Shown: piece by piece, positions 1-64,000 of the stretch
Layout of the letters: each line of letters starts with the position of its first letter
Numbering within the stretch: position 1 is the first letter of the stretch
Virus record (IMG/VR): IMGVR_UViG_3300006790_000001
Location: 1-64,000 of that record
DNA: 64,000 bases
Origin: a virus
Direction: 5' to 3' (one strand)
Made by a program: the position numbers and the translations under genes
Notes under the pieces: generated by a model
Told to the model about the DNA's origin: nothing
Databases searched by the model: none
Seen by the model: the letters and a program-made list of their open reading frames with translations, nothing else

Positions 1-21
1 CAAGCACGACCGAGTGAACTG

Positions 22-2700
22 ATGCCGCTCTCGGTCGACTTCGTCAACAAGATCATCTACCCGGACCGCGCCGAAATGGTGCAGGTTCAGACGACGCCGA
101 TCGCCATCTATCAGATGGATCTAGACAAGCTGCATCTCGACTTGCGTGACCGGGAGGACGACGAAGACGGGATGTGGGGCCTGAAGACCCACGACTACAA
201 AGGGCCGACCACCCTCTCTGGCGTCACTTATGCGCGACTCATTGAGATCGTGAACGACTACACCGTCACCTTCCTGCCCGATGCGGCTTGGGTGGTGCAG
301 ATCGTCGGCGGCAACTCGAACGTCGGCGACCGAGTGAACCCGAACAACGTCTCGGTCCAGGTGGCGAACTCGGCAGGCTTGCAGGACGCCGAGTCGCTCC
401 AGGCTTCTTCGTTCCTGGGGTCGGTGTCGCTCGACGTCACCTCGCCATACTCCGGCACGGTGTTCCCGATCGGCACCCGCCAGTCGCCCGTCAACAATCT
501 CGCCGACGCCCGATCTATCGCGATTGAGCGTGGCCTTCGGAACATCTCGATCCTGTCGAACATGACGCTCGGCGCTGGCGACTTCTCCGACGGCTACACG
601 TTCGTCGGCGAATCGCCGATCATCACGGCGGTCACGATCGACACCGCAGCAGACGTGACGAACTGCCGGTTTCAGAACATGTTCGTGAACGGGGTGCTGG
701 ACAACAACAACGAATTCCGAGAATGCGTCGTCGGCGACCTTGAATTCTTCAACGGCGGAATCTTGCAGTGCGCTTTCGTCGGGACCGTGATACTTGGCGG
801 CGGCGTGCAAGCACAGATCTATGACTCATGGTCAGGAAACGCGGCGCACGGCTTCAACGACTACCCCGAGTTCGACCTTGGCGGCAGCGGCCAGGACCTC
901 GTGCTCCGCAACTACACCGGCGGTATACGGCTGATCAACAGCACCGGGCCGAACGACGTCTCGATGGACATCACGTCGGGCCGGGTCTTCATCGACTCGA
1001 CCGTCACCGACGGCGACATCGAGATCAGGGGCAACGCCCGCATCCAAGACGAGTCGACCGGCACGACGGTCGTCCGCAACGAGACTCTGAACCAGGCGCA
1101 AGAACTCGCAGCGTTTGAGGGTGCCGTCACGGTCGATCCAATCAACGGTACGACCGGCGAAACGGAATACCCGTTCGGCACGGCCGGGTCTCCGGTGCTG
1201 ACCCTCGCCGATGCGTTGACAATCTCGGCGAACCGCGGTCTCCCACAAATCAACTTCACATCGTCATACACCTTCGGTCCCGGCGACGACGTAACCGACA
1301 AGCTTCTATCGGGCCGCGGGCCATCGACGGTCCTCACCTTCCAGTCCGGTTCGATCACGACCCGAACGAACTTTCAATTCTGCACCGTCGAGGGCACGAT
1401 CGCCCAGTTTGGGAACTTCAGCTTCTGCCATTTCCGGCACGTCACCGACGCAACGGTCGGCACGCATGGCCTAGTGCAATTCCAGCAATGCTCGTTCGAC
1501 GGCACCTGGACGTTCGCAACGGCTCACACCATGACCCTGGAATTGCTCTACTGCGTCACCGGCGCAGCCAGCAACACGCTCAACGGAGGCGTCGCGACTC
1601 TCGACTTCAACGGTGCCGACGCCGAGGTCGCGATACGCAACTGGTCCGGCGCAATGGAACTCAAAGGCATCAGCAACGCCGCAGCCGACATCTCCGTCGA
1701 CTTCTTCTCCGGTTCGGTGAGGGTCGACCCCGACTGCACCGACGGCGCTCTGATCCTTCGCGGCGACGCCATCGTGAACGACCTGTCGAACGGTACCGAC
1801 GTCACGAACGCCACGATCCACGAGGCAACCGAGGCAGCCGCCTACGCCGGATATGTGACGGTCGACGAGACGAACCTGACCGGCGCAGCAGTGGCCGGAA
1901 CCGAGTTCCCAGCGGGCACCGACGAGAACCCCTCGAACAACATCGAAGACGCCATGGCGATCGCACGCGACCGCGGCCTCGTGGAGATGCGAGTGATCGG
2001 GCCGCTAGTTGTCGACGGCACGAACAACATCGAAGGCATGACCCTGTTCTGCCGACTCGTCGGCTCGTCGGTGAACCTTACCGACGCAGCGGCCGAGGTG
2101 AACCGCACGGCGTTCCTCAACCTCGCAGTGTTCGGCGTCCTAGAAGAGCGGTCCTCGTTCAAGGACTGCTTCGTGTTCAACTCGACCTTCGAGCGGGTAA
2201 GGCTTCGGAACTGCGGCCTGTCGCAGACGTTGACGATGACCGGCGGCGGCACCAGCGTGCTAGAGGACTGCTACTCGGGTTATCCGCTGGGCCAGAACAA
2301 CGCCGACCCGGCTGCGCCAGTGTTCGACCTGGGCGGCACTGGGCAGTCGCTGAGGATGGTCGGCTGGCGCGGTAACTGCACGATCCAGAACCTGACCGAC
2401 TCTGCCGAGTATGTGGAGATCGACTCGACGACCGGGGTGATCACGATCGACTCGACCGTCACCGCCGGGACGATCAAAGTCCGAGGGTCGGCGCAGGTGA
2501 TCGACAATTCGACCGGCACAACTGTCGTCGAGATCGAGTCCAGCCCGGACGGCACGAAGATCGACGAGATGTGGAAGCTCCAAGGGCTTGACGCATCGAA
2601 CCCGACTACAGCGACCCCGACCCAGGTCACGTCGGCAGGGATCACCGTCGACATCGCTGGCGACCCGGACGTGTCTCAGACAGCGACGAGGCAGCCATGA
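22..2700 (+). CDS. tail fiber / tailspike-like structural protein built from three tandem ~245-aa modules
   Basis: 892-aa ORF. Residues ~130-365, ~366-610 and ~611-850 are paralogous: each starts ..VTVD..(F/Y)P.GT...P...L.DA..IA..RGL and ends IDSTVT.G.I.(I/V)RG.A.(I/V).D.S.GT.V. Asn/Gly/Thr/Val-rich, beta-helix-like composition. Lies in a run of structural genes. Confidence 0.6.
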   Translation: MPLSVDFVNKIIYPDRAEMVQVQTTPIAIYQMDLDKLHLDLRDREDDEDGMWGLKTHDYKGPTTLSGVTYARLIEIVNDYTVTFLPDAAWVVQIVGGNSNVGDRVNPNNVSVQVANSAGLQDAESLQASSFLGSVSLDVTSPYSGTVFPIGTRQSPVNNLADARSIAIERGLRNISILSNMTLGAGDFSDGYTFVGESPIITAVTIDTAADVTNCRFQNMFVNGVLDNNNEFRECVVGDLEFFNGGILQCAFVGTVILGGGVQAQIYDSWSGNAAHGFNDYPEFDLGGSGQDLVLRNYTGGIRLINSTGPNDVSMDITSGRVFIDSTVTDGDIEIRGNARIQDESTGTTVVRNETLNQAQELAAFEGAVTVDPINGTTGETEYPFGTAGSPVLTLADALTISANRGLPQINFTSSYTFGPGDDVTDKLLSGRGPSTVLTFQSGSITTRTNFQFCTVEGTIAQFGNFSFCHFRHVTDATVGTHGLVQFQQCSFDGTWTFATAHTMTLELLYCVTGAASNTLNGGVATLDFNGADAEVAIRNWSGAMELKGISNAAADISVDFFSGSVRVDPDCTDGALILRGDAIVNDLSNGTDVTNATIHEATEAAAYAGYVTVDETNLTGAAVAGTEFPAGTDENPSNNIEDAMAIARDRGLVEMRVIGPLVVDGTNNIEGMTLFCRLVGSSVNLTDAAAEVNRTAFLNLAVFGVLEERSSFKDCFVFNSTFERVRLRNCGLSQTLTMTGGGTSVLEDCYSGYPLGQNNADPAAPVFDLGGTGQSLRMVGWRGNCTIQNLTDSAEYVEIDSTTGVITIDSTVTAGTIKVRGSAQVIDNSTGTTVVEIESSPDGTKIDEMWKLQGLDASNPTTATPTQVTSAGITVDIAGDPDVSQTATRQP

Positions 2701-2852
2701 TCCGCAACTTGACTCGTGGCACGCTGGGCCGCAACCATCAGATGGCGCTGGTCACTGGTGGTGTGCTCGATCTTGCCGGGGTTGTTAAGGGCGGCTTCGC
2801 TTGCCTTACCGTGTCGGCTCCTTGGGCCAAGATGCAGATGAGCAAGTGCTGA
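2697..2852 (+). CDS. hypothetical small protein (51 aa)
   Basis: Hand-translated ORF below the track cutoff (MIRNLTRGTLGRNHQMALVTGGVLDLAGVVKGGFACLTVSAPWAKMQMSKC). Its ATG overlaps the fiber stop (ATGA at 2697-2700). No other support. Confidence 0.25.
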   Translation: MIRNLTRGTLGRNHQMALVTGGVLDLAGVVKGGFACLTVSAPWAKMQMSKC

Positions 2853-3010
2853 TGAATCAACAATGCGCCAAGTTGAATCTGACGTTCGCCACAAGCGACC
2901 TCGACCTTGAAGAACCCGAAGCTCGGATGACCATCATTGAGCCAACCGTCGACCTTTCGGTCGGGTATTCGACTGCGGTGCTAACGTTGGCGATCGATAA
3001 GAACTGTTGA
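2852..3010 (+). CDS. hypothetical small protein (52 aa)
   Basis: In frame with track ORF 2801..3010. ATG 2852 shares a base with the preceding TGA (2850-2852), which suggests translational coupling. Confidence 0.25.
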   Translation: MNQQCAKLNLTFATSDLDLEEPEARMTIIEPTVDLSVGYSTAVLTLAIDKNC

Positions 3011-3017
3011 GGGAATC

Positions 3018-3320
3018 ATGGCATCGTCTGCGGCGGTTACATACGGCACAGCGCCAGTGGCGAACGTCCTGTTCTATGCGGCTGATGGTTCGTTGAGCGA
3101 TCCGACCACGGTGACGTTTCTGTTGCGGAGGCCGGACCGGACAGTGGTCACTACCGTTGCTCCCGATGCGGCCATCCAGAACCCTTCGGTGGGTAGTTGG
3201 AGCTATCAGCTCCCGGCGCTCGACCAGGAAGGGGCTTGGTTCGTTCGGGCTGAGGGCTCTGGCGCTGTGACAGCTGCGTCGGAAACCAAGATCACGGTTC
3301 GCGATTCCGAGTTCTACTGA
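3018..3320 (+). CDS. hypothetical virion-associated protein (100 aa)
   Basis: ORF with a GAGGGAA Shine-Dalgarno-like sequence before the ATG. Stop is coupled to the next gene (TGATG at 3318-3322). Beta-rich composition. Located in the structural run. Confidence 0.5.
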   Translation: MASSAAVTYGTAPVANVLFYAADGSLSDPTTVTFLLRRPDRTVVTTVAPDAAIQNPSVGSWSYQLPALDQEGAWFVRAEGSGAVTAASETKITVRDSEFY

Positions 3321-3811
3321 TGGTTCAGATAGATAACTTCGGGCAGCTCATCGCCGAGGTGGAGCAGCAGGTTGTCTGGGGCGTCAAACAGCGGACACGG
3401 GAAGCAGCAAAGCTGTTGTTGGAGCTGTTGCGAGAGAACGCCCCGGTCGACATGGACGAGCAGAACCGGAAACGGGGCCCGCACCTGGCCGACCAGATCT
3501 CTCTCAACGTGCGCGAGGTAGACGACGATTTCGAGATCATTGTCACGATGCCCGGCTACGCAAAGTTCACCGAGTTCGGAACCGAACCGCACGTCATTAC
3601 CCCGAGGGACCCCGGCGGGGTTCTGCGGTTCTTCGTGGCGGCCGAAGAGGTGTTCCGTACGATCGTGAACCATCCCGGCACCCCAGCCACTGGTTGGGTA
3701 AGCGCTTCGTTGGATGAGTGGCGGCCGATACTGCTAGACCAGCTTGCTCAGGGGCGGTTCTTGGAGCGGGCCCCGGGCCCGAAGGACTTTGAGATAAGGA
3801 TCGAGCCGTGA
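3320..3811 (+). CDS. HK97 gp10-like neck / tail-completion protein
   Basis: 163 aa. The segment ..ENAPVD...(25 aa)...MPGYAKFTEFGTEPH.. matches my memory of the gp10-family signature (aP.dTG...Ya..vEfGT). Positioned upstream of the tail chaperones. Confidence 0.5.
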   Translation: MVQIDNFGQLIAEVEQQVVWGVKQRTREAAKLLLELLRENAPVDMDEQNRKRGPHLADQISLNVREVDDDFEIIVTMPGYAKFTEFGTEPHVITPRDPGGVLRFFVAAEEVFRTIVNHPGTPATGWVSASLDEWRPILLDQLAQGRFLERAPGPKDFEIRIEP

Positions 3812-4296
3812 CTCTGCCTATCACTGATGCCGCTTGTTGCATCCGAGATGCGATCGTTGAGATGCTGGACCGAGAGTGCGGCCGTGAACGACCCAGCTGC
3901 ACCTGGGTCTCGACCAACCCCACCCCCGGCGTGGGGTGCTGCGACGCCATTCTTGTTCGCCACACCCGCATCGAGAACCTGGCCCCGGTCGGGGTTCGGA
4001 CCAGTGTCGCCAAGTTCCGCATGACGTTCGACGTCAAGGTCACCCGGTGCAAGCCAGCTATCGATTCGGATAAGGACTCGTTGTCGGTCGAGCAGGAAGA
4101 AGAGTTCGCCAACGAAGTGCTGGACGAGCGGTGGGTCCTGGCGAGCGAGCTGATGGGCTATCTGATTTCTGAGTGCGGGAGTTGTTCCACTATTCGATGC
4201 GCTGAGTACGAGGTGTCAACGATCGAGTCTTACGATGACGCTTTCTGTTCGGGTCATCAGTTCACGGTTCGCTTCGTTGCGGTGCCAGCCGAGTAG
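3808..4296 (+). CDS. hypothetical Cys-rich structural protein, at the position usually held by the major tail / tail terminator gene
   Basis: 162-aa ORF with a 4-nt start/stop overlap (GTGA) to the upstream gene. 11 Cys by hand count. Assignment is by synteny only. Confidence 0.45.
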   Translation: MTLPITDAACCIRDAIVEMLDRECGRERPSCTWVSTNPTPGVGCCDAILVRHTRIENLAPVGVRTSVAKFRMTFDVKVTRCKPAIDSDKDSLSVEQEEEFANEVLDERWVLASELMGYLISECGSCSTIRCAEYEVSTIESYDDAFCSGHQFTVRFVAVPAE

Positions 4297-4305
4297 GCTC
4301 GTCGC

Positions 4306-4710
4306 ATGTCTGAACCCAACAAGAAGAAGTCTGCTCCGAAGGTCCTTGCTGAATTCAACACGGCGTTGGCGGCGGTTAGGGCTGAGCGGGACGAGCAGCA
4401 GAATGCGATCCTCGTGGAGGTCGACGGCACCGCCTACATCTGGACCGTGGTTGACACCAATGATGTCGATTTCTACGAGTCGGTCATGATGTGGTTCGGT
4501 TATGCCGAGTTCGAAGAGCGGCGACGTCCGCTGATTCGGCAGGTGTTTGAGGCGATGCTGACTAAAGAATCTTTGGCCGAGTGGGAACGCTTGATCGAGG
4601 AACAGGGTCGGGTGCCTTTGGGCAGTGATGAGTTGACGGTCATTGTGGCTGACACGTTCATGGCGATGACCGGACTTAGTGCGGCAAAAGCAGAGTCCTC
4701 TGCCGACTAG
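4306..4710 (+). CDS. tail assembly chaperone (gpG-like)
   Basis: 134-aa acidic ORF, first of two small ORFs directly upstream of the tape measure gene. This is the canonical siphovirus arrangement. Confidence 0.5.
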   Translation: MSEPNKKKSAPKVLAEFNTALAAVRAERDEQQNAILVEVDGTAYIWTVVDTNDVDFYESVMMWFGYAEFEERRRPLIRQVFEAMLTKESLAEWERLIEEQGRVPLGSDELTVIVADTFMAMTGLSAAKAESSAD

Positions 4711-4718
4711 CTGTTGAA

Positions 4719-4973
4719 TTGTGGGGTCTCTGGGAGACCGTCCACGACATGTCGGTGGAGGACGGCCTCCGAAAGACTCTTCTTAAGATCTATTACTTGG
4801 GGCCTACCGTGTTCGCCTCTGAAGCTTGGCAAGACCTGCGTATCGACATGGGCGAATCTCCTGCTGAGATTGTCAACTACGCTTCTATTCAGGACGAGAA
4901 GAAGCGGAACGAGATGCGCAATCGGTATGTCGACATGGTGCAACGTCATCGCGAGATGGGGATTGAGTCATGA
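4719..4973 (+). CDS. tail assembly chaperone, gpT-like part (possibly made by a -1 frameshift from 4306..4710)
   Basis: ORF lies in the -1 frame relative to 4306..4710. That frame is open from 4680, overlapping the last 29 nt of the upstream gene. Only a TTG start is available at 4719. Its stop is coupled to the tape measure start (ATGA at 4970-4973). Confidence 0.4.
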   Translation: MWGLWETVHDMSVEDGLRKTLLKIYYLGPTVFASEAWQDLRIDMGESPAEIVNYASIQDEKKRNEMRNRYVDMVQRHREMGIES

Positions 4974-7762
4974 GTTTCGATGACGATTTCACGTTCAACA
5001 TCATCGGCGAACTGGGATTCGACACTGACGAGGTCAGCGTTCAAGATGTCGAGCGAACTGTTGCTCGCCTCCGTGAACAACTTGAACAGCTGAATGATCC
5101 AATACCAATTAGCGCTCAGCAGCGACGCTTTGAGGAATACCAGACCGGCTTTCTTAACTTGCTCCAGGAGCAGGAAAAGCTGGTAAGCGCTGATCAAGAG
5201 CGGGCTGCGATTCAAGAACAGATCACCTCATTGGTTGAGCGGCAGAGCGAGGTAGTTCAGCAGATTGCTGCTGAACAGAGGGAAGCTTTCTTCCCGCCTC
5301 AGCTGTCGGTCAGCGATCAAGAGCTTGATCAAATATTCAGCGTCCCCGACGTTGAAGAATCGGGGTTATCGCAGGTAATCCAGACGAGCGATCAGTTTTT
5401 GAAACGGCTGGCTCGCACCGCTGGTACTGCTGCCACTTTGCTAAACACAGTCCGAGCAATTCCTCGCGGCATCAATGCCATCGGCGAAGCAGCTAGAGAG
5501 CAAGCCGCATCCATTGCTGATTCGTTTGATCAGATCGGAGTTCCGATTCAGGAACAGGCTGATTTGATTCGCACTGATCTAATTGCTGCTCAGATAGAAG
5601 CAGAGGCTGGTTGGGGCGATTATGCGTCATCAATCGCCGCTGCTGCGATCGATTCGATTCCGTTCATCGGGAGCCTTCGTCAAGAAATTGCTCAGCTGAC
5701 GGCTGACACTGAGCTGACAGCTTTGAGCGTCGTTCCGTTTCTTCAGGACATTCAGACCGAAAGTGCTGCTGCGGCTGAAGCGTTCGGGAAATTGGTGAAT
5801 GCGGGCAGTCAAGAAGAACTTGATCGGGCCATAGCTGACATCAGAGCTTTGACAGAGGAAGAGCTGTTCGGCCAATTGGTTGACACCCCCGTACTGGAAG
5901 AAGCCCGGGCAGCTATTGAAGATTTCGTCAATGATGCGGTTCGCAACTTTGATGCCCTTGAAGAATCGAACAGGAGAGTTATTGAGGCCCAAGGCGGGTT
6001 TGAAGCTTTGACTAATGCAATCTTCAGTGAGGTTTCTCCCGCTCAAGAAGAAGCTGTAGAACTAGCTCGGGCCCTGGGCGAAACTTACTTTGAAACAGGG
6101 CAGATCAGTGAAGCGGCATTTCTGCTGTTAGAAGATGCCGCAAACGAAGCTCGCGTACCAGTTGAAACCTTGTTTGATGAGATGCGGGCTGGCCGGAACG
6201 AAGCTGAGAAAGCAGCTGAAGAGCAGGCTAGGGCTGAGGAAGAGCAAGCTAGGCGGTACGCCGAAGCTAGGGCAGCTGTGGCTGCTTCTCGAACGGCTGA
6301 TCTCCGCAACTTCGAAACTTACATTGCGGGTCTTGAGCAGGGCTACGAAGCTGTCGAAGCGAGCAGGGCGGCCGCTGAAGAGGAATTTGCAGGGGCTCTT
6401 GCTTCAGGGCTAGAGGAGCAGCGGCAGCGGATCGAAGGGCTGCTGCAGATCGACTTCAGCGTCAACACCGAAGACGCGATCGATGACTTTGAGGAACTGA
6501 CCGGGAACATCCAGACCCAGCTTGATCAGTTCAACGCTCGGGAAGCAGCAGCGTTAGAGCTGGTCCCGATTCTTGGCGCAGATTCAGAGGTCATCAAAGC
6601 TCTCCGGGCCGGGAAGCTCGACCAGTTCTTGCAAGGGGAAGGACTGGAACTGTCCGAGGTCGTGAAGCTGGAGCTTCAGCTCGATAAAGTGAATGAAGCC
6701 AAGGCGCTTGCTTTGGCCAACACGGTCGAAGGCAATATCGATCTTGCCACGAGTGCCCTGGATGAGGGTGAGATCCGGGCACTTGGTGGTGTCCCCGGCG
6801 AGTTCCTGATCGAGGGTCTTGAGCAGGCGATCCTTGACGGGGAGATGGACATCACTTCGGCGGTCTTGAGTGTTCTTCGTTCGGCCGAGGCCGCAGCTTT
6901 GGGCCCTGATGGTCTGGAAACTGGGTCGCCTTCGAAGAAGACCTACCAGTGGGGCGAGTGGATGATGGAGGGTCTCGTCAACGGGATTGACGAGAACGCT
7001 AACGCAGTCGCTGACGCTTCGGTTCGCGTGTTCGCCACGGTGGAAGAGGCGCTGGAAGGCAAGCCGCTTTTCCCGGTCGAGATCGACGCCGAAACTCAGG
7101 GGTTGCTCGATGCGATCGTGGCGCAACGGCCCGAGCCGAGTCGAGACTCGACAGCTAATTTCGCTGATTTCCTGAGCGGGCTCCAAGAGGACTTGGCCTC
7201 TGAAGCCGAAGCTGAGGCGGTGAAGCTGCAAAGGTCCGAAGCAGCTGAACGGTTGCGGGCAGCGGGCAACACGTTGTTCGGGGATCTTGTTGCTGCGGGC
7301 AACGCTGACGAGTTGTTGGATGACATCTTGCTCGCCCCGAACCAGGCGGTGTTCGATCAGATCGAGGATCAGTTGGGGATTCAGGGCCAGACGATAGGCG
7401 AAGCCTTGGTTGATGGCCTGGTTGAGGGAGTCGAGGCTTCGGAAGAAGAATACCGCAAGTCTCTGCTGACGCTCGGAGAGTCCGGGTTGCAGGCTCTGAG
7501 AGATGTCATGCTTATTCGGTCGCCGTCCAGGGTGATGTACGACATCGGCGTCAACGTTGTCGAAGGCTTACGGCTCGGCATCACCGAGAACAGCTCTTTG
7601 ATCGACGCAGCAATGACAGGACTCAGCTCGTCCATCGCTGCACCAACCGCCACGCCGGGCAGCGTCGGCGGGTCAGTGGACAACTCGCGGACCGTGAACG
7701 TCTATCCTGCAACAGTTGGCGACGACTTGATACTGGCCAAGATGATTCTCGCTGGACTGTGA
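4970..7762 (+). CDS. tape measure protein
   Basis: 930 aa, overwhelmingly Ala/Glu/Leu/Gln-rich and helical. C-terminal ..IRSPSRVMYDIGVNVVEGLRLGI.. resembles the conserved tape-measure motif. Preceded by a chaperone pair and followed by minor tail genes. Confidence 0.8.
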   Translation: MSFDDDFTFNIIGELGFDTDEVSVQDVERTVARLREQLEQLNDPIPISAQQRRFEEYQTGFLNLLQEQEKLVSADQERAAIQEQITSLVERQSEVVQQIAAEQREAFFPPQLSVSDQELDQIFSVPDVEESGLSQVIQTSDQFLKRLARTAGTAATLLNTVRAIPRGINAIGEAAREQAASIADSFDQIGVPIQEQADLIRTDLIAAQIEAEAGWGDYASSIAAAAIDSIPFIGSLRQEIAQLTADTELTALSVVPFLQDIQTESAAAAEAFGKLVNAGSQEELDRAIADIRALTEEELFGQLVDTPVLEEARAAIEDFVNDAVRNFDALEESNRRVIEAQGGFEALTNAIFSEVSPAQEEAVELARALGETYFETGQISEAAFLLLEDAANEARVPVETLFDEMRAGRNEAEKAAEEQARAEEEQARRYAEARAAVAASRTADLRNFETYIAGLEQGYEAVEASRAAAEEEFAGALASGLEEQRQRIEGLLQIDFSVNTEDAIDDFEELTGNIQTQLDQFNAREAAALELVPILGADSEVIKALRAGKLDQFLQGEGLELSEVVKLELQLDKVNEAKALALANTVEGNIDLATSALDEGEIRALGGVPGEFLIEGLEQAILDGEMDITSAVLSVLRSAEAAALGPDGLETGSPSKKTYQWGEWMMEGLVNGIDENANAVADASVRVFATVEEALEGKPLFPVEIDAETQGLLDAIVAQRPEPSRDSTANFADFLSGLQEDLASEAEAEAVKLQRSEAAERLRAAGNTLFGDLVAAGNADELLDDILLAPNQAVFDQIEDQLGIQGQTIGEALVDGLVEGVEASEEEYRKSLLTLGESGLQALRDVMLIRSPSRVMYDIGVNVVEGLRLGITENSSLIDAAMTGLSSSIAAPTATPGSVGGSVDNSRTVNVYPATVGDDLILAKMILAGL

Positions 7763-7763
7763 C

Positions 7764-10700
7764 ATGACCTACAACGTTGGGTTCCTTGAAGTCGACGGTG
7801 TCCGCATCGTGGACGGCTGCAGGTTGAAGCATTATTTGACCGCAGCCGGACCGGACCGGCCGCACCCGTCGTGGAACGCTCCCAACGATTGCCCGGATCA
7901 TTGTTGCGACGAGGACGCAGGGGTCTACGCCACTCCTTCGACGGTGTCGAATCCGGCTCCTTGGTGGGACCCTTACCAACCCGCTTCGGCTGATTTCTTC
8001 GGGGTCAACATCCGGTCGATCACGCGATCAGGCGGGTACAACACCAAGACAGAAGAAGGGAACCCGCTTCCTGCTATCCGCGAGGATACCAAGCAGTACC
8101 TGTTCATCGATGCTGAGATCGTCAGCTCGTCGTGTGAGGGGACCCGGTTCGGCGAAGAGTGGTTGAACCGGTTGTTTGCTAATTCGTGTACTGCGACCGG
8201 CGGCGCTGAGGTGACGTTCAGGCAGCATTGCGATTACGTTCGCCCGGCGACGCAGACGCTGGACGATGAGCTGCATTTCTACAGTGCTGGCGGGGCCACG
8301 ATCTATGCCAACTTCGTTCGGGACTATGACGGCACGATTACGGACACGAACCTTGGCGCAGATCTGGGGTTGACGGTTCTGACTGGTTCGTCGGAGGGCG
8401 ATGGTTCTGCTTGGGCGATCGACGGTTCTCAGAATTTGTTGTTCATCAACCCGGAGCTGGCGGTGGCGACGGTCACGTTGCCGATCGCCGGTCTGCACAC
8501 TGGGAACGTCACTGGCCTGGCTTGGTGGGGCGGCGTTCTGTACGGGATCACTTCGACGTTTGAGCTGTTGCGGTTGAATTGCACGACTGGTGTGACGACC
8601 GTGTTGGCGGGTCCGTTCACTGGGGTGGCGGCTGATCCTTGGTTGGGTGTGAACGCTGACGGGTTCTATGTGCCGAGTGCTACGGCTTCGACTATCGCCA
8701 CCATCGATAGCTCTGGCGAGACGTTGGCGGCTACCGATGTGTTCTCGGCGAGCGGGACGGTGACTTACGGGCAGTCTGCGCCGGATGGCCGGTTCTATGC
8801 TTTGATCACTGGGACCGGTTTCGCTGAGTTGATCAATCTGGCTGGCGGCGGGTTGGGTGGCGAGCTGGTGTTGGATGCTGCGCCGAACGAAACGTTGTTC
8901 GCCCCTTGGTGGCGGTCCGATCAGTTGGTGACTGTGCCATCTGAGACCGTGTACGGCAAGCGGGTGATGAGTGGCGTGCAGTTGACTCAGCCGATTCGGA
9001 TCGTGCCCGATGAGATGTTCCCTGATTGTTGTGCTGGGGGGCGGATCGAGATCGTTCTTGAGTCGAGGTTGCCGCGTTTGCATTTGCCGTCGAGGGAGTT
9101 GTGGGCGGTCGACTTGCAGTCGCCGACGTTCACTGGGGTACTTCCGAAGTTAGATCCGGCTCCGATCCCGGCGGCTGTTGAAGAGGTTTCTGCCCAGTTG
9201 AATCGGGTTGACAGGAATGTGAAGTTGTTCCGGGACGGGACTTGGTGTGATGTCAATCCTTCTTTCTCGACGGCGGATAATCCGTGTTATCGGCTGGTCG
9301 TGACTGAGTGGGAGGATTACACGTCGCCAGCGGATACCGACGAGTACGGAATCGTGGTCTACTACGATGGGCTTTCTAGGTCTCCGGGAATCTGGTCCTG
9401 GGAGCCGGTGAATGCTGCGTTGGAGTTGTCTTGCGATAAGACGGTCACGATTTCGCAGGTGCTGGTGAAGAACCCTACGTACACGCCTGAGGATAGTTCT
9501 TGCTCTGATTCTGAGCGGGCTTGTGCGGAATTGTGGGGGTTCGGCGTTGATGATGATGGGTTCCTTACGAACTTGCCGCCCCTCCTGACCAACTCTGAAA
9601 TTTGCGACGAAAACGCTTACTGGCTTTCTTCGGGGTGGACGCAGGCTGCCATCGATTACGGCTTCGACCGTTACTTCAATTATCTGGTTTGCGTTGGGGC
9701 CCAGACCGATAGAGACATAACTATCACGGACACGTTTCTGAGCACGATGAAGTCCGATTGTGCAGCTAACGGGGGCGTCGCGGGCCTCATCAAGATGAAG
9801 GTCGATGGCACTGGGGCCGTCTTATTCATTGCGAGCGGGAACTCTGGCTGCACAGGCACTTTCTGCGATCCCGAGGCCGACTGTCAGCAATATGTTATTG
9901 ATGCCCCTGGCATGAACGTCGCCGCTTCCCAATCAGGCGACAACGTCTTTGGTGGTCTCTGCGAATCGAGCGGCACTATTAACAGCGCCGGGCCGAACGC
10001 GATCCCGGCCGCTTCTGCTCTGGACCTGTCCAGCCAGCCCGATATCTGTCAACAGTGGGTCGATGTCAGCACGGGCACTAGCGGGACCCCGTTTGTTGTA
10101 GAACTCACCAACGACTCGACACCCTCCGATCTCGGTTCCTTTGCTGTTAACCCAACCTGGAACGTGAAGTCCCCGACAGACTTGGCGTTTGAGAGAACGA
10201 ACGGCCGGTTCGTCGCGAACGGTGTTTCAATTTGCACTATCAACCCTGAACTGTGCAACGAGATCGGCAACATCACGCTCACGGAAGGCCCCGACACTTG
10301 GACCGCTAACAGCTGGGGTCACGACACCTTTGCCACGTTCCCACCTGAAGGGTTCATCGGTTTCGAAGACAGCGCTCAAACTACTGCCGACTGCGACGCC
10401 ATCGTTTCTCTGACCAGGATCGAGGGCGAACCGAATTGTCAGATCTGCACCGGCCGTCTGTGTTCGGGCGGTCACCCGATCGAACCGTACCGGGAACGGC
10501 GCAGCTGTTGGGGTGCCCCATTGACCGGGAACGGGTGGGCGCAAACGTTCACGCTGGAGGGCGGCGACCTGGACCTGTACGACCTTGAATGGTCGATCGA
10601 GACCGGGTCCACGTCTCTTGATGGGACGTCGATCGAGGTCTACCCATTTGTTGAGCCGTACGGGCCTGGCCGGTTGGATTCGATCTGGTGGTACCGCCAA

Positions 10701-10973
10701 TATTCGAATCCGTGCGAGGTGATCGAGCTTTGGGGCGCTGAGCCTGACGAAACGATTTCGTTGAATGGGGCGGCCGAAGTGTTTGAAGTTTCTTGCGGGA
10801 TCGGCACTCGGGACGCTCGGTTGAATGCTCGGTCTGAGCGGGGCCGGGTCTATCGGGCTAAGACTTTGACCGGCGGCAAGTACATCGCTGTGGTCGTTGC
10901 CCCGTCCGATGCCTTTGGCGGCTCGACGGGTTCTAGGGTCGAGCTGCTTGCTCATCAGCGGACCGGGTTGTGA
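7764..10973 (+). CDS. minor tail protein (distal tail / baseplate-like), Cys-rich
   Basis: 1069-aa ORF starting 2 nt after the tape measure stop. Gly/Thr/Ser/Cys-rich beta-type composition. Assignment by synteny. Confidence 0.6.
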   Translation: MTYNVGFLEVDGVRIVDGCRLKHYLTAAGPDRPHPSWNAPNDCPDHCCDEDAGVYATPSTVSNPAPWWDPYQPASADFFGVNIRSITRSGGYNTKTEEGNPLPAIREDTKQYLFIDAEIVSSSCEGTRFGEEWLNRLFANSCTATGGAEVTFRQHCDYVRPATQTLDDELHFYSAGGATIYANFVRDYDGTITDTNLGADLGLTVLTGSSEGDGSAWAIDGSQNLLFINPELAVATVTLPIAGLHTGNVTGLAWWGGVLYGITSTFELLRLNCTTGVTTVLAGPFTGVAADPWLGVNADGFYVPSATASTIATIDSSGETLAATDVFSASGTVTYGQSAPDGRFYALITGTGFAELINLAGGGLGGELVLDAAPNETLFAPWWRSDQLVTVPSETVYGKRVMSGVQLTQPIRIVPDEMFPDCCAGGRIEIVLESRLPRLHLPSRELWAVDLQSPTFTGVLPKLDPAPIPAAVEEVSAQLNRVDRNVKLFRDGTWCDVNPSFSTADNPCYRLVVTEWEDYTSPADTDEYGIVVYYDGLSRSPGIWSWEPVNAALELSCDKTVTISQVLVKNPTYTPEDSSCSDSERACAELWGFGVDDDGFLTNLPPLLTNSEICDENAYWLSSGWTQAAIDYGFDRYFNYLVCVGAQTDRDITITDTFLSTMKSDCAANGGVAGLIKMKVDGTGAVLFIASGNSGCTGTFCDPEADCQQYVIDAPGMNVAASQSGDNVFGGLCESSGTINSAGPNAIPAASALDLSSQPDICQQWVDVSTGTSGTPFVVELTNDSTPSDLGSFAVNPTWNVKSPTDLAFERTNGRFVANGVSICTINPELCNEIGNITLTEGPDTWTANSWGHDTFATFPPEGFIGFEDSAQTTADCDAIVSLTRIEGEPNCQICTGRLCSGGHPIEPYRERRSCWGAPLTGNGWAQTFTLEGGDLDLYDLEWSIETGSTSLDGTSIEVYPFVEPYGPGRLDSIWWYRQYSNPCEVIELWGAEPDETISLNGAAEVFEVSCGIGTRDARLNARSERGRVYRAKTLTGGKYIAVVVAPSDAFGGSTGSRVELLAHQRTGL

Positions 10974-10974
10974 T

Positions 10975-13566
10975 ATGCAGTTCCGCCGATACGGGCCGGG
11001 CGCTGCCACGATCGTGGCTTCAGTATTCAACACTGAGACACTTGAAGAGTTGCCGGTTCCGACCGCCGGGACTGCCGGTTACTGGAACCGTCAGTCTTCG
11101 CGTCCGAGTTCTGCGGGCGTCTATCTGGAGACGACGCAAGACCCTGCCCAGTGCGGTATTTATGAGAATGTTCGCCGGTTCAGGGACTGGTTGATCGTCA
11201 CCCGGTACGCCGAGGAGACGAGCGAGATCTGGGGTGGGCCGATCGTTGGCCGCCGGTTAAGTAATCAGGGGATCGGCCAGTTAATAGCTAAGGACCCGTC
11301 GGAGTTCTTGCGGTACCGGTGGGCTAGGTCTCGGTTGGTTGATTCGGTTTCGGTCAACTTGGCGTTGAAGATCTTTCAGGAAGCGGACCGGGTTGATGAC
11401 ATCCGGTTGAAGTTTGCGGCGTTTCCGAATTCGCAGGGGATCCGGCAGACCGATCTTGTGGTGAATGAGTACGACCAGCTGCAGACGGTTTTGATTTCTT
11501 TGGAGGACGTGATCCGGTGGACGGTGGTGAGCGATGTTGCCTACATCCATGGGCGCGGGCCTCTGCCGGATCTGGTTCCTCTTCAGTTGTCAGAAACGAA
11601 CTGGTCTGGGGAGGAGGTTGCCATTGTTGATGACTTGGCTCTGCCGAGTCAGGTTCGGGTGGTTGGGTTGAACGGCGTTTCGGTGGTCGAGCCGATTGCT
11701 GCTGTTCCGCCGCCGGGTCAGAAACTGATTCAGACTCAGGTCACTTATCCATCGTCTTCGGCGACGGCGTTAAGGGCTCATGCTCGCGAGTTGTTGGCCG
11801 AGGAAGGTTACGACTTGCACCGGATCGCTAGCGAGAACGTGTCGTTGGTGAACGGTGCGTTCGGAATCAATGACTTGATTCCGGGGCGTTCGGTTCTGGT
11901 GGATATTTCGGCGGGGTGCAGGACCATTATTGATCAGGTCGAAGAATTGGAATCTGTCAGTGGTCGTTGGGCTGACGGGTTGGAGCGGTTTATTGGGATC
12001 ACGACGAGACCGGCGACGTTTGAGTCGGTGGTGTCTCGGTTCTCGTTGAAGCCGCAGTTGTCTGGTTCTGTTTCTTTGACGGTTGCGGGTGTTGCGACGA
12101 TTGCCAGCAAGGTCACTATTTTTGGGGTTGAGTCGACAAGTTTGACGGCTTCTGACACGGGTGCGGTCTCGTCGTTGGCGACGATCAACGGGGTCGAATC
12201 GGTTAGCTTGACCGGGTCGGATGTGGGCGTTGTCAATCCCCCCGACGTTTATGTCGAAGAGAACTTCCAGGTCACAACTACCGGCGACTTGTCAACCAGC
12301 AACCTGATTCTTGACGAGGTAGGAAACGGGTGGACCGGTGGATCACCTACCTCGTTCAGCTACGGCGCGTCCAACGAAGGCGTCGAATCCACAGTCACTT
12401 CTCAACAGTCAGCGACAATCGAAACGAACGGTCGCGAGGACGTGCAAGTCGAATGCTCGATGACGCTGTATCGGGGCACCGCCGACGCTCGTTGGCAGGG
12501 TGTCCTTCTAAGAGGGACGAGCAGCGGCGGGTTCTCAGGAGTATCTGCCTACTTCGACGGCGGCGCTACCGACCCGAATCTGGTTCTTCGTGACGGCGGG
12601 TCGGGCGGGACTTTGCTGCACACCTGGGACTTGTCGGTGTTGATGACTACGCCGCCTGACGATGGCGACACCGTCACGCTGATCATGCGCTGCAGCGGCG
12701 ACGACGTCACGCTTTACTCGATGCAAGTCAACGGCGGAACCGTCGAGACAATCAACGACACCCACACCCTGACTGGTACACCTGCCACGGATCACGGTGC
12801 AGGGAGTGGAGCCGACTGGTACGGGATCGTTACAAACGATCGAGTTGCGTCTGCTGCCGAGCGGTTCTTGTATTTCAAAGTGTCAAAGATCGCCTCAGAA
12901 TCGTCTGTTGTCGTGATCGAGGAAGACTTCACCCTCACGACCACCGGCGACCTGTCGACGAACAATCTGGCGACCGACGAATTGGGCGGCGGCTGGGGAA
13001 CTGGCAACACCGCCTTCGACTACAACGCGTCCGGCGAAGGTGTCGAATGCATTACGGCAGTCGGCACGCAAGCGTTGGTTGAGACTGATGACCGCGAAGA
13101 CGTTCAAGTCGAATGCACAATGGTGCTGGACCGAGGGGCCGCTAGCGCCAATTGGCAGGGGATCAATGTCCGCAACACGTCGCACGGCAACGCAGCGACC
13201 GGCCTATCACTTATATTCAGCGGGTCTACTACCGACCCGAATCTGGTTCTTCGTGACGGCAACTGGGCGGGGACACTGTTGCACACCTGGGACCTGTCGG
13301 CATTGATGACCACCCCCCCGGATGACGGCGACACGGTAGAATTGATCGTGACTTGCGACGGCAATGTGATCACGCTTGTGTCCATAGCTGTCAACGGGGC
13401 CGCCCCAGAATCCATCAATGACGGGTACGTGCTGACTGGTGCTGCTGCTGCGACACACGGTGCCGGATCTCGGGCAGATCATTACGGAATCATCTCCAAT
13501 GATTCCTCCACTAGCAGCTCTGAGCGGTTCGAACATTTCAAAGTGTCCACTCTCCCGGTTTCGTAA
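10975..13566 (+). CDS. minor tail protein with a duplicated C-terminal ~215-aa lectin/jelly-roll-like domain
   Basis: ATG 10975 lies 2 nt after the upstream TGA; the track ORF 10897.. is the same frame. The two C-terminal domains (about 12250-12895 and 12916-13560) are clearly paralogous and share an identical 32-nt DNA stretch. Confidence 0.6.
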   Translation: MQFRRYGPGAATIVASVFNTETLEELPVPTAGTAGYWNRQSSRPSSAGVYLETTQDPAQCGIYENVRRFRDWLIVTRYAEETSEIWGGPIVGRRLSNQGIGQLIAKDPSEFLRYRWARSRLVDSVSVNLALKIFQEADRVDDIRLKFAAFPNSQGIRQTDLVVNEYDQLQTVLISLEDVIRWTVVSDVAYIHGRGPLPDLVPLQLSETNWSGEEVAIVDDLALPSQVRVVGLNGVSVVEPIAAVPPPGQKLIQTQVTYPSSSATALRAHARELLAEEGYDLHRIASENVSLVNGAFGINDLIPGRSVLVDISAGCRTIIDQVEELESVSGRWADGLERFIGITTRPATFESVVSRFSLKPQLSGSVSLTVAGVATIASKVTIFGVESTSLTASDTGAVSSLATINGVESVSLTGSDVGVVNPPDVYVEENFQVTTTGDLSTSNLILDEVGNGWTGGSPTSFSYGASNEGVESTVTSQQSATIETNGREDVQVECSMTLYRGTADARWQGVLLRGTSSGGFSGVSAYFDGGATDPNLVLRDGGSGGTLLHTWDLSVLMTTPPDDGDTVTLIMRCSGDDVTLYSMQVNGGTVETINDTHTLTGTPATDHGAGSGADWYGIVTNDRVASAAERFLYFKVSKIASESSVVVIEEDFTLTTTGDLSTNNLATDELGGGWGTGNTAFDYNASGEGVECITAVGTQALVETDDREDVQVECTMVLDRGAASANWQGINVRNTSHGNAATGLSLIFSGSTTDPNLVLRDGNWAGTLLHTWDLSALMTTPPDDGDTVELIVTCDGNVITLVSIAVNGAAPESINDGYVLTGAAAATHGAGSRADHYGIISNDSSTSSSERFEHFKVSTLPVS

Positions 13567-13575
13567 GGGTCAGGC

Positions 13576-13821
13576 ATGAGCGACTTGTTGAAGAACCTCA
13601 CCTCCCAATCTCGTCTTTGTATCGTCGGGCGGATCTTGGTGGCTCTTGATGAAGAGTCTCGCAAGGACTTTGAGCAGTTCGCTTCTGCGCGGAGAGCTGC
13701 GCCGCATAGCGGTCCACCTACTTACTCGCAGATGATCGAAGCCCTAAAGGCCATGACCGGAATGAGTTGCTCGACCAAGTCTCTCGGGGTCCATATCCAA
13801 CAGAATTGTTGTTGCTCATGA
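13576..13821 (+). CDS. hypothetical protein (81 aa)
   Basis: ORF whose stop overlaps the next ATG (ATGA at 13818-13821). The protein ends in the C-terminal sequence NCCCS. Confidence 0.45.
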   Translation: MSDLLKNLTSQSRLCIVGRILVALDEESRKDFEQFASARRAAPHSGPPTYSQMIEALKAMTGMSCSTKSLGVHIQQNCCCS

Positions 13822-15047
13822 GCGCCCTCGGAGATCACTTAGCGGCATCGGGCGCTCAGGAAGCTGAGTTAGCGCCGTCTGGCGGTGTAGAGCAGACGGG
13901 TGACCGTCTAGTCGTAACGACGAGGCAACGCCAGGAGGAGCCGTCTGAGCGGGAGTGGCGTGCCCTCCTGGAAGAGTGGGGATACGAGTTCGACGAGTGG
14001 GTGCCCGACGTAGGCCAGACAGCGACGGTCAAAGGCTACGAGGTTGCCCACAAAGACGAAGACGGCGAAGCGGTCATCACGAAGCTGCGGTCTTGGCAGC
14101 TCCGACTTCGGAGGAGGGAACCGCACGAGGCGGACCCGATCGACGTCGACAAGCTGCGTGCTGCGATCGCCAAGAAGAAGCCACGCAAAGCAGCGGCGGC
14201 TGCGGTCACGGCGGCGGCGGTGATCGCCCTGTCCGACTGGCAGACAGGCAAAGGCGAGGGCGGCGGTTCCGCTGCCACGGTCGAGCGGGTACAGGACGCA
14301 GTGCTATCGAAGGCGGCGTGGGTCCGGTCGGTGAAACCGTCGACGGTCTGTCTCGCCACGCTCGGGGACCTAGCGGAGAACTGCACAGGCTTCTACGCTG
14401 ACCAGCTTTCCAGCATCGACCTGAACCGCCGCGAACAGATGCAGGTGAACACGTCGCTGTTGCTCTGGATCGTCGACCAGTTCATTCAGGTCCCGCGCAT
14501 CGTCATCACCGGCGTCCCGTCGAACCACGGCGAGAACCGGTCGTCGAAAGGCAAAGCGATCACGGACCCCTTCAGGGACAACCTCGACCTCGAACTGATG
14601 GACAGGGTGGGTCAGGTTCTGGCTGGCAACCCTGACCGCTACGGGCACGTCGAGCTGATCGTCCCGAACCAGGAGTTCCCGGAGGTGTGTACCGTCGAGC
14701 TTGACGGTGCGTGGCTTGCGACCCATCACGGCCACTTCCGCGGTCCCGGCTCGCGTGCTATCAGGGCGGGATCGAAGCGGATGGACACGGCGCTGAACTG
14801 GTTGGCGTTCAACTTCTTGAACAAGCGCGGCGCTGCTGGCGCTGACATGCTTCTGTTCGGGCATGGGCATCACTTGATCGTGAGCGAGGAGAGCAACGTC
14901 CCGGCGATGCAGGTACCGGCGATGGATGGCGGCAGCGAGTGGTTCTCGGCCAACACTGGGATCGAGTCGCCGCCTGGGATGGTCAGCTTCCTGTTCGGCG
15001 ACTCGCTAAGGCCGGAACGGGTGTACCGGGAAATTAGGATTGATTGA
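13818..15047 (+). CDS. calcineurin-like metallophosphoesterase
   Basis: Phosphoesterase motifs appear in order: GDLAEN (GDxxxN-like), GVPSNHGE (GNHE), HHGH, and LLFGHGHH (GHxH). Start was moved to ATG 13818, which is coupled to the upstream stop. Confidence 0.7.
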   Translation: MSALGDHLAASGAQEAELAPSGGVEQTGDRLVVTTRQRQEEPSEREWRALLEEWGYEFDEWVPDVGQTATVKGYEVAHKDEDGEAVITKLRSWQLRLRRREPHEADPIDVDKLRAAIAKKKPRKAAAAAVTAAAVIALSDWQTGKGEGGGSAATVERVQDAVLSKAAWVRSVKPSTVCLATLGDLAENCTGFYADQLSSIDLNRREQMQVNTSLLLWIVDQFIQVPRIVITGVPSNHGENRSSKGKAITDPFRDNLDLELMDRVGQVLAGNPDRYGHVELIVPNQEFPEVCTVELDGAWLATHHGHFRGPGSRAIRAGSKRMDTALNWLAFNFLNKRGAAGADMLLFGHGHHLIVSEESNVPAMQVPAMDGGSEWFSANTGIESPPGMVSFLFGDSLRPERVYREIRID

Positions 15048-15238
15048 TGGCTATCAGCAAGGCCATGGAGATGGCGATATTGCAGGACGAGCTGCGAGAC
15101 AAATTGCAGTCGTCGACTGATCTGGAGAACCCGATTACTATTGGGTCGGTCGAGATCAGAACCGGACAGAATGGTGCAGTCGAAGCTTGGCTGGTGAATC
15201 GTCAGACAGGTAACGCGATGAAACTAGGTGAAGCATGA
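15044..15238 (+). CDS. hypothetical protein (64 aa)
   Basis: ORF coupled at both ends (ATGA overlaps at 15044-15047 and 15235-15238). Confidence 0.45.
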   Translation: MMAISKAMEMAILQDELRDKLQSSTDLENPITIGSVEIRTGQNGAVEAWLVNRQTGNAMKLGEA

Positions 15239-16179
15239 GTACAAGCTGTTCCGTTTGCGGAGGATTCTCATGTGTTTGCCCACCGTCTGCTGGTTGGACA
15301 CCCCCTACTTATACGGGTCGGGGATTCGTCGTTGACAGTGATGGGACGCTGAACGTCGACCGGACCTTCGCCGCTTGTGTGGAAGACACCAATGGCGACC
15401 GGTTCACGATGATCTATGACCCAGCCACCGACTCGGCTGAGTACGAGCCGCTGGACACTACGGCCTTGACCCCTGTGGGTACTTTGATTTCGTGCGCCGG
15501 GTTCCATAACTTCGGTTGCGTCGATGATGGCGTGCAGCAGTGGCTGATCATGCCGAGTGCTGACGGGTTGAGCACTGTGTTCGTTGACCCGACGACTGGG
15601 GTGGCGGGGACTCCTGGGGCTTCGTACGCTCCATGTGGCGGGTATCCGTTGGCGTCGGATACGTCGGCGGGGATTGTTGAGTTGGCGACTGGAGCGGAGG
15701 TGGCGGCTGGGACCGACTCGACGCGTGCGGTCACGCCTGACTCTGCCAAGTCGATCGGTGCTGGCAACTTTGTTGATATTCAGAGGTTCAACCAGTCCGG
15801 TTTGGGGTTGACTCACACGACATTGATGGGCGCTTACGCCCAAGCGGGGGTCACTCAGACGTGGAACAGGCCGACGGGTTGGAACACTTACGATCTCCAC
15901 GTCCTTAGCGGCCAAGCCGAAGTGAATATCACGCTTGCCGATCAGTTCTACGTGGGTGTGAGAATTAATAGCGACACGACTTCTTACGGTTTGAATGACA
16001 ATTGGCGAGGGTCTTCTAGCTCCCAGACCATAGGGCTTATTCATACTCCTGTGTTGGGAGAGTCGGCAGCTACTTACAACTTTGACATGGAGTACAGGCT
16101 GTTAGCCATTGCTGGTACTAGCCCAACGTTTACGTTCTCTAGTTACGACTTCTTAGTACTTGCGATAAGGCAGTCGTGA
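15235..16179 (+). CDS. tail fiber-like protein
   Basis: Contains GIVELATGAEVAAGTDSTRAVTP (about 15670-15738), a motif I recognise from many phage tail fiber proteins. N-terminus is Cys-rich (CSVCGGFSCVC). Confidence 0.55.
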   Translation: MSTSCSVCGGFSCVCPPSAGWTPPTYTGRGFVVDSDGTLNVDRTFAACVEDTNGDRFTMIYDPATDSAEYEPLDTTALTPVGTLISCAGFHNFGCVDDGVQQWLIMPSADGLSTVFVDPTTGVAGTPGASYAPCGGYPLASDTSAGIVELATGAEVAAGTDSTRAVTPDSAKSIGAGNFVDIQRFNQSGLGLTHTTLMGAYAQAGVTQTWNRPTGWNTYDLHVLSGQAEVNITLADQFYVGVRINSDTTSYGLNDNWRGSSSSQTIGLIHTPVLGESAATYNFDMEYRLLAIAGTSPTFTFSSYDFLVLAIRQS

Positions 16180-16185
16180 TGCCTT

Positions 16186-16464
16186 ATGGATCCGTTTCTG
16201 TTAACTGCAGCAGCCACTGTTGTTTCTGCAGCTTTGTCGGCTTGGGGAGCGACTCGTAAATACGCGTTAAAGCGCGAACAAATGATTGATGAAAGATCTC
16301 ATATTCAGTTTGAACGGGCAGAAAGAGAGCGCGCAGAATTGAAAGACAGGATTCAAGAACTTTCTGAACGGGTAGAAGCGCTGGAGAAAGAACGCAATGA
16401 GATGGTTCAATGGATGGCTTGGAACCAGATCAGTTGGCCGCCACCAGAAGACTGGGGACTTTAG
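16186..16464 (+). CDS. membrane-anchored coiled-coil protein in the lysis cassette
   Basis: 92 aa. N-terminal hydrophobic helix (FLLTAAATVVSAALSAWGA) followed by a charged coiled-coil segment. Adjacent to the endolysin. Confidence 0.45.
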   Translation: MDPFLLTAAATVVSAALSAWGATRKYALKREQMIDERSHIQFERAERERAELKDRIQELSERVEALEKERNEMVQWMAWNQISWPPPEDWGL

Positions 16465-16466
16465 GA

Positions 16467-16748
16467 ATGATTATTATGGACACGTTTAAGCGATTGAGTT
16501 CACCTCGCTCTGATGACAGCGTCGCTGTTATTCGGACGGTCACGCCCCTGGTCTGGGCTGCTGTGATCGATCTCGTTCTCCGAGCGACCGGCGTTGACTT
16601 GTCGTCATTGAATGACGACCTGGAGCGCTACGTGGTGGTAGTTCTTGGCGTGGCGCTGTATCTGGTCGGCAAGTTCCGGCCCGGCTTGATCGAGCGGATC
16701 CTGTTGATGGTCAAGGTCGACGGCACCAGCTACGAACGGACACCATGA
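16467..16748 (+). CDS. membrane protein, holin candidate
   Basis: 93 aa from ATG 16467 (same frame as track ORF 16410..). At least two hydrophobic segments (VTPLVWAAVIDLVL, VVVVLGVALYLVG). Its stop overlaps the endolysin start. Confidence 0.45.
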   Translation: MIIMDTFKRLSSPRSDDSVAVIRTVTPLVWAAVIDLVLRATGVDLSSLNDDLERYVVVVLGVALYLVGKFRPGLIERILLMVKVDGTSYERTP

Positions 16749-17320
16749 TGATCGGCGTCGACCATTCTCGGGCCGAATGGGGGGCTGAGCCGCGACGCGG
16801 TTCTCCTAAGCGAATGGTCGACCCTCAGCATCTGGTCGTTCACCACACCGCCGGTAGCCGACCGAGCGGGGTGACCCAAGCGTTCGCGGTCATGCGAGAG
16901 GTGCAGCGGATGCACCAAGATGATCGGGGCTGGACAGACGCTGCCTACAATTTCTTTGTGTTGCCCGATGGCAGCATCGCTGAGGGTCGGGGGGTCGCCT
17001 ATCAGAACGGGGCGAATTCTCCGAAGAACCGGGACACGCTATCGGTTTGCTTGCTCGGGAACTTTCAGCGGGACAACTTCAACGATATGGAGAAGGCCGG
17101 GCTCGTCAAGTTGAGCAATGCGCTGAAGCTTCCGATGATTCCCCACTCGGAAGTGAGTTCAACCAGCTGCCCTGGTGACGAAGTTCGGAACTGGCTCTCT
17201 GCGGGGATTTCGGCTAAGCCGGTCGAGGCCGATCAGGCTGAACTGATTCGGTCGGCGAGCGAGCTTGTCGAGTTGGCCAGGGAAGCGTTGCACAAGTTGA
17301 TCGAGGCGCTTAAGAGCTGA
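16745..17320 (+). CDS. endolysin, N-acetylmuramoyl-L-alanine amidase (amidase_2 / PGRP fold)
   Basis: LVVHHTAG, W.DAAYNFFVLPDGSIAEGRG, and IPHSEVSSTSCPGD match the Zn-amidase_2/PGRP signature (H..., AYNF..dG...GRG, H....T.CPG). Confidence 0.85.
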   Translation: MMIGVDHSRAEWGAEPRRGSPKRMVDPQHLVVHHTAGSRPSGVTQAFAVMREVQRMHQDDRGWTDAAYNFFVLPDGSIAEGRGVAYQNGANSPKNRDTLSVCLLGNFQRDNFNDMEKAGLVKLSNALKLPMIPHSEVSSTSCPGDEVRNWLSAGISAKPVEADQAELIRSASELVELAREALHKLIEALKS

Positions 17321-17750
17321 GGCCGGGCAGGATGTCGTCGCCCGACCAGTCGGGGAGCGGGCCGGTCCAGAGTTGGAGCGCATCGTTCTGAACCCATTGG
17401 GCGTTCGCGTCGTAGAACACCAAGGACCTGTTGTCGCCGTCGGCCTGAGCGATGATTCTGCCGACCGGTTCGGTCGTTCCGACTTGGACGACCCAGTCAC
17501 CTGTCGCTAGGTCGAAGCCGTAGCTGTCGATGATCTGTTGACGTTCGGTTTCGGTCGCCGCTCCGAGAGCTTGGAGGAGCGCTGTCTCTTGGGCCGGGTC
17601 GAGGTCGATTCGGACGGTCCGGTTCAGTTCCGGGTGTTGGTCAGAGACCAACACCATCATGCAGTACATGTCGGTGAAGGTGTCGTTGTCGTTGGCGTCG
17701 GTGCTGCGGGTGAGGCGCAGCTCGTATCTGGTGTCGATCGGCACATGCAT
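17310..17750 (-). CDS. hypothetical protein (146 aa), divergent from the replication module
   Basis: One of only five minus-strand ORFs called here. Its 3' end overlaps the endolysin 3' end by 11 nt. Confidence 0.5.
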   Translation of the reverse strand: MHVPIDTRYELRLTRSTDANDNDTFTDMYCMMVLVSDQHPELNRTVRIDLDPAQETALLQALGAATETERQQIIDSYGFDLATGDWVVQVGTTEPVGRIIAQADGDNRSLVFYDANAQWVQNDALQLWTGPLPDWSGDDILPGLSS

Positions 17751-17758
17751 GAGGGGCA

Positions 17759-17784
17759 GGCTATCATTTGCACCAATGTGGGTC
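17759..17784 (+). promoter_or_regulatory. promoter-like element with a GCACC-N5-GGGT dyad, 5 nt upstream of ATG 17790
   Basis: GGCTATCATTTGCACCAATGTGGGTC has the same layout as the ECF-like promoters at 28.1-33.8 kb (GGAAT-N18-GTT), but with degenerate -35 (GGCTA) and -10 (GTC) elements. It lies in the 39-nt gap between divergent genes. Confidence 0.3.
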
Positions 17785-17789
17785 TACGG

Positions 17790-18092
17790 ATGAAGCTCAA
17801 CGACGTGTTGTTGGCGATCGGGATTAGTCACACGCAGCTTTATCGGATCCGGCACGCTAAGCGGTTGCCATCGTTCGGTGCGTTCGCTCGGTTGTGTGAG
17901 GTGTTGGAGATGGACAGCGCCGATGTTGTCGATCTCATGGTGGGGCTGATGTATCAGGACATGGAGCTGGTCGATGCTGTTCTGCGTAAATACATTCACA
18001 ACCTGAAGCCATTGAATACTGACGCCTTGAATCGCGGGTGGGAGAAAGAGTCCGGGAAGAATCGAGTGCAGAGGTGGGTCAATGTTGACTGA
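17790..18092 (+). CDS. helix-turn-helix DNA-binding protein
   Basis: 100 aa from ATG 17790. LNDVLLAIGISHTQLYRIRHAKRLPSFGAFARL reads as an XRE-like HTH. First gene of the rightward replication operon. Confidence 0.55.
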   Translation: MKLNDVLLAIGISHTQLYRIRHAKRLPSFGAFARLCEVLEMDSADVVDLMVGLMYQDMELVDAVLRKYIHNLKPLNTDALNRGWEKESGKNRVQRWVNVD

Positions 18093-19431
18093 AGACGATC
18101 TGTACCCATACCAAGCGGATGGGGTTGCGTGGCTGCGTCAAGGGGGGCGTCGTCTGCTTGGTGACGACCCTGGGTTGGGGAAGACGCCGCAGGCGTTGAT
18201 CGCTGCGAAGGGTCCTTGTTTGGTGGTGGCCCGGTCGACGTTGCACGGCCAGTGGGCCGAGGAGGCTGAGCGGTGGAGGCCCGACCTGGAGCTGACCATC
18301 GCCACGTATCAGGGCACTGCTTTGCGGGATGGGCGAAGGATCGTTAAGGGCCGGATCCGGGCGGATTTAGATCGGGAGTGGGGGACGATCATCTTTGATG
18401 AGGCGACGGCCTTGAAGGGGCGGAAGGCCAATGTCGCCAAGGTCGCCGAGAAGCTGGTGGAGCGGACCGAGAACGCTTACCTGTTGAGCGGGACGCCGAT
18501 CCCGAATTGGGCGCATGAGTGGTTTCAGTTGTTGAGGATCATGCGGCCTGAGGGGGTTGATGTCGGTTCGTATTGGCGATGGGTTGGCCATTGGTTCGAT
18601 CAGCACGAGGTGACGTTTCAGCGGGGCAAGCGGCCGACGAAGATTATTGGGGGGTTGCAGTCTCGGTGGACGTGGGATGACTTCATCACTCAGAACAGTT
18701 TGGACAAAGTCTATTTGGGGCGTCGGAAGGAGGATCATTTGCCGGGGTTGCCGCCGTTGACGGTGACGCCGATGGCCATTGAGATGCCACCGGCTCAGCG
18801 GAAGCTGTATGAGTCGTTGAAGAAGGATTATGTGGCTTGGGTTGAGGAGACCGGCGAAGAGGTTTCGGCTTGGTCGTCGGGGGGGTTGCACACCAAGTTG
18901 CGGAAGGCTGCAACTGGGGTTCCGGTTGTTGCGCCGGATTCTCCTGGCCCGGCGGCCAAGGTGCAGGCTGCGATCGACTTAGCGGTTGACCAGTTGCCGG
19001 TGGTGATGTTCTGCCATTACCGCCGGTCGGTTGAGTTCACTGCGGCTGAGGCTGAGCGGCAGGGGTTGAAGGCCCGATCGATTATGGGCGGGATGAAGGC
19101 CGATGAGATCGACGAGGTTCGTCAGGCGTTTCAGTCGGGTGAGGTCGATGTGTTGGTGGGGACGTTTGAGATGATGTCGGAGGGGCTGACCTTGCATCGG
19201 GCAAATTTGGGGATCATGATCGAGAAGAGCTTTCGGCCTGATCTGAATCAGCAGGCCATGGACCGGTTGCATCGGATTGGGCAGGGTCGTCCGGTGACCA
19301 TTGTTGATCTGTATTCGGCGGGGACTGTGGACGAGGGTCAGCGGAAGTTGTTGGATGAGAAGTTGGCTGAGACGGGGGCGTTGATGGGGGAGCTGAGGTT
19401 GAGCGCCGGGAAATTTTTGGCTCTGATCTAA
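18082..19431 (+). CDS. SNF2/RAD54-family helicase
   Basis: DDPGLGKTPQAL (motif I), FDEATALKG (DEAx box), LLSGTPIPN (motif III), and C-terminal ..DRLHRIGQGRPVTIVDL (motif VI). Confidence 0.85.
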   Translation: MLTEDDLYPYQADGVAWLRQGGRRLLGDDPGLGKTPQALIAAKGPCLVVARSTLHGQWAEEAERWRPDLELTIATYQGTALRDGRRIVKGRIRADLDREWGTIIFDEATALKGRKANVAKVAEKLVERTENAYLLSGTPIPNWAHEWFQLLRIMRPEGVDVGSYWRWVGHWFDQHEVTFQRGKRPTKIIGGLQSRWTWDDFITQNSLDKVYLGRRKEDHLPGLPPLTVTPMAIEMPPAQRKLYESLKKDYVAWVEETGEEVSAWSSGGLHTKLRKAATGVPVVAPDSPGPAAKVQAAIDLAVDQLPVVMFCHYRRSVEFTAAEAERQGLKARSIMGGMKADEIDEVRQAFQSGEVDVLVGTFEMMSEGLTLHRANLGIMIEKSFRPDLNQQAMDRLHRIGQGRPVTIVDLYSAGTVDEGQRKLLDEKLAETGALMGELRLSAGKFLALI

Positions 19432-19442
19432 CCCATGGAGAG

Positions 19443-19473
19443 TTGCCACCCGGTGCGATCTATCTGTTAGGGT
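19443..19473 (+). promoter_or_regulatory. possible sigma-70-type promoter for a leaderless transcript
   Basis: TTGCCA-N19-TAGGGT, then 7 nt to ATG 19481. The spacer is long. It contains CACC-C-GGTG. Confidence 0.25.
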
Positions 19474-19672
19474 GTCAGCCATGAGACCTGTCAGGTGGGA
19501 AACCATCGCCGCTATCAAGAAAGCGAAGAGCGGCGACCCCTACCTTCTGACCGAACGCAACGGGAAGCAACGCAAGGTCCCGGTCGACGCTGAAACGGCG
19601 AACGCCATCGTCGCTTTGCGACGCCAATTCGAAGACCTATCCATCCCGTCACACCCCCCTGTCAATATCTAA
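19472..19672 (+). CDS. hypothetical protein (about 63-66 aa)
   Basis: Track ORF with a GTG start at 19472. ATG 19481 is an alternative start. Confidence 0.45.
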   Translation: MSAMRPVRWETIAAIKKAKSGDPYLLTERNGKQRKVPVDAETANAIVALRRQFEDLSIPSHPPVNI

Positions 19673-19674
19673 CT

Positions 19675-20517
19675 ATGCAAACACACATCAGTTACAGCGA
19701 AATATCGGACTGGCGACAGTGCAAACTGAAGCACCGGCTCGGCTGGGTCGATCGATGGCGAAAGATCGAACCGGCCGATGCGCTCACCATCGGGACCCTG
19801 TGGCACGAGATCATGGAGGCCCACTACGCCTATGACGGCGGCAAGGTCGCCGAGCTTCTCGATCAGGGCGAATCAATCGAGGGCGGCCTCCTGGAAGGGA
19901 TCGAGGTCGGCCACGCCGGACTGCTGAACTGGATGTTCGACGGCTACATGGACCATTACAAGCCCGACGGCCTAGACGACTTCGAAGTGGTCGCCAACGA
20001 GGAAACGTGGCTGATCGAGCTGCCCAACCCGAGGACCGAGGTCACCCATCTGAAGGTGAAGCTCGACCTGCTGATCGAGGACGACGACGGGTTTGCCGTC
20101 ATGGACCACAAGTCTGGGAAGAACCGGTTGAAGCCCGACACCCTGGAACTCGACCCGCAGTTCGCTTTCTACGTTTGGGCAGCGAGATCTAAGGGCCACG
20201 ACGTGAAGCGGGCCATCCGGTCCTGGTCATGCACCAAGAAACTGAAGCGCGACATGACCTTAGAAGAGCGCTTTGAGCGGCACACCATCCGGTTCACGCC
20301 AACCATGGTCGACCGTGCGATTGCCGACCTCCAAGACGACCTAGAGCTGATGGCTCAGATGCGCGATACCCGGTCCCCGAGCGGCGATTGTTCGTGGAAG
20401 TGCAGCTTCCGCGAAGCTTGCCTGGCCAGTTATCGGCGACCGAAGCTTGAGGTTCCGGTGCTTGTCGAGACCGGCCACGAGCAAGACATGGAGAAGCTAA
20501 ATGCTGCTTTGGGTTGA
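19675..20517 (+). CDS. PD-(D/E)xK nuclease, Cas4/RecB-exonuclease-like
   Basis: An N-terminal Cys (SDWRQCKLK) plus the C-terminal GDCSWKCSFREAC cluster resemble a four-Cys Fe-S arrangement. The ..DLLIEDDDGFAVMDHKSGK.. core matches the D...(D/E)xK signature. Confidence 0.7.
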   Translation: MQTHISYSEISDWRQCKLKHRLGWVDRWRKIEPADALTIGTLWHEIMEAHYAYDGGKVAELLDQGESIEGGLLEGIEVGHAGLLNWMFDGYMDHYKPDGLDDFEVVANEETWLIELPNPRTEVTHLKVKLDLLIEDDDGFAVMDHKSGKNRLKPDTLELDPQFAFYVWAARSKGHDVKRAIRSWSCTKKLKRDMTLEERFERHTIRFTPTMVDRAIADLQDDLELMAQMRDTRSPSGDCSWKCSFREACLASYRRPKLEVPVLVETGHEQDMEKLNAALG

Positions 20518-21055
20518 TATCGCCACGACCGGGCTGGACTGGACCCGTCATCACCTATTGGAGGTGGCGGTCGTTCCGACCACCGACCAGTTGCAGTTCA
20601 TCCTTGACACCCCTGAGAGGGGCTGGCACTACGTCGTCGCTCCCCCGGTCGACCCGTGGGAAACGTGGGACCTGACCGACGACCATGACCAGGCCATCGC
20701 CTTTGAACACAACGAGAGCGGCCTGCTGGAAGCCATCAATTCGCACGGGGCCCCGTCCTGGTGGGTCGACAACGACTTGTCCGACCGGGTCAGCAACCTG
20801 ACACTCGGCGAACAAGTCACGCTCGCTGGGGCCGACATTGCCCGGTTCGATTCGCACTGGCTCAGCTGGCACCTGCCGAAAGTGTCGCAGTTCATCAACC
20901 CGTTCACCATCGACGTCATGGAGGTTGGCCGAGCGTTAGCGGCCTTCACTGGCGACGACTTGGGATTGCGCGTTGAAGCTAGCCGGGCGGGAGACAGGGC
21001 ACTGGAAGCAGTGGACCTGGGCCGACAACTCCGGTCGTATCTGCTCGGCCCATGA
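20501..21055 (+). CDS. DnaQ/oligoribonuclease-like exonuclease fold protein (motif I degenerate)
   Basis: N-terminus LLWVDIATTGLD..HHLLEVAVV resembles the Orn/DEDD Exo I region, but reads D-I-A rather than D-x-E. A later ..GADIARFDSHWL.. is Exo III-like. Confidence 0.4.
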   Translation: MLLWVDIATTGLDWTRHHLLEVAVVPTTDQLQFILDTPERGWHYVVAPPVDPWETWDLTDDHDQAIAFEHNESGLLEAINSHGAPSWWVDNDLSDRVSNLTLGEQVTLAGADIARFDSHWLSWHLPKVSQFINPFTIDVMEVGRALAAFTGDDLGLRVEASRAGDRALEAVDLGRQLRSYLLGP

Positions 21056-21390
21056 CTTTGCCGCAAGTGTGCGAGACAGCCCACGAGCTGTCAGCGATGG
21101 CCGGACCGCGGCTGAATTATCACGCAGCTCTGGCCCTGTGGCGATTCGTCGTAGCCGACGAATCAGCGGCGACCATCTGGTTCGACTACCACGACGACGG
21201 GGTCCGATGCCTCGTCGTGAACGGACTGCCGAACGCCATCGAGGGGTTGGACGACCCGGACCTGTGCGTCGGCGAATGGTGGGACAAGCACATGGGCAGC
21301 AACCGGCTCGCCTCATTTGTCGACCTCCGATACCTGCGGGATCGACTATCGACCGAAACCAACGTTAGGATTACACCCGATGCAAACTAA
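21052..21390 (+). CDS. hypothetical protein (112 aa)
   Basis: ORF coupled to the upstream gene (ATGA overlap). Confidence 0.45.
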   Translation: MTLPQVCETAHELSAMAGPRLNYHAALALWRFVVADESAATIWFDYHDDGVRCLVVNGLPNAIEGLDDPDLCVGEWWDKHMGSNRLASFVDLRYLRDRLSTETNVRITPDAN

Positions 21391-21399
21391 GACGGTCCG

Positions 21400-22260
21400 A
21401 TGAAACCGCTCAACGAACGCAAGAACATGGCCGAAGACGACGAGGAAGAATTCACTCGGGTCCTGTACTACAGCCACCCGAAGGTCGGCAAGACGACCTT
21501 CGCAGCGCACGCAACGAGCGTCGCTGACCATGTCCTATGGGTCGAAGCTGAGCCGGGCCTCAAGCGCAAAGCAATGGAACAGTGGGACGGCGTCGACCTT
21601 CAACGCATCATCCGCATCGGCACCAATGAGATCACGTTCGACAACCTCCAAGAGATATTTGGGCAAGTCGACGACCGTTGCGAACTCGGCGAGTCATGGT
21701 GCATCGTCATCGACACCATCACCAATCTCCAATCGCTGCTTCTCACGCAAACCGTTGACGAGCGAGCGAAACGCGACGGGGCGAAGCGGAACATGGACCC
21801 CACCAAGCCCGAGCTGCAGGATTACGGCACGAACACCGAGCACCTTCGGCGGCTGATGCGCCAAGCGGTCGGCACTAACTGCCACCTCGTCGTCACGGCG
21901 CACGTCCGCGACGCCGTCGACCCGGAAACCAAGGTCCCGACCGGCGAGATGATCCCGGCGACCACCGAGAAATTCGGCGAGACCCTGTTCGGGCTGGTCG
22001 ATGTCGTCATGTACGTCGACAATGTGAAAGGCACCCGCACCGGGTTCCTCGTGCCGACATCAGAACGTCGAGCAGGCGACCGGTACGGGCTGCTGCCCGT
22101 GGTGTGCCCCGACCCTACATTTGATCGTGTTCACGGCTACCTGACGGGAGCCATGACCCCGAAGGAAGACCCGGTCTACCGGGAGTTCCGCAAGGCCAAC
22201 CAGCCGCTCATCCAGAAGGAAGAGCGGCGGGCGGGCATAACCCAAGAAACCAAGGAATAA
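21400..22260 (+). CDS. RecA-fold AAA ATPase (Sak4-like recombination protein)
   Basis: Walker A (YSHPKVGKTTF) and Walker B (WCIVIDTITNL). Followed by an SSB-like gene, as in Sak4/DUF669 pairs. Confidence 0.65.
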   Translation: MKPLNERKNMAEDDEEEFTRVLYYSHPKVGKTTFAAHATSVADHVLWVEAEPGLKRKAMEQWDGVDLQRIIRIGTNEITFDNLQEIFGQVDDRCELGESWCIVIDTITNLQSLLLTQTVDERAKRDGAKRNMDPTKPELQDYGTNTEHLRRLMRQAVGTNCHLVVTAHVRDAVDPETKVPTGEMIPATTEKFGETLFGLVDVVMYVDNVKGTRTGFLVPTSERRAGDRYGLLPVVCPDPTFDRVHGYLTGAMTPKEDPVYREFRKANQPLIQKEERRAGITQETKE

Positions 22261-22264
22261 GAAA

Positions 22265-22717
22265 TTGCCAGTACTACCCAAGCAACTCCGCACACCATCG
22301 AAGATCGATGAGGCACGCGACGGCAACACAGACTATGCCCCCATCCCCGAGGGGAACTATGTGGTCGAGCTGGTCAACATCAGTCAGCGCACCTCAGCGG
22401 CCGGTAACGAGCGGCTCAACTTCGAACTGAAGGTGGTGGAAGACACCAACGGCGACGACGAATACAACAATCGGCGGGTGTTCTACGGCTCCAATATCAA
22501 CGAGCAGGGCGCACCGTGGCTGATCCGCGGTTTCGATGCGTTCGGCATCCCCCATGACGCCGACATCGACGACATGGAGGACTACTACGGCACCGAGGCT
22601 AAGGCCCGAGTCGCGATCACCGAATACAAGGGCGAGGAACGCAACGACGTCCGATCGCTCACCCCGATGAGCGTTGCGGCCGCTACGGCTGACGACGACG
22701 ACGACTGGGATGCCTGA
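22265..22717 (+). CDS. DUF669-like single-strand DNA-binding protein candidate
   Basis: 150 aa with a TTG start. Has an OB-like core and an acidic tail (ATADDDDDWDA) typical of SSB C-termini. Assignment is by synteny with the ATPase. Confidence 0.5.
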   Translation: MPVLPKQLRTPSKIDEARDGNTDYAPIPEGNYVVELVNISQRTSAAGNERLNFELKVVEDTNGDDEYNNRRVFYGSNINEQGAPWLIRGFDAFGIPHDADIDDMEDYYGTEAKARVAITEYKGEERNDVRSLTPMSVAAATADDDDDWDA

Positions 22718-23091
22718 TGCCGCTCGCACGATCCTTTCGAGTCGACCCGAACGAACTAGCTGCTCTCGTCGAACAGCTAGAAGCTGCTGTCGAAGTCGTG
22801 GGCAGCAGGACCCGAGACATCCATGATGTCCTCCCCGAAACCGTCGCCAACGTCGGGATCACCCTCGTCAGCCTTTCTAGGGTGACAGGCATCAAGTCGG
22901 GTCGGATCGCTGACATCGTCAACGGCAAGCAAACAGCCACCCCCGACGAGGCGGTCCGGCTGGCTCATTGGATGCGGGACTCGTTCACCGACAGCGGCGA
23001 ACCGATCCCCTTCTCTGCCGATCGGAAACCGAAACCGGCCAAGCGGAAGCTTGAACCGGTCCGGGATCTCGACGAGGAGGAGTGGGAGTAG
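22717..23091 (+). CDS. putative DNA-binding protein (HTH)
   Basis: 124 aa. LVSLSRVTGIKSGRIADIVNGKQTATPDEAVRLAHWM is HTH-like. Confidence 0.45.
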   Translation: MPLARSFRVDPNELAALVEQLEAAVEVVGSRTRDIHDVLPETVANVGITLVSLSRVTGIKSGRIADIVNGKQTATPDEAVRLAHWMRDSFTDSGEPIPFSADRKPKPAKRKLEPVRDLDEEEWE

Positions 23092-23113
23092 GTTAAGTTG
23101 CTCCCGACCAGGA

Positions 23114-23156
23114 GGGGCGAAGGGAGCGGTTAACCCCCCCGCCGTCCTTTCGCCCC
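23114..23156 (+). terminator. 12-bp GC-rich hairpin after gene 22717..23091
   Basis: GGGGCGAAGGGA (23114-23125) pairs with TCCTTTCGCCCC (23145-23156) with one G-U pair. There is no strong T-run, so terminator function is uncertain. Confidence 0.35.
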
Positions 23157-23207
23157 TTCTGGTCAATGCCCCCGTCCGCCCCGTCAACCCCTGGAAAGGA
23201 ACCCACC

Positions 23208-23444
23208 ATGGCGCGAGGTGTCCATCGCGACAAATTCAGACCGACAGAACAGCAGGCAGCGCTCATTGAATCGTTCCGGGCGGCTGTCATGCAGATCGCC
23301 GACAATCGTCAGATCGTTCGCTACGCCCAAGCGGAAGCGAGAACCATCGGGTTGGAAGCGTTGCAAGCGGGAGTGCCCCGAGTGATCCTGGCCGACGCTG
23401 TCGGGTCTCGCGGCGCTGTCAACCGCATCCTGCACGCCGACTGA
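23208..23444 (+). CDS. hypothetical protein (78 aa)
   Basis: ATG 23208 is preceded by GAAAGGA. Same frame as track ORF 23166... Confidence 0.45.
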   Translation: MARGVHRDKFRPTEQQAALIESFRAAVMQIADNRQIVRYAQAEARTIGLEALQAGVPRVILADAVGSRGAVNRILHAD

Positions 23445-23447
23445 TCG

Positions 23448-25475
23448 GTGACCGATGCCGCTGAAGCGGCTGTAGACCTCTCGGACCAGCTCGGCGGGGC
23501 GTCTGTGTTCCCTATCGAGCCGGGAACCAAGGGCGGCCACTACGGGCGATCCTGGGCAAAGGCTGCTTCGAATGACCCCGAAACCATTCGGCAACGCTTC
23601 GCGAAAGCGCAAGAATTCAACCGCAAACGAGGCTTGCAGGGCGATTGCAATATCGGCATCGCCTGCAAGCCGTCCGGGCTGGTCGTCGTAGACATAGACG
23701 ACAAGGGCAACAAGGACGGGTCTGCTACGTGGGCGGCGTTGACCGAAACCATAAACATCACTACCCGGACCCACACGACCCCGACCGGTGGCCGTCATGT
23801 GTTCTTCCACAGCGACGTTGACCTGCCGAACGCTGTCAACTGGGCACCCGGCCTCGATTTGCGAGCGAGCGGCGGCAGCCATGGCGGCTACGTTCTCGTC
23901 GGCGAGGTAGACGGTTCCGAACTAGGCGAGGGCTACGAACCGGGCCGAAGGTATGCGTACAGCGTCGACAACGACTGGCCCGTCGCCGCTTTGCCGACGA
24001 CCCTCTATCGGGTCATCGAGGCCCAGCTCAACGCTGCACCCGGGAACCATGCCGAGACCGCTCACTACTCGGAACTCGTCGACCGGCTCCACGAGATGAC
24101 CGACGGCGACGGCCGGAACAACACGTTCGCCGCTATCTGCGGGTACCTTCGCAACTGGATCCCTCACGATGACGCCTATCGGGCGACGGCGTGGCTGATC
24201 GGGTCGACGGCCCCGCACCCTCTCCCCGAGAAAGAATTGACGGCGACCATCCGGTCCTTGGAGAAAGCGGACCGGAAAGAGATCGCCGAAACGATCGCCG
24301 ATGTCGGCGACCGGGAGCCGACGTGGGCGGCGGTCACGGCTGAGCACATGCTCGACGTGTTCGAAGGGAACGTTTCGACGGTCGAGCCGGACGTGCTGGC
24401 CCGCTCGGACGGGGTTCACGCTATGTACACGGGCGAGACCCACATCTTCTTCGGGGAGGCGGCCATCGGCAAGTCGTGGGTGTTGATGGAAGCGTGCCGC
24501 CAAGAACTCATGAAGGGTAACGGGGTCGTTTACTTCGACCCGGAGAGCAGCGCCCGAGTGTTCACCATGAGGCTCCGATCGTTGGGTCTTCTCGACTACG
24601 TGGACCAGGACGGCGAGGTTCACCCGGGGGCGGTGGCTCCGGCCGAGTTGGCCGAGATCTGCGCCTTTGTGCGGCCCGAAACGCCGGTCGGTGTCAAGCC
24701 TGACGGCACGATCGACGGGCACCATGTCATCGATGATCTGTACGCCACGATTGAGCGGGTCGAACCTTCTCTGGTGGTGATCGACGGGTTGACGAACGCT
24801 TTCATGGCTGAGGGGTTGCAGATAAACGCAGCCGACGAGGTCGGCGCTTACTATAAGGCGTTCACTGAGCCGATCGCTCGGACGTTCGGGTGCGCAGTGG
24901 CTGCCATTGACCATGTCACCAAGGACCGGGAGCGGCGGGCAGAGGCGCTCGGTTCGCAACATAAGACGTCCGGTGTGACCGGCGCAGCTTATGGCGTGCT
25001 CGGCACGCCCGGCCAGCAGAGGGTCGGGAAGAACACGGCTGCTGACTTGTTCATGATCGGCCGGAAGGACCGGTTGGGCGGCGCTCAGGATGACATGCCG
25101 ATGGACGCTTTCGGGCAGCCGGTGTGGGCGATCGCGAGGTTGTCGCCGGTGAAGGGGAAGATGGCCATCAGGTTCGACCCGTTTGTTGTTGACCAGTTGG
25201 AGGTGATTCGGCGTCAGAATCCGCATGTGGCGATGGCTGAGCGGCTGTCTGACCAGCTCGACGAGGCGGTCAGTGTGGAAACGGCGCTGACCCGTGACGA
25301 TATCTTTCGGCGGGTCCAGGGCCAGGAGAGATACAAGAAGGACGGGCTCGATTATCTGTTGGGTTACGGGTACGCCGAACAGGTCGGGACCCGTCCCGCC
25401 CGTTACGTGCAGTTGCGGCCTTACAGGATCCATTCTGACCCGTTGTTCGAAAGAGAACCCGGCCTGGCCGGGTGA
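23448..25475 (+). CDS. bifunctional primase-polymerase (prim-pol) fused to a RepA/DnaB-like helicase ATPase
   Basis: N-terminus: FPIEPGTKGG, GLVVVDIDDK, TPTGGRHVFF, GLDLRASGG.GGYVLV (bifunctional primase/polymerase signature). C-terminus: Walker A FFGEAAIGKSWV and Walker B LVVIDGL. Confidence 0.85.
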   Translation: MTDAAEAAVDLSDQLGGASVFPIEPGTKGGHYGRSWAKAASNDPETIRQRFAKAQEFNRKRGLQGDCNIGIACKPSGLVVVDIDDKGNKDGSATWAALTETINITTRTHTTPTGGRHVFFHSDVDLPNAVNWAPGLDLRASGGSHGGYVLVGEVDGSELGEGYEPGRRYAYSVDNDWPVAALPTTLYRVIEAQLNAAPGNHAETAHYSELVDRLHEMTDGDGRNNTFAAICGYLRNWIPHDDAYRATAWLIGSTAPHPLPEKELTATIRSLEKADRKEIAETIADVGDREPTWAAVTAEHMLDVFEGNVSTVEPDVLARSDGVHAMYTGETHIFFGEAAIGKSWVLMEACRQELMKGNGVVYFDPESSARVFTMRLRSLGLLDYVDQDGEVHPGAVAPAELAEICAFVRPETPVGVKPDGTIDGHHVIDDLYATIERVEPSLVVIDGLTNAFMAEGLQINAADEVGAYYKAFTEPIARTFGCAVAAIDHVTKDRERRAEALGSQHKTSGVTGAAYGVLGTPGQQRVGKNTAADLFMIGRKDRLGGAQDDMPMDAFGQPVWAIARLSPVKGKMAIRFDPFVVDQLEVIRRQNPHVAMAERLSDQLDEAVSVETALTRDDIFRRVQGQERYKKDGLDYLLGYGYAEQVGTRPARYVQLRPYRIHSDPLFEREPGLAG

Positions 25476-25702
25476 GCAAATATTGGAAGGAAGTAGTCAT
25501 GTCTGAATCTGACAGTCGAGGGCGGCCTGACACGGCCGACGAGGTGATTCGGTTCCAAGCGTTGAAACGTGCGGAACACTTCGGGGCGGCCGCTGAGCGG
25601 TCGCTGCACGAACGGCCCGACGATTTGGAGCGGGCCCGTATCTTTGCGTCGATTTGTGCGGCGTTCGCCAAGCTCGCTACTGATCCTGGAGGGATCCGAT
25701 GA
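25472..25702 (+). CDS. hypothetical protein (76 aa)
   Basis: ORF coupled to its neighbours (GTGA overlap upstream, ATGA overlap downstream). Confidence 0.4.
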   Translation: MSKYWKEVVMSESDSRGRPDTADEVIRFQALKRAEHFGAAAERSLHERPDDLERARIFASICAAFAKLATDPGGIR

Positions 25703-25905
25703 CCATGAGCGTTTGTCAGTGTTGCAACGACCGGCGGGCCGAGGTCCGTCTGGAGGGGATAGCTCAGTCTGATCTTGATCGGGTCGCTGGGGTCGTGTTG
25801 GTGTGCGATCGGATGGACTGTTACTGGGACGGTTGCGGCCGCATCAAGTCGCTGATCCGTAAGCCATTCGTTCGTTTGGTGGCGCTCGACGATGTCGAGC
25901 AGTGA
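25699..25905 (+). CDS. hypothetical Cys-containing protein (68 aa)
   Basis: Coupled ORF. The pairs CQCC ... C..MDC could be metal-binding. Confidence 0.4.
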   Translation: MTMSVCQCCNDRRAEVRLEGIAQSDLDRVAGVVLVCDRMDCYWDGCGRIKSLIRKPFVRLVALDDVEQ

Positions 25906-26290
25906 CGCCGCCGCCGCCGCCGCCGCTTCCGCTGCCGCTGCTGGCGGTGGCGGTGGGGCAGGCGGTGACGGGGTGAATGAGTTGACGGTCGTCTGGTCGA
26001 CGCACGAGGAAGCGATGCGGACCGGCGAGTTCACGGTTTGGGTACGGAGCGGGACCCATGTTGTTGGCGGTCCGTGGCGGTTCGCTTTCGACGATGCGGC
26101 CAGATTCTTCGACGATTACGTGGCGATGATCGGCGGCCGCATGCTCGGCGTCGTTTCGGCCGTCCACGAGACTCAAGCAGCGGCAGCCATGGAAGCACGG
26201 CTCGACAAACTCGCCGAGGACCGCGAAGTCGACGAGGTCATCGGCTCAGACTCAGCGTGGCTGAAATGGTTCAACAGCGGCGAACTCTGA
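25892..26290 (+). CDS. hypothetical protein with an Ala/Gly-rich N-terminus
   Basis: 132-aa ORF. The N-terminus is encoded by a (GCC)6 microsatellite followed by GCT/GGC repeats. Confidence 0.45.
   Translation: MSSSDAAAAAAASAAAAGGGGGAGGDGVNELTVVWSTHEEAMRTGEFTVWVRSGTHVVGGPWRFAFDDAARFFDDYVAMIGGRMLGVVSAVHETQAAAAMEARLDKLAEDREVDEVIGSDSAWLKWFNSGEL
25907..25924 (+). repeat. (GCC)6 trinucleotide microsatellite inside a CDS
   Basis: Six perfect GCC units counted directly from the sequence. Confidence 0.9.
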
Positions 26291-26391
26291 TCTGTCGGTC
26301 CGGGTGCGGACATCGGGGTCATCGCCCGGACCGACAACCATCCAACCGTCCCCGAAATAGGGCAAAGGAACGCAATTGTATGGTGCCACCC

Positions 26392-26419
26392 TTGACAGAC
26401 TTGACACGGCTAGTAGACT
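26392..26419 (+). promoter_or_regulatory. sigma-70/SigA-type promoter upstream of the A+C-rich block
   Basis: TTGACA (26392-26397), 16-nt spacer, TAGACT (26414-26419). The -10 overlaps the left arm of a 12-bp inverted repeat: CTAGTAGACTCC at 26410-26421 and GGAGTCTACTAG at 26474-26485. Confidence 0.5.
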
Positions 26420-26531
26420 CCCGGCGAAGAGCGCTGCGCAGCCTTCCGCGGAGCGGCGGCTCGCACGCCTTCTGGAGTCTACTAGAAACGTCGAACAAAC
26501 GTTCTGGGGGCGTACAAATGGACCGGGAACC

Positions 26532-26987
26532 ATGAAACAAATAATCGGAATCGACCCAGGCGAAACCACCGGCATAGCCATCCTCACACTCAACGAGGAT
26601 GGCTCAATCGCGCACAAACAAACACACACAATCCAACAAACAACCCCACCCGAAATAGCAGCCGCAACCTGGCTACAAACCTGGCTAACACAATCAACAA
26701 ACCGCCAAATCACACACACAACCGTAATAATCGAAGACTACAAACTCCGACTAGAAACAGCCTCACTACACATAAACCAACCACTCACAACAGCCGAAAC
26801 AATCGGCGCACTACAACACACCACCTCACAACACCCCAACACCACAACCCACAAACAACAACCCACAATCAAGAAACCAACAACCCGACAACTACACGCA
26901 CGAAACATCCCACTAACCGGAAACAACCGACACGAAAAAGACGCCGAACTACACGCCCACTACCACCACCTAAGAAACCACCAATGA
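26532..26987 (+). CDS. RuvC-like Holliday junction resolvase (extreme A+C-rich codons)
   Basis: 151 aa from ATG 26532. IIGIDPGETTGIA (catalytic Asp motif), VIIEDY (Glu), and NRHEKDAELHA (H..D) match the order of RuvC catalytic residues. Confidence 0.6.
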   Translation: MKQIIGIDPGETTGIAILTLNEDGSIAHKQTHTIQQTTPPEIAAATWLQTWLTQSTNRQITHTTVIIEDYKLRLETASLHINQPLTTAETIGALQHTTSQHPNTTTHKQQPTIKKPTTRQLHARNIPLTGNNRHEKDAELHAHYHHLRNHQ

Positions 26988-27211
26988 CCCAACTCACCTA
27001 CTTCCTACTAGGCACCACATACGGCACCGTCGCAGGAATCACCGGACTAGACCACTGGAACACCCACGGCAAACCAGCCAACCCCAGATACACCCTCCTC
27101 TGGACACGCCGCTCAATCTGGGCAGCCACCACATGGCCCATAGGACTCCTCTACTGGACCACCCTCAAACTCACCCAACACTGGACACAACACACACGAG
27201 ACAACCAATGA
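26984..27211 (+). CDS. small membrane protein (75 aa)
   Basis: Two hydrophobic segments (YFLLGTTYGTVAGITGL and IWAATTWPIGLLYWTTL). ATGA-coupled at both ends. Lies in the A+C-rich block. Confidence 0.45.
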   Translation: MTQLTYFLLGTTYGTVAGITGLDHWNTHGKPANPRYTLLWTRRSIWAATTWPIGLLYWTTLKLTQHWTQHTRDNQ

Positions 27212-27615
27212 ACCCCACCACACCCACAACCCTCACCACACTCACCACACTCGGCCTAGCCACATGGCGACTCACCCAACTATGGCAACAAGACACCATC
27301 ACACAACCACTACGAAACAAACTCACACACTGGCTACAACACACACAACCCGACGGCACCCCACACTGGATCACACACAACCCCGACGGCACAACACAGA
27401 TCGACCCACAAAAACAAAGACCCACACAACTACAAGACCTCGCAAACTGGGCACAAGAACTACACACCTGCACACGCTGCCTCTCAGTCTGGATAGCCGC
27501 CACACTCACACTCGCACAACACAAACGACCCCACCCCACACAACTACTCACAACAGCACTCGCAGCAGCCGCAATAAACAACCTCCTAGAAACCACCCCA
27601 CCCCCCACAAACTGA
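27208..27615 (+). CDS. DUF1360-like membrane protein
   Basis: LATWRLTQLWQQDTITQPLR ... CTRCLSVWIAATL resembles the DUF1360 pattern (a.yRlt.L...D.It.P.R ... C.wC.svW.a) from memory. Lies in the A+C-rich block. Confidence 0.45.
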   Translation: MNPTTPTTLTTLTTLGLATWRLTQLWQQDTITQPLRNKLTHWLQHTQPDGTPHWITHNPDGTTQIDPQKQRPTQLQDLANWAQELHTCTRCLSVWIAATLTLAQHKRPHPTQLLTTALAAAAINNLLETTPPPTN

Positions 27616-27645
27616 CCCCACAGGAACACACACAACACAGTGCGC

Positions 27646-27664
27646 TCGGGCGCTTTGCGCCCGG
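27646..27664 (+). terminator. hairpin at the end of the A+C-rich operon
   Basis: GGGCGC-TTT-GCGCCC, extendable by one C-G pair and one U-G pair. Followed by a G/T-rich tract rather than a clean T-run. Confidence 0.3.
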
Positions 27665-27665
27665 C

Positions 27666-27743
27666 TGGGGTGTTGTGGTTTGTCGCGGGTTGGTGCGGGT
27701 TGGGGCGGGCGAGTCTTTGCGGGGCGGCTAGGGAGGGGCGGGG
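27666..27743 (+). repeat. G-tract cluster (nine runs of G3-G4 within 78 nt)
   Basis: GGGG or GGG at 27667, 27687, 27697, 27702, 27707, 27721, 27731, 27735 and 27740. In 27661-27720 I counted 1 A and 10 C out of 60 nt. Confidence 0.8.
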
Positions 27744-27765
27744 CGGCGCAGTCTTGCGAGGCGCT

Positions 27766-27845
27766 GAATTCTTCGCGGCTCGCCGGACCCCCGCCGGGCT
27801 CGAGAATTCTGCGGCGCGACTCGGAAATTCTTGCGGCGCTCGACC
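27766..27845 (+). repeat. three iteron-like direct repeats, consensus (G/A)AATTCT(T)GCGGCGC
   Basis: GAATTCTTCGCGGCTCGCC (27766-27784), GAATTCTGCGGCGCGACTC (27804-27822), and AAATTCTTGCGGCGCTCGACC (27825-27845). Confidence 0.6.
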
Positions 27846-27930
27846 CCCCGGCTGCGCGTGCGCCCTTTCGTGGAGCCACCGCCGAAACCCCGGACAGGGT
27901 GTTCTCGGTATTTAGGGTGTTTCCCTCCGT

Positions 27931-27959
27931 TTGACGTTGCACCGGCCGGGTGCTAGGAT
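27931..27959 (+). promoter_or_regulatory. sigma-70/SigA-type promoter driving a leaderless transcript
   Basis: TTGACG (27931-27936), 17-nt spacer, TAGGAT (27954-27959), then 6 nt to ATG 27966. The spacer contains the dyad GCACC-GGCCG-GGTG. Confidence 0.6.
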
Positions 27960-27965
27960 CGGGCC

Positions 27966-28127
27966 ATGAGTAACGACACTTCAGACTCCCTCGTCGCGGT
28001 TTCCCCTACGACCGGCAGGACGTTTGCTGAGACCGAGGCCGAGCTGCGGCGGGTTTTCAAGATTGCCGTCGATTCGCTGGACCCGGGTTCGAGCGTGGCG
28101 GAGCGAACTCACCCGTGGTGGCGCTGA
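27966..28127 (+). CDS. small leaderless ORF (53 aa)
   Basis: Hand translation: MSNDTSDSLVAVSPTTGRTFAETEAELRRVFKIAVDSLDPGSSVAERTHPWWR. It starts 6 nt after the -10 and ends 2 nt before a T9 run. Confidence 0.35.
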   Translation: MSNDTSDSLVAVSPTTGRTFAETEAELRRVFKIAVDSLDPGSSVAERTHPWWR

Positions 28128-28129
28128 GA

Positions 28130-28138
28130 TTTTTTTTT
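28130..28138 (+). terminator. T9 run (possible intrinsic terminator tail)
   Basis: Nine consecutive T in a high-GC genome. The upstream stem (CTCA..TGAG plus a few pairs) is weak. Confidence 0.35.
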
Positions 28139-28153
28139 CGGGGTGTCGCCGCT

Positions 28154-28179
28154 GGAATACATTGCACCGCTCTGGTGTT
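28154..28179 (+). promoter_or_regulatory. ECF (SigR/SigH-type)-like promoter P1
   Basis: GGAATACATTGCACCGCTCTGGTGTT is an exact GGAAT-N18-GTT. It is intergenic and followed by a GGAGAGG Shine-Dalgarno sequence and ATG 28229. Confidence 0.55.
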
Positions 28180-28228
28180 GGCTTAGTTGCAGCGTTCGGA
28201 AGTGCCGGGCGGTGCGGAGAGGTTCCCT

Positions 28229-28534
28229 ATGTCTGTTCCCTGTTCCAGCGTCGGCTGCAGCGGCGACGCTGAGTTCGACGTCTACACCCACGCCAACTAC
28301 GGCTCCGGCCCCACCGCCGGGGCTTACTGTGTTGGCTGCATTCCCCTGTTCCTCAACGACAACTGGAACTCGCACCCGGCGTACCGGGTGATCGCTTTCG
28401 ACCACACCAATTTCTGGATCAGCCACGGCCTCCTCGCCGTCGGCTCGACCTATGTGGTCGACCCTGTCACGGTCCCCGGTGCCCACGGCCCCGGCGTCGC
28501 CCTCCCCCACAAGATTCACGAGGTGAACGCCTGA
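28229..28534 (+). CDS. hypothetical Cys-containing protein (101 aa)
   Basis: ATG 28229 is preceded by GGAGAGG. Same frame as track ORF 28187... Confidence 0.5.
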   Translation: MSVPCSSVGCSGDAEFDVYTHANYGSGPTAGAYCVGCIPLFLNDNWNSHPAYRVIAFDHTNFWISHGLLAVGSTYVVDPVTVPGAHGPGVALPHKIHEVNA

Positions 28535-28818
28535 TGACCCGCATCCCCGCCAAGGACCTGAAGCCGGGCGACTTGGTCCGTGTCCACTCGATGGAGTGCA
28601 AGGTCCTCGCCGCCGAGCCCGCTTTCGACGGCCGGGTCCGGCTCACCATGGAGTGCGTCGCCGAGTGGGGCGGCGACCCGAGCGACATCGGCTGGGTCTA
28701 CACCTACTCGATCGGCCCGAACGTCATGTACATGCCGGGCGACGGCACGACCGGTTCGATCCCCACTGTCGGCGAGGCGCTCGCCGATCTGCTCGACAAC
28801 AAGGAAGGTTCCCGATGA
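28534..28818 (+). CDS. hypothetical protein (94 aa)
   Basis: Coupled ORF. The C-terminal DNKEGSR is encoded by the 29-nt junction repeat. Confidence 0.5.
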   Translation: MTRIPAKDLKPGDLVRVHSMECKVLAAEPAFDGRVRLTMECVAEWGGDPSDIGWVYTYSIGPNVMYMPGDGTTGSIPTVGEALADLLDNKEGSR

Positions 28819-28821
28819 GCA
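28793..28821 (+). repeat. 29-nt exact junction repeat, copy 1
   Basis: TCGACAACAAGGAAGGTTCCCGATGAGCA is identical to 29029-29057. It spans the C-terminal codons, a Shine-Dalgarno sequence (AAGGAAGG) and the ATGA start/stop overlap. Confidence 0.9.
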
Positions 28822-29054
28822 TTACTTTCACTTCACTGGGCGGCACCCGCCCCCTCTACCTCGTCGAAGCCGACGGCGAGACGGTCGGGATCGTCGGCAA
28901 GACCGAGACGGCCACCCGGTCCTACTGGTACGCCCTCGATGCGGACCACAAGAGGATCGACCATCCCCGGTTCGACGCCGACGGCTACGAGATCGACCGC
29001 ACCCGTAAGCGGGTGACGAAAGCTCTGATCGACAACAAGGAAGGTTCCCGATGA
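28815..29054 (+). CDS. hypothetical protein (79 aa)
   Basis: ATG 28815 lies within an ATGA overlap. The protein also ends DNKEGSR. Confidence 0.5.
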   Translation: MSITFTSLGGTRPLYLVEADGETVGIVGKTETATRSYWYALDADHKRIDHPRFDADGYEIDRTRKRVTKALIDNKEGSR

Positions 29055-29057
29055 GCA
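29029..29057 (+). repeat. 29-nt exact junction repeat, copy 2
   Basis: Identical to 28793-28821. Confidence 0.9.
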
Positions 29058-29659
29058 CCCCCACCACCTATGTCCCTGGCGATGAGGTCGTCACCCCCGA
29101 CGGCCGTGTCGTAACCGTCGTTCGGGTCCATCCCGACTTTCACACCCTGACCCCGGCGACCGCCCACCATGTCTGGGTGATCGATGCCCCGGACCGTTCG
29201 ACGCCGGAGCACTACGACCCGGACGACCTGCGGCCGGACCTCCCGCTGCTCGACTCCGAGCTGGATGCCCGTGAGGGCTGGCGGAACCACGTCTTCGCCG
29301 CTTCCGACGACTGGGTCCGCAACGAGGTTCGGGGCGGCGTCACTCGGATGCGCCCGTGGTGGAAGGTCGAACTTGCCCTGGCCGAGTTGAACCGCCGGGG
29401 CCTCTCGGCGGAAGAGGTCGTCGCTGCGAAGGGTCTGCGCCGGGGCGACAAGATCACCGGCTTCCCCGACGCCACGCTCTCCCCGCCCCTCCCGTTGTTC
29501 GTCCACGAGGTCGACGCCGAGGCCGAGACGCTGAGCGACGGTGTGTTCCGGTCCGCCATCGTCGTCACTGTCGATTCGTTCGACCCCGGCGAGGGGTGGC
29601 ACGGTGACCGGTCGACCATCTCCCTCCCGCCCGACGTGAAGGTGGAGGTGGAGCGATGA
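29051..29659 (+). CDS. hypothetical protein (202 aa)
   Basis: Track ORF, coupled at both ends. Confidence 0.55.
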   Translation: MSTPTTYVPGDEVVTPDGRVVTVVRVHPDFHTLTPATAHHVWVIDAPDRSTPEHYDPDDLRPDLPLLDSELDAREGWRNHVFAASDDWVRNEVRGGVTRMRPWWKVELALAELNRRGLSAEEVVAAKGLRRGDKITGFPDATLSPPLPLFVHEVDAEAETLSDGVFRSAIVVTVDSFDPGEGWHGDRSTISLPPDVKVEVER

Positions 29660-29922
29660 TCGATCCGATCGATTTTCACAACCCGTCGACTCGTCCGCTC
29701 CGGCGGATCGAGGTCACGGTCCGCAACGATGACCGGCTCAACGCCGAGGCGTACCGGCTGCGGGAGTACTTGTACTCGAACTTCTCGGTCTTCTCCGTGG
29801 AGGAGACTGACTCTGCTTGGGCGACGATCGTCGTGACGGGCCGGGACAGGGCCGGGTTCACGGCCGAGGCGGTCGCTGCTCGGCTCGGGTCCGGCAGTTT
29901 CGGTGCGAAGGTGGTGGCCTGA
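29656..29922 (+). CDS. hypothetical protein (88 aa)
   Basis: Track ORF, coupled at both ends. Confidence 0.5.
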   Translation: MIDPIDFHNPSTRPLRRIEVTVRNDDRLNAEAYRLREYLYSNFSVFSVEETDSAWATIVVTGRDRAGFTAEAVAARLGSGSFGAKVVA

Positions 29923-30227
29923 TGGCGAGCGAACCGAAGACCAGTGGTGACGAGATCGGCGAGGCTCTCGATCGAGCCCCGTCCGACACCGAGGTCATCG
30001 TGATGACCGGCAGCCCACACGGCCACTGGGCCGTCGGCTCGACCGAAGAGGAAGCACTCGAAACGCTACATCGGGTCTGCGGCTGCACCGACCCCGAGGA
30101 GAAGGCCATCGGCCGGTTCTCCGAGCCGGTTTCCGTGGTGGTCGACATTCTCGGTCGCCCGTGGTGGAAGCCCGGCACTGCGACCCTCGAATGGGACGAC
30201 ACTGACGAACTGGAAGGGAGACTGTGA
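29922..30227 (+). CDS. hypothetical protein (101 aa)
   Basis: ATG 29922 shares a base with the upstream TGA. Same frame as track ORF 29817... Confidence 0.5.
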   Translation: MASEPKTSGDEIGEALDRAPSDTEVIVMTGSPHGHWAVGSTEEEALETLHRVCGCTDPEEKAIGRFSEPVSVVVDILGRPWWKPGTATLEWDDTDELEGRL

Positions 30228-30300
30228 CGGCGCACGATTGGGTCGATGTGGCCGTCGCTGCCCTGGCTCTTGGATTGATTTTTTGGTGGGGTTTCCCACG

Positions 30301-30326
30301 GGAATAGATCGCACCGGTCCGGTGTT
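30301..30326 (+). promoter_or_regulatory. ECF (SigR/SigH-type)-like promoter P2
   Basis: GGAATAGATCGCACCGGTCCGGTGTT matches GGAAT-N18-GTT, with a perfect 13-bp palindrome CACCGG-T-CCGGTG in the spacer. A T6 run lies upstream at 30279-30284. Confidence 0.55.
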
Positions 30327-30362
30327 GACCCGAGTGGCCACCTACCGAAAGGACACCCCGCA

Positions 30363-30707
30363 ATGAACACCTACCGAATCCTTCGAGACACCGGCAAGGG
30401 CGACGAAGTCCACGCCGAAGGATGCCGAGACATCGCCCGGACCGCCGCCCGCTACGGCGAAACCGGCTGGACGTTCACCGCCGAGCCCGGCGCCGACCTG
30501 GCCTACGAAGCGGCTCGCGACACGTACGAGGACCACATCAGCGACTACGGCTACGAGTACGACTCGCCCGAGGCCGTCCACTACTGGCGAGAGTGCGCCC
30601 ACGGGTTCAAAGTCCACAACTGCGCCCACAAGCTGAACACCGTGCCCGAGATGCCCGACTTCAGCGACGACGACGAGGTCGACTTCACACGAGAGGTGGT
30701 CCGATGA
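30363..30707 (+). CDS. hypothetical protein (114 aa)
   Basis: Track ORF with a GAAAGGA Shine-Dalgarno sequence upstream. Confidence 0.55.
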   Translation: MNTYRILRDTGKGDEVHAEGCRDIARTAARYGETGWTFTAEPGADLAYEAARDTYEDHISDYGYEYDSPEAVHYWRECAHGFKVHNCAHKLNTVPEMPDFSDDDEVDFTREVVR

Positions 30708-30952
30708 CCATGATGAAGTGCGGCCACGCCGCCAACGCCACCGAAGCCGGTAAGCCGGTCTGCGTTGTCTGCTACGGGATCGTCCCCGGCGCTGACGAGA
30801 TCGACACCGACGCCCCCGACCTGACCGGTCGAGAGTCGAAGTGTGGGTACTGCCGGAACGTCGAGCCGTCGTCCCCCCGCCTTGCGTACTTCCGCCACGC
30901 ACCCGATCGGCCTCGCGACTCGCATTACTGCGGGTGCCGGGGCTGGAACTGA
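30704..30952 (+). CDS. hypothetical Cys-rich (zinc-ribbon-like) protein (82 aa)
   Basis: ATG 30704 lies within an ATGA overlap. The Cys pairs CVVC ... CGYC ... CGC suggest metal binding. Confidence 0.5.
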   Translation: MTMMKCGHAANATEAGKPVCVVCYGIVPGADEIDTDAPDLTGRESKCGYCRNVEPSSPRLAYFRHAPDRPRDSHYCGCRGWN

Positions 30953-30987
30953 TCAACCCAACCCAACCCAACCCACGGAGGTTCCAC

Positions 30988-31737
30988 ATGACAGAGAAGA
31001 CCAAGCTCGCCGACAAGATCCGAGCCCTGTTCGCCAAGGCCCGGCACGAGCTGACCGGCGAAGCCGAGGCCCGAGCGTTCGAAGCGAAGGCCAACGACCT
31101 GATGGCCAAGCACATGATCGAGATGGCCGAGATCACGGGCCGGGTCGACGGCCACGAGTTCGTCGGCAGGCTCTACTACCACGGGCCGACCGGCCCCCGA
31201 GGCGTGCGGCTGTCGGCCCTGATGGGTTCGATCGCTCGACCGCACGGCGTTCACCACATGGTGACGTCGATGACCTGGGGGTTCAAGGTCCCGGCCAGCT
31301 GGAATCTGGTCGAGTCCGGCGAGGTCGTCAAGAAGGGCCGGTACTCGCTGCTGTATGGCCGAGCTGAGATCGTCGAGGGCGTGATCGCCTTGTTTGAGCG
31401 GCTCAGTATCGACGCCTTGGCTGGTGCCAGCGACGTGAAGGGCTACGATGCTGCTGACACGAAGCGGATGCGGAACAACTTCTTGGACAGCTACGGCGAT
31501 GCGGTCGAGGGTCGGCTTATGAAGTTGAATCGGGCTCGGGACGAGGAGACCGAGGGCCGGTTCTTGCCGGTGCTCCGCTCTGATCGGGAGCGGGCTGCAG
31601 AGATCGCCCCGAACGGGAGCCGGGGCTCTGGCTACAGCAGCTGGGGCGGCGGTCACGCTGAGGGGGCTGCGGCTGGTGGCCGGGCGAACTTGGCGGGTCG
31701 TTCGATGCCGAACGCTAGGAGGGCGCTCAATGCCTGA
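30988..31737 (+). CDS. DUF2786-like protein
   Basis: N-terminus KIRALFAKARHELTGEAEARAFEAKANDLMAKHMIE matches the DUF2786 helical hairpin pattern from memory. ATG 30988 is preceded by the conserved CAACC/GGAGG junction. Confidence 0.5.
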   Translation: MTEKTKLADKIRALFAKARHELTGEAEARAFEAKANDLMAKHMIEMAEITGRVDGHEFVGRLYYHGPTGPRGVRLSALMGSIARPHGVHHMVTSMTWGFKVPASWNLVESGEVVKKGRYSLLYGRAEIVEGVIALFERLSIDALAGASDVKGYDAADTKRMRNNFLDSYGDAVEGRLMKLNRARDEETEGRFLPVLRSDRERAAEIAPNGSRGSGYSSWGGGHAEGAAAGGRANLAGRSMPNARRALNA

Positions 31738-32107
31738 TCCGAAGCGACGGGCTTTCACGGCTCCGGTCAGGGAGCCGATGAGCGACGAGCAGTACCTGCG
31801 GTGCGCTCTTGGCATGTTCGATGTCATCCAGTGGCACGATGGCACTACCGAGGTGGCCGACCTCGACCTACGACGTGAGGCCATCCTCGGCCTGGCCGAC
31901 CGGTTCGGGCACAGCCCGATCTGGTTCTTCATCGTCCTGCGGTACTGCTTTGAGTTCAACGAGATGACGCCTGCAGAGGCCGAGCCCGTGGTCGCCGCCG
32001 CGATCAAACGGTTCGACCCGAACCATTCGGCCAACCCCGCCGACTGGCTCGGCGAGCACTACGGCGGGGGCGCGGGCGCACCCGGCGAGCAGTGGGAGTC
32101 GTTCTGA
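31730..32107 (+). CDS. hypothetical protein (125 aa)
   Basis: ATG 31730 overlaps the upstream gene by 8 nt. Same frame as track ORF 31676... Confidence 0.5.
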   Translation: MPDPKRRAFTAPVREPMSDEQYLRCALGMFDVIQWHDGTTEVADLDLRREAILGLADRFGHSPIWFFIVLRYCFEFNEMTPAEAEPVVAAAIKRFDPNHSANPADWLGEHYGGGAGAPGEQWESF

Positions 32108-32113
32108 TGACCG

Positions 32114-32139
32114 GGAATACTTCGCACCGGGGAGGTGTT
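32114..32139 (+). promoter_or_regulatory. ECF (SigR/SigH-type)-like promoter P3 (near-leaderless)
   Basis: GGAATACTTCGCACCGGGGAGGTGTT matches GGAAT-N18-GTT. TTG 32147 and ATG 32150 follow 7-10 nt after GTT with no Shine-Dalgarno sequence. Confidence 0.55.
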
Positions 32140-32149
32140 GACTTAGTTG

Positions 32150-32542
32150 ATGACTTACGACTTCGACTTCCGCAGCTTCGACACCGACACTGACGCTCGC
32201 GAGGGCGTCATCGCCTACTGGGACGCAGTCATCGCCGACACCCACGAGGCGCTCCGCCTTGTGATCGACAACGCTCTCGCCGCTGGCAAGCGTGGCGACG
32301 ACCCCACCGTTGCCCCCACTCTGGCCATGTTCCGGGCGATGCTCGCCGAGGCTGAGGACAACCGCCACACCAGCAACGTCATGCGCTTCAGCACTCGCAA
32401 GATGCTCGCCACCAAGGCTGCTGAGAAGGCTGCCATCGCCGCCAAGGACGACGACAGCTGCCCCTTCTGCATCAACGGCTACATCCGTGAGTTCGCCCAT
32501 GTCGCCAACGGCATCTGCTTCCGCTGCGATGGCCGCGGCTGA
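32150..32542 (+). CDS. hypothetical protein with a C-terminal Cys4 motif (130 aa)
   Basis: The protein ends with the motif CPFCINGY......CFRCDGRG. The start is ATG 32150; the track lists TTG 32147. Confidence 0.5.
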   Translation: MTYDFDFRSFDTDTDAREGVIAYWDAVIADTHEALRLVIDNALAAGKRGDDPTVAPTLAMFRAMLAEAEDNRHTSNVMRFSTRKMLATKAAEKAAIAAKDDDSCPFCINGYIREFAHVANGICFRCDGRG

Positions 32543-32573
32543 TCCAACCACCAACCACAGAAAGAGGTTCCAC

Positions 32574-32774
32574 ATGACCAAGCGCCGGACCTACGTCCGC
32601 AAGCATGAAGGCTACGGCCTGACCGCCGACGGCGAACTCTGGAAGATGGGACGACACGGCTACCTCGCCGGTTACGTCTCGCACCCGGACAACATCGCCA
32701 CGGCCGTCGACAACCACGAAGAAGAGATGCGAATCCTGCGGGCAGATGCCATGCGGGAGTTCGGACTGAGCTGA
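32574..32774 (+). CDS. hypothetical protein (66 aa)
   Basis: ATG 32574 is preceded by the conserved CAACC/AGAGG junction. Same frame as track ORF 32292... Confidence 0.45.
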   Translation: MTKRRTYVRKHEGYGLTADGELWKMGRHGYLAGYVSHPDNIATAVDNHEEEMRILRADAMREFGLS

Positions 32775-32800
32775 CCAACCCAACCACCTGGAGGTTTCCA

Positions 32801-33007
32801 ATGACCCTGACCGTTTCCCCCGCCTACGGCCGTGACTACAAGTCCCGGGACGCAGTCCTTGAGGACTGGCACGACAACAAGGACTTCATTGTCGAGTCCT
32901 TCGGCCCGCACATGGGCCGCTACATCAACAAGGCCGACGCTGAGGCCAACCTCGTTGGCCCGGTCGAGATCCGCTACGCCAAGCTCACCAAGGCGGTGAT
33001 CGTCTGA
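32801..33007 (+). CDS. hypothetical protein (68 aa)
   Basis: Track ORF preceded by the conserved CAACC/GGAGG junction. Confidence 0.5.
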   Translation: MTLTVSPAYGRDYKSRDAVLEDWHDNKDFIVESFGPHMGRYINKADAEANLVGPVEIRYAKLTKAVIV

Positions 33008-33222
33008 TGAAGACCACGCGAAGCTACGTGCAGCCGTGCAGCTACACCGAGGCCGTTGAGCACTGCACCGAGATGTGCCGGAACAGCCCGGAGGTTGTCG
33101 GCGGCACCTACTTGATCGCCTTCCCCCAGGAGGACGGCAGCACCATTGTGCGGGAGATCATGCTGCGGTACAACGACGACCTCGACCTCGTGCGGCCCGA
33201 CTACTACGACCGCTTGGATTGA
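33007..33222 (+). CDS. hypothetical protein (71 aa)
   Basis: Track ORF. The upstream stop abuts its start (TGATG). Confidence 0.5.
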   Translation: MKTTRSYVQPCSYTEAVEHCTEMCRNSPEVVGGTYLIAFPQEDGSTIVREIMLRYNDDLDLVRPDYYDRLD

Positions 33223-33321
33223 TGATCAAGTAGTCGATCGTGGGGGCGGGGAGTTCGTGGAACCTCCTCCCCGCTCCCACCCCCAACCAGCTAGCACCAT
33301 CCCGGTGTATACTCGATTGAA

Positions 33322-33621
33322 ATGAAACTTGGAGACACAATGATTCTTGAACTAAACGACACCGACGGATACAACGGCTGGACCAACCGAGACACCTGGC
33401 TCGTCAACCTGTGGCTCGACAACGACTACGGCAGCTACGCCGCAAAGCTCGACCGCATCGCTGCCGAGACCAGCCCGATCGACGCAGCTGCAGCTCGCCG
33501 CATCTTCGACGATCTCGGGGCGTCTGACATCATCGGCGACGAGTTCTCGATCGAGAACGTCAACTTCGACGAGATCGCAGTCTCGTGGGAAGATGACCGC
33601 CTAGAAGGGCGATCGCTGTAG
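33322..33621 (+). CDS. hypothetical protein (99 aa; alternative start 33340)
   Basis: Track ORF. Last gene of cassette 3, followed by nested hairpins and a terminator. Confidence 0.5.
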   Translation: MKLGDTMILELNDTDGYNGWTNRDTWLVNLWLDNDYGSYAAKLDRIAAETSPIDAAAARRIFDDLGASDIIGDEFSIENVNFDEIAVSWEDDRLEGRSL

Positions 33622-33697
33622 CCTGACCTAGCGCCTCTCGGGATGTGCCCATAGGGCACCGGCCCATAGGGCGAGGGGCGCTGCCCTGGTGGGGCTG

Positions 33698-33745
33698 GCC
33701 CCTGCCGACGACCCGGACCCGTCGGCGGGGGCCAATTTCTTTTTT
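33698..33745 (+). terminator. strong intrinsic terminator
   Basis: A 13-bp stem: GCCCCTGCCGACG (33698-33710) pairs with CGTCGGCGGGGGC (33720-33732), with one G-U pair. The loop is 9 nt. The stem is followed by CAATTTCTTTTTT. Confidence 0.75.
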
Positions 33746-33755
33746 CCCCACCCCC

Positions 33756-33781
33756 GGAATAGATCGCACCAAGCCGATGTT
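33756..33781 (+). promoter_or_regulatory. ECF (SigR/SigH-type)-like promoter P4 (near-leaderless)
   Basis: GGAATAGATCGCACCAAGCCGATGTT matches GGAAT-N18-GTT. GTG 33787 and ATG 33793 follow 5-11 nt after GTT with no Shine-Dalgarno sequence. Confidence 0.55.
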
Positions 33782-33792
33782 GACCCGTGTGT

Positions 33793-35151
33793 ATGACTCC
33801 CTTCGCCGCCACCACCACCACCGTCGAGGTCACCGACCTCCCCAAGATTCGCAAGCGTTTCGAGAAGCTCGCCGCCAAGGCGGGCTCTCTTGACGTTGCG
33901 GCCCCGGTCCTGGAGGTCAGCGCCCCTCGCGAGATCGACGTCAACGGTTGGGCCGTCGAGGTCGCCGACGTCACTGTCGTGATCCCTGAGACGGTCGTGA
34001 TCCCCGGCGGCTGGCGACTGGTCGCCGCCATCGACGTGACCGAGGCGGGCAACGTGATCCGCAGCTTCCGGCCCGAGGTCCCGGCGTCGCTCCACTACGT
34101 GGCGGGCACCCGCTGCGACCACTGCCACCGCTCGATCAAGCGGAAGTTCCTGGTCGCCCTTGAGTCCGCGGTCGGCGAGCTTGTCGTCATCGGCAAGACC
34201 TGCTCGGCCGAGTTCATCGGCCTCGACCTCGACGCCCTGCTCGCCTGGTACGGCTTCGGCTGGGCCATCGAGCCCTTCACCCCCGACGAGGAGGGTTTCG
34301 ACGGCAGCGGTGGCGGGGGCAAGGTCTGGACCGCTCGGTTCGTGGACGCCGCCGCCGAGGCGATCAACTACTTCGGCTACAGCAAGGCCAGCAACTGGGA
34401 CACGTCGACCAAGTCCGACGCTCTCGCCGCTTACCGGCCGAGCCGCCACTGGATGGAGGCCATCGAGGGCCTGGAGATGAAGGGCTCGATCTCGGGCGCT
34501 GAGGCTCTGGCCTGGGCCAAGGCGATCGAGCCCCGCAACGATTTCGAGTCGAACCTGCGGGTGGTCGCCCACAGCTCGACCCTCGACCCCCGCTGGTACG
34601 GCATCGCCGCCTTCATCCCCGAGGGCTACCGCCGTCACATCGAGGCCGAAGCGGTTCGGATCGAGAAGGCCAAGAACGAGGCCCCCAAGGTTCGGGTCCC
34701 TGACTTCGACGGTCGGGCCACGATCGAGGGTGTCGTGATCTCCACCAAGACGGTCGAGAACGACTTCGGCATCAGCTACAAGATGCTGGTCGAGGTCGCC
34801 GCCGAGGGTGGCGCTTTCCGCCTCTTCGGCACCGAGCCCCGAGGTCTCGACGTTGAGGCCGGTGACCGGGTCCGGTTCACCGCTCGGGTCGAGCGCTCGG
34901 ATCGGGACGAGACCTTCGGCTTCTTCTCCCGCCCGACCAAGGCTGTTAACCTGACCGCCGAGGCGCTGCTCGCTGACCGCATCGCCAAGGGCATGCCGGA
35001 GATGGCCTGCGGTCACACCGCCGACTCGCTCAGCCGGGACGAGAGCGGCCCCAACGGCATCGCCGTTTACTGCTCCCGCTGCCTCTGCTACGTCGGTGCT
35101 CCCACTGTCGAAGAGAGGGCGGCCCGGGCACGCTTGCTGGAGAACGCATGA
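33793..35151 (+). CDS. hypothetical protein (452 aa) with a Cys/His cluster and an OB-fold-like C-terminal region
   Basis: Largest ORF in the early block. It contains the motif HCDHCHRSIKRK....GKTCSAEF. The start could be GTG 33787 or ATG 33793. Confidence 0.55.
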   Translation: MTPFAATTTTVEVTDLPKIRKRFEKLAAKAGSLDVAAPVLEVSAPREIDVNGWAVEVADVTVVIPETVVIPGGWRLVAAIDVTEAGNVIRSFRPEVPASLHYVAGTRCDHCHRSIKRKFLVALESAVGELVVIGKTCSAEFIGLDLDALLAWYGFGWAIEPFTPDEEGFDGSGGGGKVWTARFVDAAAEAINYFGYSKASNWDTSTKSDALAAYRPSRHWMEAIEGLEMKGSISGAEALAWAKAIEPRNDFESNLRVVAHSSTLDPRWYGIAAFIPEGYRRHIEAEAVRIEKAKNEAPKVRVPDFDGRATIEGVVISTKTVENDFGISYKMLVEVAAEGGAFRLFGTEPRGLDVEAGDRVRFTARVERSDRDETFGFFSRPTKAVNLTAEALLADRIAKGMPEMACGHTADSLSRDESGPNGIAVYCSRCLCYVGAPTVEERAARARLLENA

Positions 35152-35183
35152 ATCGGAACAACCCAACAAGAGAGGAACCACAC

Positions 35184-35486
35184 ATGGAAACTGAAACCTT
35201 CACACCGCGAGAGCACTCCGCACCCGAGAGGTGGCCCGCACCGGGCGACAATCTCGGCGAGGGAAGGACCGTGCTCGACTTCCGACCCATCTACAGCGGT
35301 GGCCCTGGGTCGTACGCTTACGGCACCGGGCTCTTCGTCCGGGAAGGCAAGCGCGTCCATCCGTTCGCGATCTGGTCGAGCGTCGTCTGGAACGACGACC
35401 GCGAGGAGTGGGTCATGGAGAGCGGCTCGTACTTCCACTCCCTGACCGAGGCGGTCCGCAGCTTCAGCGATCGGAACGACCGATGA
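35184..35486 (+). CDS. hypothetical protein (100 aa; alternative ATGA-coupled start 35148)
   Basis: ATG 35184 is preceded by the conserved CAACC/AGAGAGG junction. Confidence 0.5.
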   Translation: METETFTPREHSAPERWPAPGDNLGEGRTVLDFRPIYSGGPGSYAYGTGLFVREGKRVHPFAIWSSVVWNDDREEWVMESGSYFHSLTEAVRSFSDRNDR

Positions 35487-35848
35487 GCGTTCTCGCTGTT
35501 CTTCATCCGAGCGGCGAGTGGTCGCTCCCCGAGGTCCCCGACGGTCCGGTCAGTCTCGCCACGACGCAAGAACTGGTCGGCGGGCTGGTCGAGGTCGTCG
35601 GCACGATCCTTGAACATGCCCTGCCCGAAGGGGTCGAGATGCTCATGAATGAGGAAGGGTTATTGATCGGCCTAGAGGAGAACGTGTTCGTTCCCGAGTG
35701 GACCGGGCACACCAACTTCGGCGCAGGTTTCCGAGGCCCGCTAGCGTTCGTTCGCTTCGACCTGGAGACCGGCAATCACTTGCCGCTGACCGAGGGCGAC
35801 GTCGAGTTTCTGCGCCGCCGAGAGATCGAGCTGGCGGCGCTCCGTTAG
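35483..35848 (+). CDS. DUF3846-like protein
   Basis: 121 aa. The pattern ..LATTQELVGGLVEVV.....MLMNEEGLLIGLEEN.. resembles DUF3846 from memory. ATG 35483 lies within an ATGA overlap. Confidence 0.45.
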   Translation: MSVLAVLHPSGEWSLPEVPDGPVSLATTQELVGGLVEVVGTILEHALPEGVEMLMNEEGLLIGLEENVFVPEWTGHTNFGAGFRGPLAFVRFDLETGNHLPLTEGDVEFLRRREIELAALR

Positions 35849-36324
35849 TTGGAGCTGACGTCAATCGAGGTGGCCCGAAGGGCAGCCTTCTCCGCAAGCC
35901 GCTCCAGAATCGCAATCTGATTCTGGGCGGCTTCTTGCGGTTCTTGCGTGATCTGAAGAGCGTGGACCGTCGTCGGATCTCCGAGGACAGACAGCATCGA
36001 GTCGTTCGCAAGCTTCGCAGCCCGCATCAGCCGCTCGATGTCTTCCGCCGTGTAATCGGCGACCTGCCCGGCCAAGCAAGCGAGGATCCGATCCTGGATC
36101 GCTTCGATCGTGTCGGCGTAGCCTGCAGCGATTCCGGCTTTGCGGCCGACAACTTGGCGGAAGCCGACCATCGCGTTGACGGCGTTGACTTCGTGCATCC
36201 GATCGATATCGCCGGTCCGACTCATCAGAGCCGTTAGCGCCAGCTCTTTGCCGCGCGAAAGTCCTTTCGGGATCTCTCCCGTTTCCACGGCTTTCGCAGC
36301 AAGAATCTCTAGCTCGTCGCTCAT
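35845..36324 (-). CDS. hypothetical helical protein (159 aa), minus strand
   Basis: Track ORF. Its stop (TAA, complement of 35845-35847) overlaps the TAG (35846-35848) of the convergent + gene. Coupled to the upstream minus-strand ORF. Confidence 0.5.
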   Translation of the reverse strand: MSDELEILAAKAVETGEIPKGLSRGKELALTALMSRTGDIDRMHEVNAVNAMVGFRQVVGRKAGIAAGYADTIEAIQDRILACLAGQVADYTAEDIERLMRAAKLANDSMLSVLGDPTTVHALQITQEPQEAAQNQIAILERLAEKAALRATSIDVSSN

Positions 36325-36833
36325 GGCAATATCAAACCAGGCGTCTTCGCTTCGGCAGCTGATTTCGTTGCCGCAAGAGTTCCGGCTTCCCGCTCCTTCA
36401 CGATCAGCGCACGAATTTCTTCGACCATCGGCGTCTCGATCGCCCCGGCCTCAGCGACAGCCGTAGTGAAGTCCATCAACGACATCTGCAAAGCAACCTT
36501 CAGGCCGTCAAGCGTCACCGAGCCCTGAGCCGCAGCGCCGGTCATAACGTCCCGTCGAGCAGTGTTCTCAATCACAACGCCGACCGTCTTGATGATCGAC
36601 GGCATGAACTGAATCAACGCATCCACCGCATCGAATTCAAGAAGCTTCTCCAGTTCCCGCATCACGGAATGGGGCGGCTGATTAGCGTGATAGATCGACT
36701 CGCCTTCGGTTAGGGCAAGGCCAGAAGCCTTTGACGAACTAGCCAGGGCAACGGTCGTCCCCCGGACAGTTCCCTCTTCCTCGACAGATGTAGTTGGGTT
36801 GTCCATGAAGGCGAGGTTAGACGTTGAATGCAT
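36321..36833 (-). CDS. hypothetical helical protein (170 aa; alternative start 36806), minus strand
   Basis: Track ORF with a 4-nt overlap to 35845..36324. Divergent from the structural operon. Confidence 0.45.
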   Translation of the reverse strand: MHSTSNLAFMDNPTTSVEEEGTVRGTTVALASSSKASGLALTEGESIYHANQPPHSVMRELEKLLEFDAVDALIQFMPSIIKTVGVVIENTARRDVMTGAAAQGSVTLDGLKVALQMSLMDFTTAVAEAGAIETPMVEEIRALIVKEREAGTLAATKSAAEAKTPGLILP

Positions 36834-36879
36834 GCTTAACTAGATGCGATCATGTAGGTCGATGCCGAGGAGGGCGTCC

Positions 36880-38124
36880 ATGACCATTAACTTCTCTTTC
36901 CCCGGCACTTGCGGAACCGATGCCGGGCCGAACTCTGACGGCGTCCTTGTCGGCTCTCTCGCAGAGTCGGCGATCGCAACGGCGCTTCTTGAATCCCGTG
37001 CGGGCAGCTCGCTTGTCATCACCGATGACGGCGGGCTCTACGTCAATGAAACGACCCCGGCCAACGAAGCAACGGCCGACGACGTCGAGATCGTCGGAGC
37101 CACCCTGGCCGCCAACGATGCGATCTATTTCGGCGCTTCGGCCGAGTTCACCGAGATCCTCATCAACATCACGACCCAGGGCGACTACACGGACCCGGTA
37201 TGGGCGTGGGAGTACTGGAACGGAACGGCATGGACGGCCGTAGCGAACCTCGTTGACGGCACCAGCTTCTGGGAGGCCGCAGCAGGAACGGTTCAGGTCA
37301 GCTACGACGCCCCGACCGACTGGGCTCAGAACACCGTCGACAACGTTCTCGCCTACTGGGTGCGGGCCAACTGCACGTCGGTCACAGCGACCGTTACACA
37401 GTGCCTCATCGGCCAGGTGTGGATCGTCGGAGCGACCCCCGCTTTCACGAACGACACGGTCGACATCAACGACGCTGACGTCGGCGACGTCGATGCGCTC
37501 CCGGCTACCGCAGCTCTCAACGACGCCTTCTACTACGGCATGGGAGAGAAGTTCTGCAAGCTGAAGATCACGACATCGCAGGCCCGCACCGGCACGGCGA
37601 CTCTCACCTGGGAGTACTGGAACGGCTCCGCATGGGCCGCTCTCGCCACCGTCGAAGACAAGTCGGACGGCTACGCTGCGACGGCCGGAACCCACATGGT
37701 TTCGTTCGCCCCGCCCAGCGACTGGGCGGCCAACACCGCAGCCAACGGCCCTGACGGCGAAGCCGGGTTCTTTGTGCGGTCCCGCCTGTCGGCGTTCACT
37801 TCGGTGACTCAGCAGCCGCTCATCACCCAGGCGTTCGCTTTCCCTGTCAGCACCGGAGCGGTCGGCGTGCCCCGCAACGTCGGCGGTCAGGTCACTGACG
37901 TGACTTGCGACGCCATCACTGTTTCAGGCGCTAACAACGACAGCGTGTTCCTTCTGATCAATGCCGACACGGGCGCTTCGGAAGAGTTCACCTGGACCCA
38001 GGCGACCAAGACCGTGGCGAGTGCCATGAGCATCTTCAACTCTCCAGGCGCTTCCTATGTTGTCGCCCAGATCGTTGAAGACGGCACGACTGAATTTGCT
38101 TCGGTGTCGTTCTACGTCCGATAG
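36880..38124 (+). CDS. hypothetical protein with two tandem ~110-aa W-x-YWNG-type beta-sandwich-like repeats, in the slot normally held by the small terminase
   Basis: ATG 36880 is preceded by GAGGAGGG. Repeat 1 is DAIYFGASAEF..ILINI....VWAWEYWNGTAWTAV..LVDGT......GTVQVSYDAPTDWA....YWVRA. Repeat 2 is DAFYYGMGEKF..LKITT....LTWEYWNGSAWAAL..VEDKS......GTHMVSFAPPSDWA....FFVRSRL. Confidence 0.55.
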   Translation: MTINFSFPGTCGTDAGPNSDGVLVGSLAESAIATALLESRAGSSLVITDDGGLYVNETTPANEATADDVEIVGATLAANDAIYFGASAEFTEILINITTQGDYTDPVWAWEYWNGTAWTAVANLVDGTSFWEAAAGTVQVSYDAPTDWAQNTVDNVLAYWVRANCTSVTATVTQCLIGQVWIVGATPAFTNDTVDINDADVGDVDALPATAALNDAFYYGMGEKFCKLKITTSQARTGTATLTWEYWNGSAWAALATVEDKSDGYAATAGTHMVSFAPPSDWAANTAANGPDGEAGFFVRSRLSAFTSVTQQPLITQAFAFPVSTGAVGVPRNVGGQVTDVTCDAITVSGANNDSVFLLINADTGASEEFTWTQATKTVASAMSIFNSPGASYVVAQIVEDGTTEFASVSFYVR

Positions 38125-39699
38125 ATGACAGCGGTTCAAGTCGATAGCGGGCTGTACCTGCCCGACGGTCGCCTTGACTTGGAAGCCGCAAGAGCGCATG
38201 GCGAATTTCTCCTTGGGTTGATGAAGGAAGCTTCGTCACCCGAGGAGATCGCCGCTGTCCAGGCCGCTATCCGAAAGCACGCCCATGTGGTGGCGTTCGA
38301 TTCTCCAGCTCGGCTGGCTGAAGCGACCGACCCGGAGTGGCAGTCAGCGCCTCATCTGGAGCTGATCAGCGACACGATCCGGCGGTCGTTGACCGAACGC
38401 GTGACGGCCATCATCGAGGTGCCGGTCCGTCACGGGAAGAGCGAACTGATCAGCGCTCACGGACCTGCCTGGTATTTAGAGAATGTTCCGAACGGCAAGG
38501 TCATCAGCCTCAGCCACTCGCTTTCCCTTGCGGAGGAATGGGGGCAGCGGAATCGCGACCTGATCGAAGACAACCCAGATCTGTTCTGGGCTGCTCAGGT
38601 CCGGTCAGACAGTCGCCGGATTCAGCAATGGAAGACAACTGCGGGTGGCGTGATGATCAGCGTCGGCGCTCGGGGATCGATCACTGGTAAGGGTGCCAAC
38701 CTGATGCTGGTAGACGACCCCGTGAAAGACGCTGAGCAGGCGTTCAGCCCTGCCTATCGGGAGAAGTTCCGGCGATGGTGGCAGATGACGATCCGTACCC
38801 GCATGCAGCGAGGGGGGTCGATCGTGATCGTGCAGGCTCGTTGGTGCGAGGATGATCTGGCTGGCTGGCTGCAAGAGCATGCGGCTGAGAATCGGTTCGC
38901 TACCCAGTGGGAAGTGATCAGTCTCCCTGCTTTGGCTGAGCCTGGGCCTGAAGAAGCTGAGGCTGATGGTTTCGATCCGCGAAAGTGGCGGGACCCTGTC
39001 GGTCGGAAGATCGGCGATCCGTTGTGGCCTGAGATGTGGAGTGCTGACGAGCTAGAGGTGGCTAAGGCTGACGTCGGCCGGTTGGCTTGGCGGGCGCTCT
39101 ATCAGCAGAAGCCAGTTGATGCTGAAGGGACGTTGTTCCCTGTTGAATCGTGGACGTACGTCGATTCGACCAAGGTCCCGTCGCTCGTGTCGATTATCCG
39201 CAAGTGGGACCTTGCTGCGACGATGGACGAAAGTTCTGACCCTGACTGGACGTGTGGCGTCTTGTTTGGGAGGGACATCCAGGGGTTCAGTTACGTTCTG
39301 GATGTGGTGCGGTTTCGGCAGGGTCCGGCGGCGACTGACCGGATGATTGCTGCGACGGCGAAGCGGGACGGGCTTCAAGTGCCTATCAGCTTTGATCAGG
39401 ATCCGGGTTCGGCTGGTAAGCGAGATGCTGCTTATTTGGCTCGTGAGGTCGTCCCTGGGCACACTGTGAGCTTCGAACCGCCACGGGGTAAGAAGATGGC
39501 TCGGGGGTTTGCTGGTCAGGTGCAGCTTGGGAATGTGCGTCTGGTGAGGGCTGGTTGGAATTATGAGTTCGTGACTGAGCATTCAAAGTTTCCGGGTGGG
39601 CGTCACGATGACATGGTGGATGCCGCTGCTGCAGCGTTTGCGAACACTGTCGATGGGCTTGCTGTGGGTGGGGCGGTCGGCAGCTCGGTTCGCAGCTGA
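38125..39699 (+). CDS. terL: terminase large subunit
   Basis: ATPase motifs: VPVRHGKSEL (Walker A-like) and LMLVDDPVKD (Walker B). Also QARWCEDDLAGWL. C-terminal nuclease motifs: WDLAAT... and GGRHDDMVDAAAAAF. Confidence 0.9.
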   Translation: MTAVQVDSGLYLPDGRLDLEAARAHGEFLLGLMKEASSPEEIAAVQAAIRKHAHVVAFDSPARLAEATDPEWQSAPHLELISDTIRRSLTERVTAIIEVPVRHGKSELISAHGPAWYLENVPNGKVISLSHSLSLAEEWGQRNRDLIEDNPDLFWAAQVRSDSRRIQQWKTTAGGVMISVGARGSITGKGANLMLVDDPVKDAEQAFSPAYREKFRRWWQMTIRTRMQRGGSIVIVQARWCEDDLAGWLQEHAAENRFATQWEVISLPALAEPGPEEAEADGFDPRKWRDPVGRKIGDPLWPEMWSADELEVAKADVGRLAWRALYQQKPVDAEGTLFPVESWTYVDSTKVPSLVSIIRKWDLAATMDESSDPDWTCGVLFGRDIQGFSYVLDVVRFRQGPAATDRMIAATAKRDGLQVPISFDQDPGSAGKRDAAYLAREVVPGHTVSFEPPRGKKMARGFAGQVQLGNVRLVRAGWNYEFVTEHSKFPGGRHDDMVDAAAAAFANTVDGLAVGGAVGSSVRS

Positions 39700-39729
39700 T
39701 GCCCAATTTGGGGGAACTTGCACCGGGTG

Positions 39730-39754
39730 GGAACATACCGGGCGCTGCGGTGTT
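39730..39754 (+). promoter_or_regulatory. ECF (SigH/SigE-type)-like promoter P5
   Basis: GGAACATACCGGGCGCTGCGGTGTT matches GGAAC-N17-GTT. It lies 31 nt after the TerL stop, upstream of a ~0.9-kb ORF-poor region. Confidence 0.4.
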
Positions 39755-40653
39755 GTACCAAGTGACTGCGGGGGCCCGGCCCCCGGGGCGGCGCTCCGTG
39801 CGCCTCCCGGCCGCCGGTCCGTAGTCCACAAGAAGCCCTTCGGGCCCCGAGCGTCCGCTTCGGCGGGTGCAAGGAGTGAGGCCAGAGGTGCCGGTAGGAG
39901 TCCGGCAGCGAGGGGTGGACATGAGATCGAGGGATCGGGTGAGCGCCGAGTGCGTGAGCCCGACACCACGACCCACGGTGCGCACCAAGGCGATTGAGCC
40001 TGGCGCTCCGTCGACCGCCTAGGGCACCGACCGGCTGACGCCGCGTTCTGACACCGGGGGCACCAAAGAGTCGACGGCTAGAGCGTCAGCAGCCGAGCGG
40101 ACACCAACGGTCAGGTGTGATCGGCAGACTCGCCGCTCACCCGATTCCTCGACAGAGATCGATCCCCGGCGATCCGGGGATCGAGGATCGACCGCTCATC
40201 GAGCAACCCGCTGTCGTGATAGCGGCGGGCCAGCCGTAAGCGTCGAAGGAGATCCCATTCGGGCCACTGGCAACTGGTAAGACCAAGCAGCGCCGACGAC
40301 GCAATCCGAGCACTGCTTCATCACGGGTGAGCGGTCGATCCATCGATCTCAGGAGGTAGTGCCCTGCTCCCCGCTCCGGGCTCGGAGAACCGAGCGCCGT
40401 AGAAGCCGGACAGGGTCGGGGCCCAAGAGGCCACCGCCAAACCGAGGGTGCCAATCCCACCACCTCCATTGATCGGCGTTGCAGGGCGTGGCTGCCCTGA
40501 TGGCTGAGGTGAAAGGTCAGCACGGGTCCGGCCGACCCAGGAAGGCGAAAGCCGACGCAAGTTGAAGTTCGCCCGAACCTCTCAGCCCCCGCTTGAAAGG
40601 GGGAGTCCCAGGGCCCAAACAGGGACTCGCATCGGGCTTGATCAAGACAAGAA
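39755..40653 (+). ncRNA. candidate large structured noncoding RNA (class unknown)
   Basis: No credible ORF on either strand; all six-frame ORFs here are Arg/Gly/Pro/Ser-rich and overlap each other. Stable hairpins are dense, including UUCG- and GAAA-type loops. The region is bounded by promoter P5 and a 12-bp terminator hairpin. Confidence 0.35.
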
Positions 40654-40685
40654 GAGACCCGCTCCCCGGGAAAGGAGCGGGTCTC
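40654..40685. terminator. bidirectional intrinsic terminator hairpin
   Basis: GAGACCCGCTCC (40654-40665) pairs perfectly with GGAGCGGGTCTC (40674-40685). The hairpin is flanked by A-rich sequence upstream and TTT downstream. It can serve the + strand region and the minus-strand gene 40739..41257. Confidence 0.6.
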
Positions 40686-40702
40686 TTTGGCATGTTGGTA
40701 GG

Positions 40703-40724
40703 CCAGCCCCCTTGGAAAGGCTGG
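40703..40724 (-). terminator. hairpin just downstream of the minus-strand secreted-protein gene
   Basis: CCAGCC (40703-40708) pairs with GGCTGG (40719-40724), with a 10-nt loop. It lies 15 nt after the stop codon. Confidence 0.35.
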
Positions 40725-40738
40725 TCTCACAACTGTAG

Positions 40739-41257
40739 TCAACCAGTGAACGCCGGAACGGGAGCCGCCACAGGGGCAGGAGTCGCTGTAGGCACCGGGG
40801 TCGCCGTAGGCACCGGCACCACATACATCACCGTCTGGCACAGACCAGTCTCGATGTCGCCATTCGTGTACCGGGTGTAGCAACTAATGACCGGACGATC
40901 CGAATCGTACGGAGCGACTGGAACAGCCTTCTCATGCCCAACGAACAAACAATGCGTATCGCGCAGCGGCGGCCACGGACCGATCGTCTCGTTGTACGAC
41001 AGGTCGCTTGAAGTCCGAAACACGGCGCTGGGCTTCAAGCCAACCGGACACCGCCACCGCTCGCCGGTCTCAATGCACTCAGGACCATCTGCTCCATGAA
41101 GCTCAGTGCATTGCGGAGGCGAGATGTGAACATCAAAGGTGTTCTGCGCTGGCTGCTCCGACAAGGGAGGCGGCTCTGGCGTCTGAGCGACAGCGTTGCT
41201 GACGCCGACGGCCAGAAGCGCAACGCTCAGCGCTGAAAGAATCATGGACTTAATCAT
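40739..41257 (-). CDS. secreted Cys-containing protein with a C-terminal Pro/Thr/Ala repeat (moron candidate)
   Basis: ATG 41257 is preceded by AAGGAGA. Signal peptide: MIKSMILSALSVALLAVGVSNAVA/QT (AxA cleavage site). 8 Cys. C-terminal repeat: PVPTATPVPTATPAPVAAPVP. Codon usage has more T-ending codons than the surrounding genes. Confidence 0.7.
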   Translation of the reverse strand: MIKSMILSALSVALLAVGVSNAVAQTPEPPPLSEQPAQNTFDVHISPPQCTELHGADGPECIETGERWRCPVGLKPSAVFRTSSDLSYNETIGPWPPLRDTHCLFVGHEKAVPVAPYDSDRPVISCYTRYTNGDIETGLCQTVMYVVPVPTATPVPTATPAPVAAPVPAFTG

Positions 41258-41711
41258 CCGGGGATGTCTCCTTGTTTGATGACGCATCAACGGTACCCGG
41301 AGCGAAGCTAAGGTGGTTGCAATGGTACGAAATGGCGCTGGCAGCTCCATCCGAAACGATCTTGAGCAAAGCCCCGCCGGACCCAACGAAGTTCGCGTGC
41401 AAGACATCACTGTCGACGTGTACGACAAGAACCAGGGCTGCGCTTGGGAAGAGACCCTGGGCGGTGTAAGCCATCGGTGCAGTGGCCCCCCGGACTGGAA
41501 ATACAACCACCGCTGGTGGTGCCTGACCCACATCGACCAGAAGCTTTGCTGCGGATCGCGATTGAGCAACTCTCAACGCCGATCGATCCTGACCAACCCC
41601 AAGCGCAACCATTGGCTCGCCAGGCAACGGCATCTCGCTGGCAAAGAGCAGACAGCAATCGACGAGTTCGAAACTCAATTCCCCAGCACAATCAATGACC
41701 CAGAGGAGCAC
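41250..41711 (-). CDS. hypothetical protein (153 aa, GTG start), possibly co-transcribed with the secreted protein gene
   Basis: Normal Ala/Gly/Val/Leu-rich composition, G-rich first codon positions, and an 8-nt overlap with the downstream minus-strand gene. It competes with the + strand ORF 41313..41747, which has higher GC3 but an odd N/Q/R/C/W/H-rich composition. Confidence 0.3.
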   Translation of the reverse strand: MLLWVIDCAGELSFELVDCCLLFASEMPLPGEPMVALGVGQDRSALRVAQSRSAAKLLVDVGQAPPAVVVFPVRGATAPMAYTAQGLFPSAALVLVVHVDSDVLHANFVGSGGALLKIVSDGAASAISYHCNHLSFAPGTVDASSNKETSPDD

Positions 41712-41743
41712 ACATTCTCATGGCGCGAATACCAGGCGAGGCA

Positions 41744-42547
41744 ATGAGTAGCCTCAACCCTGAAGACCTGATCTTGCCGGGGCAGAAATCCGAACAAGAC
41801 ATCGCCGAGATGCTGGCCGGGAACGACGCCAAGGTCGACCCGAAGTTGGATCTCTGGAACCTCGTCGGCCAGCACCAACAGGGCGGTCTGCCAGATAAGA
41901 CCGCACCCGATTACGTCGCCCGAAACACAAGCGCCGAGATCCACAACTACGGGCTGCTGACCCTGATCAACGTCATCGTGTTCGCCCCGGCTGGGGTCCT
42001 GCTCGGAGCCTTGAAAGACAAAGCGACGGGCGTGATCGTCGGGTGGAACTTGTTGCCCTACGAGGGCAACGAGCTGACGGTCGAGCAGGTCAAGCAAGCT
42101 CGGACAGCAGTCGAGCAGAAATGGCCGGGCCTGCAGCAAATGCTGATGGACCACCATCAGATGGCGTCCCGGATCAACCTGATCGAAGTCGAACAGATGG
42201 AGATGGATAACCCCGAGTGGGGGCCGACGCCGAGAGAGCAGGATCGGGCTCAAGGCATCGAGAAGACCGAACGATCGGTGAAGCAGGTGTTCACCGAAGT
42301 GGGTGGCCAGATGGTCGAGACCACGTTCGAAGAACAACCGGTCGATGGCAGCACGTTGATGTGCGCTGTCTGCAACTTGGTTCCGATCGTCGGGGACCTG
42401 ATGCAGTACGAGCCGATCGAGATTGAAGACGGCGGGGGGTTCCGGTGCCCGACGTGTCAGCAATCTCATGTCGAGTCGGAGATGGAAGCAATAGACGCTG
42501 AATATCGACGCAAGAGGGAAGCGGCTGGTTCTGACGCTGATGGCTGA
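41744..42547 (+). CDS. hypothetical protein with a C-terminal zinc-ribbon-like motif
   Basis: ATG 41744 is preceded by GGCGAGG; the track ORF starts at 41720. Motif: CAVC....(26 aa)....CPTC. Confidence 0.5.
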   Translation: MSSLNPEDLILPGQKSEQDIAEMLAGNDAKVDPKLDLWNLVGQHQQGGLPDKTAPDYVARNTSAEIHNYGLLTLINVIVFAPAGVLLGALKDKATGVIVGWNLLPYEGNELTVEQVKQARTAVEQKWPGLQQMLMDHHQMASRINLIEVEQMEMDNPEWGPTPREQDRAQGIEKTERSVKQVFTEVGGQMVETTFEEQPVDGSTLMCAVCNLVPIVGDLMQYEPIEIEDGGGFRCPTCQQSHVESEMEAIDAEYRRKREAAGSDADG

Positions 42548-42803
42548 GAGACCCCGATGCCCAGAATGCTTTAACTTCGAAATATTCTGTGTTTGCGCTA
42601 ACCACTTGTTCGACGAACTAAACGAATCGTTTCAAGAGATACTGGAAGAGTACGAAGAAACACATATCCGAGAACGTCTTATAGACGCTATGGATCGCAA
42701 TGTCGTGATCGTATTCTTTCCTAACGGCGACACTTACGAAGTAAGTCCGCACTGTAACTGCGACGTCTGCGACGAGGTAGTTCATCGGCTCGGGTGGACC
42801 TGA
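42540..42803 (+). CDS. hypothetical Cys-rich protein (87 aa), lower-GC gene
   Basis: Track ORF. It carries three Cys clusters, in order: CPEC, CVC, and CNCDVC. It looks AT-richer than its neighbours. Confidence 0.45.
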   Translation: MAERPRCPECFNFEIFCVCANHLFDELNESFQEILEEYEETHIRERLIDAMDRNVVIVFFPNGDTYEVSPHCNCDVCDEVVHRLGWT

Positions 42804-42844
42804 GGTGTAGCATTCGCAAGCATCGACCCGAGGAAGAGCGCCAC

Positions 42845-44458
42845 ATGGTATCGATCCCCGAGCGACGGCGTCCAACACGCTATGACTTGCCCGTCGACCT
42901 AACTTCTCATCCGCTCGCCGCTAAGACAGCAGCGGTCGCCCCTCTGACGACCTTCACGAGTGTCCACGAAGCGGTCGCTCAGCAAGAGTGGCAGAGGAAG
43001 ATCATGGACTGGGTCGTAGAGGGACCTGGCGTCTTGGGTTTCGCCCTGAACCTTAAAGCGACTGTTTGCGCACTCGGTCGTTGGTATGTGGCCGAGCCGG
43101 ATTCGAGCGGCGGTTGGCGCAGGGTCCAGTCGGCTAAGGAACAGGCGATTCTTCACGCTTATCGCGGCGTCAACGGCGAACCGCGAGAAGAGCTGTTTCG
43201 GCAGCAGATGTTCACGACTGAATCAATCGGCGAGTTCTTGCTGGCCACCCACAACACAGACCACGGGCCGCGATACGAGCTTCTGCAGATGAATCAGATC
43301 GCCGCTGACCGGGTCGGGTCCGGCGATTACCTTGCGATCCAGGACACCCCGGCGCAGCGGCGTCAAGACACCGAGAACGACAATGACTATCTCCGCTACC
43401 TGCCGAAGGACCAAGTCGTCCGCATATGGCAACGGAACCCGTGGTGGCCTAACCTAGCTCACAGCCAGATGCAGCGAGCCGTGCCAGATATTGAGCGGCT
43501 CATCAGCTCGACCAGACGCATCAAGCGGCTGTCCGACTCTCGTCTGGTCAATAACGACATAGTGTGGCTAGCTGCCGAAGCTGCCATGCAGTACGCCGGG
43601 CTGGGCGACGAGCAGCGGCGAGCAGACTTCCACCGCGATTTCCGCAACCATGCTCAGAAGACTTTCACCGAGTATGGCGGCGTCGCCGAGGTCGCCCCGT
43701 TCACGCTTTCGACCGGCTACCAGTGGGGGCCGCCGATGCGGATCGACATGGGCGATCCGATCGAGGAATATGACCTTGCTGCCGAAGACTCTGGTTACAA
43801 GGCGATCGGCCGTGCGCTCGATCTGCCGATGCGAGTGTTCTTCGAATCCGAACAGGGCGGCAACCACTGGTCGGATTGGTTGACCGAATCGCAGTTCATT
43901 CGCACAAGCGCCGAGCCTTCAGGCCAGAAAGGTTTAGACCAGCTGACAATCTCGTGGCTCCGACCCATGTACGAGTTCTTGCAGTCGGTCGGCTGGCTGC
44001 CCGACCAGATCGATCCCCAGAACCGGCGGATCATGCTGGACATGTCTGGCGTCCTCAAGAACCCCGACGAGTCAAAGGCGCTTCTTGAGGCGTACCGGTA
44101 CGGCATCCCGAGCAGGGACACTGTCGCCAAGCGAGGACTCAACCTCACCGAGGACGAGATCATGGAGATGCCGTCCGACTATGACGATTTCCGAACCTGG
44201 GCCGAGTTCGTTGCCCGCCCTGTCGGCGGGAAGCCGATGGGGCCGGACGCTTTCGCCGATTCGAAACCACCAGAGCAGGCACGCCTGGCATCTGCGTTGA
44301 GTGCTGGCCAAGAGAACAACATCCCGCCCCAGCTGCTCGGTCTCGCTCTCAGGTCAGTTGAGCTGGAACCGGACGACTCGATCAGGAAAGCCGAAGAGGT
44401 CGTCTATCTGGATCATGACGCATACGCCGAAGACTCTGACCTTCTGGAGCTGCTGTGA
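42845..44458 (+). CDS. portal protein
   Basis: 537 aa from ATG 42845, preceded by GAGGAAGAG. The size, the position between terminase and the MuF-like gene, and the acidic C-terminus all fit a portal protein. Family not determined. Confidence 0.65.
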   Translation: MVSIPERRRPTRYDLPVDLTSHPLAAKTAAVAPLTTFTSVHEAVAQQEWQRKIMDWVVEGPGVLGFALNLKATVCALGRWYVAEPDSSGGWRRVQSAKEQAILHAYRGVNGEPREELFRQQMFTTESIGEFLLATHNTDHGPRYELLQMNQIAADRVGSGDYLAIQDTPAQRRQDTENDNDYLRYLPKDQVVRIWQRNPWWPNLAHSQMQRAVPDIERLISSTRRIKRLSDSRLVNNDIVWLAAEAAMQYAGLGDEQRRADFHRDFRNHAQKTFTEYGGVAEVAPFTLSTGYQWGPPMRIDMGDPIEEYDLAAEDSGYKAIGRALDLPMRVFFESEQGGNHWSDWLTESQFIRTSAEPSGQKGLDQLTISWLRPMYEFLQSVGWLPDQIDPQNRRIMLDMSGVLKNPDESKALLEAYRYGIPSRDTVAKRGLNLTEDEIMEMPSDYDDFRTWAEFVARPVGGKPMGPDAFADSKPPEQARLASALSAGQENNIPPQLLGLALRSVELEPDDSIRKAEEVVYLDHDAYAEDSDLLELL

Positions 44459-47283
44459 CCACGATCCCGATCGGTGTTCTCCGAGCCTCTAAAGCAGCAC
44501 AGCAAGTAGCGGAGCCGACATCCGAAATCGTTGAACGCCTGTTGCAGGCATTCGAACGAGGCGAGCTGTCCGAGAAAGAACAGCAGGCTTACGCCGTCTG
44601 GATGGCTCGCCACGACGGCGAGAGCGGCACCCCGAACTTTGAGCTGATGGGCGGCGAAACTGGTGTCCGTTGGCTCGACGGGATGATGGAGGCCAAAGCG
44701 GCCTCGCTGCAGGCAGAACCCGAAGAAGATCTCGGCCCGACTCGGGAAGACATCATCGCTGGCGCTGTCGAGTATCTGAACATCAAAGACCATGCGACGT
44801 TCATGCGGATCTGGACGGTGCTGGAGATGGCCGCCAAGAACGCTCTGCGCCGGTCAGTAGCAAAGGCAAAGGGGACGATCCGCAACGAAGATCTCAAGGT
44901 CAAGATGGCCGCAGCTGACAGGCCGCTCAATGAGATCCCCGACAATGTTTGGGAGTCAGCGAAGCTGGACACGTCGACCCGCCACATCCTGGAATCCTCG
45001 ATCGCTGAAGCGATCGAAGAGGTGCGGGGGATCTTCTTGGAAGACTCGACGCTGCTGCCGCGCATGGCCGAGATCGTCCAATCGCCGGTCACTGCCGAGC
45101 TGCTCCAGTCGCAAGAAGAAGCAATCGAAGAAGCGGTCCGGTGCCTCGACGGCGAGCTGCTCGACTCGTTCGAAAGTTGGGTCCGGCCGCGCGATGGCGA
45201 ACCGGATTGGATCGTGGCTCCCGGCATCGTCCGGCGGGCGATGCTCATAGCGGGGGGCGCTGATTCGAACGGCCCCACAATCAACGGGTTCCCTTGCAGG
45301 CGAGGCCGGGGCGTAGCTTCTGGTTTCGGGATGCTGAACGGCCCGTTGGCGTTTGAGATGCTTCGGTCCCCGTCGACTAGGGCGGCGGCCGTCGAGATCC
45401 CAGAGAACTTGGCCCCGTTGCTTTACCGCTGGCGGCACGGGTATCTCCGTCAGCCGAAGAAACCGTTTACCCCTCATAAGAATTTGAACGGCCGGACGTT
45501 CAAATTGGGCAACTGGGAGAAACTGCTTTCCCGGCGCAAAGACATCAACGAGTGGCCTTATGTCGACCCGGCAGACGAAGACCTCGACCTGGATCTGTAC
45601 CGGCCAGGCGATCACGACGGCTGTACCTGCGCAGTCTTGCCAGTGGTCGCAGGACGGGGCCGCATAAAGCTCGGCGCAGAATGGTTCGATGCGCAGCTCG
45701 CCGGTCGGTCCCCTGAAGCGCGAGCGGCGTTGTTCAACCCGAGGCAGCCCCGGTGCCCGAAGGGGACCGGTATCACTGCTGGGCGGTTCTCAAACGAAGA
45801 GTTGACGAACTGCAACCCGATGGTCGAGCAGCTCCACACCGAATCTTTGCAAGGCCGAATCGATGAGCTTCAAGCAGAACTAGGCGACAGCCCTTCTCGC
45901 GAGAAGAGGGAGAAACTGGTTGAAGAGCTGAAGATCGCCCAGCTTGAAATGGAGCGCCGTCTCCAGGGCGGGGAGATCGAAGGTCCGGGCGTCACCGACG
46001 ACGTCACTCAGGTCACGGCGGCTGAACCGGACTACGGGGTCCCGATCGATGAGCTAGCTGAACTGGTCGATGAAACAGGAGGCTTCACGGTTCGATCGGA
46101 GGTCGACACGCCCGAATCTGGGTTTGTGGTCGCTGATCCCGAGTTCGCCACGGTCATCTCGGACTGGGACTCGTTGACCGACCAAGAGAAGGACTCGGTC
46201 ATCATCGAATACTTGCTTCGGAACGAGCAGGCGCTGATCGACAATCCCGAAGTGTTCGTAGGGGCTTGGCGGGACTCGGAGACGGGCAAGCTTCACCTCG
46301 ACATGGTGAACCATTTCACCGACCAGTCCGAGGCAGAAAGACTTGGTTCGGAACGGAATCAAATAGCAGTCTTTGACCTTGGAACATTCGATGAGATCCC
46401 AACCGGAGGTACTGGCAATGTCGCAGAAGAAGTCACAGGAGCAGAGTTTGTTTCGACCACGGTCGGGCGAATCCGTGAGTCAGATGGCTCGTCGGCTGAG
46501 GGAGGAACTGGACCGGCGTGGCGGTTCGACCCCGAAGTCGCAAAGAAACTCGTAGCTGAGGGTTGGCGGTACAGCGATCCGTTCCCAGACCCGATTATCG
46601 AATCTCAGATTCAGCAGGCAGCTACTGCTGTGCGGGACGGGGCGTTGCGTGAAGCTGCCGCGGTCCGAGGCAATTTGATCGATATCGCTGCGGCCACTTC
46701 GGGTGAGGTGTTGGGTCTTCAAGAGGACGGCACGATCGAATTTGAGGTGAAGGGTATTGATTCGACTGCTCGCAAGATGAGGGACCGCCACGTCGAGCGG
46801 GGCAAGCCGATGTCTGAGCTGCCTGCGGCGATCAAGGACAGCTTGCGGTACACCTACATTCATGACGACAACAACTACACGTTGGGCGTGCAGCGAACTT
46901 TCGACACGTTGCAACAACGGGGTTGGGAGGTCGTGGAGGTCGACAACTATTGGTCGCCGGGTGACGCTTATTCGGGGATCAACTCGGTCTTGAGGACCCC
47001 TGAAGGTCGGATGGTTGAGCTTCAGTTCCACACGCCGATCAGTTTCTCAATCAAGCAAGACATCCACCTGGAGTACGAGCTTTATCGGGAACTTCCGGCG
47101 ATTGATCCGCAAGCTTGGGATCTTTGGGAATCCATGTCTGAGCGTTGGGACAATGTCAGGGGCCCTGTTGGTTGGCCGCCGATTAATTTGAACACGTTCG
47201 GGGGGTTGGCTCATTTGAGGTTTGATCAGGGGCCGAATCCGAACGAGTTCGAACGAGAAGTTCAGGTCGGCGTGGGCAGATGA
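44455..47283 (+). CDS. MuF-like head morphogenesis protein fused to a Cys-module, coiled coil and RelA/SpoT-like nucleotidyltransferase-like C-terminal domain
   Basis: 942 aa. The MuF C-terminal signature ..HKNLNGRTF......YRPGDHDGCTCAVLP lies at about 45480-45640. The Cys-module is at 45733-45834. The C-terminal 46741-47097 carries an RSH-like motif order. GTGA-coupled to the portal gene. Confidence 0.65.
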   Translation: MTTIPIGVLRASKAAQQVAEPTSEIVERLLQAFERGELSEKEQQAYAVWMARHDGESGTPNFELMGGETGVRWLDGMMEAKAASLQAEPEEDLGPTREDIIAGAVEYLNIKDHATFMRIWTVLEMAAKNALRRSVAKAKGTIRNEDLKVKMAAADRPLNEIPDNVWESAKLDTSTRHILESSIAEAIEEVRGIFLEDSTLLPRMAEIVQSPVTAELLQSQEEAIEEAVRCLDGELLDSFESWVRPRDGEPDWIVAPGIVRRAMLIAGGADSNGPTINGFPCRRGRGVASGFGMLNGPLAFEMLRSPSTRAAAVEIPENLAPLLYRWRHGYLRQPKKPFTPHKNLNGRTFKLGNWEKLLSRRKDINEWPYVDPADEDLDLDLYRPGDHDGCTCAVLPVVAGRGRIKLGAEWFDAQLAGRSPEARAALFNPRQPRCPKGTGITAGRFSNEELTNCNPMVEQLHTESLQGRIDELQAELGDSPSREKREKLVEELKIAQLEMERRLQGGEIEGPGVTDDVTQVTAAEPDYGVPIDELAELVDETGGFTVRSEVDTPESGFVVADPEFATVISDWDSLTDQEKDSVIIEYLLRNEQALIDNPEVFVGAWRDSETGKLHLDMVNHFTDQSEAERLGSERNQIAVFDLGTFDEIPTGGTGNVAEEVTGAEFVSTTVGRIRESDGSSAEGGTGPAWRFDPEVAKKLVAEGWRYSDPFPDPIIESQIQQAATAVRDGALREAAAVRGNLIDIAAATSGEVLGLQEDGTIEFEVKGIDSTARKMRDRHVERGKPMSELPAAIKDSLRYTYIHDDNNYTLGVQRTFDTLQQRGWEVVEVDNYWSPGDAYSGINSVLRTPEGRMVELQFHTPISFSIKQDIHLEYELYRELPAIDPQAWDLWESMSERWDNVRGPVGWPPINLNTFGGLAHLRFDQGPNPNEFEREVQVGVGR

Positions 47284-49415
47284 CTGCGGTTGTTGTTAGC
47301 GGCAACGAGTCGGGCAACCCGTACCACTGCCCGGCCGGTACCGGTCTGACCGCCGGGAGGTTCACGAACGAGATCGGTGGGTCCTGTCACCCCGCGACCG
47401 AGCAGCTGTCCGATGCGGGCCTGGAGCAGCGGAAGAAGGCGCTTCAGGATGCACTCAACGGGGAAGGGCTCAGCGCTGACCGTCAGGAGAAGCTGAACGA
47501 GGAGATGGCCCTCGTTCGCGCCGAGGAAGCCCGACGGGCCGGGTCGGCCGAAGGGGACTTCGACATCGACCCCCTTGCCCCCAGCCTCGCTGACCCGTTC
47601 GACCCGAACATCCACACCGACATCCCGAAGCTCGCCGACTGGGCCCCGGACGGGCTCCCGATGATCGACCCGGGCCACGGCCTACCTGAGGTCCCCGACC
47701 TGAGCGGTCTCGCCAGGTGGGCTGATGGGCGACTGCGGATGAACGGTCTTCTTGAGGAGACCGAGGTCACGGCTGAGGATCTTGTCAAGATGCGAGAGGC
47801 TCTGGCAGCGCATCTGGCGAATCCTCAGGGGGAGTGGCTGCAGGCGACCATCCTGGCGAAGCGGGCGATCATGGCGGCGAACGGGGGGGACATCCCGGAA
47901 GACCTGACGTCGGGTCCAACAGCGGAGCACCCGGACAGAAAGCACTTCACCGATATGGACGACTTCGGGGAGGTGGCTCTACGCGAACTGGACAGGTACC
48001 TGGAGGAGCTTGGAAAGGGAGAGCCTCTTCTGTACCGAGGTCGCAACAAGGGCCACAACCCCGAACAGATCGCCGTGTGGAAGGAGCAAGGCAACCGCCC
48101 GATGGTGTGGGCAGACCTGCTCCCCCGGAGCATGGACTCTGAGGAGTTCGGGTACTACAGCGACTGGGAGCAGGCCGGAGTCTTCCCCCCTGGGTCCGCC
48201 CTGCGCGGCAACGGGCGTTCTGCCAGGCAGCTCGTGAGGTACTGGGAAGCGGTCGAGCAGCTGCAGATGCCAGAGAGCGAACTGCTCAACCCGGACAAGC
48301 ACTACTTCAACTCGGCCCAGAGCTTGGCTGGCGTCCTTAGCCAGCTCCCGGCCAAGCTCGGCGGTGGCGGGTACACGCGTACCGCCGGACTCTCCCGAGA
48401 CACAGCGTGGGGAAAGGCGTGGTTTGACGAACTCACCAAGATGGCCCGTCGGGCGTGGCCGATAACGCCGACCCCGATCCCCGACTTCGAGATCATCCCC
48501 GACCAGATCGATATCCGCCCAACGCCGGACCCGAAGTTCTGGGAGAACACGCCCCGAGGTTTCTCCCCGACACAAGAGGTAATCAGGGGACCGGACATCG
48601 GCCCCGACGCCGAGTCGTTCAACAAGCATCGCATCGTGGCCGACCTGGCTGCCGCAACCGGCGTCGAATACGAGACCGTCGACTCGGTTATTGCCGGATG
48701 GGCGTCGATGGATCACCGGTTCTACTCGATTCAGGCCACCGCCGACAAGATCCTTGGCGGCAACGGAACGCACGATTCTGGGTACGGGAAGTTCGCCTAC
48801 GACAGGGACTCTCTTGAAGAGCTTGGGCTGGACTCGTTCTCGTACAAGCAGGTCCGCCACCCCGAAGAGACTGAGAAGATCTTGCGGGCCATGTACTCAC
48901 AGACCCAGGGCTTCCTGGAGGGGGCCGGGGTCGACACGCTGCAGCTTCACCGCGGGGCCGGATGGAGCATCAATTCGGACGGCGACAACCGGAGGATCCC
49001 TCATCAGATTCGGGACATTGTGCTGAACGCCAGCGATGAAGAACTGGCGGCGAACCGGATCACCGTCACTGGTGAGTGGGATCGGAACCCGATGACCTCT
49101 TGGTCTTCGGACTATGACATGGCCGACCAGTTTGCCGCCACCGGATCGAACACCTTCGCTGTCATCCAGTCCGTTGACGCACCGAGGGAGGCCGTCATCG
49201 GCAGTTGTCGAACCGGCGTCGGTTGTCTCAGGGAATCAGAGTTCGTTCTCCTCGACACGGGCGGCGACGCTCACTTTGAGGTCTTCCTGCGTCCACCTGG
49301 CACCAGCTCGCGAGAGGAGCCGAGGTCGATGACTCGGGCCGAGTGGGAAGCAGTGTTCGACAGAATCGAGTTTGAGACCGGGAGAGACTTCGATTCGGAG
49401 ATGGAGGCAGCATGA
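47280..49415 (+). CDS. large virion-associated effector candidate with a C-terminal ADP-ribosyltransferase-like domain
   Basis: 711 aa. The Cys-module at 47313-47408 is followed by a coiled coil. An R-S-E pattern is present: LQLHRG (R at 48951-48953), TSWSSD (49098-49109), and RESEFVLL (E-S-E at 49233-49241). Confidence 0.55.
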   Translation: MTAVVVSGNESGNPYHCPAGTGLTAGRFTNEIGGSCHPATEQLSDAGLEQRKKALQDALNGEGLSADRQEKLNEEMALVRAEEARRAGSAEGDFDIDPLAPSLADPFDPNIHTDIPKLADWAPDGLPMIDPGHGLPEVPDLSGLARWADGRLRMNGLLEETEVTAEDLVKMREALAAHLANPQGEWLQATILAKRAIMAANGGDIPEDLTSGPTAEHPDRKHFTDMDDFGEVALRELDRYLEELGKGEPLLYRGRNKGHNPEQIAVWKEQGNRPMVWADLLPRSMDSEEFGYYSDWEQAGVFPPGSALRGNGRSARQLVRYWEAVEQLQMPESELLNPDKHYFNSAQSLAGVLSQLPAKLGGGGYTRTAGLSRDTAWGKAWFDELTKMARRAWPITPTPIPDFEIIPDQIDIRPTPDPKFWENTPRGFSPTQEVIRGPDIGPDAESFNKHRIVADLAAATGVEYETVDSVIAGWASMDHRFYSIQATADKILGGNGTHDSGYGKFAYDRDSLEELGLDSFSYKQVRHPEETEKILRAMYSQTQGFLEGAGVDTLQLHRGAGWSINSDGDNRRIPHQIRDIVLNASDEELAANRITVTGEWDRNPMTSWSSDYDMADQFAATGSNTFAVIQSVDAPREAVIGSCRTGVGCLRESEFVLLDTGGDAHFEVFLRPPGTSSREEPRSMTRAEWEAVFDRIEFETGRDFDSEMEAA

Positions 49416-51754
49416 CTGACGTATTTGAAACATGGGACCGAGACAGGTTCGAAGACGCCTGGGGCCCGATAGCTTCACCGACCGCCGAAGAGATCGCCGA
49501 AGCGTTCGCCTCGCAGATCTCAACAGCGGTCAAGTACTACTCGTTCCTTGAAGCCGGTGGCCAAACCGAAGGACTCTTTCGCGTCACCTGGCTCTCCCAC
49601 CCCAACTACCGACGCCCCATACCCGGACGCAGCGAACTGATGGTCGACGACGAATGGGTCGAATGGCCAGCACTGACCCGGCACTTCGTGCCTGGAGGGC
49701 TCGGCCTCCAAGGCTACGAAGAATCATCCGATCGCGTCATAGAAGTCGAGCCCCCGATCAGCGCAGCAATCACCATCACCGAAGGCGGCCGGGGCGGCAA
49801 CCCTTACCACTGTCCGCCAGGGACCGGGATCACCGCCGGTCGGTTCACAGACAAAGACGGCTCCCACTGCCACCCCCAGACGCAGCAGCTGTCAACCGAC
49901 GGCATCAGCCTGCGCGTCAACCAGTTGCTAGCGAAACGCACACGGGACGGCAACTCAAAGTTGATCGAACGCGAACTGCGAATCGCCATGGAAGTTCTCA
50001 GCGAACGATCCGAGAACAGGCCCGGCAAGAACCCAGAGAAATTAGGGGCCAGCGCCAAGATCGAGATGGAATCGCTCGGGTTCGTGATGGGAGACTCGGC
50101 GGAAGTCGAAACCGCTGGCCGGATGGAAGACCTCGGCGACGAGTTCTGGAACGATGTTCAACCCTCGACGGTGAACCTTGAAGAACTCAGCCAGCAAGGC
50201 CGCCTCGTGGTCACTGAAGACCATGTGTGGTCTAAGCCGATTTCGAAGGTCGTGTGGGGCGACGAGAAACTGAGAGGCGGATACTTCATCCTTCTCTACG
50301 AGAACAAGGACAACAATTACGTTGTTGTTGACGGCCACCATCGAGTGGCCATGCACACCTTGCTCGGGACAAAGAACGTGCCCGTCAGGATCGCTCCCGT
50401 GATCCCAGTGACGGCAGCGTTCGACACCGCTCCGTACGCAAAGGAAGTCCCCCCAGGTGACCTTGGGGTCCCTGGCTTTGCCGAAAGTTTGAAGCGCGGA
50501 TACAACCCGTACCGTTGCCCGGCGGGTACCGGTCTGAGCGCCGGGCAATTCACTGACGCTGCAGGATCGACTTGTCACCCGCAGACCAAGCTGCTGGAAA
50601 CTGATTCGATCTATGACCGGTACAACGACATTGCCCGGGCGATGTCAAATACAGACGACCCCGAACGGCTACGGGACCTCGCAGCGGAACGCTCTCTCGC
50701 TATAGACGAGCTGCGCAAACGAGGCGCTATGAAACCGGGTGACCGGGTCAGGGCCAAAGGCGAGTTCTTTACGCTGGACGAAGAAGGCTGGCCGGTCGAT
50801 CAGGACCGAGAAGGAACCATCGCTCAGATCTTCATCTCGAAAGACAACCGGCCCAGCCACGCCACTGTCTATTTCGATGACCGGACTCGCGGCGTGATGC
50901 TCCTCGACCGGATGGAGCTGGCCCCTTACAAGACGCCCGCATCCGAGCGGCACGCAGAGACTTCGCACAGTTCGCTGGAAGATGCGTTTGCTTGGAATGA
51001 ACCCAACCAGACCGCCAGCCTGGCGCTCTCGTCCTTGGGGTTGACGGAGTTCATGCCGGATGAAGAGATCGCCGCAACTTACGAGTCGGCGATCCGAGGC
51101 GCTTACGAGTCGAGCGAGATGCTGCAAGAACTGGCGTCCGAGTACGGGTACCCAGACTTCAGGTTGATGAGGAGCGACTGGAACCAGTTCTCTGAAGCTA
51201 GGGCTCTGGAGAGGAAGACTGGTCGGGTCGGCGGCGTGACCACGTTCTTGAGCGCCGGGGCAAACATGGACCCGTACCCGGATTACGCCCCGTTTGTCGC
51301 TCTTCACCGGAACGTTTTCGTGGGATTCCAAGCAGAAGAGGGTTGGGACAATCCGACTGAGGCGTGGCCCCTGGAGAGGGCTTCGGACGCCGGGCTTCCG
51401 CGACAGCTACGAGATCCCGACAGGTTCGATTCGACAATTGTTGACCCGTCGATCACCGGGACCGTGGTGCATGAGTTGGCGCACTATTACGAGCGGCGGA
51501 TAGCTGAAACAAAGCCGAGACCGGTCCCTGAATCCCGGTTGCAAGACAATCCTGAACTCCAGAGCTGGATGGACAGAGGTCGTCGGGCAATCAGCAACGA
51601 CGTGTCGCCTTATGCTTCCGAGTCGGCCACTGAGCTGGTCGCTGAGTTGTTCACAGCGATGACTCACGAAGACTTTGATCAGGAAGAGTGGCGAAAGAAC
51701 GGCCCGGTGGGGATCTCTAAGATCTTCGACAAGGTGAGGGAGTACTACTCATGA
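49412..51754 (+). CDS. large virion-associated effector candidate with a ParB-like nuclease domain and an HExxH metallopeptidase motif
   Basis: 780 aa with two Cys-modules (49796-49891 and 50501-50596). YVVVDGHHRVAMHTLLGTKNVPV is the ParB/Srx signature (DGHHR at 50330-50344). VHELAHY gives HELAH at 51470-51484. Confidence 0.6.
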   Translation: MTDVFETWDRDRFEDAWGPIASPTAEEIAEAFASQISTAVKYYSFLEAGGQTEGLFRVTWLSHPNYRRPIPGRSELMVDDEWVEWPALTRHFVPGGLGLQGYEESSDRVIEVEPPISAAITITEGGRGGNPYHCPPGTGITAGRFTDKDGSHCHPQTQQLSTDGISLRVNQLLAKRTRDGNSKLIERELRIAMEVLSERSENRPGKNPEKLGASAKIEMESLGFVMGDSAEVETAGRMEDLGDEFWNDVQPSTVNLEELSQQGRLVVTEDHVWSKPISKVVWGDEKLRGGYFILLYENKDNNYVVVDGHHRVAMHTLLGTKNVPVRIAPVIPVTAAFDTAPYAKEVPPGDLGVPGFAESLKRGYNPYRCPAGTGLSAGQFTDAAGSTCHPQTKLLETDSIYDRYNDIARAMSNTDDPERLRDLAAERSLAIDELRKRGAMKPGDRVRAKGEFFTLDEEGWPVDQDREGTIAQIFISKDNRPSHATVYFDDRTRGVMLLDRMELAPYKTPASERHAETSHSSLEDAFAWNEPNQTASLALSSLGLTEFMPDEEIAATYESAIRGAYESSEMLQELASEYGYPDFRLMRSDWNQFSEARALERKTGRVGGVTTFLSAGANMDPYPDYAPFVALHRNVFVGFQAEEGWDNPTEAWPLERASDAGLPRQLRDPDRFDSTIVDPSITGTVVHELAHYYERRIAETKPRPVPESRLQDNPELQSWMDRGRRAISNDVSPYASESATELVAELFTAMTHEDFDQEEWRKNGPVGISKIFDKVREYYS

Positions 51755-53649
51755 CGGTCCCGGTCGGCGGCGACAAGATCTATATCAAGCCAAGCGACTT
51801 TGAGTTCTCTGGCCATGCGAGTGTTCCTGATCTGATTCAGTTCGACGCAGAAGAGCAGGCCAAGGTCGATGCTTGGTTGTTGTCTCAGGTGGCTCGGACT
51901 GCTGCGGTCGTGGTGTCTGAGGGGGGCAGTGGCAATCCTTATCATTGTCCTGCCGGAACCGGTCTCACATCGGGGCGGTTCACAGACAGCATTGGTTCTT
52001 CGTGTAACCCGATGGTGAACCAGCTTTCAAGCAAGGGTCTTGAGTCCCGCATGTCTCAGTTGCAGAAGGCGCTGAAGGCTGATGGAGTGAGCAATGAGCG
52101 GCGAGCCAGGCTGGAAGAAGAGATGCGTCTGGTCGAGGTCGAGGCTGCTCGCCGGGCTGACCCGAACCAACCCGAAGGCATGGGTATCTCGGTGGAGCCG
52201 AACGAGGTTCCGATCGCCACTGTCGGGACCCGACTGCCGGACAGCAGCGCCAAGTCGAAGGAGGCTCAGAATCTTCCCCGGAGCCTCGACCCCGGCCTCA
52301 TCATCGACTTCGAAGACGAGAAGACCAGGGCGCTGCTGGAGAAGTGGTTCGGTCAGTACGCACAGTCGGTCCCCGGCCTTCAAGGCATGGGCTTCGATGA
52401 GGCGATGAAGTTCTACGAGGACAACTTGGTCGCAGTGTTTGAGTCCGGCCTCGACCGGTACATGATGGCCGAGATGATCGACGGTGCGCCCCACACGCCG
52501 TTGGCAACCCTCGATGAGGCGCTCGACCGGATCGGCGTGGACAGCATGTGGTACCCGGCCGCTCACAACTACGCCCGGGACCTGGCGCTCGACTTCGACG
52601 TCCCGCCAGCTGTAGCGGTCCAAGCCATTGCAGTGCTCAGCCCGACCTCGGACTGGGACACCAACGTGGTAAACGCCGAGCGCACCCTCCGGGCGATCAC
52701 GGAGGACTGGGCAATCACTGACGCCGATGCCGAGCTGGTCAACGTCGAACTGGGCTATGCGGCCGTGGAGGAAGGGATGCGCCTCTCCGAGATGGACGCG
52801 ATGGTCGCTGGCCGGTCGATCGCTTCGATGTTCCGGGGCCGGGTCGAGACCGACAAGGGGGTCGTGCTCCGAGAGCGGACAGGGAGCCGGTACCAAGATG
52901 AGCACGCTCTCGTTGACTCGATGGTCGTGCTCCCGGGTGGGGACTACAAGTTCGTGGAGCGGTTGACGAACAAGGGTGAGCAGATGTTCGCTGCCTCGAA
53001 ATCGTCACGGGAGTACGAGTCCGTTGTCCGCACGATGCGGGTGGTCCAGGACGAGGACGCGACCCCTGAAGACATGTTGACCGAGATCAGCCGCGGGCTC
53101 GGCCTCGGCCACAAGGTTCGAACCTTCTACCGGAACATCGCCGACCCCTGGACCATGACCGATCAGACCGTGACCATCGACTCGCACAGTTTCAGTTCCG
53201 GGCTCGGCTACGGGATCGGGTCCGGCACCGAGATCCTGCGGCCCGAAGCGTTGGGGGGCATGGTCGGCCCGCAGCGGGATCGGGTTCCGGGCGATGAGAA
53301 GGTGAACATGTACAAGAGCCTCGGGCAGTTCGGGACCAACGTCAACGGGTTCCAGTCGACCTACGGTATGATGCAGGAGGCCATGGTCCGAGCGACGGAT
53401 CGCATCAACGAGCAGTACGGCACCGAGTTCCGACCGAGTCAGATGCAGTCCATGACCTGGGTCGAGCACCGACGCCGATGGCCATCCGATGCTAGGAGCG
53501 AGGCGTCCACCGCCGAGATGGCGGCGCTCATGTTTGAGTGGGAGCAGTCCGGCCACGACCCCGAGGTGGGGGAACGGGTCTGGGCCGAGATCGATGAGAT
53601 TCGCTTGCGCGACATAGCAGCTATGGAGGAGCGTGCCAATGCCAACTGA
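51751..53649 (+). CDS. large virion-associated protein of unknown function carrying the Cys-module
   Basis: 632 aa. The Cys-module at 51931-52026 is followed by a coiled coil. The remainder is unrecognised. ATGA-coupled to the upstream ORF. Confidence 0.5.
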   Translation: MTVPVGGDKIYIKPSDFEFSGHASVPDLIQFDAEEQAKVDAWLLSQVARTAAVVVSEGGSGNPYHCPAGTGLTSGRFTDSIGSSCNPMVNQLSSKGLESRMSQLQKALKADGVSNERRARLEEEMRLVEVEAARRADPNQPEGMGISVEPNEVPIATVGTRLPDSSAKSKEAQNLPRSLDPGLIIDFEDEKTRALLEKWFGQYAQSVPGLQGMGFDEAMKFYEDNLVAVFESGLDRYMMAEMIDGAPHTPLATLDEALDRIGVDSMWYPAAHNYARDLALDFDVPPAVAVQAIAVLSPTSDWDTNVVNAERTLRAITEDWAITDADAELVNVELGYAAVEEGMRLSEMDAMVAGRSIASMFRGRVETDKGVVLRERTGSRYQDEHALVDSMVVLPGGDYKFVERLTNKGEQMFAASKSSREYESVVRTMRVVQDEDATPEDMLTEISRGLGLGHKVRTFYRNIADPWTMTDQTVTIDSHSFSSGLGYGIGSGTEILRPEALGGMVGPQRDRVPGDEKVNMYKSLGQFGTNVNGFQSTYGMMQEAMVRATDRINEQYGTEFRPSQMQSMTWVEHRRRWPSDARSEASTAEMAALMFEWEQSGHDPEVGERVWAEIDEIRLRDIAAMEERANAN

Positions 53650-53965
53650 TGGGGTCCGAGAAGGACGACGAGAAGGACGTCAGCGGGAACAAGTCCCGAT
53701 CGAGACGGTCGGCCAGGTCGTCCCGACCTCGGAGACGAGCGGGGTCGACCTTGAATTCGCCGCTGTTGATGAGATGATCGCCCGAGGTGAGACGTGGGAA
53801 GACGACCGTCTGAAGTTCGGCCGGTACTACTCTGAACCGGAAGCCGAGACCGAGGGGACCGAGGTCGAAGAGCCGAGGCTGAAGGAGGCCGAAGATGAAG
53901 CTGGCACCGATCAAACCGCCGAAGAAATGGTTTCTGGAGAAGCCGAAGGATCTGAAGCCGAATAG
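53633..53965 (+). CDS. acidic hypothetical protein (110 aa), possible scaffold-like protein
   Basis: Track ORF. It overlaps the upstream gene by 17 nt and the protease gene by 71 nt, so it is doubtful. Confidence 0.25.
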   Translation: MPMPTDGVREGRREGRQREQVPIETVGQVVPTSETSGVDLEFAAVDEMIARGETWEDDRLKFGRYYSEPEAETEGTEVEEPRLKEAEDEAGTDQTAEEMVSGEAEGSEAE

Positions 53966-54956
53966 CGCCAAGTACATCGGCTCCGAGGCGACCGGTGACC
54001 AGGGGCGGATCGCCGCTTACTACTTCACCTGGGACCAGTGCCTGGAAGAGGGCAACGGTTCTTGCTGGAAGCCAGAGAAGTCTCAGAACGATTACCAGAT
54101 GTTTCATCAGGGGACGGTCGAGACAGCTGAGGGCGAGGTGCTTTCGGTCGGCACTGTTGGCGCTGGCGGGGGTCATGCCCCGTTCACGTTGGACGCCAAG
54201 ACCGCTGCAGCGGTCTACGCCAACACCGACAACCAGCGGTTCATCGCTCGGCTCTACGAGGACGAGGTCGGCGGCTACTTGCTAGGGGCTTTCGTCCCTG
54301 AAGTCACCGAGGAGCAGGTTGCTGAGGTTCGGCGTTCGCCGCTGTCGGCCGATTTCCGGTGGCGTAAGAAGGCTCCGCGATCCAGCGGTGGCCACTTCAC
54401 CGGATACGACAACATCGGGCCGTGGCTGGTGACTCGGCCGGGCTTTCCTCTCGCCCGGGCCGCTTCACTGGCCACGGCTCTAGAACAGCATGAGCCGATG
54501 ACGACGGCCCCGCTCGGCGACGAGCCGTGCTGCGAGGGGTGCGCCACCAAGACGGCTGCCGTACATTCGAATCAGGATTCCAGCGGGCCCGGCTCGCTCC
54601 CTGGCGGGCTCCAGGTTGGTGCTCAGCTCCCGACGGGCGAACCTTTCCAGGGGTTCGAAGACGGACCGGTCGGCCCGCAGATGGAAGCCATGGGTCTGAC
54701 CCCTGGCGGCGGGCAGCCTGAAGCGGCGGCGGGCCCGGACCCGGCTCACGAAGCCCAGATGCAGCAGATGCAAGCAGACATCCGCACCCTTATGAAGCGT
54801 GTTGATGAACTCGAAGGGCTGATGACCGGTCAGATTCTGACCAGTGCTGAAGCACCTGATCTGATCCTTAACGAGGAATCAATGATGCAGGTCGAAGAAT
54901 TCGATGACGCCATGTTCGGCGGTTACCACGTTTACGAGGACGCATCTGCTCGATGA
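53895..54956 (+). CDS. capsid maturation protease
   Basis: N-terminus ..PPKKWF....GRIAAYYFTWDQC......CWKPEKSQNDYQMFHQGTVETAEGEVLSVGTV..GGGHA resembles the actinobacteriophage prohead protease signature from memory (pP..WF...GrvfGH.A.W..CH....C..PP.S...Y..FH.G.v.t.dG....vG). Located upstream of the capsid gene. Confidence 0.6.
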   Translation: MKLAPIKPPKKWFLEKPKDLKPNSAKYIGSEATGDQGRIAAYYFTWDQCLEEGNGSCWKPEKSQNDYQMFHQGTVETAEGEVLSVGTVGAGGGHAPFTLDAKTAAAVYANTDNQRFIARLYEDEVGGYLLGAFVPEVTEEQVAEVRRSPLSADFRWRKKAPRSSGGHFTGYDNIGPWLVTRPGFPLARAASLATALEQHEPMTTAPLGDEPCCEGCATKTAAVHSNQDSSGPGSLPGGLQVGAQLPTGEPFQGFEDGPVGPQMEAMGLTPGGGQPEAAAGPDPAHEAQMQQMQADIRTLMKRVDELEGLMTGQILTSAEAPDLILNEESMMQVEEFDDAMFGGYHVYEDASAR

Positions 54957-55066
54957 GCCATCAGGTCGAGATAACTGAAGTCGAGTACATGCAGGTTGGG
55001 GACGCCTTCTGGTACGGCAAGGAATTGTTCACAATTCAAAGAATTCTTCCTCCGCAACCGGGTTGA
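54953..55066 (+). CDS. possible micro-ORF (37 aa)
   Basis: Hand translation: MSHQVEITEVEYMQVGDAFWYGKELFTIQRILPPQPG. Its ATG lies in an ATGA overlap with the protease stop. No other support. Confidence 0.2.
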   Translation: MSHQVEITEVEYMQVGDAFWYGKELFTIQRILPPQPG

Positions 55067-55311
55067 CTTCGGAACCTGATTACGTTCGACGTGATCGAAC
55101 GTCCGCGACATGTGAGCTTCTCCAAGAAGGCAAGAGTCGCTAAAGCGTTGGATGCTTGAAACAACGTTTAGTTAATGGTTACCCTTCTGGGTAATCGCCA
55201 CCTCGCTCCTTGCGGACAGGGGTCGTTAGACCAAGGGTCTGCGACCAGGCTCACAGAGCAATAAAGTTCCGTTAACGGAACTATTTAAACCTGAATCGCG
55301 AGGAGCGAACA

Positions 55312-57081
55312 ATGGAGAAGTGGGAAGAGCTGCTCCCCGAAGGGTGGCGGCAGATGGACGGGGACGGCGTTAAGTCGCTGTTCCTTGGTCTCAAGGAGAA
55401 GCACCTTGACCTCCAGAAGAAGGCGACGACCTTCGAAGAGGCCATGGTCGTGCGTCAGCACATGCAGGCGATGCAGGGCATCAATGAGCACCTGACTGAG
55501 CAGCGCGAGAAGATCGCTGAGTACCAGGCGGCTACGACTGAAGAAGCCCCCAGCTTCATCGATGACGTGGTTGAGGAAGAAGCTCAGCCGACTGAAGAGC
55601 CTGTGACTGAGGCTGCTGGCGACGGCGACGATGGCGGCATCGAGCCGCCCGCTGCACCTGAGGCTTCCGACGACTTTGAGCCCGAGAACGAGCTGGCCGA
55701 GCTTCTGGCTAAGGCCGCATCGCTCGGTCTCGTTGTCAAGACCGAAGGCGGCGACGTCGTGGCCGACGACGGCGAGGTTAGCCATGAGCTGCATCGCGAC
55801 GGGTTCCGCGCTCCGAGCAAGGACGGCATCGGTTCGCAGCTGACCGACGAGCAGTTCTTCAAGCGTTGGGCGGATCAGATGAGCAGCGATGCTCCTGGTC
55901 GTCACACCATCGCCACGATCAACAAGTTCGACCCGGAGACCACCCTCTCCGATGGTCGCGCTCTCGGCGGCGGCGGTCCTGAGTTCAACACCAAGCTGAT
56001 CCACGACACGCCTGAGCCCTACATCGAGGGCATGGCGTCGGCAGACGGCTACGACGTGGCCCCGGACCCGAAGCTCGCTTCGTTCTGCGGCCCGTTTGAG
56101 ACGATCTACGCCATCCCGGACTGCGTCACTGACGAGCGCAAGGTTCGGTCGCTGTTCCGTCGCATCCCGGCTCGCCGAGGCAACGTGGAGTTCTTCCGCT
56201 CGCTCGGCCTGACCGACGTGTCGGCTCTCAGCGGCATCGCCGAAACTTGGAGCGACGTCGACCAGGGCAACATTGTCGAAGGCGATTTCTCCACCTACAA
56301 GGCTTGCGCCCAGGTGGCTTGCATCAGCGTCGACACCACTGCGCTGGAGCGGCTCTACAGCTGCATCCAGGTAGAGATTCTGCTCGACTACGGTTCGCCC
56401 GAGATCGTGCAGATGTACATGAATCTCATCAGCGCAGCGCACGCTCGTGCCGCTGAAGAGCTTCTACTCTGCCGGATTCGCGAAGAGTCTGTTGCGTACC
56501 AGTGGACGGGCAACTACGGCTCGACTCCGGCGCTCGCTGCTGGCCTCATTCATCTTGTGGCTGTCAGCCAGTTCCGTGGTCGCCTTACCCGTGGCCGCTA
56601 CATCGCTCTGGTCCCGCAGGGTCTTCTCCAGAAGATGGACGCTGTGGATCGTGGCGCTACCGGCGAGATGGGTCAGCCCGATCTTCGGGAGCTGCTCGGT
56701 CGTGCTGGCATTGGCCTCGATGAGCTGATCGATGCTTGCGATCCGGCCAACTCGATGCCTGCTGCGTACACCAGTGCGCTCCCGGCCGTTGGTTACCCGG
56801 GCGTCGGCGTCGCTCCGACTCTTGCGGCGACCGCTGTTTACGGTGCCGAGACTTACCCGGTTCACCTGATCACGCCTTCGGACGGTTTCTACTTTGAGCT
56901 TCCGGCCATCGACACCGGCTTGGTGTCGTCGCCGGAACTGGCACGGCAGAACAGCCGCCAGATGTTCATGGAGACGTTTGAGGGCCTGGACAAGAACGGT
57001 TGCAGCCCTTGGTTCTACGTCGAGGCCACTGTGTGCCACGACAGCGACCGGGCTGGCTTCAACACCGTTAACTGCACCTGA
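55312..57081 (+). CDS. major capsid protein (HK97-fold type) with a long acidic N-terminal extension
   Basis: 589 aa. GAGGAGCGAACAATG provides the RBS. The first ~190 aa are coiled-coil and acidic (scaffold/delta-domain-like). The remainder (..ASFCGPFETIYAIPDC..RKVRSLFRRIPARRGNVEFF..) looks like actinophage capsid proteins. Located downstream of the protease. Confidence 0.7.
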   Translation: MEKWEELLPEGWRQMDGDGVKSLFLGLKEKHLDLQKKATTFEEAMVVRQHMQAMQGINEHLTEQREKIAEYQAATTEEAPSFIDDVVEEEAQPTEEPVTEAAGDGDDGGIEPPAAPEASDDFEPENELAELLAKAASLGLVVKTEGGDVVADDGEVSHELHRDGFRAPSKDGIGSQLTDEQFFKRWADQMSSDAPGRHTIATINKFDPETTLSDGRALGGGGPEFNTKLIHDTPEPYIEGMASADGYDVAPDPKLASFCGPFETIYAIPDCVTDERKVRSLFRRIPARRGNVEFFRSLGLTDVSALSGIAETWSDVDQGNIVEGDFSTYKACAQVACISVDTTALERLYSCIQVEILLDYGSPEIVQMYMNLISAAHARAAEELLLCRIREESVAYQWTGNYGSTPALAAGLIHLVAVSQFRGRLTRGRYIALVPQGLLQKMDAVDRGATGEMGQPDLRELLGRAGIGLDELIDACDPANSMPAAYTSALPAVGYPGVGVAPTLAATAVYGAETYPVHLITPSDGFYFELPAIDTGLVSSPELARQNSRQMFMETFEGLDKNGCSPWFYVEATVCHDSDRAGFNTVNCT

Positions 57082-57150
57082 GACCAGATTCGGAGGGGGC
57101 TGCCCAGTCGTTGGGTTCTGGGCAGCCCCCTTTGAGCAGGAGGACTGAAT

Positions 57151-58113
57151 ATGGGCACCTTTCGGGGACCGGAGAACATTTCGGCCGGGATCAGCACTTG
57201 GACTTCGGGTGCCCGTGCTGGGATTCCGACGTTGGCCACAGCTGTCAACCAGCGGTGGAACGGGGTCGGAGGCGTCAAGTTCACGCCGGACGGTCCTCTG
57301 ACCGCTTTCGGGTGGCCGTCTCTTAGGGATTCGTCTCTTGACCCGGCTCCCCAGAAAGCTCTTCAAGGCGAACAGGATGAGGTCTATTTCTCAAGCATCG
57401 GCATCTACTCGTCGGTTCGTTCTGAGAACGGTTGGCATCCTGAGATTCCTGACTGGCAGGAACGTGCGGCGCGTGCGCTTCGGAACAGTTGGCGGTTCAC
57501 GCTTTGCGAAGAAGTCATGGACGGCGTTTGGTCGGACTTGGCTGGCGCTGAAGACAATGTGGCAGTTTCGGTCAATGGGGCGACCCCGAAGATTTCGAAC
57601 CTGGCAAACGGGAACACGATCCGGGCACGCGCAACGACGCTGCCGGGCGCTGTATCGCTGAAGAAGGGCATTGAGGCTCTGATCCGCGAATGGCGGCGAG
57701 GTTCGATTGTTGACTATTCGGACCCTGAGGGTGCTGCTCGTGGCGCTCGTCAGGCTGTCACGCCGGTCATCCACGTTCCTGATCACGCTCTCAATTATTT
57801 GCCCGAGCATGGCAGCTACGTTCGCGGTCGAGAGATTTGGACGAACCATGGGACCGCTCTGATCGCTCCGGGCCCCGGTTACTCGGGGAACCCTCCTGGT
57901 ACGGCCGCTCCAACGGATATGCCTGCAGGGAATTTCTGGATCTATGTGACTGGACCGTTGGCGTTTGATGTGTCGACTCTTCCGGCTTTCGATGACTTCG
58001 CTGAAGAGTTTGACGAGCGGACGAATACGCAGACGCCGATCAGTGAGATGAACGCTATTGCCATATTCGATCCGACGGTCGTCTACGGTATCGAAGTAGT
58101 GCAGGAGAGCTGA
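57151..58113 (+). CDS. hypothetical head-associated structural protein (320 aa)
   Basis: Track ORF immediately after the capsid gene, preceded by GCAGGAGGA. Confidence 0.5.
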   Translation: MGTFRGPENISAGISTWTSGARAGIPTLATAVNQRWNGVGGVKFTPDGPLTAFGWPSLRDSSLDPAPQKALQGEQDEVYFSSIGIYSSVRSENGWHPEIPDWQERAARALRNSWRFTLCEEVMDGVWSDLAGAEDNVAVSVNGATPKISNLANGNTIRARATTLPGAVSLKKGIEALIREWRRGSIVDYSDPEGAARGARQAVTPVIHVPDHALNYLPEHGSYVRGREIWTNHGTALIAPGPGYSGNPPGTAAPTDMPAGNFWIYVTGPLAFDVSTLPAFDDFAEEFDERTNTQTPISEMNAIAIFDPTVVYGIEVVQES

Positions 58114-58628
58114 TGGCTTACACTCAGGCGACCCCAATTAACTGGCTCTCCAACAATATGCTTGTTCAGCAGTTGTCGACTAATGGCGACGGGACTGGAA
58201 CTGTTGAGGCCATCGGCGATTATTCAGTAGCGGCTGAAGAGTTCTATATCGAGGCGACTAGGCACTGCCATCTTGAACAGCTGACTATCAAGATCGAGGA
58301 CGTTGGCTCTTTCGATTCTGGTTTCTATGGCAACAATGTCACGTTGACTAACGGCATTGTCGTCGAAAAGCGGAACGCAGCCGACGTTGTTCAGTTCAAT
58401 TTGACGCCCTTTCCGATTATGAAGACGGCCGACTGGGCGGCATATTGCTACGACTTGACGCTGTTCTCTTGGGGGGCTGGCAACGAGACGGCTGCAGCGC
58501 GTTGGCAATTCTCTTCGTTTGTGAAGGACGGCGTGCAGCTGTCTGCTGGAGAGAAGTTTGTTGTTAGGTTCAACGATGACTTCTCGGGTCTTGTCCGTCA
58601 TGAGTTCTTGATTGAAGGCAATTACTAG
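58113..58628 (+). CDS. hypothetical structural protein (171 aa)
   Basis: Track ORF, coupled to the upstream gene (TGATG). Confidence 0.5.
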   Translation: MAYTQATPINWLSNNMLVQQLSTNGDGTGTVEAIGDYSVAAEEFYIEATRHCHLEQLTIKIEDVGSFDSGFYGNNVTLTNGIVVEKRNAADVVQFNLTPFPIMKTADWAAYCYDLTLFSWGAGNETAAARWQFSSFVKDGVQLSAGEKFVVRFNDDFSGLVRHEFLIEGNY

Positions 58629-58637
58629 GAGATCTAA

Positions 58638-58955
58638 ATGTCTGACCATCGTCCCGGGTATGAGCGAATTGGAAACAGTTGGCGGCGTGTCAGTGACACG
58701 GCGATGGCTGATGTTGCTCGTCGCAATGATGCTGAGTTCCGGGCTGAGGCTGGCAGTGACGAAGCGTTCATTGCGACTCATGTTCCTTCGGTTGAGGAAG
58801 CCGTGTCTGGGCCTGAGCCTGTGGACATCGACAAGATGACGAAGCAGGAGCTTGTTGACTTTGCTTCTGAGCATGAGATCGATGTCGATGAGGGTTCCAA
58901 GAAAGACGACATCCGTGATCACATTCATGCCGTGATGGATACGGCGGGCGAGTGA
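58638..58955 (+). CDS. hypothetical protein with a Rho-N/SAP-like helix-extended-helix motif
   Basis: KMTKQELVDFASEHEIDVDEGSKKDDIRDHI resembles the Rho_N/SAP motif that is often seen in phage head-module proteins. Confidence 0.45.
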   Translation: MSDHRPGYERIGNSWRRVSDTAMADVARRNDAEFRAEAGSDEAFIATHVPSVEEAVSGPEPVDIDKMTKQELVDFASEHEIDVDEGSKKDDIRDHIHAVMDTAGE

Positions 58956-59272
58956 TGCCGAAAGTGATGACTGTTGTGGCTTCTTTGTCGACTTCTTTGG
59001 GGGATGCGAATCTGCCTTTCGAAGTTGAAGAAGGGACTGCTGAGTGGGACGACGCTATGGACATGATTAAGCGTGGCCTTGCTAGAACGATGTTGGTCAC
59101 TGAAGTGGACGTGATGCGTGCCGGGGCCGAGCGTCCGCTGATCGAAGTCCTTGAAGGGCTTGCGGAGCCGCTCACCTTTGATATTTCCGCTGCTGTTTCT
59201 GAAGATCGTGAAGAAGATTCGATGGACCCCGAAAGTATCGGGACCTACGACTATGAGGAAGGAGGGGAGTAG
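58952..59272 (+). CDS. acidic hypothetical protein (106 aa)
   Basis: Track ORF, ATGA-coupled to the upstream gene. Confidence 0.45.
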   Translation: MMPKVMTVVASLSTSLGDANLPFEVEEGTAEWDDAMDMIKRGLARTMLVTEVDVMRAGAERPLIEVLEGLAEPLTFDISAAVSEDREEDSMDPESIGTYDYEEGGE

Positions 59273-59274
59273 CC

Positions 59275-60417
59275 ATGGCACTTCCCGAAGTGATTACTCA
59301 GTGCTTCTCGCCTCTTGATGTTTGCGGCGCTCAGCTGAACCGGCTGGGCTGCAACGGCGAGATCTTGCAGGGCACCGATGACGTCAAGATCGCTTGCGAT
59401 CTTCTCGATATCTCCCTGACCCCGAACACTACGCCATCTCGGTCGGACGTTGCCCGCAACGGCGGCCAGGTCAAGGTGGCTGAGCGTGTGCTGCCTAGCG
59501 TCACCGAGGACTACTCGTTGACGATGAACTTGTCGCCCAGGATCGACGTCGGTCTGCTGGAGCTGATGGGCACCCATGAGGCGATTGTCGATGACCTTGG
59601 GGTCTACGACTGGCAGTCTCCTGGCAGCCGGATCGGTATCAAGCCTTACGCTGCAGGCGAGCAGGGCTGCGCATGCACCAATACGCAGACTTGCGATAAC
59701 GGCGTTTCGCTGCTGGTCTGGTTCAACAACACGGCTCTGCCGACCAATGAGAAGGCACCGTACGTGGTGTTTGCTTTCCCGATGGTGAAGTTCGCTCCGA
59801 ACGGATCGTGGGACATCAGCGATACGTACAGCAACCGTCAGTACATCGGGACACCGGAGACGAACGCTCACTGGATCGACCCGACGGTTTACGACGATCA
59901 GGCTCTGGTCGCTGCTCGGGGTCCTGGTTTCATCTTCCCCGAGTCGATCGGTCTTGATGTTCCGTGGGCAGCTTGGGTTACTGCGACCCCGGCTCCGGGT
60001 GGTTGCGACTGCACCAGCTGCAACTACGAGTACACCTCGTCGGCTGCTCTTGGTGGGGTTGTTGATACCGAGGAGATCGGTATCGCTGTCACTCCGTCGA
60101 CGACCTTCACGGGCGGCGGCGGCGAGGCTCAGCCTGCTGACACGATCGATTTCGACTACTCGATCAGCAATCCGTCCTCTACTGATGGGCTCACCTCGAT
60201 CCTGGTCAATGATGCCGTTGCTGGTGTCACTGACTTGGCCGTTGCTGACATCGCTGGTGGCGCTGGCCCCACGTCGACTGGTGCGCAGACCTACTCGGTC
60301 ACGGCGGCTGATGTTGCTCGTGGATTCGTGACCACCTTTGCGGTGGTGACGGCTCTCAATGTGAACGGTCGAGAGGTCAGCAACAGTGTTGTGACTACTG
60401 TGGACCTGACCCCCTGA
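59275..60417 (+). CDS. structural protein with a C-terminal Ig-like/DUF11-like domain
   Basis: 380 aa. The C-terminal ~110 aa (..TPSTTFTGGGGEAQPADTIDFDYSISNPS...YSVTAADVARGFV..TVDLTP) look like a bacterial Ig-like domain. Confidence 0.5.
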   Translation: MALPEVITQCFSPLDVCGAQLNRLGCNGEILQGTDDVKIACDLLDISLTPNTTPSRSDVARNGGQVKVAERVLPSVTEDYSLTMNLSPRIDVGLLELMGTHEAIVDDLGVYDWQSPGSRIGIKPYAAGEQGCACTNTQTCDNGVSLLVWFNNTALPTNEKAPYVVFAFPMVKFAPNGSWDISDTYSNRQYIGTPETNAHWIDPTVYDDQALVAARGPGFIFPESIGLDVPWAAWVTATPAPGGCDCTSCNYEYTSSAALGGVVDTEEIGIAVTPSTTFTGGGGEAQPADTIDFDYSISNPSSTDGLTSILVNDAVAGVTDLAVADIAGGAGPTSTGAQTYSVTAADVARGFVTTFAVVTALNVNGREVSNSVVTTVDLTP

Positions 60418-60430
60418 TTAAGGAGCGCCG

Positions 60431-61264
60431 ATGGGTAGCTGGGCCACGCTCGCTGACCTATTTGATTGCTGCCCATCTGGCGACTTTCAGAAGCAAACAG
60501 GGATCACGCTGCCCAGCAACTGGGACGGCGTGGTCCCTGCGCCTTCTGGCGGCGCTCACGAGGCTTGGTGGACGTCTCTGAACACTGCGCAGCAGAACTC
60601 GCTTCTGGCTGCTCAGGACGTTCTGGACGCCGCTCAGCAGTGGCTGCACCAGAAGACGTGTCACAAGTGGCCTGGGATCACGACTAGAACGATCTGGTTG
60701 GATCCTGAGTGCAGGTATGACCCGATTGATCTGAGTCTTGAGCTTGGTCGGGTCGAGTCAATTGTTCAGGTCGTTGAGTATGTCGAGCCTGTTGTTTCGG
60801 GGACCACTGGCACGGTCAGTGTGGTGGACTCGGATACGTACCGGCTTGAGGATCATGCTGTTCTGGTTCGTCAGGCGACTGACAGTAAGCCGGATCCTTG
60901 GCCGGAACAGGACGGCGATTTGCCGTTGGGTTATCCGGGGACTTGGAACGTTCAGTTGCAACTTGGGGAGATGCCGGGGAAGCTGCACACGTTGGCGGTC
61001 GCTCAGTTGGGTTGCGATCTTCTTAGCGTTTGTTTGCTGACGCCTTCGGCGTGTGACACGTTGCCTGAAGGTGTCACGTCGATGAACCGTAATGGGGTTA
61101 CGTTGACGGTGCGTTCGATGCTTGAGGCGCTTCAGGCTGGCGGAACCAATAATGAGTTCACTGATATGTTCTTGAACGCTTATGGCTGTGATCGTGGTGA
61201 CTATGCCGGGATGAGAGATCCGGCTGATGTGTCTCCGTTTATAGCTGTAGGCGATGCTGAATGA
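60431..61264 (+). CDS. hypothetical structural protein (277 aa)
   Basis: Track ORF in the structural run. Confidence 0.5.
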   Translation: MGSWATLADLFDCCPSGDFQKQTGITLPSNWDGVVPAPSGGAHEAWWTSLNTAQQNSLLAAQDVLDAAQQWLHQKTCHKWPGITTRTIWLDPECRYDPIDLSLELGRVESIVQVVEYVEPVVSGTTGTVSVVDSDTYRLEDHAVLVRQATDSKPDPWPEQDGDLPLGYPGTWNVQLQLGEMPGKLHTLAVAQLGCDLLSVCLLTPSACDTLPEGVTSMNRNGVTLTVRSMLEALQAGGTNNEFTDMFLNAYGCDRGDYAGMRDPADVSPFIAVGDAE

Positions 61265-61275
61265 GAGGGAAGTAA

Positions 61276-61665
61276 ATGGCATCTCCAAATTGGTCGGACC
61301 TTGTGTTTGACGGGGCTCTTGATGTGATTGCCGACAATTGCACTCGTGTCGATATTTGTGGCACTGAGCCGACGACTTATGCTGAGGCGACGAGCACTTA
61401 TACGCTTGCGAATTACACGTTGACTGCGGGCGATGGTCTTGGAGATTGGGTTATCGCTAATGGCGATACTTCTGGCCGTAAGTTGACCATGAATCAGCAG
61501 ACCGGGAACACGGCGACTGGTACTGGTAATGGCAACTTTCTTGCGTTTACTGATGGGTCTTCCGTGCTGTACGGAGTCATTGATGGCGATGGCGGTTCTG
61601 TTGCTGTGGGTGTGGCTGTAGATATTTCTGCAGTTGATGTTCTTGAGATTCGAGATCCGAGCTGA
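61276..61665 (+). CDS. hypothetical structural protein (129 aa)
   Basis: Track ORF in the structural run. Confidence 0.5.
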   Translation: MASPNWSDLVFDGALDVIADNCTRVDICGTEPTTYAEATSTYTLANYTLTAGDGLGDWVIANGDTSGRKLTMNQQTGNTATGTGNGNFLAFTDGSSVLYGVIDGDGGSVAVGVAVDISAVDVLEIRDPS

Positions 61666-61710
61666 TCCGAGCGCCTATCATCTCTGCATTGATGATCTGA
61701 GGAGTTAGAA

Positions 61711-63621
61711 ATGGCAATCGTCGACGCTGACTGGTCATTCGACAACGCAACCGGAAACATTCGGTATATCGGGGACGACCACAACGGAGCCGCCCCGTCC
61801 TACGCCACGGTCATCGAGCTTCACCGCTGGCTTCAGGACCTCGCCGACGACGCAGTGTTCAGCGGCGACGACGAACTCGACATCACGGTCGTCAACCCGT
61901 CGTCTCGTTCGACCGACAACATCATCACCCTTATCGGGTCGGCGAACATCGACGACGCCAGCAGCGAGCACCTGTACGACGGGTCGATCATCCAGGCGTC
62001 CGGCGCGGAGATCTACGACGGCATCGTCAACTTTGGCAACCCGCAAGTACAGATTCAGGTCCACCAGGACGGCGCAGTGCTGGCCGACGACTGGTGGAAC
62101 AAGTCGATCGGCGGAACCCACGACGGCGCAGCCGACGCTTCGGTTCTGACCGACTCTGGTGAAGCTTGGACGACCGACCAGTTCGTCGACTACACGATTT
62201 ACAACGTGACGGACGGGTCGTCGGGCATCATCACCGCCAACACTGCGACCACTATCACGGCGACGCTCGCTGGTGGCACCGACGACGACTGGGACATCGG
62301 CGACGCCTACGTGATCGGCGTACCGCTGAACGCCGACGCCAACCAGGGCATCTCTCACCGGTTCATGCTGAAGGTCCGCACCGGCGGATCGGACACCGAC
62401 GGCCGTCGCCTCCTCGGCACCTCCCGTCGGTTCGGGAAGACCTACAGCGAGTTCTCGATCAACGGCACCTCGCGTGGCAACAACGTCCTCGCCCTGAACG
62501 ACGCCGACGACCTCAACAACGCAACCGCCGAAGCGACCGTCGCAGGTTGGACCACGATCGTCAACCAGACCGAGGGCTACGTCGGCCTCGACGTCGACGG
62601 CAACGGCTCCGACGAGTTCTACTACTCCGAGTGGGACCGGGCTGCGCTCTCGATCAACTCGCTCTACGAGCGCACGAAGTACCTGAGCCGCGACGGCTCG
62701 GCCTCGACCCTCTACGGGCTGAACGGCGAACTGTTCCGCGGCATCACCCACGAGATCGACGTCGACACACCGACCGGCACCTTCGCCGCAGTCGAAGCCG
62801 TCTCATGGACTGGCGGCACTGGCCAGCTCCTCGCCATCGACTCGACGACCGCCCCGACGAAGATGTGGATTCAGTTGCTCACCGGAACGGTGCCAGGCGA
62901 CGGAGTCACCATCACCGGCGCATCGACGGCGACCGCCGACGTCAACGTCACCGTCACGGCACGGACCCTGTCGACCCCGTTCATCGGCGCATCGACCGGG
63001 TCGGCGATCATCGGGTCCTACGGCTTGGGCATCCAGCCGACCGACCTGACCCAGAACGACCTTCTGTTCGACCTGACCAACACGTCGAACCAGCCGCCGA
63101 ACAACGTGACCTTCACGGTGGGCGGTCTCGTGTCGACCGAGGACCGGGTCCTCGTGTTCCCATGGGACGGCGTTTCGCTCGACGCCGAGAACAACCCCGC
63201 GATCGACGTCGACCAGCTTTCGCTGAACACGACACTGAGCGCAGCGGGCCAGACGTCGGTAGTCGTCACCACGACGATCCCGTCCGACACGCCATCGTCG
63301 GGCACGATCCGGGTGCAGTTGGACGACGGCCGGTACCGTCGAGTCCCGTACACCAGTTACACGGGCTCGACGTTCACGACGGCCTCGACCAACTGGAGCG
63401 ATCCCGACGACGCGACGGCGGGCAACAACGTGTGGATCTCCTACATCGACGAGACCGCTTCGGGCACTAGCGCCAGCTACACGGCGGTGTACTCGACCGA
63501 CCGCGACCTTGGCGTGCTTGTGCGTGACGGCGGCGGCACCCCGATCAAGCAGTACATCACGTCCGCAGTGTTCGGTTCCGCTGACTCGACGACGACAGCG
63601 ATCCGCACCACCGACGAATGA
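61711..63621 (+). CDS. large hypothetical structural protein (636 aa)
   Basis: Track ORF with Thr/Gly/Asp/Val-rich beta-type composition. Confidence 0.5.
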   Translation: MAIVDADWSFDNATGNIRYIGDDHNGAAPSYATVIELHRWLQDLADDAVFSGDDELDITVVNPSSRSTDNIITLIGSANIDDASSEHLYDGSIIQASGAEIYDGIVNFGNPQVQIQVHQDGAVLADDWWNKSIGGTHDGAADASVLTDSGEAWTTDQFVDYTIYNVTDGSSGIITANTATTITATLAGGTDDDWDIGDAYVIGVPLNADANQGISHRFMLKVRTGGSDTDGRRLLGTSRRFGKTYSEFSINGTSRGNNVLALNDADDLNNATAEATVAGWTTIVNQTEGYVGLDVDGNGSDEFYYSEWDRAALSINSLYERTKYLSRDGSASTLYGLNGELFRGITHEIDVDTPTGTFAAVEAVSWTGGTGQLLAIDSTTAPTKMWIQLLTGTVPGDGVTITGASTATADVNVTVTARTLSTPFIGASTGSAIIGSYGLGIQPTDLTQNDLLFDLTNTSNQPPNNVTFTVGGLVSTEDRVLVFPWDGVSLDAENNPAIDVDQLSLNTTLSAAGQTSVVVTTTIPSDTPSSGTIRVQLDDGRYRRVPYTSYTGSTFTTASTNWSDPDDATAGNNVWISYIDETASGTSASYTAVYSTDRDLGVLVRDGGGTPIKQYITSAVFGSADSTTTAIRTTDE

Positions 63622-63671
63622 TCGGGCCGCACGACACAAGGTTCTAGCTGCGAGCAGGAGGGCAGCATCGA

Positions 63672-64000
63672 ATGGCCGTCACTTCTCTGCTCACCAGTCT
63701 GGAAGATTTCGAGGCACCCGGCGCGACCTTCACCGGCATCAACTCGGGTCCCGGCGCATCCGACAACGGCGACATCTTCATCGAAGGCGCTCAGTCTGGT
63801 GGCCGTCGTGTAGACAATGCCACCGACAAAGGCTTCCTCGTGTCTGTGCCGAGCACGGACCTGTCGGGCGCTGGAGAGCACATCAAGCACTGGGTCTTCG
63901 TGACGCAGTGGCCTCAGGTCACAGCGCTCAACATCCGGTTCGGCTCCGGCACCGGCACAGCAGACACCGACGATCACTCGTTGCCGGTCGCCGAGTTCCC
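63672..64000 (+). CDS. hypothetical structural protein, 5' partial (runs off the window)
   Basis: ATG 63672. The frame stays open to the window end with high GC3 by hand translation (MAVTSLLTSLEDFEAPGATFTGINSGPGASDNGDIFIEGAQSGG...). It is absent from the track because no stop codon is reached. Confidence 0.5.
   Translation, partial: MAVTSLLTSLEDFEAPGATFTGINSGPGASDNGDIFIEGAQSGGRRVDNATDKGFLVSVPSTDLSGAGEHIKHWVFVTQWPQVTALNIRFGSGTGTADTDDHSLPVAEF

Follow-up and report, generated by a model that had tools for sequence, protein, structure and literature searches.

An operon with a nearly A/C-only coding strand in an uncultured actinophage-like genome, and an oppositely skewed cassette in a relative that suggests an undescribed strand-specific mutation process

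The window analyzed here is the whole stretch of 64,000 nucleotides of viral DNA, from an uncultured actinophage-like genome. Its plus strand carries a 1.1-kb operon of three genes whose coding strand is made nearly only of A and C. The first gene (26532..26987) encodes a RuvC-like Holliday-junction resolvase of 151 aa, which matched phrog_1981 (2.9e-13) and phrog_1770, annotated as Holliday junction resolvase (3.3e-5). The best PDB matches of its AF2 model (pLDDT 90.7, pTM 0.87) were the RuvC entries 7w8d, 6lw3, and 1hjr (TM 0.62-0.67, E 1.6e-6), and residues D8, E68, H134, and D137 were invariant in the family alignment; as modelled, the product has the RNase H-like fold and the acidic catalytic residues of a RuvC-like resolvase. 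The second gene (26984..27211, plus strand) is a Trp-rich ORF of 75 aa with two hydrophobic stretches, also called as a gene in the Logan and JGI contigs described below, for which homologue searches, including Pfam and phrog profiles, returned nothing. It is joined to both neighbouring genes by ATGA stop/start overlaps, and the genes coupled in this way have no G-rich Shine-Dalgarno sites. The third gene (27208..27615, plus strand) encodes a DUF1360-family protein of 135 aa (Pfam PF07098, 2.4e-14, 53.6 bits against a gathering cut-off of 21; phrog_781) with a conserved CxxC that aligns with that of a relative. All features that an earlier, sequence-only reading had listed as preserved were found (GIDPGE, IIEDY, HEKDA, 14 TGG codons, the CxxC, and three TGA stops), and the three ORFs look functional.

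On its left, the unit appears to be insulated by a terminator-like hairpin with 19-bp arms that would end the upstream operon (26293..26336, plus strand, inverted repeat I3; fold -33.6 kcal/mol, z = -3.9). This is followed by a predicted sigma-70/SigA-type promoter, found by sequence match (26392..26419, plus strand; TTGACA-16-TAGACT with a tandem CTTGACAG ACTTGACA -35 motif); sites of the form TTGAC-N17-19-TANNNT number just three in the 64 kb, this one included. The tandem -35 motif is also present 5' of the DUF1360 gene of a related phage contig, L004 (at 7881-7915), and scans for it elsewhere gave chance matches only. Next comes a structured leader (26411..26531, plus strand) that lies outside the skew, with normal A+C counts of 14-19 per 30 nt, a 12-bp inverted repeat (CTAGTAGACTCC / GGAGTCTACTAG, 26411-26422 / 26474-26485), and a fold of -47 kcal/mol (26420-26545, z = -2.4). 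Within the RuvC-like gene, a perfect 10-bp hairpin (AGCCATCCTC / GAGGATGGCT, 26576..26604, plus strand, inverted repeat I14) lies in a region, 26560-26620, that folds at -20.7 kcal/mol (z = -5.1). On the right, a GC hairpin (GGGCGC TTT GCGCCC) sits inside a longer stem (27640..27680, plus strand, inverted repeats I1 and I4) formed between the operon's A/C-rich 3' end and the G/T-rich sequence after it; this is the probable terminator and right boundary, of weakly supported structure (fold z = -1.2). The amino/keto skew changes sign in the segment 27666..27743, the strongest G/T segment of the window on the plus strand (83% G+T), which holds tandem G-quadruplex motifs (27687-27709 and 27721-27743), two of only five in 64 kb. 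Further downstream lies a regulatory spacer (27750..27959, plus strand) where (A)ATTCT(T)GCGGCGC-like motifs recur as direct and inverted copies (inverted repeat I9), and 3' of these motifs the next promoter is predicted by sequence match (TTGACG-17-TAGGAT, 27931..27959, plus strand). No Rfam families were detected in the 64-kb window.

Positions 26532-27640 of the plus strand consist of 37.8% A, 40.6% C, 12.3% G, and 9.4% T (78.4% A+C), against 49.4% A+C for the whole window. The figure of about 88% A+C given by the sequence-only reading holds for 26761-26880 (6 G and 8 T in 120 nt, an exact count) and not for the block as a whole; its count of 30 of 60 for a normal stretch at 26221-26280 is exact. 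That the skew is an outlier was confirmed by sliding windows of 1109 nt, which outside the block reached 0.489 ± 0.043 A+C with a maximum of 0.576, so that the block lies at z = 6.9; no 200-nt window besides those of the block exceeded 0.65 in the 64-kb scan. The core of the skew is the maximal-scoring A/C segment in 64 kb (26613..27639, plus strand, 79% A+C), which takes in 24 non-coding nt past the last stop; the 25 nt there carry the bias too. Third positions are A or C in 95% of the codons of the RuvC-like ORF, 91% of the 75-aa ORF, and 94% of the DUF1360 ORF. When degenerate third positions are considered, the proportion rises to 339 of 344 over the three ORFs, in line with the earlier remark that nearly all are A or C, and 17 of the 22 third-position G/T lie within ATG or TGG codons. 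Four-fold sites comprise 102 A, 98 C, 1 G, and 0 T (200 of 201 A/C). T3 is at most 1% and A3 is 33-51% in these ORFs, compared with an A3 of 2-16% in 32 other genes. The bias is graded by codon position, from 91-95% at third positions to 66-76% at first and 57-70% at second positions. These data support a bias that follows constraint and is highest at unconstrained sites. Both borders are sharp, the left at the start codon and the right at the terminator. The equation of the block with a transcription unit that has its own promoter fails on the left, since the skew begins at the ATG and the leader of 112 nt has normal composition. Two simple causes were rejected: a repeat check ruled out a simple repeat, and a tRNA-based explanation of codon usage is contradicted by the sole tRNA of the window, tRNA-Thr(CGT), whose codon, ACG, the block does not use.

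Apart from the odd composition, nothing speaks for an artefact of sequencing or assembly, be it contig chimerism or reads altered by chemical damage or conversion. We consider this explanation barely credible, because the block is present in two other public assemblies, a check that had been proposed earlier. A contig from Logan SRR11048275 (L002) includes the block at 99.89% identity across 12.2 kb, with flanks contiguous with it, and a contig from JGI 3300025093 (L003) includes it at 99.86% identity; the three assemblies come from different data sets and each has private SNPs. Also against an artefact are the retained reading frames, stop/start overlaps, and family-conserved residues, and the confident fold of the RuvC model. 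Three SNPs were found inside the block among the three assemblies, all of them synonymous, and two of these are G/A differences at rare residual-G sites where A is the singleton allele, in different genomes; the SNP evidence is limited to these three sites.

The proteins of the block have been dragged along by its composition, with about half of all residues replaced. Thr, His, Gln, Asn, Pro, and Lys make up ~52% of the RuvC-like protein compared with 25% in the family; across the block proteins Val, Phe, Gly, Asp, Glu, and Ser are depleted and Thr, Gln, and His are about threefold enriched. Measured against the family consensus, the most frequent replacements (V>T, V>I, G>N, R>K; also A>T, E>K, R>H, Y>H, and I>T) are routes that use solely G→A and T→C. 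Residual G and T in the first two codon positions coincide with residues conserved in the family (rho 0.42, p 2e-7). Both bases are depleted on the plus strand throughout the block, a strand-coordinated and one-directional pattern. The four-fold A:C ratio of 51:49 is near the normal purine:pyrimidine ratio of the genome (R3 = 0.44) and so matches a conversion of all purines to A and all pyrimidines to C. At equilibrium a pure transition process is inseparable from any change to A/C, because background transversions and later transitions would give the same result; likewise, no sequence-context signal for enzymatic hypermutation is readable because saturation erases context.

The reading that we favour, at somewhat less than an even chance, is that the cassette was shaped by a local, strand-asymmetric, transition-type mutation pressure filtered by selection. 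The minus strand would have undergone C→T and A→G changes, such as deamination of exposed single-stranded DNA yields, which on the coding strand read as G→A and T→C. This pressure would be saturated wherever the proteins and one RNA/DNA hairpin allow, with purifying selection sparing catalytic residues, Trp codons, the CxxC, and stop/start overlaps. The composition, its saturation at silent sites, the filtering by selection, the occurrence in independent assemblies, and the oppositely skewed homologous cassette of a relative are observed directly. We infer from them a mutational driver in place of a selective one, deamination as the chemistry, and a cause residing in this stretch of DNA itself, such as one strand being repeatedly single-stranded.

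The most informative comparison comes from L004, a contig of a related phage (PrimPol 61% identical) that has the same RuvC and DUF1360 pair with the opposite skew, 75% of third positions being G+T. GT3 in this cassette is 0.75 versus 0.43-0.57 in the twelve genes up to position 6196, and it climbs over ~2.4 kb (0.61, 0.60, 0.62, 0.67, 0.75) before ending abruptly. The gradient runs through unrelated upstream genes and across a promoter and covers two transcription units, and the third-position purine fraction is nearly constant (0.53-0.56). The pattern is distance-dependent and at the DNA level, not gene-specific. Between the two cassettes, third-position base identity is 17% (PrimPol 44%) and purine/pyrimidine identity is 61% (p = 4e-4 versus chance; PrimPol 63%), with a ts/tv of ~1.0 versus 0.4-0.8. 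In L004 the enrichment favours G beyond what a pure transition model would give (A>G and A>C replacements). The two RuvC proteins share 30% identity, and each shares 35-36% with ordinary homologues; since their mutual identity is no higher, the common descent of the two genes rests on synteny. L004 is the only relative, near saturation and equidistant from ordinary homologues. The occurrence of an oppositely skewed cassette in a relative suggests an undescribed strand-specific mutation process.

L004 also bears on an account in which fitness, not mutation, drove the composition through selection on a nucleic-acid property of the operon, which we regard as unlikely. An mRNA with almost no G or U cannot fold on itself, is free of out-of-frame start and stop triplets, and lacks most endoribonuclease, toxin, and restriction motifs, which mix amino (A/C) and keto (G/T) bases. 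It would be an ideal substrate for Rho or ribosome loading, the DNA would likewise lack palindromes, and early on the resolvase and the two small proteins would be better expressed. In agreement with this, the block mRNA is predicted to fold 3-4 times more weakly per nt than any other part of the window (-0.09 to -0.15 kcal/mol/nt versus -0.39 ± 0.045 elsewhere), a deviation of 5-7 SD. The block spans exactly the interval from the first ATG to the terminator, with the structured leader keeping its normal composition, and the unit combines coupled genes that dispense with G-rich Shine-Dalgarno sites with one of very few consensus host-type promoters. Two of the five synonymous G/T exceptions (GAG and GAT) lie in the 3' arm of the hairpin at 26576..26604, and a third (GCG, 26610-26612) lies just beyond it in a predicted outer stem; since the two exceptions build a perfect hairpin, selection does act on structure here. 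However, the G/T-rich cassette of L004 enjoys none of the proposed benefits: its RNA folds normally (-0.38 to -0.45 kcal/mol/nt), ordinary palindromic sites are present, and its skew grades into unrelated genes past a promoter. An unstructured mRNA is thus not a shared trait, and the opposite skew together with normal folding favours DNA-level mutation pressure over the selection for an A/C-only mRNA that had been raised as an alternative on first inspection. Replacing half of the residues would be a heavy protein cost for a gain at the RNA level, and nothing similar occurs in any other of the 148 family members. Mutation and selection predict identical composition once saturated, and the sharp borders at start codon and terminator, with the leader spared, are explained by module exchange or selection no worse than by mutation.

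Module exchange would imply that the cassette is an imported, moron-like unit from an unsampled donor replicon with pervasive strand skew, due for instance to asymmetric or single-stranded replication, so that the skew arose in the donor and the joints lie at the conserved promoter/leader and at the terminator. The unit does stand alone, with its own predicted promoter (26392-26419) and flanking terminators (26293-26336 and 27640-27680), and both of its borders are sharp. Moreover, with respect to the genes around it, the cassette has one position in the window and another in L004, and the two RuvC proteins are not mutually closest by identity. Donor-like sequence, on the other hand, was not found. 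Compositionally extreme family members were limited to the window protein and that of L004 in ~5.8 billion word-indexed proteins and in 1.84 billion representatives searched with HMMER. There was no DNA match in 50,697 GenBank phages, and megablast, blastn, and tblastn revealed no close GenBank phage relatives except a Curtobacterium phage endonuclease at 29%. Scans of IMG/VR, JGI metagenomes, and GTDB with PrimPol, RuvC, and DUF1360 profiles retrieved distant loci only, all without skew, and no donor lineage of like composition emerged from any of these protein, phage, or metagenome collections. No other non-repetitive block of this kind was present in ~1.6 Mb of fetched viral and metagenomic loci. 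The pairing of RuvC and DUF1360 genes and the tandem -35 motif are common only to the two PrimPol-related phages, which suggests that the cassette is native to this lineage, and an import would merely shift the question to the donor. We judge an imported module to be quite improbable.

A search of 0.94 Mb of unrelated viral loci turned up a single further extreme block, an (ACACAA)n microsatellite of a giant-virus contig. Two high-GC loci, L014 and L035, carry less pronounced stretches rich in G or C that have no relation to RuvC or DUF1360. One family member, P0050, is mildly rich in Thr and His; no DNA source was located for it.

We also looked for machinery that could drive the local mutation pressure. 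A Pfam scan of the 70 window ORFs found no deaminase, reverse transcriptase, or mutator domains, and a phage-encoded deaminase was rejected on these grounds. The proposal of the sequence-only reading, strand-specific deamination filtered by purifying selection, is partly supported: it gains from the silent-site bias, the conserved residual G/T, and the polarity of L004, and loses from the missing deaminase. A copy of the type made by diversity-generating retroelements was rejected as well, there being no reverse transcriptase domain and no template at the purine/pyrimidine level (purine/pyrimidine-encoded 24-mers gave 9 matches outside the block versus 8.5 by chance). An origin adjoining the block, another early suggestion, is unsupported by cumulative skews, whose extremes in the 64-kb window lie at ~2.7 and ~19.5 kb, away from the block, with no genome-scale switch at it. 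The block is a 1.1-kb spike and not a replicon-wide skew scaled with distance; L004 has a gradient of 2.4 kb.

Deamination during sense transcription, or R-loop exposure of the non-template strand, in a strongly expressed early operon would find a starting point in the strong consensus promoter predicted for the unit. It also predicts the polarity of L004, where the coding strand is G/T-rich and five of six G4 motifs lie within the cassette. Transcription-associated mutagenesis, however, expects the coding strand to gain T and G, and that of the window has lost both, so that the template strand would need to be deaminated; no antisense promoter matching the consensus was found in the 64-kb window. 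Furthermore, the transcribed leader is unaffected, and the skew of L004 crosses a promoter in a gradient independent of transcription-unit borders. This makes a transcription-driven origin very unlikely.

One point against the mutational reading is that, to our knowledge, an equilibrium bias of >100:1 exceeds every known spontaneous strand asymmetry. One specific form of the favoured mutational reading, which we put forward as speculative, is that in this phage lineage a defined stretch, flanked by inverted repeats on one side and by a hairpin and G4 motifs on the other, is kept recurrently single-stranded, as an R-loop or gapped, or is targeted by a mutator. C→T and A→G changes would then have saturated one strand, with a polarity that is set by local architecture and can flip between relatives. 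If true, this would be a natural, locus-confined zone of strand-specific hypermutation in a DNA virus, and its genes would have adjusted to a code of two letters. A mutational cause would in any case imply exposure or targeting of one strand to an extent that has not been described in phages, at an origin, gap, R-loop, or mutator target, and that the site of exposure or targeting can be mapped directly. A selective cause would make this the most extreme natural case in which sequence was recoded for the sake of an RNA or DNA property. With either cause, the operon tests in nature how well protein families cope with a coding alphabet of nearly two letters. The sequence-only reading knew of no described phage feature of this sort, and our literature searches likewise found no description of such a block.

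Among known systems, vertebrate mitochondrial DNA has an L strand that is A+C-rich through C→T and A→G deamination of the single-stranded H strand. The block shares with it an A+C-rich coding strand with a G+T-rich complement, a peak at silent sites, two transition types on one strand, and a protein composition dragged along. Replication-strand bias in general has been reviewed (PMC3269016). However, the mitochondrial skew is genome-wide, graded by single-stranded time, and far from saturated, since four-fold G and T persist, whereas the block occupies 1.1 kb of a double-stranded genome, is ~99% complete at silent sites and sharply bounded, and has its polarity reversed in a relative.

APOBEC3 causes G→A hypermutation of retroviruses. 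Comparable events include kataegis at resected breaks (PMC6786661) and damage in long single-stranded DNA (PMC3521656). These events are, like the block, clustered, strand-coordinated, one-directional, and about a kilobase long, with the exposed strand deciding which is hit. Nevertheless, they affect one base class within a sequence context, and a single step usually suffices for them to inactivate genes, whereas in the block two base classes are converted, the proteins appear intact, and the state is fixed in separate populations.

Phage morons and mosaic modules, reportedly described by Hendrix and colleagues, are also autonomous units with their own promoter and terminator and a composition foreign to their neighbours. 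They differ in G+C content, while the block has nearly lost two bases from one strand; unlike morons, it encodes a replication/recombination enzyme and has a relative with the reverse skew. G-rich R-loop and G-quadruplex elements at transcription-primed origins, such as mitochondrial CSB II (PMC3488243), and the link between GC skew and R-loops (PMC3787257) offer another parallel. The window likewise has tandem non-template G4 motifs right after a transcription unit and extreme GC skew; unlike in CSB II-type elements, its long skewed part is C-rich, not G-rich, on the non-template strand.

The nearest geometric match is provided by synthetic promoter-targeted mutators, in which T7 RNA polymerase is fused to a deaminase (PMC9437889, PMC12749649). 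Their changes are transition-only, strand-specific, and run from promoter to terminator. These mutators are engineered, however, and in the block the leader is spared and the polarity would require antisense transcription. We know of no natural counterpart. The strand asymmetries that replication or transcription leave behind are normally slight and spread over the whole genome. In this double-stranded DNA phage, a kilobase goes without two bases on one strand at essentially all free sites and still encodes two small proteins and a resolvase that is predicted to fold.

The three-gene operon at window positions 26532-27640 (+ strand) is composed of 37.8% A, 40.6% C, 12.3% G, and 9.4% T, so that its A+C content reaches 78.4% as opposed to 49.4% across the entire window. 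The sequence-only reading had put this block at ~88% A+C, a value that holds for positions 26761-26880, where our recount agreed exactly with its 6 G and 8 T per 120 nt, but that represents a local peak of the block. Its claim that the block is a compositional outlier was borne out by a sliding analysis of skew (z = 6.9), with equal-length windows elsewhere having an A+C fraction of 0.489 ± 0.043 (maximum 0.576). The top-scoring A/C segment in the 64 kb was 26613-27639, and the 25 nt 3' of the last stop are A/C-biased too. A repeat check ruled out that the block is a tandem repeat. A or C occupies 95%, 91%, and 94% of the third positions of ORF1 (26532-26987), ORF2 (26984-27211), and ORF3 (27208-27615), respectively, with A alone at 0.33-0.51 (0.02-0.16 in 32 other genes) and T at 0-1%. 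Third-position G or T occurs 22 times, of which 17 are in ATG or TGG codons; among degenerate third positions 339 of 344 are A or C, and four-fold sites comprise 102 A, 98 C, 1 G, and 0 T. This four-fold A:C ratio equals the purine:pyrimidine ratio in normal genes.

Milder third-position skews of opposite sign were observed in an SNF2-type helicase gene (18082-19431; G 0.57, T 0.22, A+C 0.20-0.21) and in an unannotated 277-aa ORF (60431-61264; G+T 0.74). Gene-to-gene heterogeneity in amino/keto (A/C versus G/T) composition in this genome (SD 0.049) was at the high end among the loci compared. Two distant high-GC, PrimPol-bearing contigs contain G-rich or C-rich coding-strand stretches of 0.6-0.8 kb (L014, 4540-5200, and L035, 12300-13100; A+C 0.27 and 0.71), milder than the block and unrelated to RuvC or DUF1360. 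The only tRNA gene, tRNA-Thr(CGT) at 15589-15668, reads ACG, a codon absent from the block; since it lies within a mechanically called ORF (15235-16179), the latter may not be a gene.

The block is real sequence. Two further contigs encode its three proteins, a Logan contig of 12.2 kb (SRR11048275) and a JGI contig of 1.4 kb (3300025093); they are 99.89% and 99.86% identical to the window, respectively, and both have private SNPs. All three SNPs inside the block fall on synonymous third positions: 26873 (G in the window, A in the Logan contig), 27393 (A in the window, G in both other contigs), and 27588 (A in the window, C in the JGI contig). Two of them are at the few residual silent G sites, where A is the singleton allele, carried each time by a different genome; this hints that loss of G is ongoing, with three sites being too few to rely on. 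Over the 12 kb compared with the Logan contig, polymorphism peaked in an Ala/Gly homopolymer tract (25892-25970) at the start of a 132-aa ORF 5' of the unit, with four SNPs and a 3-nt indel.

ORF1, a RuvC-like resolvase, matches phage resolvase families; bacterial RuvC proteins were the best structural matches of its predicted model (pLDDT 90.7, pTM 0.87), and its family alignment shows no variation at D8, E68, H134, and D137. ORF3 is a clear member of DUF1360, and a homologue search with ORF2, a 75-aa Trp-rich ORF, found none. The proteins of the block are strongly recomposed relative to the genome, with more Thr (19.9% vs 7.1%), Gln (8.9% vs 3.1%), and His (6.9% vs 1.9%), and less Val (0.8% vs 7.4%) and Phe (0.3% vs 3.4%). 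Residues with A/C-only codons make up 51.7% of the RuvC-like protein, compared with 25.1 ± 4.0% in 148 RuvC-like representatives drawn from 1.84 billion proteins. G→A and T→C changes suffice for the replacements seen most often against the consensus of the family (V>T, V>I, G>N, and R>K). Conserved alignment columns are enriched for residual G/T at codon positions 1-2 (rho 0.42, p 2e-7). Of the five silent G/T exceptions in the block, three cluster at 26595-26612, and a perfect 10-bp hairpin (26576-26604, z = -5.1) has two of these three in its 3' arm. The view of the block as shaped by directional pressure under a selective filter therefore holds.

Upstream, the preceding operon ends in a hairpin (26293-26336), followed by a + strand promoter (26392-26419) with a tandem CTTGACAG ACTTGACA -35 motif and a structured leader of normal composition that extends to the ATG of ORF1. 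Each of the three genes is coupled to the next by an ATGA overlap. On the 3' side of the genes lie a GC hairpin (27640-27680) and the strongest G+T segment in the 64 kb (27666-27743, 83% G+T), which contains a tandem pair of G4 motifs (27687-27709 and 27721-27743; two of the five in the window). This segment starts 26 nt past the strongest A+C segment, which makes for an abrupt reversal of the amino/keto skew. ATTCT(T)GCGGCGC-like repeated motifs and a second consensus promoter (27931) follow. The 64 kb contain three TTGAC-N17-19-TANNNT sites, two of them on the + strand to either side of the block and not one antisense to it. With its G4-rich G/T sequence, the site of this flip recalls transcription-primed origins, of which mitochondrial CSB II (PMC3488243) is an example, a likeness that need not mean replication starts here. 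Further downstream, a 34-nt direct repeat (28788-28821 and 29024-29057, 97% identical) is located at the 3' end of each of two consecutive small genes, which have an encoded ...DNKEGSR C-terminus in common, and a perfect telomere-like G-quadruplex motif, GGGTTGGGTTGGGTTGGG, is found at 30957-30974 on the - strand.

None of the GenBank phages searched resembles the window genome, and metagenomes yielded two moderately close relatives (61% and 55% identity) of the PrimPol-helicase 5' of the block. The 61% relative, contig L004, has genes for a RuvC-like protein (7376-7885) and, after it, a DUF1360 protein (8049-8567), with the tandem promoter motif of the window recurring between them; among ~10 RuvC contexts examined, only the window phage and L004 had this adjacency. 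The L004 cassette is G+T-rich on its coding strand, with A+C down to 0.25 in 300-nt windows (more extreme than the 0.1% tail across related loci totalling 660 kb) and third-position G+T of 0.75 and 0.74 versus 0.43-0.57 for the twelve genes lying up to position 6196; its third-position purine fraction is almost that of other L004 genes. Gly, Val, Trp, Cys, and Phe account for 37.9% of its RuvC (family, 21.6 ± 3.3%), the extreme opposite to that of the window. The skew builds up in steps over four unrelated genes 5' of the cassette (third-position G+T 0.61, 0.60, 0.62, and 0.67; zone 6193-8570) and stops abruptly at 8570, before palindromic GCGCACAGTTC / GAACTGTGCGC repeats (8640-8760) near the contig end (8785). 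Five of the six G4 motifs of the contig are in the skewed zone. The two RuvC proteins share only 30% identity, against 35-36% between each and ordinary homologues, as would be expected from opposite drifts off a normal ancestor, a value that does not prove orthology. What both cassettes have in common is an extreme amino/keto asymmetry of the DNA strands, in either polarity relative to the genes. The window DUF1360 gene has an internal 36-nt duplication (27326-27392; HWLQHTQPDGTP / HWITHNPDGTT), and the L004 protein has a Gly-rich insertion in the matching loop.

Between the two cassettes, 17% of third positions are identical (44% in PrimPol) and 61% agree at the purine/pyrimidine level (p = 4e-4 vs chance; 63% in PrimPol), with ts/tv at ~1.0 versus 0.4-0.8. 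On the basis of these values, the A:C ratio, the replacements, and the L004 gradient, a transition pressure at the DNA level is our best reading, put forward tentatively. The mRNA of the block is nearly structureless (-0.09 to -0.15 kcal/mol/nt vs -0.39 ± 0.045 elsewhere), whereas the RNA of the L004 cassette folds as any other gene, and an unstructured transcript is thus not a shared property. Selection acting on RNA or DNA appears somewhat unlikely, and import of the module from an unsampled skewed donor appears unlikely. Both stay alive because the block borders are both sharp, the leader is spared from the skew, and mutation and selection yield identical composition once saturated. A DNA-level transition pressure might arise from a confined region of single-stranded DNA or R-loop lying between the structured flanking elements of the block, from a virion DNA gap, or from repeated breakage and resection in the repeat region, with which the L004 gradient would agree. 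Among other candidates, deamination associated with sense transcription would give a polarity opposite to that seen in the window, and a genome-scale origin/terminus switch is not located at the block. A domain scan of 70 window ORFs returned no deaminase or reverse transcriptase, and a search for a template copy of the block found none.

Our literature searches turned up no account of such a feature, which belongs to strand-asymmetric compositional evolution, a known phenomenon. The L strand of vertebrate mitochondrial DNA is A+C-rich, an outcome similar to that in the block. Strand-coordinated hypermutation clusters (PMC6786661, PMC3521656) are also similar in outcome, and engineered promoter-bounded deaminase mutators (PMC9437889, PMC12749649) are similar in geometry. 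Unlike all of these, the block is limited to ~1 kb of a double-stranded phage genome, shows ~99% completeness at silent sites, remains compatible with gene function, and has a mirror image in a relative.

What the first reader, a model, noticed from the sequence alone, without database searches (positions are those of the whole stretch)
28154..33781. Four (five with 39730) intergenic promoters matching the SigR/SigH ECF-sigma consensus GGAAT-N18-GTT
The aligned sites are as follows. P1 at 28154: GGAATACATTGCACCGCTCTGGTGTTGGC. P2 at 30301: GGAATAGATCGCACCGGTCCGGTGTTGAC. P3 at 32114: GGAATACTTCGCACCGGGGAGGTGTTGAC. P4 at 33756: GGAATAGATCGCACCAAGCCGATGTTGAC. P5 at 39730: GGAACATACCGGGCGCTGCGGTGTTGTAC (N17). 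All lie in gaps between gene cassettes. P1, P2 and P4 are preceded by a T-run or terminator. P3 and P4 sit 5-10 nt from a start codon lacking a Shine-Dalgarno sequence. GGAAT-N18-GTT is the published consensus for Streptomyces SigR, and gGGAAYA-N16-19-YGTT is the consensus for mycobacterial and corynebacterial SigH/SigE regulons. The whole block of ~25 small genes would then be wired either to a host thiol-oxidative/heat-stress ECF sigma factor or to a phage-encoded mimic not present in this window. Either would be an unusual transcription strategy for a phage.
Basis: partly seen in the sequence, partly recalled or inferred. Interest (0 to 1): 0.75.

Follow-up and report, generated by a model that had tools for sequence, protein, structure and literature searches.

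The report
Stress-sigma-type promoters in phage early region
A previously undescribed high-GC phage carries four near-identical promoter elements in front of its early gene cassettes that match the consensus read by the actinobacterial stress sigma factors SigH/SigR rather than the housekeeping sigma, and each also contains a phage-specific operator, which suggests (without experimental proof) an unusual way of wiring early phage transcription.

Summary
**Observation:** confirmed. Four elements (28154, 30301, 32114, 33756) are intergenic and co-oriented. They share about 41 nt, not just GGAAT-N18-GTT.

**Two layers in each element:**
- A bipartite core, (C.)GGAATA-N17-(T)GTTGAC. It has 4 matches against 0.01 expected. 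It matches both the core and extended sigmaH/sigmaR consensus (gGGAAta / t/cGTTgaa).
- A spacer palindrome, GCACC-N5-GGTG. The same palindrome sits in two ordinary sigmaA-type promoters in the same region, so it is a separate operator.

**Support for promoter function:**
- The predicted +1 falls on SD-less ATGs at P3 and P4.
- In a close relative (L032), the hexamers and half-sites are kept while the spacer centre changes.
- An unrelated soil contig (L016) has two copies of the core, one without the palindrome.
- More distant relatives (L012, L014) carry sigmaA-type promoters with different operators instead, at comparable positions in L012. The ECF-type core is therefore probably a lineage-specific swap.

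**Limits:**
- No sigma or RNA polymerase domain was found in 85 ORFs, but divergent phage sigmas cannot be excluded.
- The host is unknown, with hints pointing to Actinomycetota.
- P5 is a weaker variant upstream of a structured non-coding stretch of about 0.9 kb.

**Verdict:** real ECF-type promoters with an operator. Recognition by host SigH/SigR is plausible but unproven.

The parts
27931..27959 (+). P_A1: sigmaA-type promoter TTGACG-17-TAGGAT. Its spacer holds the perfect palindrome GCACC-GGCCG-GGTGC (27939-27953). The ATG at 27966 lies 7 nt after the -10, so the gene is leaderless.
27966..28127 (+). First early gene (53 aa, leaderless, no family hit), followed by a T9 run at 28131-28139.
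28154..28182 (+). P1: GGAATA-N17-GTTGGC with spacer operator GCACC-GCTCT-GGTG. It fronts six genes (28229-30227) via a leader of about 40 nt with an SD (GGAGAGG).
30301..30329 (+). P2: GGAATA-N17-GTTGAC with operator GCACC-GGTCC-GGTG. It fronts four genes (30363-32107), including the DUF2786 gene.
32114..32142 (+). P3: GGAATA-N17-GTTGAC with operator GCACC-GGGGA-GGTG. The predicted +1 is about 32149 and an SD-less ATG is at 32150. It fronts five genes (32150-33222). Its 3' end is the mosaic breakpoint against the relative L032.
33240..33280 (+). Hairpin ending the P3 unit (14-bp GC-rich stem, z -2.86).
33294..33313 (+). P_A2: operator GCACC-ATCCC-GGTG directly abutting a sigmaA-type -10 (TATACT, 33308-33313). 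It fronts a single DUF7249 gene (33340-33621). In L032 it is conserved as GCACCAACCTGATG-TAGACT.
33696..33745 (+). Strong intrinsic terminator (15-bp stem plus T-tract, z -4.85) ending the P_A2 unit, just upstream of P4. It is conserved in L032.
33756..33784 (+). P4: GGAATA-N17-GTTGAC with a degenerate operator GCACC-AAGCC-GATG (GGTG in L032). The predicted +1 is about 33791 and an SD-less ATG is at 33793. It fronts the 452-aa gene and two more genes (to 35848).
39730..39757 (+). P5: weaker variant GGAACA-N16-GTTGTA without the palindrome, 31 nt after the terminase stop. It is conserved in L032. L012 has a sigmaA-type promoter at the same place.
39760..40690 (+). Gene-free, GC-rich (67%) stretch downstream of P5. 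It shows no codon-position signal and folds very stably (z -5.3). It ends at the hairpin at 40652-40687. This is a candidate structured RNA driven by P5.
35845..36324 (-). Conserved minus-strand gene (159 aa) with an N-terminal helix-turn-helix visible in the alignment. It evolves fast (32-40% identity to the L012 and L013 orthologs in the alignment, against 77% for the terminase of L012). It is a candidate operator-binding regulator, by inference only.
17790..18092 (+). Cro/C1-type HTH protein in the replication module (HTH_26 in the L031 ortholog). It is an alternative candidate for the operator-binding protein.
22717..23091 (+). Second HTH-containing protein in the replication module (weak PHROG hit to an antitoxin with an HTH domain). 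It is an alternative candidate regulator.

Best explanation
P1-P4 are the promoters of the phage's early gene cassettes. Each is a composite of two independent modules.

Module 1 is an ECF-sigma-type bipartite core: -35 (C.)GGAATA, a 17-nt spacer, and -10 (T)GTTGAC. Placing GTT at -12 to -10 puts +1 about 10 nt downstream. That gives leaderless mRNAs at P3 and P4 and short leaders with an SD at P1 and P2. The core is identical in form to promoters read by the actinobacterial thiol-oxidative/heat-stress sigma factors SigH/SigR. The most likely reader is host RNA polymerase carrying such a host ECF sigma, because no sigma factor or RNA polymerase is recognisable in the phage.

Module 2 is a palindromic operator, GCACC-N5-GGTG, in the spacer and abutting the -10. 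The same operator sits in the spacers of the two sigmaA-type promoters of the region (P_A1 and P_A2). A single phage-encoded dimeric DNA-binding protein could therefore regulate all early promoters of both classes together, most likely shutting them off.

Shown here: the existence of the elements, their statistics, their placement, the geometry relative to start codons, the conservation pattern, the separability of the two modules, and the match to the consensus.

Inferred: that transcription starts there, which sigma reads the core, and which protein binds the operator and with what effect.
For: Statistics and placement:
- Core GGAAYA-N17-GTTGRC: 4 matches against 0.01 expected.
- Full element: 4 against 0.00 expected.
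- All sites are intergenic in a genome with 5.2% non-coding DNA, on the + strand, at cassette starts, and after a terminator or T-run.

Consensus match:
- Published sigmaH consensus: -35 gGGAAta, -10 t/cGTTgaa.
- Confirmed sigmaH-only promoters mshC and trxB1 read GGAATA-N17-GTT.
- T at -31 marks sigmaH-only promoters, whereas sigmaE needs GGAAC (PMC10012870).

Geometry:
- With GTT at -12 to -10, +1 is predicted at about 32149 and about 33791. SD-less ATGs are at 32150 and 33793.
- The sigmaA-type P_A1 puts the ATG at 27966 exactly 7 nt after TAGGAT.

Constraint pattern:
- Within the window, the central N5 differs in all four copies while the flanking blocks are invariant.
- In the close relative L032, the P3 ortholog keeps GGAAT, CTTCGCACC and GGTGTTGAC but changes 4 of the 5 central bases. 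The neighbouring coding DNA is 78% identical.
- The L032 P4 ortholog keeps both hexamers, and its changes fall only in the spacer and downstream.

Module independence:
- GCACC-N5-GRTG: 10 matches against 2.0 expected. Six sites lie in early promoter spacers, including the two sigmaA-type promoters.
- Conversely, soil contig L016 has a second copy that the search pattern did not impose, GGAACA-N17-GTTGAC, without the palindrome. It sits right after a terminator and before an RBS and ATG.

Comparative context:
- Relatives L012 and L014 carry canonical sigmaA promoters (TTGACA-17-TAnnnT; TACAAT followed by a leaderless ATG). Their spacers hold different palindromes that abut the -10. In L012 two of them sit at positions comparable to P4 and P5.
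- These sites are therefore promoter-plus-operator slots in this lineage.

No phage sigma or polymerase: no Sigma70, ECF or RNA polymerase Pfam or PHROG hit in 85 ORFs.

Host hints towards Actinomycetota:
- Microbacterium paulum is the only genome hit of the P4-gene family.
- There are Microbacterium, Arthrobacter and Brevibacterium phage hits.
- A homolog context carries WhiB, and L012 has an Rpf-like domain.
Against: - No transcript data exist, so every promoter assignment is sequence inference.
- The host is unknown. The sigmaH/sigmaR reading needs an actinobacterial host, and the hints are weak. For example, 130 Klebsiella phages also hit part of the P4 gene.
- Phage sigma factors are often too divergent for Pfam (PMC7826278). 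About 1.5 kb of the genome is outside the window. Many early ORFs have no annotation. The structure models of the two candidate proteins failed.
- ECF sigmas with GGAAT/GTT-like specificity overlap (sigmaH, sigmaE and sigmaM in Corynebacterium), so the particular sigma cannot be named.
- SigH/SigR is normally held inactive by an anti-sigma factor. It is not clear how a phage could rely on it for early genes.
- Only three comparative data points exist for the ECF-type copies (two L032 orthologs and L016b). L016a and L019 were found with a pattern that imposed GCACC and TGTTG.
- No other multi-copy carrier was found in IMG/VR, the metagenome collection or GenBank phages.
Confidence: 0.5

Rival explanations
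1. The core is read by a phage-encoded factor. This could be a divergent ECF-like sigma, a sigma-appropriation pair or a non-canonical RNA polymerase that the domain searches missed, or one encoded in the roughly 1.5 kb outside the window. The SigH/SigR resemblance would then reflect a shared ECF-type recognition mode, not use of the host stress sigma.
For: - Phage sigmas commonly lack recognisable sigma2/sigma4 Pfam domains (PMC7826278).
- Most early ORFs and several large ORFs have no family or PDB match.
- The promoter class is lineage-specific. It is present in the window and L032 and absent in L012 and L014. That is what co-evolution with a phage-borne factor would produce.
- Two sigmaA-type promoters (P_A1, P_A2) exist that could express such a factor first.
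Against: - No Sigma70_r2, r4, ECF or RNA polymerase hit at E<=0.01 in 85 ORFs. PHROGs gives none either.
- P_A1 expresses only a 53-aa protein before a T-run, and P_A2 only a 93-aa DUF7249 protein. Both are too small for a sigma.
- The motif matches the host-type consensus down to its extended positions.
- L016 shares the promoter type without detectable protein homology to the window. It is only 1.7 kb, however.
Confidence: 0.2
2. The repeats are not promoters. They would be binding sites for a phage DNA-binding protein (stoperator-like or roadblock sites, partition sites or packaging sites) or conserved recombination boundary sequences between gene cassettes. GGAAT and GTT would then match the ECF consensus by coincidence.
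For: - Half of the conserved positions form a palindrome typical of dimeric regulators.
- The mosaic breakpoint between the window and L032 falls exactly at the 3' end of P3.
- The minimal pattern GGAAT-N18-GTT is not rare by chance.
Against: - The non-palindromic blocks GGAATA and TTGAC are as invariant as the palindrome.
- They persist without the palindrome in L016b and P5.
- The elements are strictly co-oriented with the genes, follow terminators, and sit at the distance from SD-less ATGs that a promoter predicts.
- More distant relatives carry unmistakable sigmaA promoters instead, at comparable positions in L012.
- The palindrome alone also occurs inside ordinary promoters. That fits an operator, not a stand-alone site.
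Confidence: 0.1
3. The elements are SigA-dependent promoters that lack normal hexamers. They would be activated by a phage protein bound to the spacer palindrome (MerR-like or MotA-like appropriation), and GGAATA and GTTGAC would be contacts for the activator rather than for an ECF sigma.
For: - The operator lies in the spacer, where MerR-type activators bind.
- The same operator occurs in bona fide sigmaA promoters of the region.
- An HTH protein is conserved nearby.
Against: - No TAnnnT -10 hexamer lies anywhere within reach in P1-P4, and sigmaA needs one.
- The hexamer spacing is 17 nt, not the overlong 19-20 nt typical of MerR-type promoters.
- L016b and P5 keep the hexamers but lack the palindrome.
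Confidence: 0.08

Closest known systems
SigH (Corynebacterium, Mycobacterium) and SigR (Streptomyces) regulon promoters (ECF12-type sigma with a ZAS anti-sigma factor, RshA/RsrA)
   Same: - -35 GGAAT(A) with T at -31.
- -10 GTT within t/cGTTga.
- 18 nt between GGAAT and GTT, which equals GGAATA-N17-GTT as in mshC and trxB1 (PMC10012870).
- The implied start lies about 10 nt after GTT.
   Different: - They are located in a phage early region, not in a cellular stress regulon.
- There are four near-identical copies with a conserved spacer palindrome, which cellular SigH/SigR promoters do not share.
- Dependence on the sigma factor is untested, and the host is unknown.
Operator-in-promoter control of phage early genes, for example Streptomyces phage phiC31 early promoters with conserved inverted repeats bound by the repressor, and mycobacteriophage L5 operator/stoperator sites (recalled from memory; not found in the searchable library)
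   Same: - Multiple near-identical early promoters, each associated with the same short repeat that a single phage regulator could bind.
- The repeat sequence is lineage-specific: GCACC-N5-GGTG here, TATCG-N3-yGATA in L012 and L014.
   Different: - No repressor has been identified.
- No integrase or other lysogeny functions were seen in the window, so the regulator more likely acts as a temporal switch than as an immunity repressor.
- The operator serves two different promoter classes.
Phages that bring their own ECF-like or alternative sigma, for example phiEco32 gp36 and Bacillus SPO1 gp28 and gp33/34 (own knowledge; SPO1 is mentioned in PMC13401047, listed)
   Same: A set of non-sigma70-type promoters with a shared bipartite motif in front of a block of phage genes.
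   Different: No sigma gene is detectable in this phage. The motif equals a host-type consensus rather than a phage-private one. It governs the early genes, not the middle or late genes.
The sister phages' own early promoters (L012 and L014: sigmaA-type, TTGACA-17-TAnnnT)
   Same: - The same architecture: -35, then an operator in the spacer abutting the -10, then the -10, often followed by a leaderless ATG. In L012 two of the promoters sit at positions comparable to P4 and P5.
   Different: The hexamers belong to a different sigma class and the operator half-sites differ. The window/L032 branch has exchanged both.

Membership tests
SigH/SigR-type (ECF12-like) promoters | -35 element GGAAT (T at -31; extended gGGAAta) | tested here: met
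   GGAATA is invariant in P1-P4. It is preceded by G in P2 and P3. The consensus comes from PMC10012870. P5 and L016b have GGAACA.
SigH/SigR-type (ECF12-like) promoters | -10 element GTT (extended t/cGTTgaa) | tested here: met
   TGTTGAC in P2-P4 and TGTTGGC in P1. P5 has TGTTGTA.
SigH/SigR-type (ECF12-like) promoters | 17-19 nt between GGAAT and GTT | tested here: met
   Exactly 18 nt in all four copies, and 17 nt in P5.
SigH/SigR-type (ECF12-like) promoters | Transcription starts about 10 nt downstream of GTT | not testable with these tools
   Indirect evidence only. SD-less ATGs at 32150 and 33793 lie 11 and 12 nt after the last T of GTT.
SigH/SigR-type (ECF12-like) promoters | Activity depends on SigH/SigR holoenzyme | not testable with these tools
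   This needs in vitro transcription or a sigH/sigR mutant host.
SigH/SigR-type (ECF12-like) promoters | The host is an actinobacterium that encodes SigH/SigR and its anti-sigma factor | tested here: inconclusive
   The host is unknown. Hints only: a Microbacterium paulum locus, Microbacterium, Arthrobacter and Brevibacterium phage hits, WhiB in a homolog context, and 60% GC with leaderless genes.
SigA (group 1 sigma70) promoters | -10 hexamer TAnnnT about 7 nt upstream of the start | tested here: not met
   No TAnnnT lies at or near the -10 position of P1-P5. By contrast it is met at P_A1 (TAGGAT), P_A2 (TATACT) and in L012 and L014.
Promoters of a phage-encoded sigma factor | The phage genome encodes a sigma factor | tested here: not met
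   No Sigma70_r2, r4 or ECF hit in 66 small and 19 large ORFs. PHROGs also gives none. Caveat: divergent phage sigmas escape Pfam, and 1.5 kb of the genome was not seen.
Single-subunit phage RNA polymerase (T7-like) promoters | The phage encodes such a polymerase, and the promoter is one contiguous conserved block of about 20 nt | tested here: not met
   No RNA polymerase domain was found. The element is bipartite with a freely varying centre, and the hexamers persist without the middle block.
Phage operator/repressor sites | A short inverted repeat recurring at promoters of one regulatory region | tested here: met
   GCACC-N5-GRTG gives 10 matches against 2.0 expected, with six sites in early promoter spacers. 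The L032 orthologs keep it. L012 and L014 carry analogous but different palindromes.
Phage operator/repressor sites | A cognate DNA-binding protein has been identified | tested here: inconclusive
   There are three HTH candidates (35845-36324 on the - strand, 17790-18092 and 22717-23091), but nothing links any of them to the site. The structure models were too poor to use.

The most novel reading that the evidence does not exclude
A lytic actinophage lineage has switched most of its early transcription from the housekeeping sigma to the host's thiol-oxidative/heat-stress sigma (SigH/SigR), while its sister phages keep sigmaA-type promoters instead. Early gene expression would then be coupled to host redox or heat stress. 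Alternatively, the phage could release the sigma from its anti-sigma factor itself. Candidates for that role are the product of the first, sigmaA-driven, leaderless 53-aa gene or one of the many Cys-rich early proteins. A single phage regulator acting on a shared spacer operator would then close both promoter classes.
Probability: 0.35. Interest if true: 0.75.

Novelty: new variant of a known kind. Interest (0 to 1): 0.55.

Why it matters
Phage early genes are expected to use the host's housekeeping sigma so that they fire in any cell. An early region built on stress-sigma promoters would mean one of two things. Infection could be gated by host physiology (oxidative or heat stress, when SigH/SigR is free). 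Or the phage could actively unlock a host ECF sigma, which would be a new host-takeover route and a natural source of anti-anti-sigma proteins.

The comparison with sister phages also shows en-bloc replacement of both promoter class and operator specificity at cassette junctions. This gives a concrete case of how phage regulatory circuits are rewired, with promoters acting as mosaic boundaries.

The compact 29-nt element, an ECF core plus an operator, would also be a ready-made orthogonal and repressible promoter part for actinobacterial synthetic biology.

Tried and rejected
**Searches for other carriers**
- Megablast of the region against GenBank phages: no match.
- tblastn of the terminase against GenBank phages: all matches below 60% identity, and below 40% among those listed.
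- tblastn of the capsid protein: no match at all.
- IMG/VR scan with the element: 8 single-copy hits at chance level.
- IMG/VR scan for terminase relatives: nothing above 33% identity.
None had convincing extra copies.
- Metagenome scan: 16 single hits. Only L016, and possibly L019 and L007, look real. The source contig is not in that collection.
- blastn of the element against GenBank phages: chance E. coli phage hits only.
- L016 proteins against GenBank phages: no match.

**Attempts to reach P1 and P2 orthologs in the close relative**
- The contigs of sample SRR26413794 that I could fetch (L031, L032) do not cover them.

**Sigma, polymerase and regulator searches**
- Pfam, PHROGs and PDB sequence searches were negative.
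- AlphaFold single-sequence models of the two conserved minus-strand proteins had pLDDT 62 and 44 and are unusable. Foldseek gave no hit at E<=0.001.

**RNA and tRNA checks**
- Rfam on the window and on the post-P5 region: nothing at gathering threshold, and only sub-threshold hits on the terminator.
- tRNA array hypothesis for the post-terminase region of L012: ARAGORN finds none.

**Corrections and rejected ideas**
- An early tblastn comparison used off-by-one start coordinates. I repeated it correctly.
- I rejected TTGAC as a sigmaA -35 for a downstream -10, because no TAnnnT lies 16-18 nt downstream in any copy.
- I rejected recent segmental duplication as the reason for the similarity, because similarity stops sharply at about 41 nt and the centre is saturated with changes.

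Full report
**1. What the window is**

The 64 kb window is almost the whole genome of an uncultured tailed phage. Its terminase is on record on a 65,561-nt JGI contig and in a Logan assembly of SRR11048275. Nearly all genes are on the + strand.
- 27,966-36,800: about 22 small genes.
- 36,844 onwards, continuing at 1-13,566: HNH, large terminase (38,125), portal, capsid and tail genes.
- 13,767-27,615: a replication and lysis module with exonuclease, helicase, primase-polymerase, amidase and a RuvC-like gene.
- 27,616-27,965: 350 nt of non-coding DNA.

The finding therefore lies in the first 6 kb after the long non-coding region, the position expected for an early region. No cultured phage is close. 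Megablast found nothing, the listed terminase matches are below 40% identical, and the capsid protein has no tblastn hit.

**2. The observation**

GGAAT-N18-GTT occurs exactly four times, at the stated coordinates, all on the + strand. That minimal pattern is only mildly unusual (1.5 expected). The copies share about 41 nt, however (family D2):
- The extended pattern has 0.00 matches expected.
- The bipartite core GGAAYA-N17-GTTGRC has 0.01 expected.
- All copies are fully intergenic in a genome that is 5.2% non-coding.

P5 (39730) is real and intergenic. It reads GGAACA-N16-GTTGTA and does not share the middle block.

The terminator claim holds strictly for P4 only (hairpin plus T-tract, z -4.85). 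P1 and P2 are preceded by T-runs with weak or non-adjacent hairpins.

**3. Anatomy: two modules**

Aligned, the copies read C.GGAATA..TyGCACC.....GrTGTTGrC.

The blocks TyGCACC and GGTG form an inverted repeat, CACC-N5-GGTG. This repeat is not restricted to the four elements. It fills the spacers of two ordinary sigmaA-type promoters in the same region:
- P_A1 is TTGACG-TTGCACCGGCCGGGTGC-TAGGAT (27931-27959). The ATG of the first gene (27966) lies exactly 7 nt after the -10, so it is a leaderless gene.
- P_A2 is GCACCATCCCGGTG-TATACT (33294-33313). It fronts a single gene bracketed by two hairpins.

GCACC-N5-GRTG gives 10 matches against 2.0 expected, and six sites lie in these early promoter spacers.

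The palindrome is therefore a module of its own, an operator. GGAATA and GTTGAC form the second module.

**4. Evidence that the second module is a promoter core of the ECF type**

(a) Consensus. PMC10012870 gives the following for C. glutamicum sigmaH:
- -35 gGGAAta and -10 t/cGTTgaa.
- A core of GGAAt-N18-19-GTT.
- Experimentally confirmed sigmaH-only promoters mshC and trxB1, which read GGAATA-N17-GTT.
- T at -31 as the mark of sigmaH-only promoters, whereas sigmaE requires GGAAC.

P1-P4 are (g)GGAATA-N17-tGTTGAc.

(b) Geometry. With T of GGAAT at -31 and 18 nt of spacer, GTT occupies -12 to -10.
- P3: +1 is predicted near 32149, and an ATG without a Shine-Dalgarno sequence is at 32150.
- P4: +1 is predicted near 33791, and an SD-less ATG is at 33793. 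This is the start used in the JGI gene call (P0123, 452 aa).
- P1 and P2 have leaders of 27-40 nt with GGAGAGG and AAAGGA.

(c) No copy has a TAnnnT hexamer at or near the -10 position, so sigmaA is unlikely to read them.

(d) Constraint pattern within the genome. The five central spacer bases differ in every copy (GCTCT, GGTCC, GGGGA, AAGCC), while the flanking blocks are invariant.

(e) Constraint between genomes. A close relative from sample SRR26413794 (L032, about 88% DNA identity) has orthologs of P3 and P4.
- P3': GGAATGCTTCGCACCGACCCGGTGTTGAC. It keeps both hexamers and both half-sites but changes 4 of the 5 central bases. The adjacent coding DNA is 78% identical.
- P4': it keeps both hexamers, has three spacer changes (one restores GATG to GGTG) and two changes downstream.
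- P5 is kept, with two spacer changes.

(f) Independence from the operator. A 1.7 kb soil contig (L016) has no detectable protein homology to the window. It has one copy with GCACC, which the search pattern imposed. It also has a second copy that the pattern did not impose: GGAACA-ACCCCGGCCTTCTCTGT-GTTGAC. That copy lies in and after a terminator hairpin and upstream of an RBS and ATG. This is 2 matches against 0.00 expected.

**5. Comparative context**

A more distant relative, L012 (terminase 77% identical), has no GGAAT/GTT element. It carries three copies of TTGACA-[cTTCCTATCGnnnTGA]-TAnGdT, a canonical sigmaA promoter whose spacer holds a different palindrome, CCTATC-N5-GATAg. The copies lie:
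- after the DUF2786 gene;
- upstream of a large early gene;
- immediately after the terminase, which is the same place as P5.

L014 (terminase 63% identical) has two copies of GTATCGGGGCGATAC. The second abuts TACAAT, and the ATG is 7 nt further on, which is again leaderless.

The lineage's general design is therefore -35, then an operator in the spacer abutting the -10, then the -10. The operator sequence is lineage-specific. The window/L032 branch differs in both the operator and, at P1-P5, the sigma class of the hexamers.

The window-versus-L032 mosaic breakpoint lies exactly at the 3' end of P3. The window genes at 32150-32774 are absent from L032. The promoter elements therefore also mark cassette boundaries.

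**6. Who reads the core**

I scanned 66 small or medium ORFs and 19 large ORFs against Pfam, and 30 against PHROGs. No sigma or RNA polymerase domain appeared. PDB sequence searches of the unassigned proteins were empty.

The sigmaA-type promoters P_A1 and P_A2 express only proteins of 53 aa and 93 aa, too small to be sigma factors. This favours a host sigma.

The inference is limited in four ways:
- Phage sigmas can lack recognisable domains (PMC7826278).
- 1.5 kb of the genome is outside the window.
- My structure predictions of two conserved unknown proteins failed (pLDDT 62 and 44).
- The host is not known.

Hints point to Actinomycetota:
- Microbacterium paulum is the only GTDB genome hit of the P4-gene family.
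- Weak hits go to Microbacterium, Arthrobacter and Brevibacterium phages, although Klebsiella phages also hit one domain.
- A distant homolog context carries WhiB.
- L012 has an Rpf-like domain.
- The genome has 60% GC and frequent leaderless genes.

From established knowledge, GGAAT/C...GTT is the recognition pattern of the related actinobacterial ECF sigmas (SigH/SigR, SigE, SigM). The class can therefore be assigned with more confidence than the individual sigma.

**7. The operator**

The half-site architecture, 4-5 bp arms with a 5-nt centre that varies freely, is what a dimeric HTH protein would bind. So is its position between -35 and -10. There it would most likely occlude RNA polymerase and act as a common shut-off for both promoter classes.

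Candidates:
- The conserved, fast-evolving minus-strand 159-aa protein, which has an N-terminal HTH (35845-36324; 32-40% identity to its L012 and L013 orthologs in the alignment).
- Two Cro/C1-like HTH proteins in the replication module.

Nothing links any of them to the site. This step is inference.

**8. Literature**

Searches of the held library found no report of a phage early region using SigH/SigR-type promoters. The phiC31 early-promoter/CIR system, which I recall as the nearest architectural analogue, is not in the searchable library. I cite it from memory only.

**9. Verdict**

- Use of the host's SigH/SigR is the leading but unproven reading (about 0.35-0.45).
- It is best filed as a new variant of known kinds: ECF promoters, and phage promoter-operator sets.
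- I rate the interest as moderate to good. It rests on the apparent rewiring of early transcription to a stress-sigma promoter class and on the promoter-class swap between sister phages.

Noticed in passing
window 39760-40690 (+); counterpart L012 9755-10880: There is about 0.9 kb with no called gene between the terminase and the next genes, downstream of P5 and ending at a strong hairpin (40652-40687). GC is 67% and flat at all three codon positions, with stop codons in all six frames. The MFE is -499 kcal/mol against -438 +/- 11 for shuffles (z -5.3). There is no Rfam or tRNA hit. L012 has a gene-free 1.1 kb at the same place behind a sigmaA promoter. It contains several GGTTCGAaTCC T-loop-like strings, but ARAGORN finds no tRNA. 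Only a 14-nt block (GGAGTGAGGCCAGA) is shared between the two. This is a candidate large structured phage RNA.
   Followed up: partly
window 26392-27683: This cassette has a plus strand made almost entirely of A and C (AT skew +0.3 to +0.4, GC skew -0.2 to -0.26). It encodes a RuvC-like protein, a 75-aa membrane protein and a DUF1360 protein. It is preceded by the best sigmaA-like promoter in the region (TTGACA-16-TAGACT, 26392-26419) and followed by a hairpin with a T-tract (27657-27683). It looks like a self-contained insert of foreign composition.
   Followed up: no
window 27616-27930: This is a 330-nt non-coding region just upstream of P_A1. It has G-rich repeats (GGGTTGGTGCGGGTTGGGGCGGGCG) and three direct repeats of about GAAtTCTtGCGGCGC, near 27766, 27804 and 27824. 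It could be a genome end, an origin or an upstream regulatory region.
   Followed up: no
window 32146/32147 and 33008/33236 versus L032: Gene-content differences between the window and its close relative are clean cassette indels. The window genes at 32150-32774 and 33007-33222 are absent from L032. One breakpoint lies exactly at the 3' end of the P3 element, so the promoter repeats may act as recombination boundaries.
   Followed up: partly
window 35845-36833 (-): Two of the window's few minus-strand genes (159 and about 161-170 aa) sit here. They are conserved in position just upstream of HNH/terminase in the window, L032, L012 and L013, but at only 32-41% identity in the alignments. The stop codon of the 159-aa gene overlaps that of the convergent + strand gene at 35845-35848. 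Their function is unknown. The 159-aa protein has an N-terminal HTH and could be a regulator or an unusual small terminase.
   Followed up: partly
window about 55265-55282: A perfect 18-bp palindrome, AGTTCCGTTAACGGAACT, lies about 30 nt upstream of the major capsid gene. It sits within an unusually long (355 nt), relatively AT-rich intergenic region. It could be a late regulatory site or an RNA hairpin.
   Followed up: no
window 15589-15668: ARAGORN calls a tRNA-Thr (CGT) inside a 314-aa ORF. The ORF is conserved in L031, where no tRNA is called, so this is probably a false positive.
   Followed up: partly
window 28229-32542, early proteins: Several small early proteins are rich in paired cysteines (CxxC-type motifs), for example those encoded at 28229-28534 and 30704-30952 and the C-terminus of 32150-32542. 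This is worth noting because the anti-sigma factors of SigH/SigR are zinc/thiol switches, but I found no evidence of a link.
   Followed up: no

Follow-up and report, generated by a model that had tools for sequence, protein, structure and literature searches.

In the 64-kb stretch of phage DNA analysed here (the window), the large terminase gene (terL) is followed by a gap of about 1 kb, 39700–40738. We read this gap, with roughly even confidence, as a non-coding, lineage-specific modular spacer that is transcribed from the plus strand and ends at a terminator at 40651–40688. As judged from comparison with a close relative, selection acts on the sequence of a 184-nt block at the 5' end and on the pairing of two independent long-hairpin domains. 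The transcription of the gap, its strand and the 5' end of the RNA are what we infer; the absence of a gene, the structure in excess of chance, the compensated helices of both domains, the conserved 5' block and terminator, and the modular make-up were observed. In the following, W stands for the phage of this window, R for its close relative and L003 for a more distant relative (TerL 77%).

Genomic context and absence of coding signal

The gap is enclosed between terL and a convergent minus-strand gene (Table 1), for which homologues with 97, 69, 55 and 48% identity were found. A preceding sequence-only reading had set the gap directly between TerL and the portal gene, which proved to be wrong: the portal gene (42845–44458) is located 2.1 kb beyond the gap, with the convergent gene, two plus-strand genes and one small ORF in between. 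Its statement that the GC content of the gap matches that of the phage did not hold either, the value being higher in the gap (66.6%) and especially in the 5' block (73.9%) than in the whole window (60.4%). The gap sequence was identical in an independent assembly of the same phage.

The claim that the approximately 900 nt after TerL are devoid of credible coding potential was borne out for the entire 39700–40738 region: the GC content was flat over the codon positions, the codon log-odds were negative in all six frames (compared to +0.26 to +0.52 in real genes) and a Pfam search gave no match. No protein-level similarity of the gap to the relatives was found by six-frame tblastn, and no protein-coding frame was conserved in them; the indels between W and R within the gap (+6, +2, −1, +21, −1, +1, −27, −3, +15 and +1) break any reading frame. 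Two small ORFs, 39699–39824 (starting at the TerL stop) and 39867–40022, were rejected, as they were not conserved, with the start lost in R and L003 and the frame disrupted by the +2 indel.

Table 1. Features of the gap after terL and of the two genes bounding it (window coordinates; W, window phage; R, close relative)
Feature	Position	Strand	Characteristics
TerL (large terminase gene)	38125–39699	+	Pfam Terminase_6N/6C; 441 homologues; stop TGA; upstream boundary of the gap
Fast-evolving spacer	39700–39738	+	About 9 differences per 39 nt between W and R; carries CCCAATTT; the candidate promoter begins here
Candidate ECF-type promoter GGAAC-N17-GTTG	39730–39755	+	Motif match
Highly conserved 5' block	39739–39922	+	2 differences per 184 nt from R; flanking genes differ by 9–12%
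GC-rich hairpin H1	39764–39826	+	Inside the 5' block
C(UUCG)G hairpin	39851–39870	+	Inside the 5' block
20-nt island GGAGTGAGGCCAGAGGTGCC	39873–39892	+	Inside the 5' block; common to W and L003
Hairpin	39889–39907	+	Inside the 5' block
Domain 1	39927–40152	+	226-nt branched long hairpin; 25-bp closing helix 39927–39951 with 40128–40152; inverted repeat I1
Perfect 11-bp hairpin	40159–40184	+	Inverted repeat I14; W only; gone from R through a 27-nt deletion
Domain 2	40185–40341	+	157-nt hairpin domain; 16-bp closing helix 40185–40200 with 40326–40341
Window-specific 3' segment	40342–40650	+	Unalignable to R, which has about 110 unrelated bases instead; holds several stems of the sequence-only reading
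Bidirectional intrinsic terminator hairpin (predicted)	40651–40688	both	15–16-bp GC-rich stem; T-rich tails on both strands
Second hairpin	40697–40727	-	Direct repeat D1; ncr1175-like match; adjoins the stop of the convergent gene
Convergent 172-aa gene	40739–41257	-	Gene call in L006; positive codon score; downstream boundary of the gap

Candidate promoter and conserved 5' block

The ECF-like promoter motif proposed at the start of the gap stood as a candidate, with GGAAC and GTTG unchanged in R despite the changing spacer and flanks. The motif occurred eight times in the window (1.8 expected), most of the sites being inside genes, and a search for a sigma-70-type promoter site in the gap found none. 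The fast-evolving spacer around the beginning of the motif shares CCCAATTT with L003.

Divergence of the 5' block is several-fold below that of the genes next to it and, on this comparison, the block is under sequence selection; since it is folded no better than expected by chance, it may be conserved as DNA. The match of its island to L003 comprises an exact 14-mer, which was equalled or bettered in 2 of 300 shuffles. Hits to the 14-mer in IMG/VR (110 matches) and to a 17–18-mer in a metagenome collection (45 matches) had unrelated flanks and were discarded as chance, this phage itself being absent from both collections.

Structured centre and variable 3' segment

All of the stems listed in the sequence-only reading are present in the sequence, and the gap contains five perfect stems of at least 11 bp, compared to a genome-wide rate of 0.44 per kb. 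Against composition-matched shuffles, the whole gap folded beyond chance on both strands (z = −6.3 for the plus and −5.7 for the minus strand), with single-sequence energies of −505.1 and −505.2 kcal/mol, respectively. The profile by segment was uneven, with z = −6.6 for 39922–40352, −1.8 for the 5' block (39760–39925) and −1.06 for 40342–40650, and the excess structure is confined to the central ~430 nt. The description of the gap as hairpin-dense is valid for the gap taken as a whole, but not for the 5' block and the 3' segment, which are not exceptional. A noisy scan of 200-nt local windows with 12 shuffles showed no outliers, and the UUCG and GNRA hairpins in the gap were not significantly enriched.

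Relative R keeps the 5' block and both domains, while the 40159–40184 hairpin and the 40342–40650 segment are lacking. Seven compensatory pair changes between W and R were found over four helices of domain 1 (39931/40148, 39935/40144, 39961/40123, 39963/40121, 40010/40075, 40030/40047 and 40033/40042). In domain 2, where the 16-bp helix is stacked on a 6-bp helix (40215–40220 with 40320–40325), a single pair had changed in a compensatory way, from G-C to U-A, and another from U-A to U.G; identical runs of 57 and 26 nt were noted for this domain. In total, nine compensatory pairs were counted, compared to 2.9 ± 1.7 in column-shuffled alignments (alifold z = −5.6), the comparison resting on two alignable sequences, which are too few for a test of the R-scape type. 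In the tool's own count there were eight such pairs, a number reached by 2 of 500 shuffles, while controls with slid partners gave 0–2; four remained even on the structure predicted from W only. Between W and R, base pairs are kept through two-sided changes, and, as far as this pair of sequences can tell, the helices of both domains are preserved through compensatory changes. The alifold energy of the W/R alignment was −251.7 on the plus and −245.8 on the minus strand.

Compensatory-looking changes in long inverted repeats can arise without selection through template switching between the arms.

To judge from R, the 40159–40184 hairpin and the 3' segment can be gained and lost. The former, an 11-bp hairpin as described before, is absent from R, and the stems 40380–40395, 40586–40603 and 40605–40626 together with the GAAA loop at 40547, although present in W, fall in the segment that is missing from this closest relative. 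The single-sequence fold also joins the 5' third to the 3' third through long-range pairs; these cannot be conserved, since the partner is missing from R. Weak colinear islands with L003 were detected in the 3' segment (AACCGAGCGCC, GGTGAAAG and CCAGGGCC), and a covariance model of domain 2 matched W and R only, with nothing in L003.

Terminators and strand

The terminator hairpin, previously given as 12 bp at 40654–40685, was found to be longer, extending over 40651–40688. Its GC-rich hairpin is followed by a U-tract, as in intrinsic terminators, and R retains it, with one T-A pair replaced by C-G in a compensatory manner and with the U-tract extended. The minus-strand tail passed a terminator scan, and the plus-strand tail reads UCUCUUUGG in W, compared to UCUCUUUUGUGGUUUUGG in R; terminator-like Rfam matches to the hairpin were all sub-threshold. 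The hairpin is, on these predictions, likely the 3' end of a plus-strand transcript, and it may, being bidirectional, equally serve the convergent minus-strand gene. The second hairpin, kept in R with one additional base pair, is probably the terminator of that gene.

Several properties point to the plus strand: the same direction as terL, the better U-tract of the terminator in R, the non-Watson-Crick positions of the two long helices, which are G.U on this strand, the presence of the C(UUCG)G loop, the slightly better alifold energy, and the two terminators, which should keep transcription of the minus-strand gene from running into the gap. When G.U and A.C were counted over all stems in a strand-neutral manner, no strand preference emerged.

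Distribution among relatives

In L003, terL is also followed by a gap (1.1 kb), which has in common with W only the 20-nt island and a few short islands in colinear order and which contains T-arm-like hairpins. As the gap is absent from a third relative (TerL 67%), phages of this group can do without the element. Between terL and the block of the 141-aa, 267-aa and portal genes, W has the gap and one gene, L003 a gap and seven small genes, and L004 genes only.

No DNA homologue of the gap was found by blastn against GenBank phages. Searches of IMG/VR and GTDB genomes for TerL-based loci returned distant relatives or none, and none of the distant TerL relatives (38–42% identity) had a comparable gap. 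Homologues of the downstream gene were also followed and rejected: P0123 and P0124 are on short contigs without gap homology, and P0125 has an unrelated context.

Comparison with known RNA families and elements

Rfam 15 at the gathering score, applied to the whole 64-kb window, gave no match, and at E ≤ 10 the gaps of W, R and L003 produced only chance-level or terminator-like matches far below threshold. The candidates named in the sequence-only reading (GOLLD, ROOL, group I/II intron, tmRNA and RNase P) consequently fell away, none of them matching by covariance search even at E ≤ 10, and the gap could not be assigned to OLE, raiA, HEARO or any other Rfam 15 family. An ORF-less group I/II intron was further rejected because TerL is complete, aligning to approximately residue 512 of 524 and ending at its stop, and nothing 3' of the gap continues the TerL frame. 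The sole find of ARAGORN in the window was a tRNA-Thr at 15589–15668; relaxed settings added low-scoring calls and no credible cloverleaf.

Hairpins for processing and retroregulation are known from phage transcripts, such as the intergenic RNase III sites of T7 and the lambda sib. The stems of the gap resemble them in being near-perfect over 16–25 bp, non-coding and placed just 3' of a gene beside a terminator, as would be anticipated of such substrates in both type and location, but the T7 and lambda sites are single hairpins of ~50–70 nt, whereas here the domains are branched, 157–226 nt in size, and have conserved interiors. Bidirectional intrinsic terminators between convergent genes are a parallel to the conserved GC-rich hairpin with its compensatory change and to the second hairpin after it, yet they account for only the last ~80 nt of the gap. 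The likeness to phi29 pRNA (Rfam Phage_pRNA), a structured phage RNA by the packaging genes, is positional only: its model gave no match, and pRNA has ~120–174 nt and occurs in phi29-like phages with a different packaging ATPase.

Alternative explanations

The gap might be mostly functionless, a hotspot for palindromic insertions, mobile-element scars and decayed small genes in which only the promoter and terminator are selected. This is unlikely, although it retains some weight, because the interval that separates terL from the conserved portal block differs greatly in content among W, L003 and L004, because hairpins and segments come and go as a whole between W and R, and because searches of GenBank phages, IMG/VR and the metagenome collection brought up no homologue. 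It is opposed by the long identical runs in the domains, by compensatory changes in excess of shuffles and by the 184-nt block, several-fold less diverged than the adjacent genes; a protein remnant was not detected. The helix arms do resemble terminal inverted repeats, and units of ~170–230 bp with inverted-repeat ends of ~25 bp and one palindrome cleanly present or absent are reminiscent of miniature inverted-repeat or REP-like elements. On the other hand, copies of the arms are absent elsewhere in the genome, no further copies of the units occur in the 64-kb genome or the searched collections, no target-site duplications were seen, and the interiors are conserved with compensatory changes.

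A cis element acting as DNA, i.e. a packaging site (pac, cos or terminus), a replication origin or palindromic protein-binding sites, is in our estimate unlikely. Such an element would fit the position directly 3' of terL, the 5' block conserved in sequence without excess structure, and the long inverted repeats that fold equally well on both strands. The compensatory changes, however, also affect irregular inner helices and a hairpin of 4 bp closing an 8-nt loop, which duplex DNA would not extrude. Both R contigs stop inside the 5' block, at W positions 39828 and 39831, as a physical DNA end would make them do, but two other assemblies read straight through this site and fragmentation affects the R assembly throughout, its contigs being 7.0 and 3.4 kb long. 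An AT-rich unwinding region and iterons are absent at a GC content of 67–74%, the GC-skew test for an origin showed no inflection, and repeats of GATCGGGTGAGCG are not significant. Headful packaging from a site near terS is usual for TerLs of the Terminase_6 type, which also counts against a packaging element here.

The idea of one structured RNA of ~0.9 kb, put forward in the sequence-only reading, is supported in part: the region is non-coding and includes ~430 nt of selected structure, but this structure belongs to two separate domains and the 3' third is swapped in R. Its full form, a single ornate trans-acting RNA of a new class similar to GOLLD and ROOL with a tertiary or multimeric fold, is quite unlikely. 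In its favor are the ~1 kb of non-coding phage sequence between a candidate promoter and a terminator, the strong z of the whole gap with its conserved central structure and invariant 5' block, and the gap of comparable size that L003 has in the corresponding position, with the common 20-nt island. GOLLD likewise consists of one conserved and one variable half and is often located near tRNAs (PMC12286853); conserved and variable portions are found in the gap as well, and the T-arm-like hairpins of L003 recall the link of GOLLD and ROOL to tRNAs. The size of several hundred to ~900 nt, the phage origin and the non-coding nature are further points in common. In contrast, only ~430 nt of conserved structure are present, no Rfam match was obtained at E ≤ 10, the replaced 3' third folds like shuffled sequence, domain 2 has no counterpart in L003, and tetraloop hairpins are not enriched. 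Moreover, GOLLD and ROOL are built of many short helices and pseudoknots, while the helices of the gap are long and perfect or nearly so (16–25 bp), and the gain, loss and swapping of whole modules between close relatives, in an element known from only three phage genomes, are unlike the known ornate RNAs.

More speculatively, and with a still lower probability, W, R and L003 might carry a new modular class of phage RNA, in which a 5' core (the island GGAGUGAGGCCAGA and the adjacent hairpins) is combined with exchangeable cargo, namely long-hairpin domains (W and R) or T-arm minihelices (L003). Such an RNA would be made late in infection from its own stress-type (ECF-like) promoter and would function in trans; it could, for instance, be a scaffold or a decoy for enzymes of the host that process RNA or, in defence, target tRNAs. 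If true, it would be a functional analogue of GOLLD and its tRNA-carrying linker.

The last alternative, a protein-coding gene masked by frameshift errors or a reassigned stop codon, is close to refuted: one minus-strand frame has just two stops across the gap, both TGA, but this fits chance in a 67% GC frame and TGA is also the stop of TerL itself, the 204-aa minus-strand ORF predicted in R by gene callers is similar to that of W only in a 32-aa stretch mirroring a conserved helix arm, and the negative codon score, flat GC3, frame-disrupting indels and identical second assembly all speak against it.

Possible role and significance

Understood as a modular spacer transcribed from the plus strand, the gap would either form the 3' untranslated region of the terL mRNA or give rise to an RNA of its own, ~930 nt in length, whose start near 39760 would be set by GGAAC-N17-GTTG. 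The invariant 5' block might then comprise the promoter and leader, or a protein-binding site. From the helix length and by analogy with the T7 sites and the lambda sib, we infer a role in RNA processing or stability, in which the long double-stranded stems would be targets of the RNase III type or protective 3' hairpins. They may in this way decide the fate of the terL-side transcript, which they and the double terminator together would shield from the convergent gene.

The element, known from three genomes, is a lead rather than a finding. Phages seldom contain non-coding stretches of a kilobase, and this one is under selection in part, in a lineage without a cultured relative. The swapping of modules between close relatives offers natural deletion variants for the study of function. 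If the RNA is made, it would add one more unclassified structured RNA to the few large ones of phages; if the gap is only a processing and terminator region, this would be ordinary biology, yet its annotation would stop false ORF calls such as the one in R.

Gene context of the gap

The window takes in nearly all of the genome of an uncultured phage (W), about 65.5 kb long. A 65,561-nt JGI contig and the Logan contig L006 both encode a TerL with 100% identity to that of W, and the gap region of L006 is identical as well; the closest TerL of a cultured phage showed only 38% identity. A sequence-only reading had placed the gap that follows TerL between TerL and portal, which are in fact further separated by a convergent gene, two plus-strand genes and a small ORF, and had described its GC content as matching the phage, while the values were 66.6% for the gap and 60.4% for the genome.

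Features of the gap and other loci of the window phage
Feature	Position	Strand	Remarks
Single tRNA-Thr	15589-15668	+	phage-encoded; anticodon CGT
Promoter-like site	30959-30985	-	
Promoter-like site	32545-32571	-	
Identical W/R region	36809-36908		100 nt
426-aa gene	36844-38124	+	directly upstream of TerL, stop abutting TerL start
TerL	38125-39699		Pfam Terminase_6N/6C match
Gap	39700-40738		
Candidate promoter	39730-39755		GGAAC-N17-GTTG
5' block	39739-39922		
GC-rich hairpin	39764-39826		
Domain 1	39927-40152		
11-bp hairpin	40159-40184		perfect
Domain 2	40185-40341		
Segment replaced in R	40342-40650		309 nt
Terminator	40651-40688		
Second hairpin	40697-40727	-	after stop of convergent gene
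Convergent gene, 172 aa	40739-41257	-	directly after gap
Two genes	41322-41747, 41744-42547	+	downstream of convergent gene, then small ORF
87-aa ORF, low-GC patch (47-52%)	42540-42803	+	just upstream of portal
Identical W/R region	42777-42921		145 nt
Portal	42845-44458		after small ORF

The 426-aa gene, with a weak HNH-endonuclease PHROG match (E = 1.7e-4), was present in W and its close relative R and absent in the more distant L003 and L004, whose TerL directly follows divergent minus-strand genes; it could be a gene of the homing type that was inserted here. The 87-aa ORF is rich in Cys pairs and starts with MAERPRCPEC...; in its place the gene caller put a 55-aa minus-strand ORF (42618-42785) on L006.

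Structure and its conservation in the close relative

All stems listed by the earlier reading were present. The folding energy of the gap was 60 kcal/mol below that of dinucleotide shuffles (z = -6.3 for the plus and -5.7 for the minus strand, with equal single-sequence energies). Of the 28 perfect stems of >= 11 bp in the genome, 5 lie in the gap, as do two of the three of >= 14 bp; UUCG and GNRA hairpins were not enriched. The excess structure was confined to the centre (39922-40352, z = -6.6), the fold z being -1.8 in the 5' block and -1.06 in the replaced segment.

Only three TerL relatives above 60% identity were found among 5.8 billion proteins. The gap of R was covered by two contigs, L165 and L166, carrying P0121, which belongs to the >= 90% TerL cluster, and P0122, homologous at 97% to the downstream gene, both from sample SRR26413794; the flanking DNA was ~88-90% identical to W. 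The first 39 nt past the TerL stop differed at about 9 positions. The 5' block differed at 2 of 184 and included identical stretches of 60 and 92 nt; in the 9.4-kb W/R alignment, stretches of comparable length lay only at two other intergenic control regions. These two, perfectly identical and both at intergenic gene-start regions, are probably conserved control regions. Domain 1, at ~80% identity, nonetheless kept its helices: pairs changed on both sides at seven places over four helices, among them a G-C replaced by C-G and half of the four pairs in a small hairpin; in addition, a single G-C became G.U, and a single U-A in the long helix was broken to C.A. The 11-bp hairpin was missing in R. 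Domain 2 had stretches of 57 and 26 nt free of differences, a single compensatory change and a U-A pair that became U.G. In place of the segment that follows, R has ~110 unrelated bases; the terminator and the second hairpin were kept, each with a compensatory change or paired insertion.

For W + R (39700-40352), RNAalifold gave -251.7 kcal/mol against -210.7 +/- 7.3 in column-shuffled alignments (z = -5.6), and 9 compensatory pairs against 2.9 +/- 1.7 (9 reached in 0/100 shuffles). Eight pairs were counted on the consensus structure (reached in 2/500 shuffles; slid-partner controls 0-2), and four on a structure folded from the W sequence only and hence free of bias from R (40/500 shuffles; slid controls 0-2), in which about 83% of R's cells remained paired. 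All these figures, which bear on the covariation that the earlier reading wished to see tested, come from two sequences only. Template switching between arms of long inverted repeats can mimic compensation, and short inner-helix changes are harder to attribute to it than long-repeat ones. A hairpin-rich, mostly functionless hotspot seems rather unlikely. L165 stops at window position 39828 and L166 at 39831, with 2 nt or less between them and just after the GC-rich hairpin, which could mark an assembly break at the hairpin or a physical genome end; the latter would suit a DNA-level packaging or origin element, an unlikely reading.

More distant relatives

L003 (TerL 77%) likewise lacks genes over 1.1 kb directly after TerL; L004 (67%) has genes immediately 3' of TerL, L005 (63%) ends too soon for the presence of a gap to be judged, and no such gap was found in distant TerL relatives (38-42%). 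Two sequences recur in the gaps of both L003 and W: CCCAATTT, immediately past the stop, and an island of 20 nt, GGAGTGAGGCCAGA(R)G(K)GCC, with an exact 14-mer equalled or exceeded in 2/300 shuffles. Short islands also form a colinear chain, though a weak one (3/300 shuffles). The islands spread over ~180 nt in L003 versus 900 nt in W, the 3' ones are absent in R, and the domain 2 covariance model matched neither L003 nor any locus besides W and R; therefore, W, R and L003 share start and position, not a common large RNA. Of the large structured RNA proposed initially, the structure-bearing non-coding centre stands, while its 3' segment is replaced in R; a single ornate trans-acting RNA is quite improbable.

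The L003 gap also carried three hairpins (10481-10495, 10679-10693, 10834-10848) with the tRNA T-loop-like sequence GGGTTCGA(T/A)TC, sharing nothing beyond the loop, the third being an 8-bp minihelix, CCATCGGG-TTCGAAT-CCCGATGG; neither ARAGORN nor Rfam found a tRNA there. In addition, the motif GAAGCGAGT recurs in this gap, and 9950-9975 forms a 26-bp helix with 10208-10233. The L003 TerL was called as two overlapping ORFs (8197-8745 and 8696-9754), with the tblastn match changing frame near 8568/8570, either an assembly frameshift or a real one.

Known families and coding potential

Rfam 15 gave no match at gathering score and sub-threshold terminator-like matches only at E <= 10, ARAGORN found nothing in the gap, and no homologue of it was found in GenBank phages, IMG/VR or the metagenome collection. 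Membership in GOLLD, ROOL, group I/II introns (the families suggested earlier), tmRNA, RNase P or pRNA was therefore excluded.

The gap had no coding signal, its GC being flat across codon positions. With 14 long W genes as the training set, codon log-odds were negative for every gap ORF and frame (real genes +0.26 to +0.52); gap ORFs had no Pfam matches, and six-frame translations found nothing in the relatives. One minus-strand frame had only two stops, and its ORF was not conserved as protein in R. The W/R indels (+6, +2, -1, +21, -1, +1, -27, -3, +15, +1) ruled out a conserved reading frame. The absence of coding potential noted earlier was thus borne out, and hidden coding has a negligible probability.

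Strand, candidate promoter and terminator

Indirect evidence points to the plus strand, which is the direction of terL. The terminator hairpin has a plus-strand U-tract, better in R; in both long helices, the pairs that are not Watson-Crick read as G.U on the plus strand, for which the RNAalifold energy was slightly better. The two hairpins would stop minus-strand transcription coming from the convergent gene. Against this stand the equal single-sequence energies of the strands, and the global G.U versus A.C count was uninformative. The candidate promoter was kept in R amid varying surroundings. GGAAC-N16-18-GTTG had 8 matches in the window versus 1.8 expected, but mostly inside genes; no sigma-70-type site was found. 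Two similar minus-strand sites among the 8, GGAACCTC...GGTTGG..GGTTG, may represent a repeated promoter type of W.

Interpretation

The best-supported reading, to which we give about an even chance, takes the region for a non-coding plus-strand transcript of modular build, which would be either the 3' tail of terL or a distinct RNA of ~930 nt. On this reading it consists of a 5' block constrained in sequence, two long-hairpin domains that are each conserved independently, fillers that can be dispensed with, and a conserved terminator acting in both directions. Lambda sib and the RNase III sites of T7 are phage elements of RNA processing and stability; by analogy, and from helix length and position, the long-hairpin domains might tentatively be given such a role at the RNA level, which is less probable than the general reading. 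The observation behind the initial proposal is partly confirmed and its interpretation partly supported: the gap holds an element that is real, non-coding and unclassified, bears structure and is restricted to one small phage lineage.
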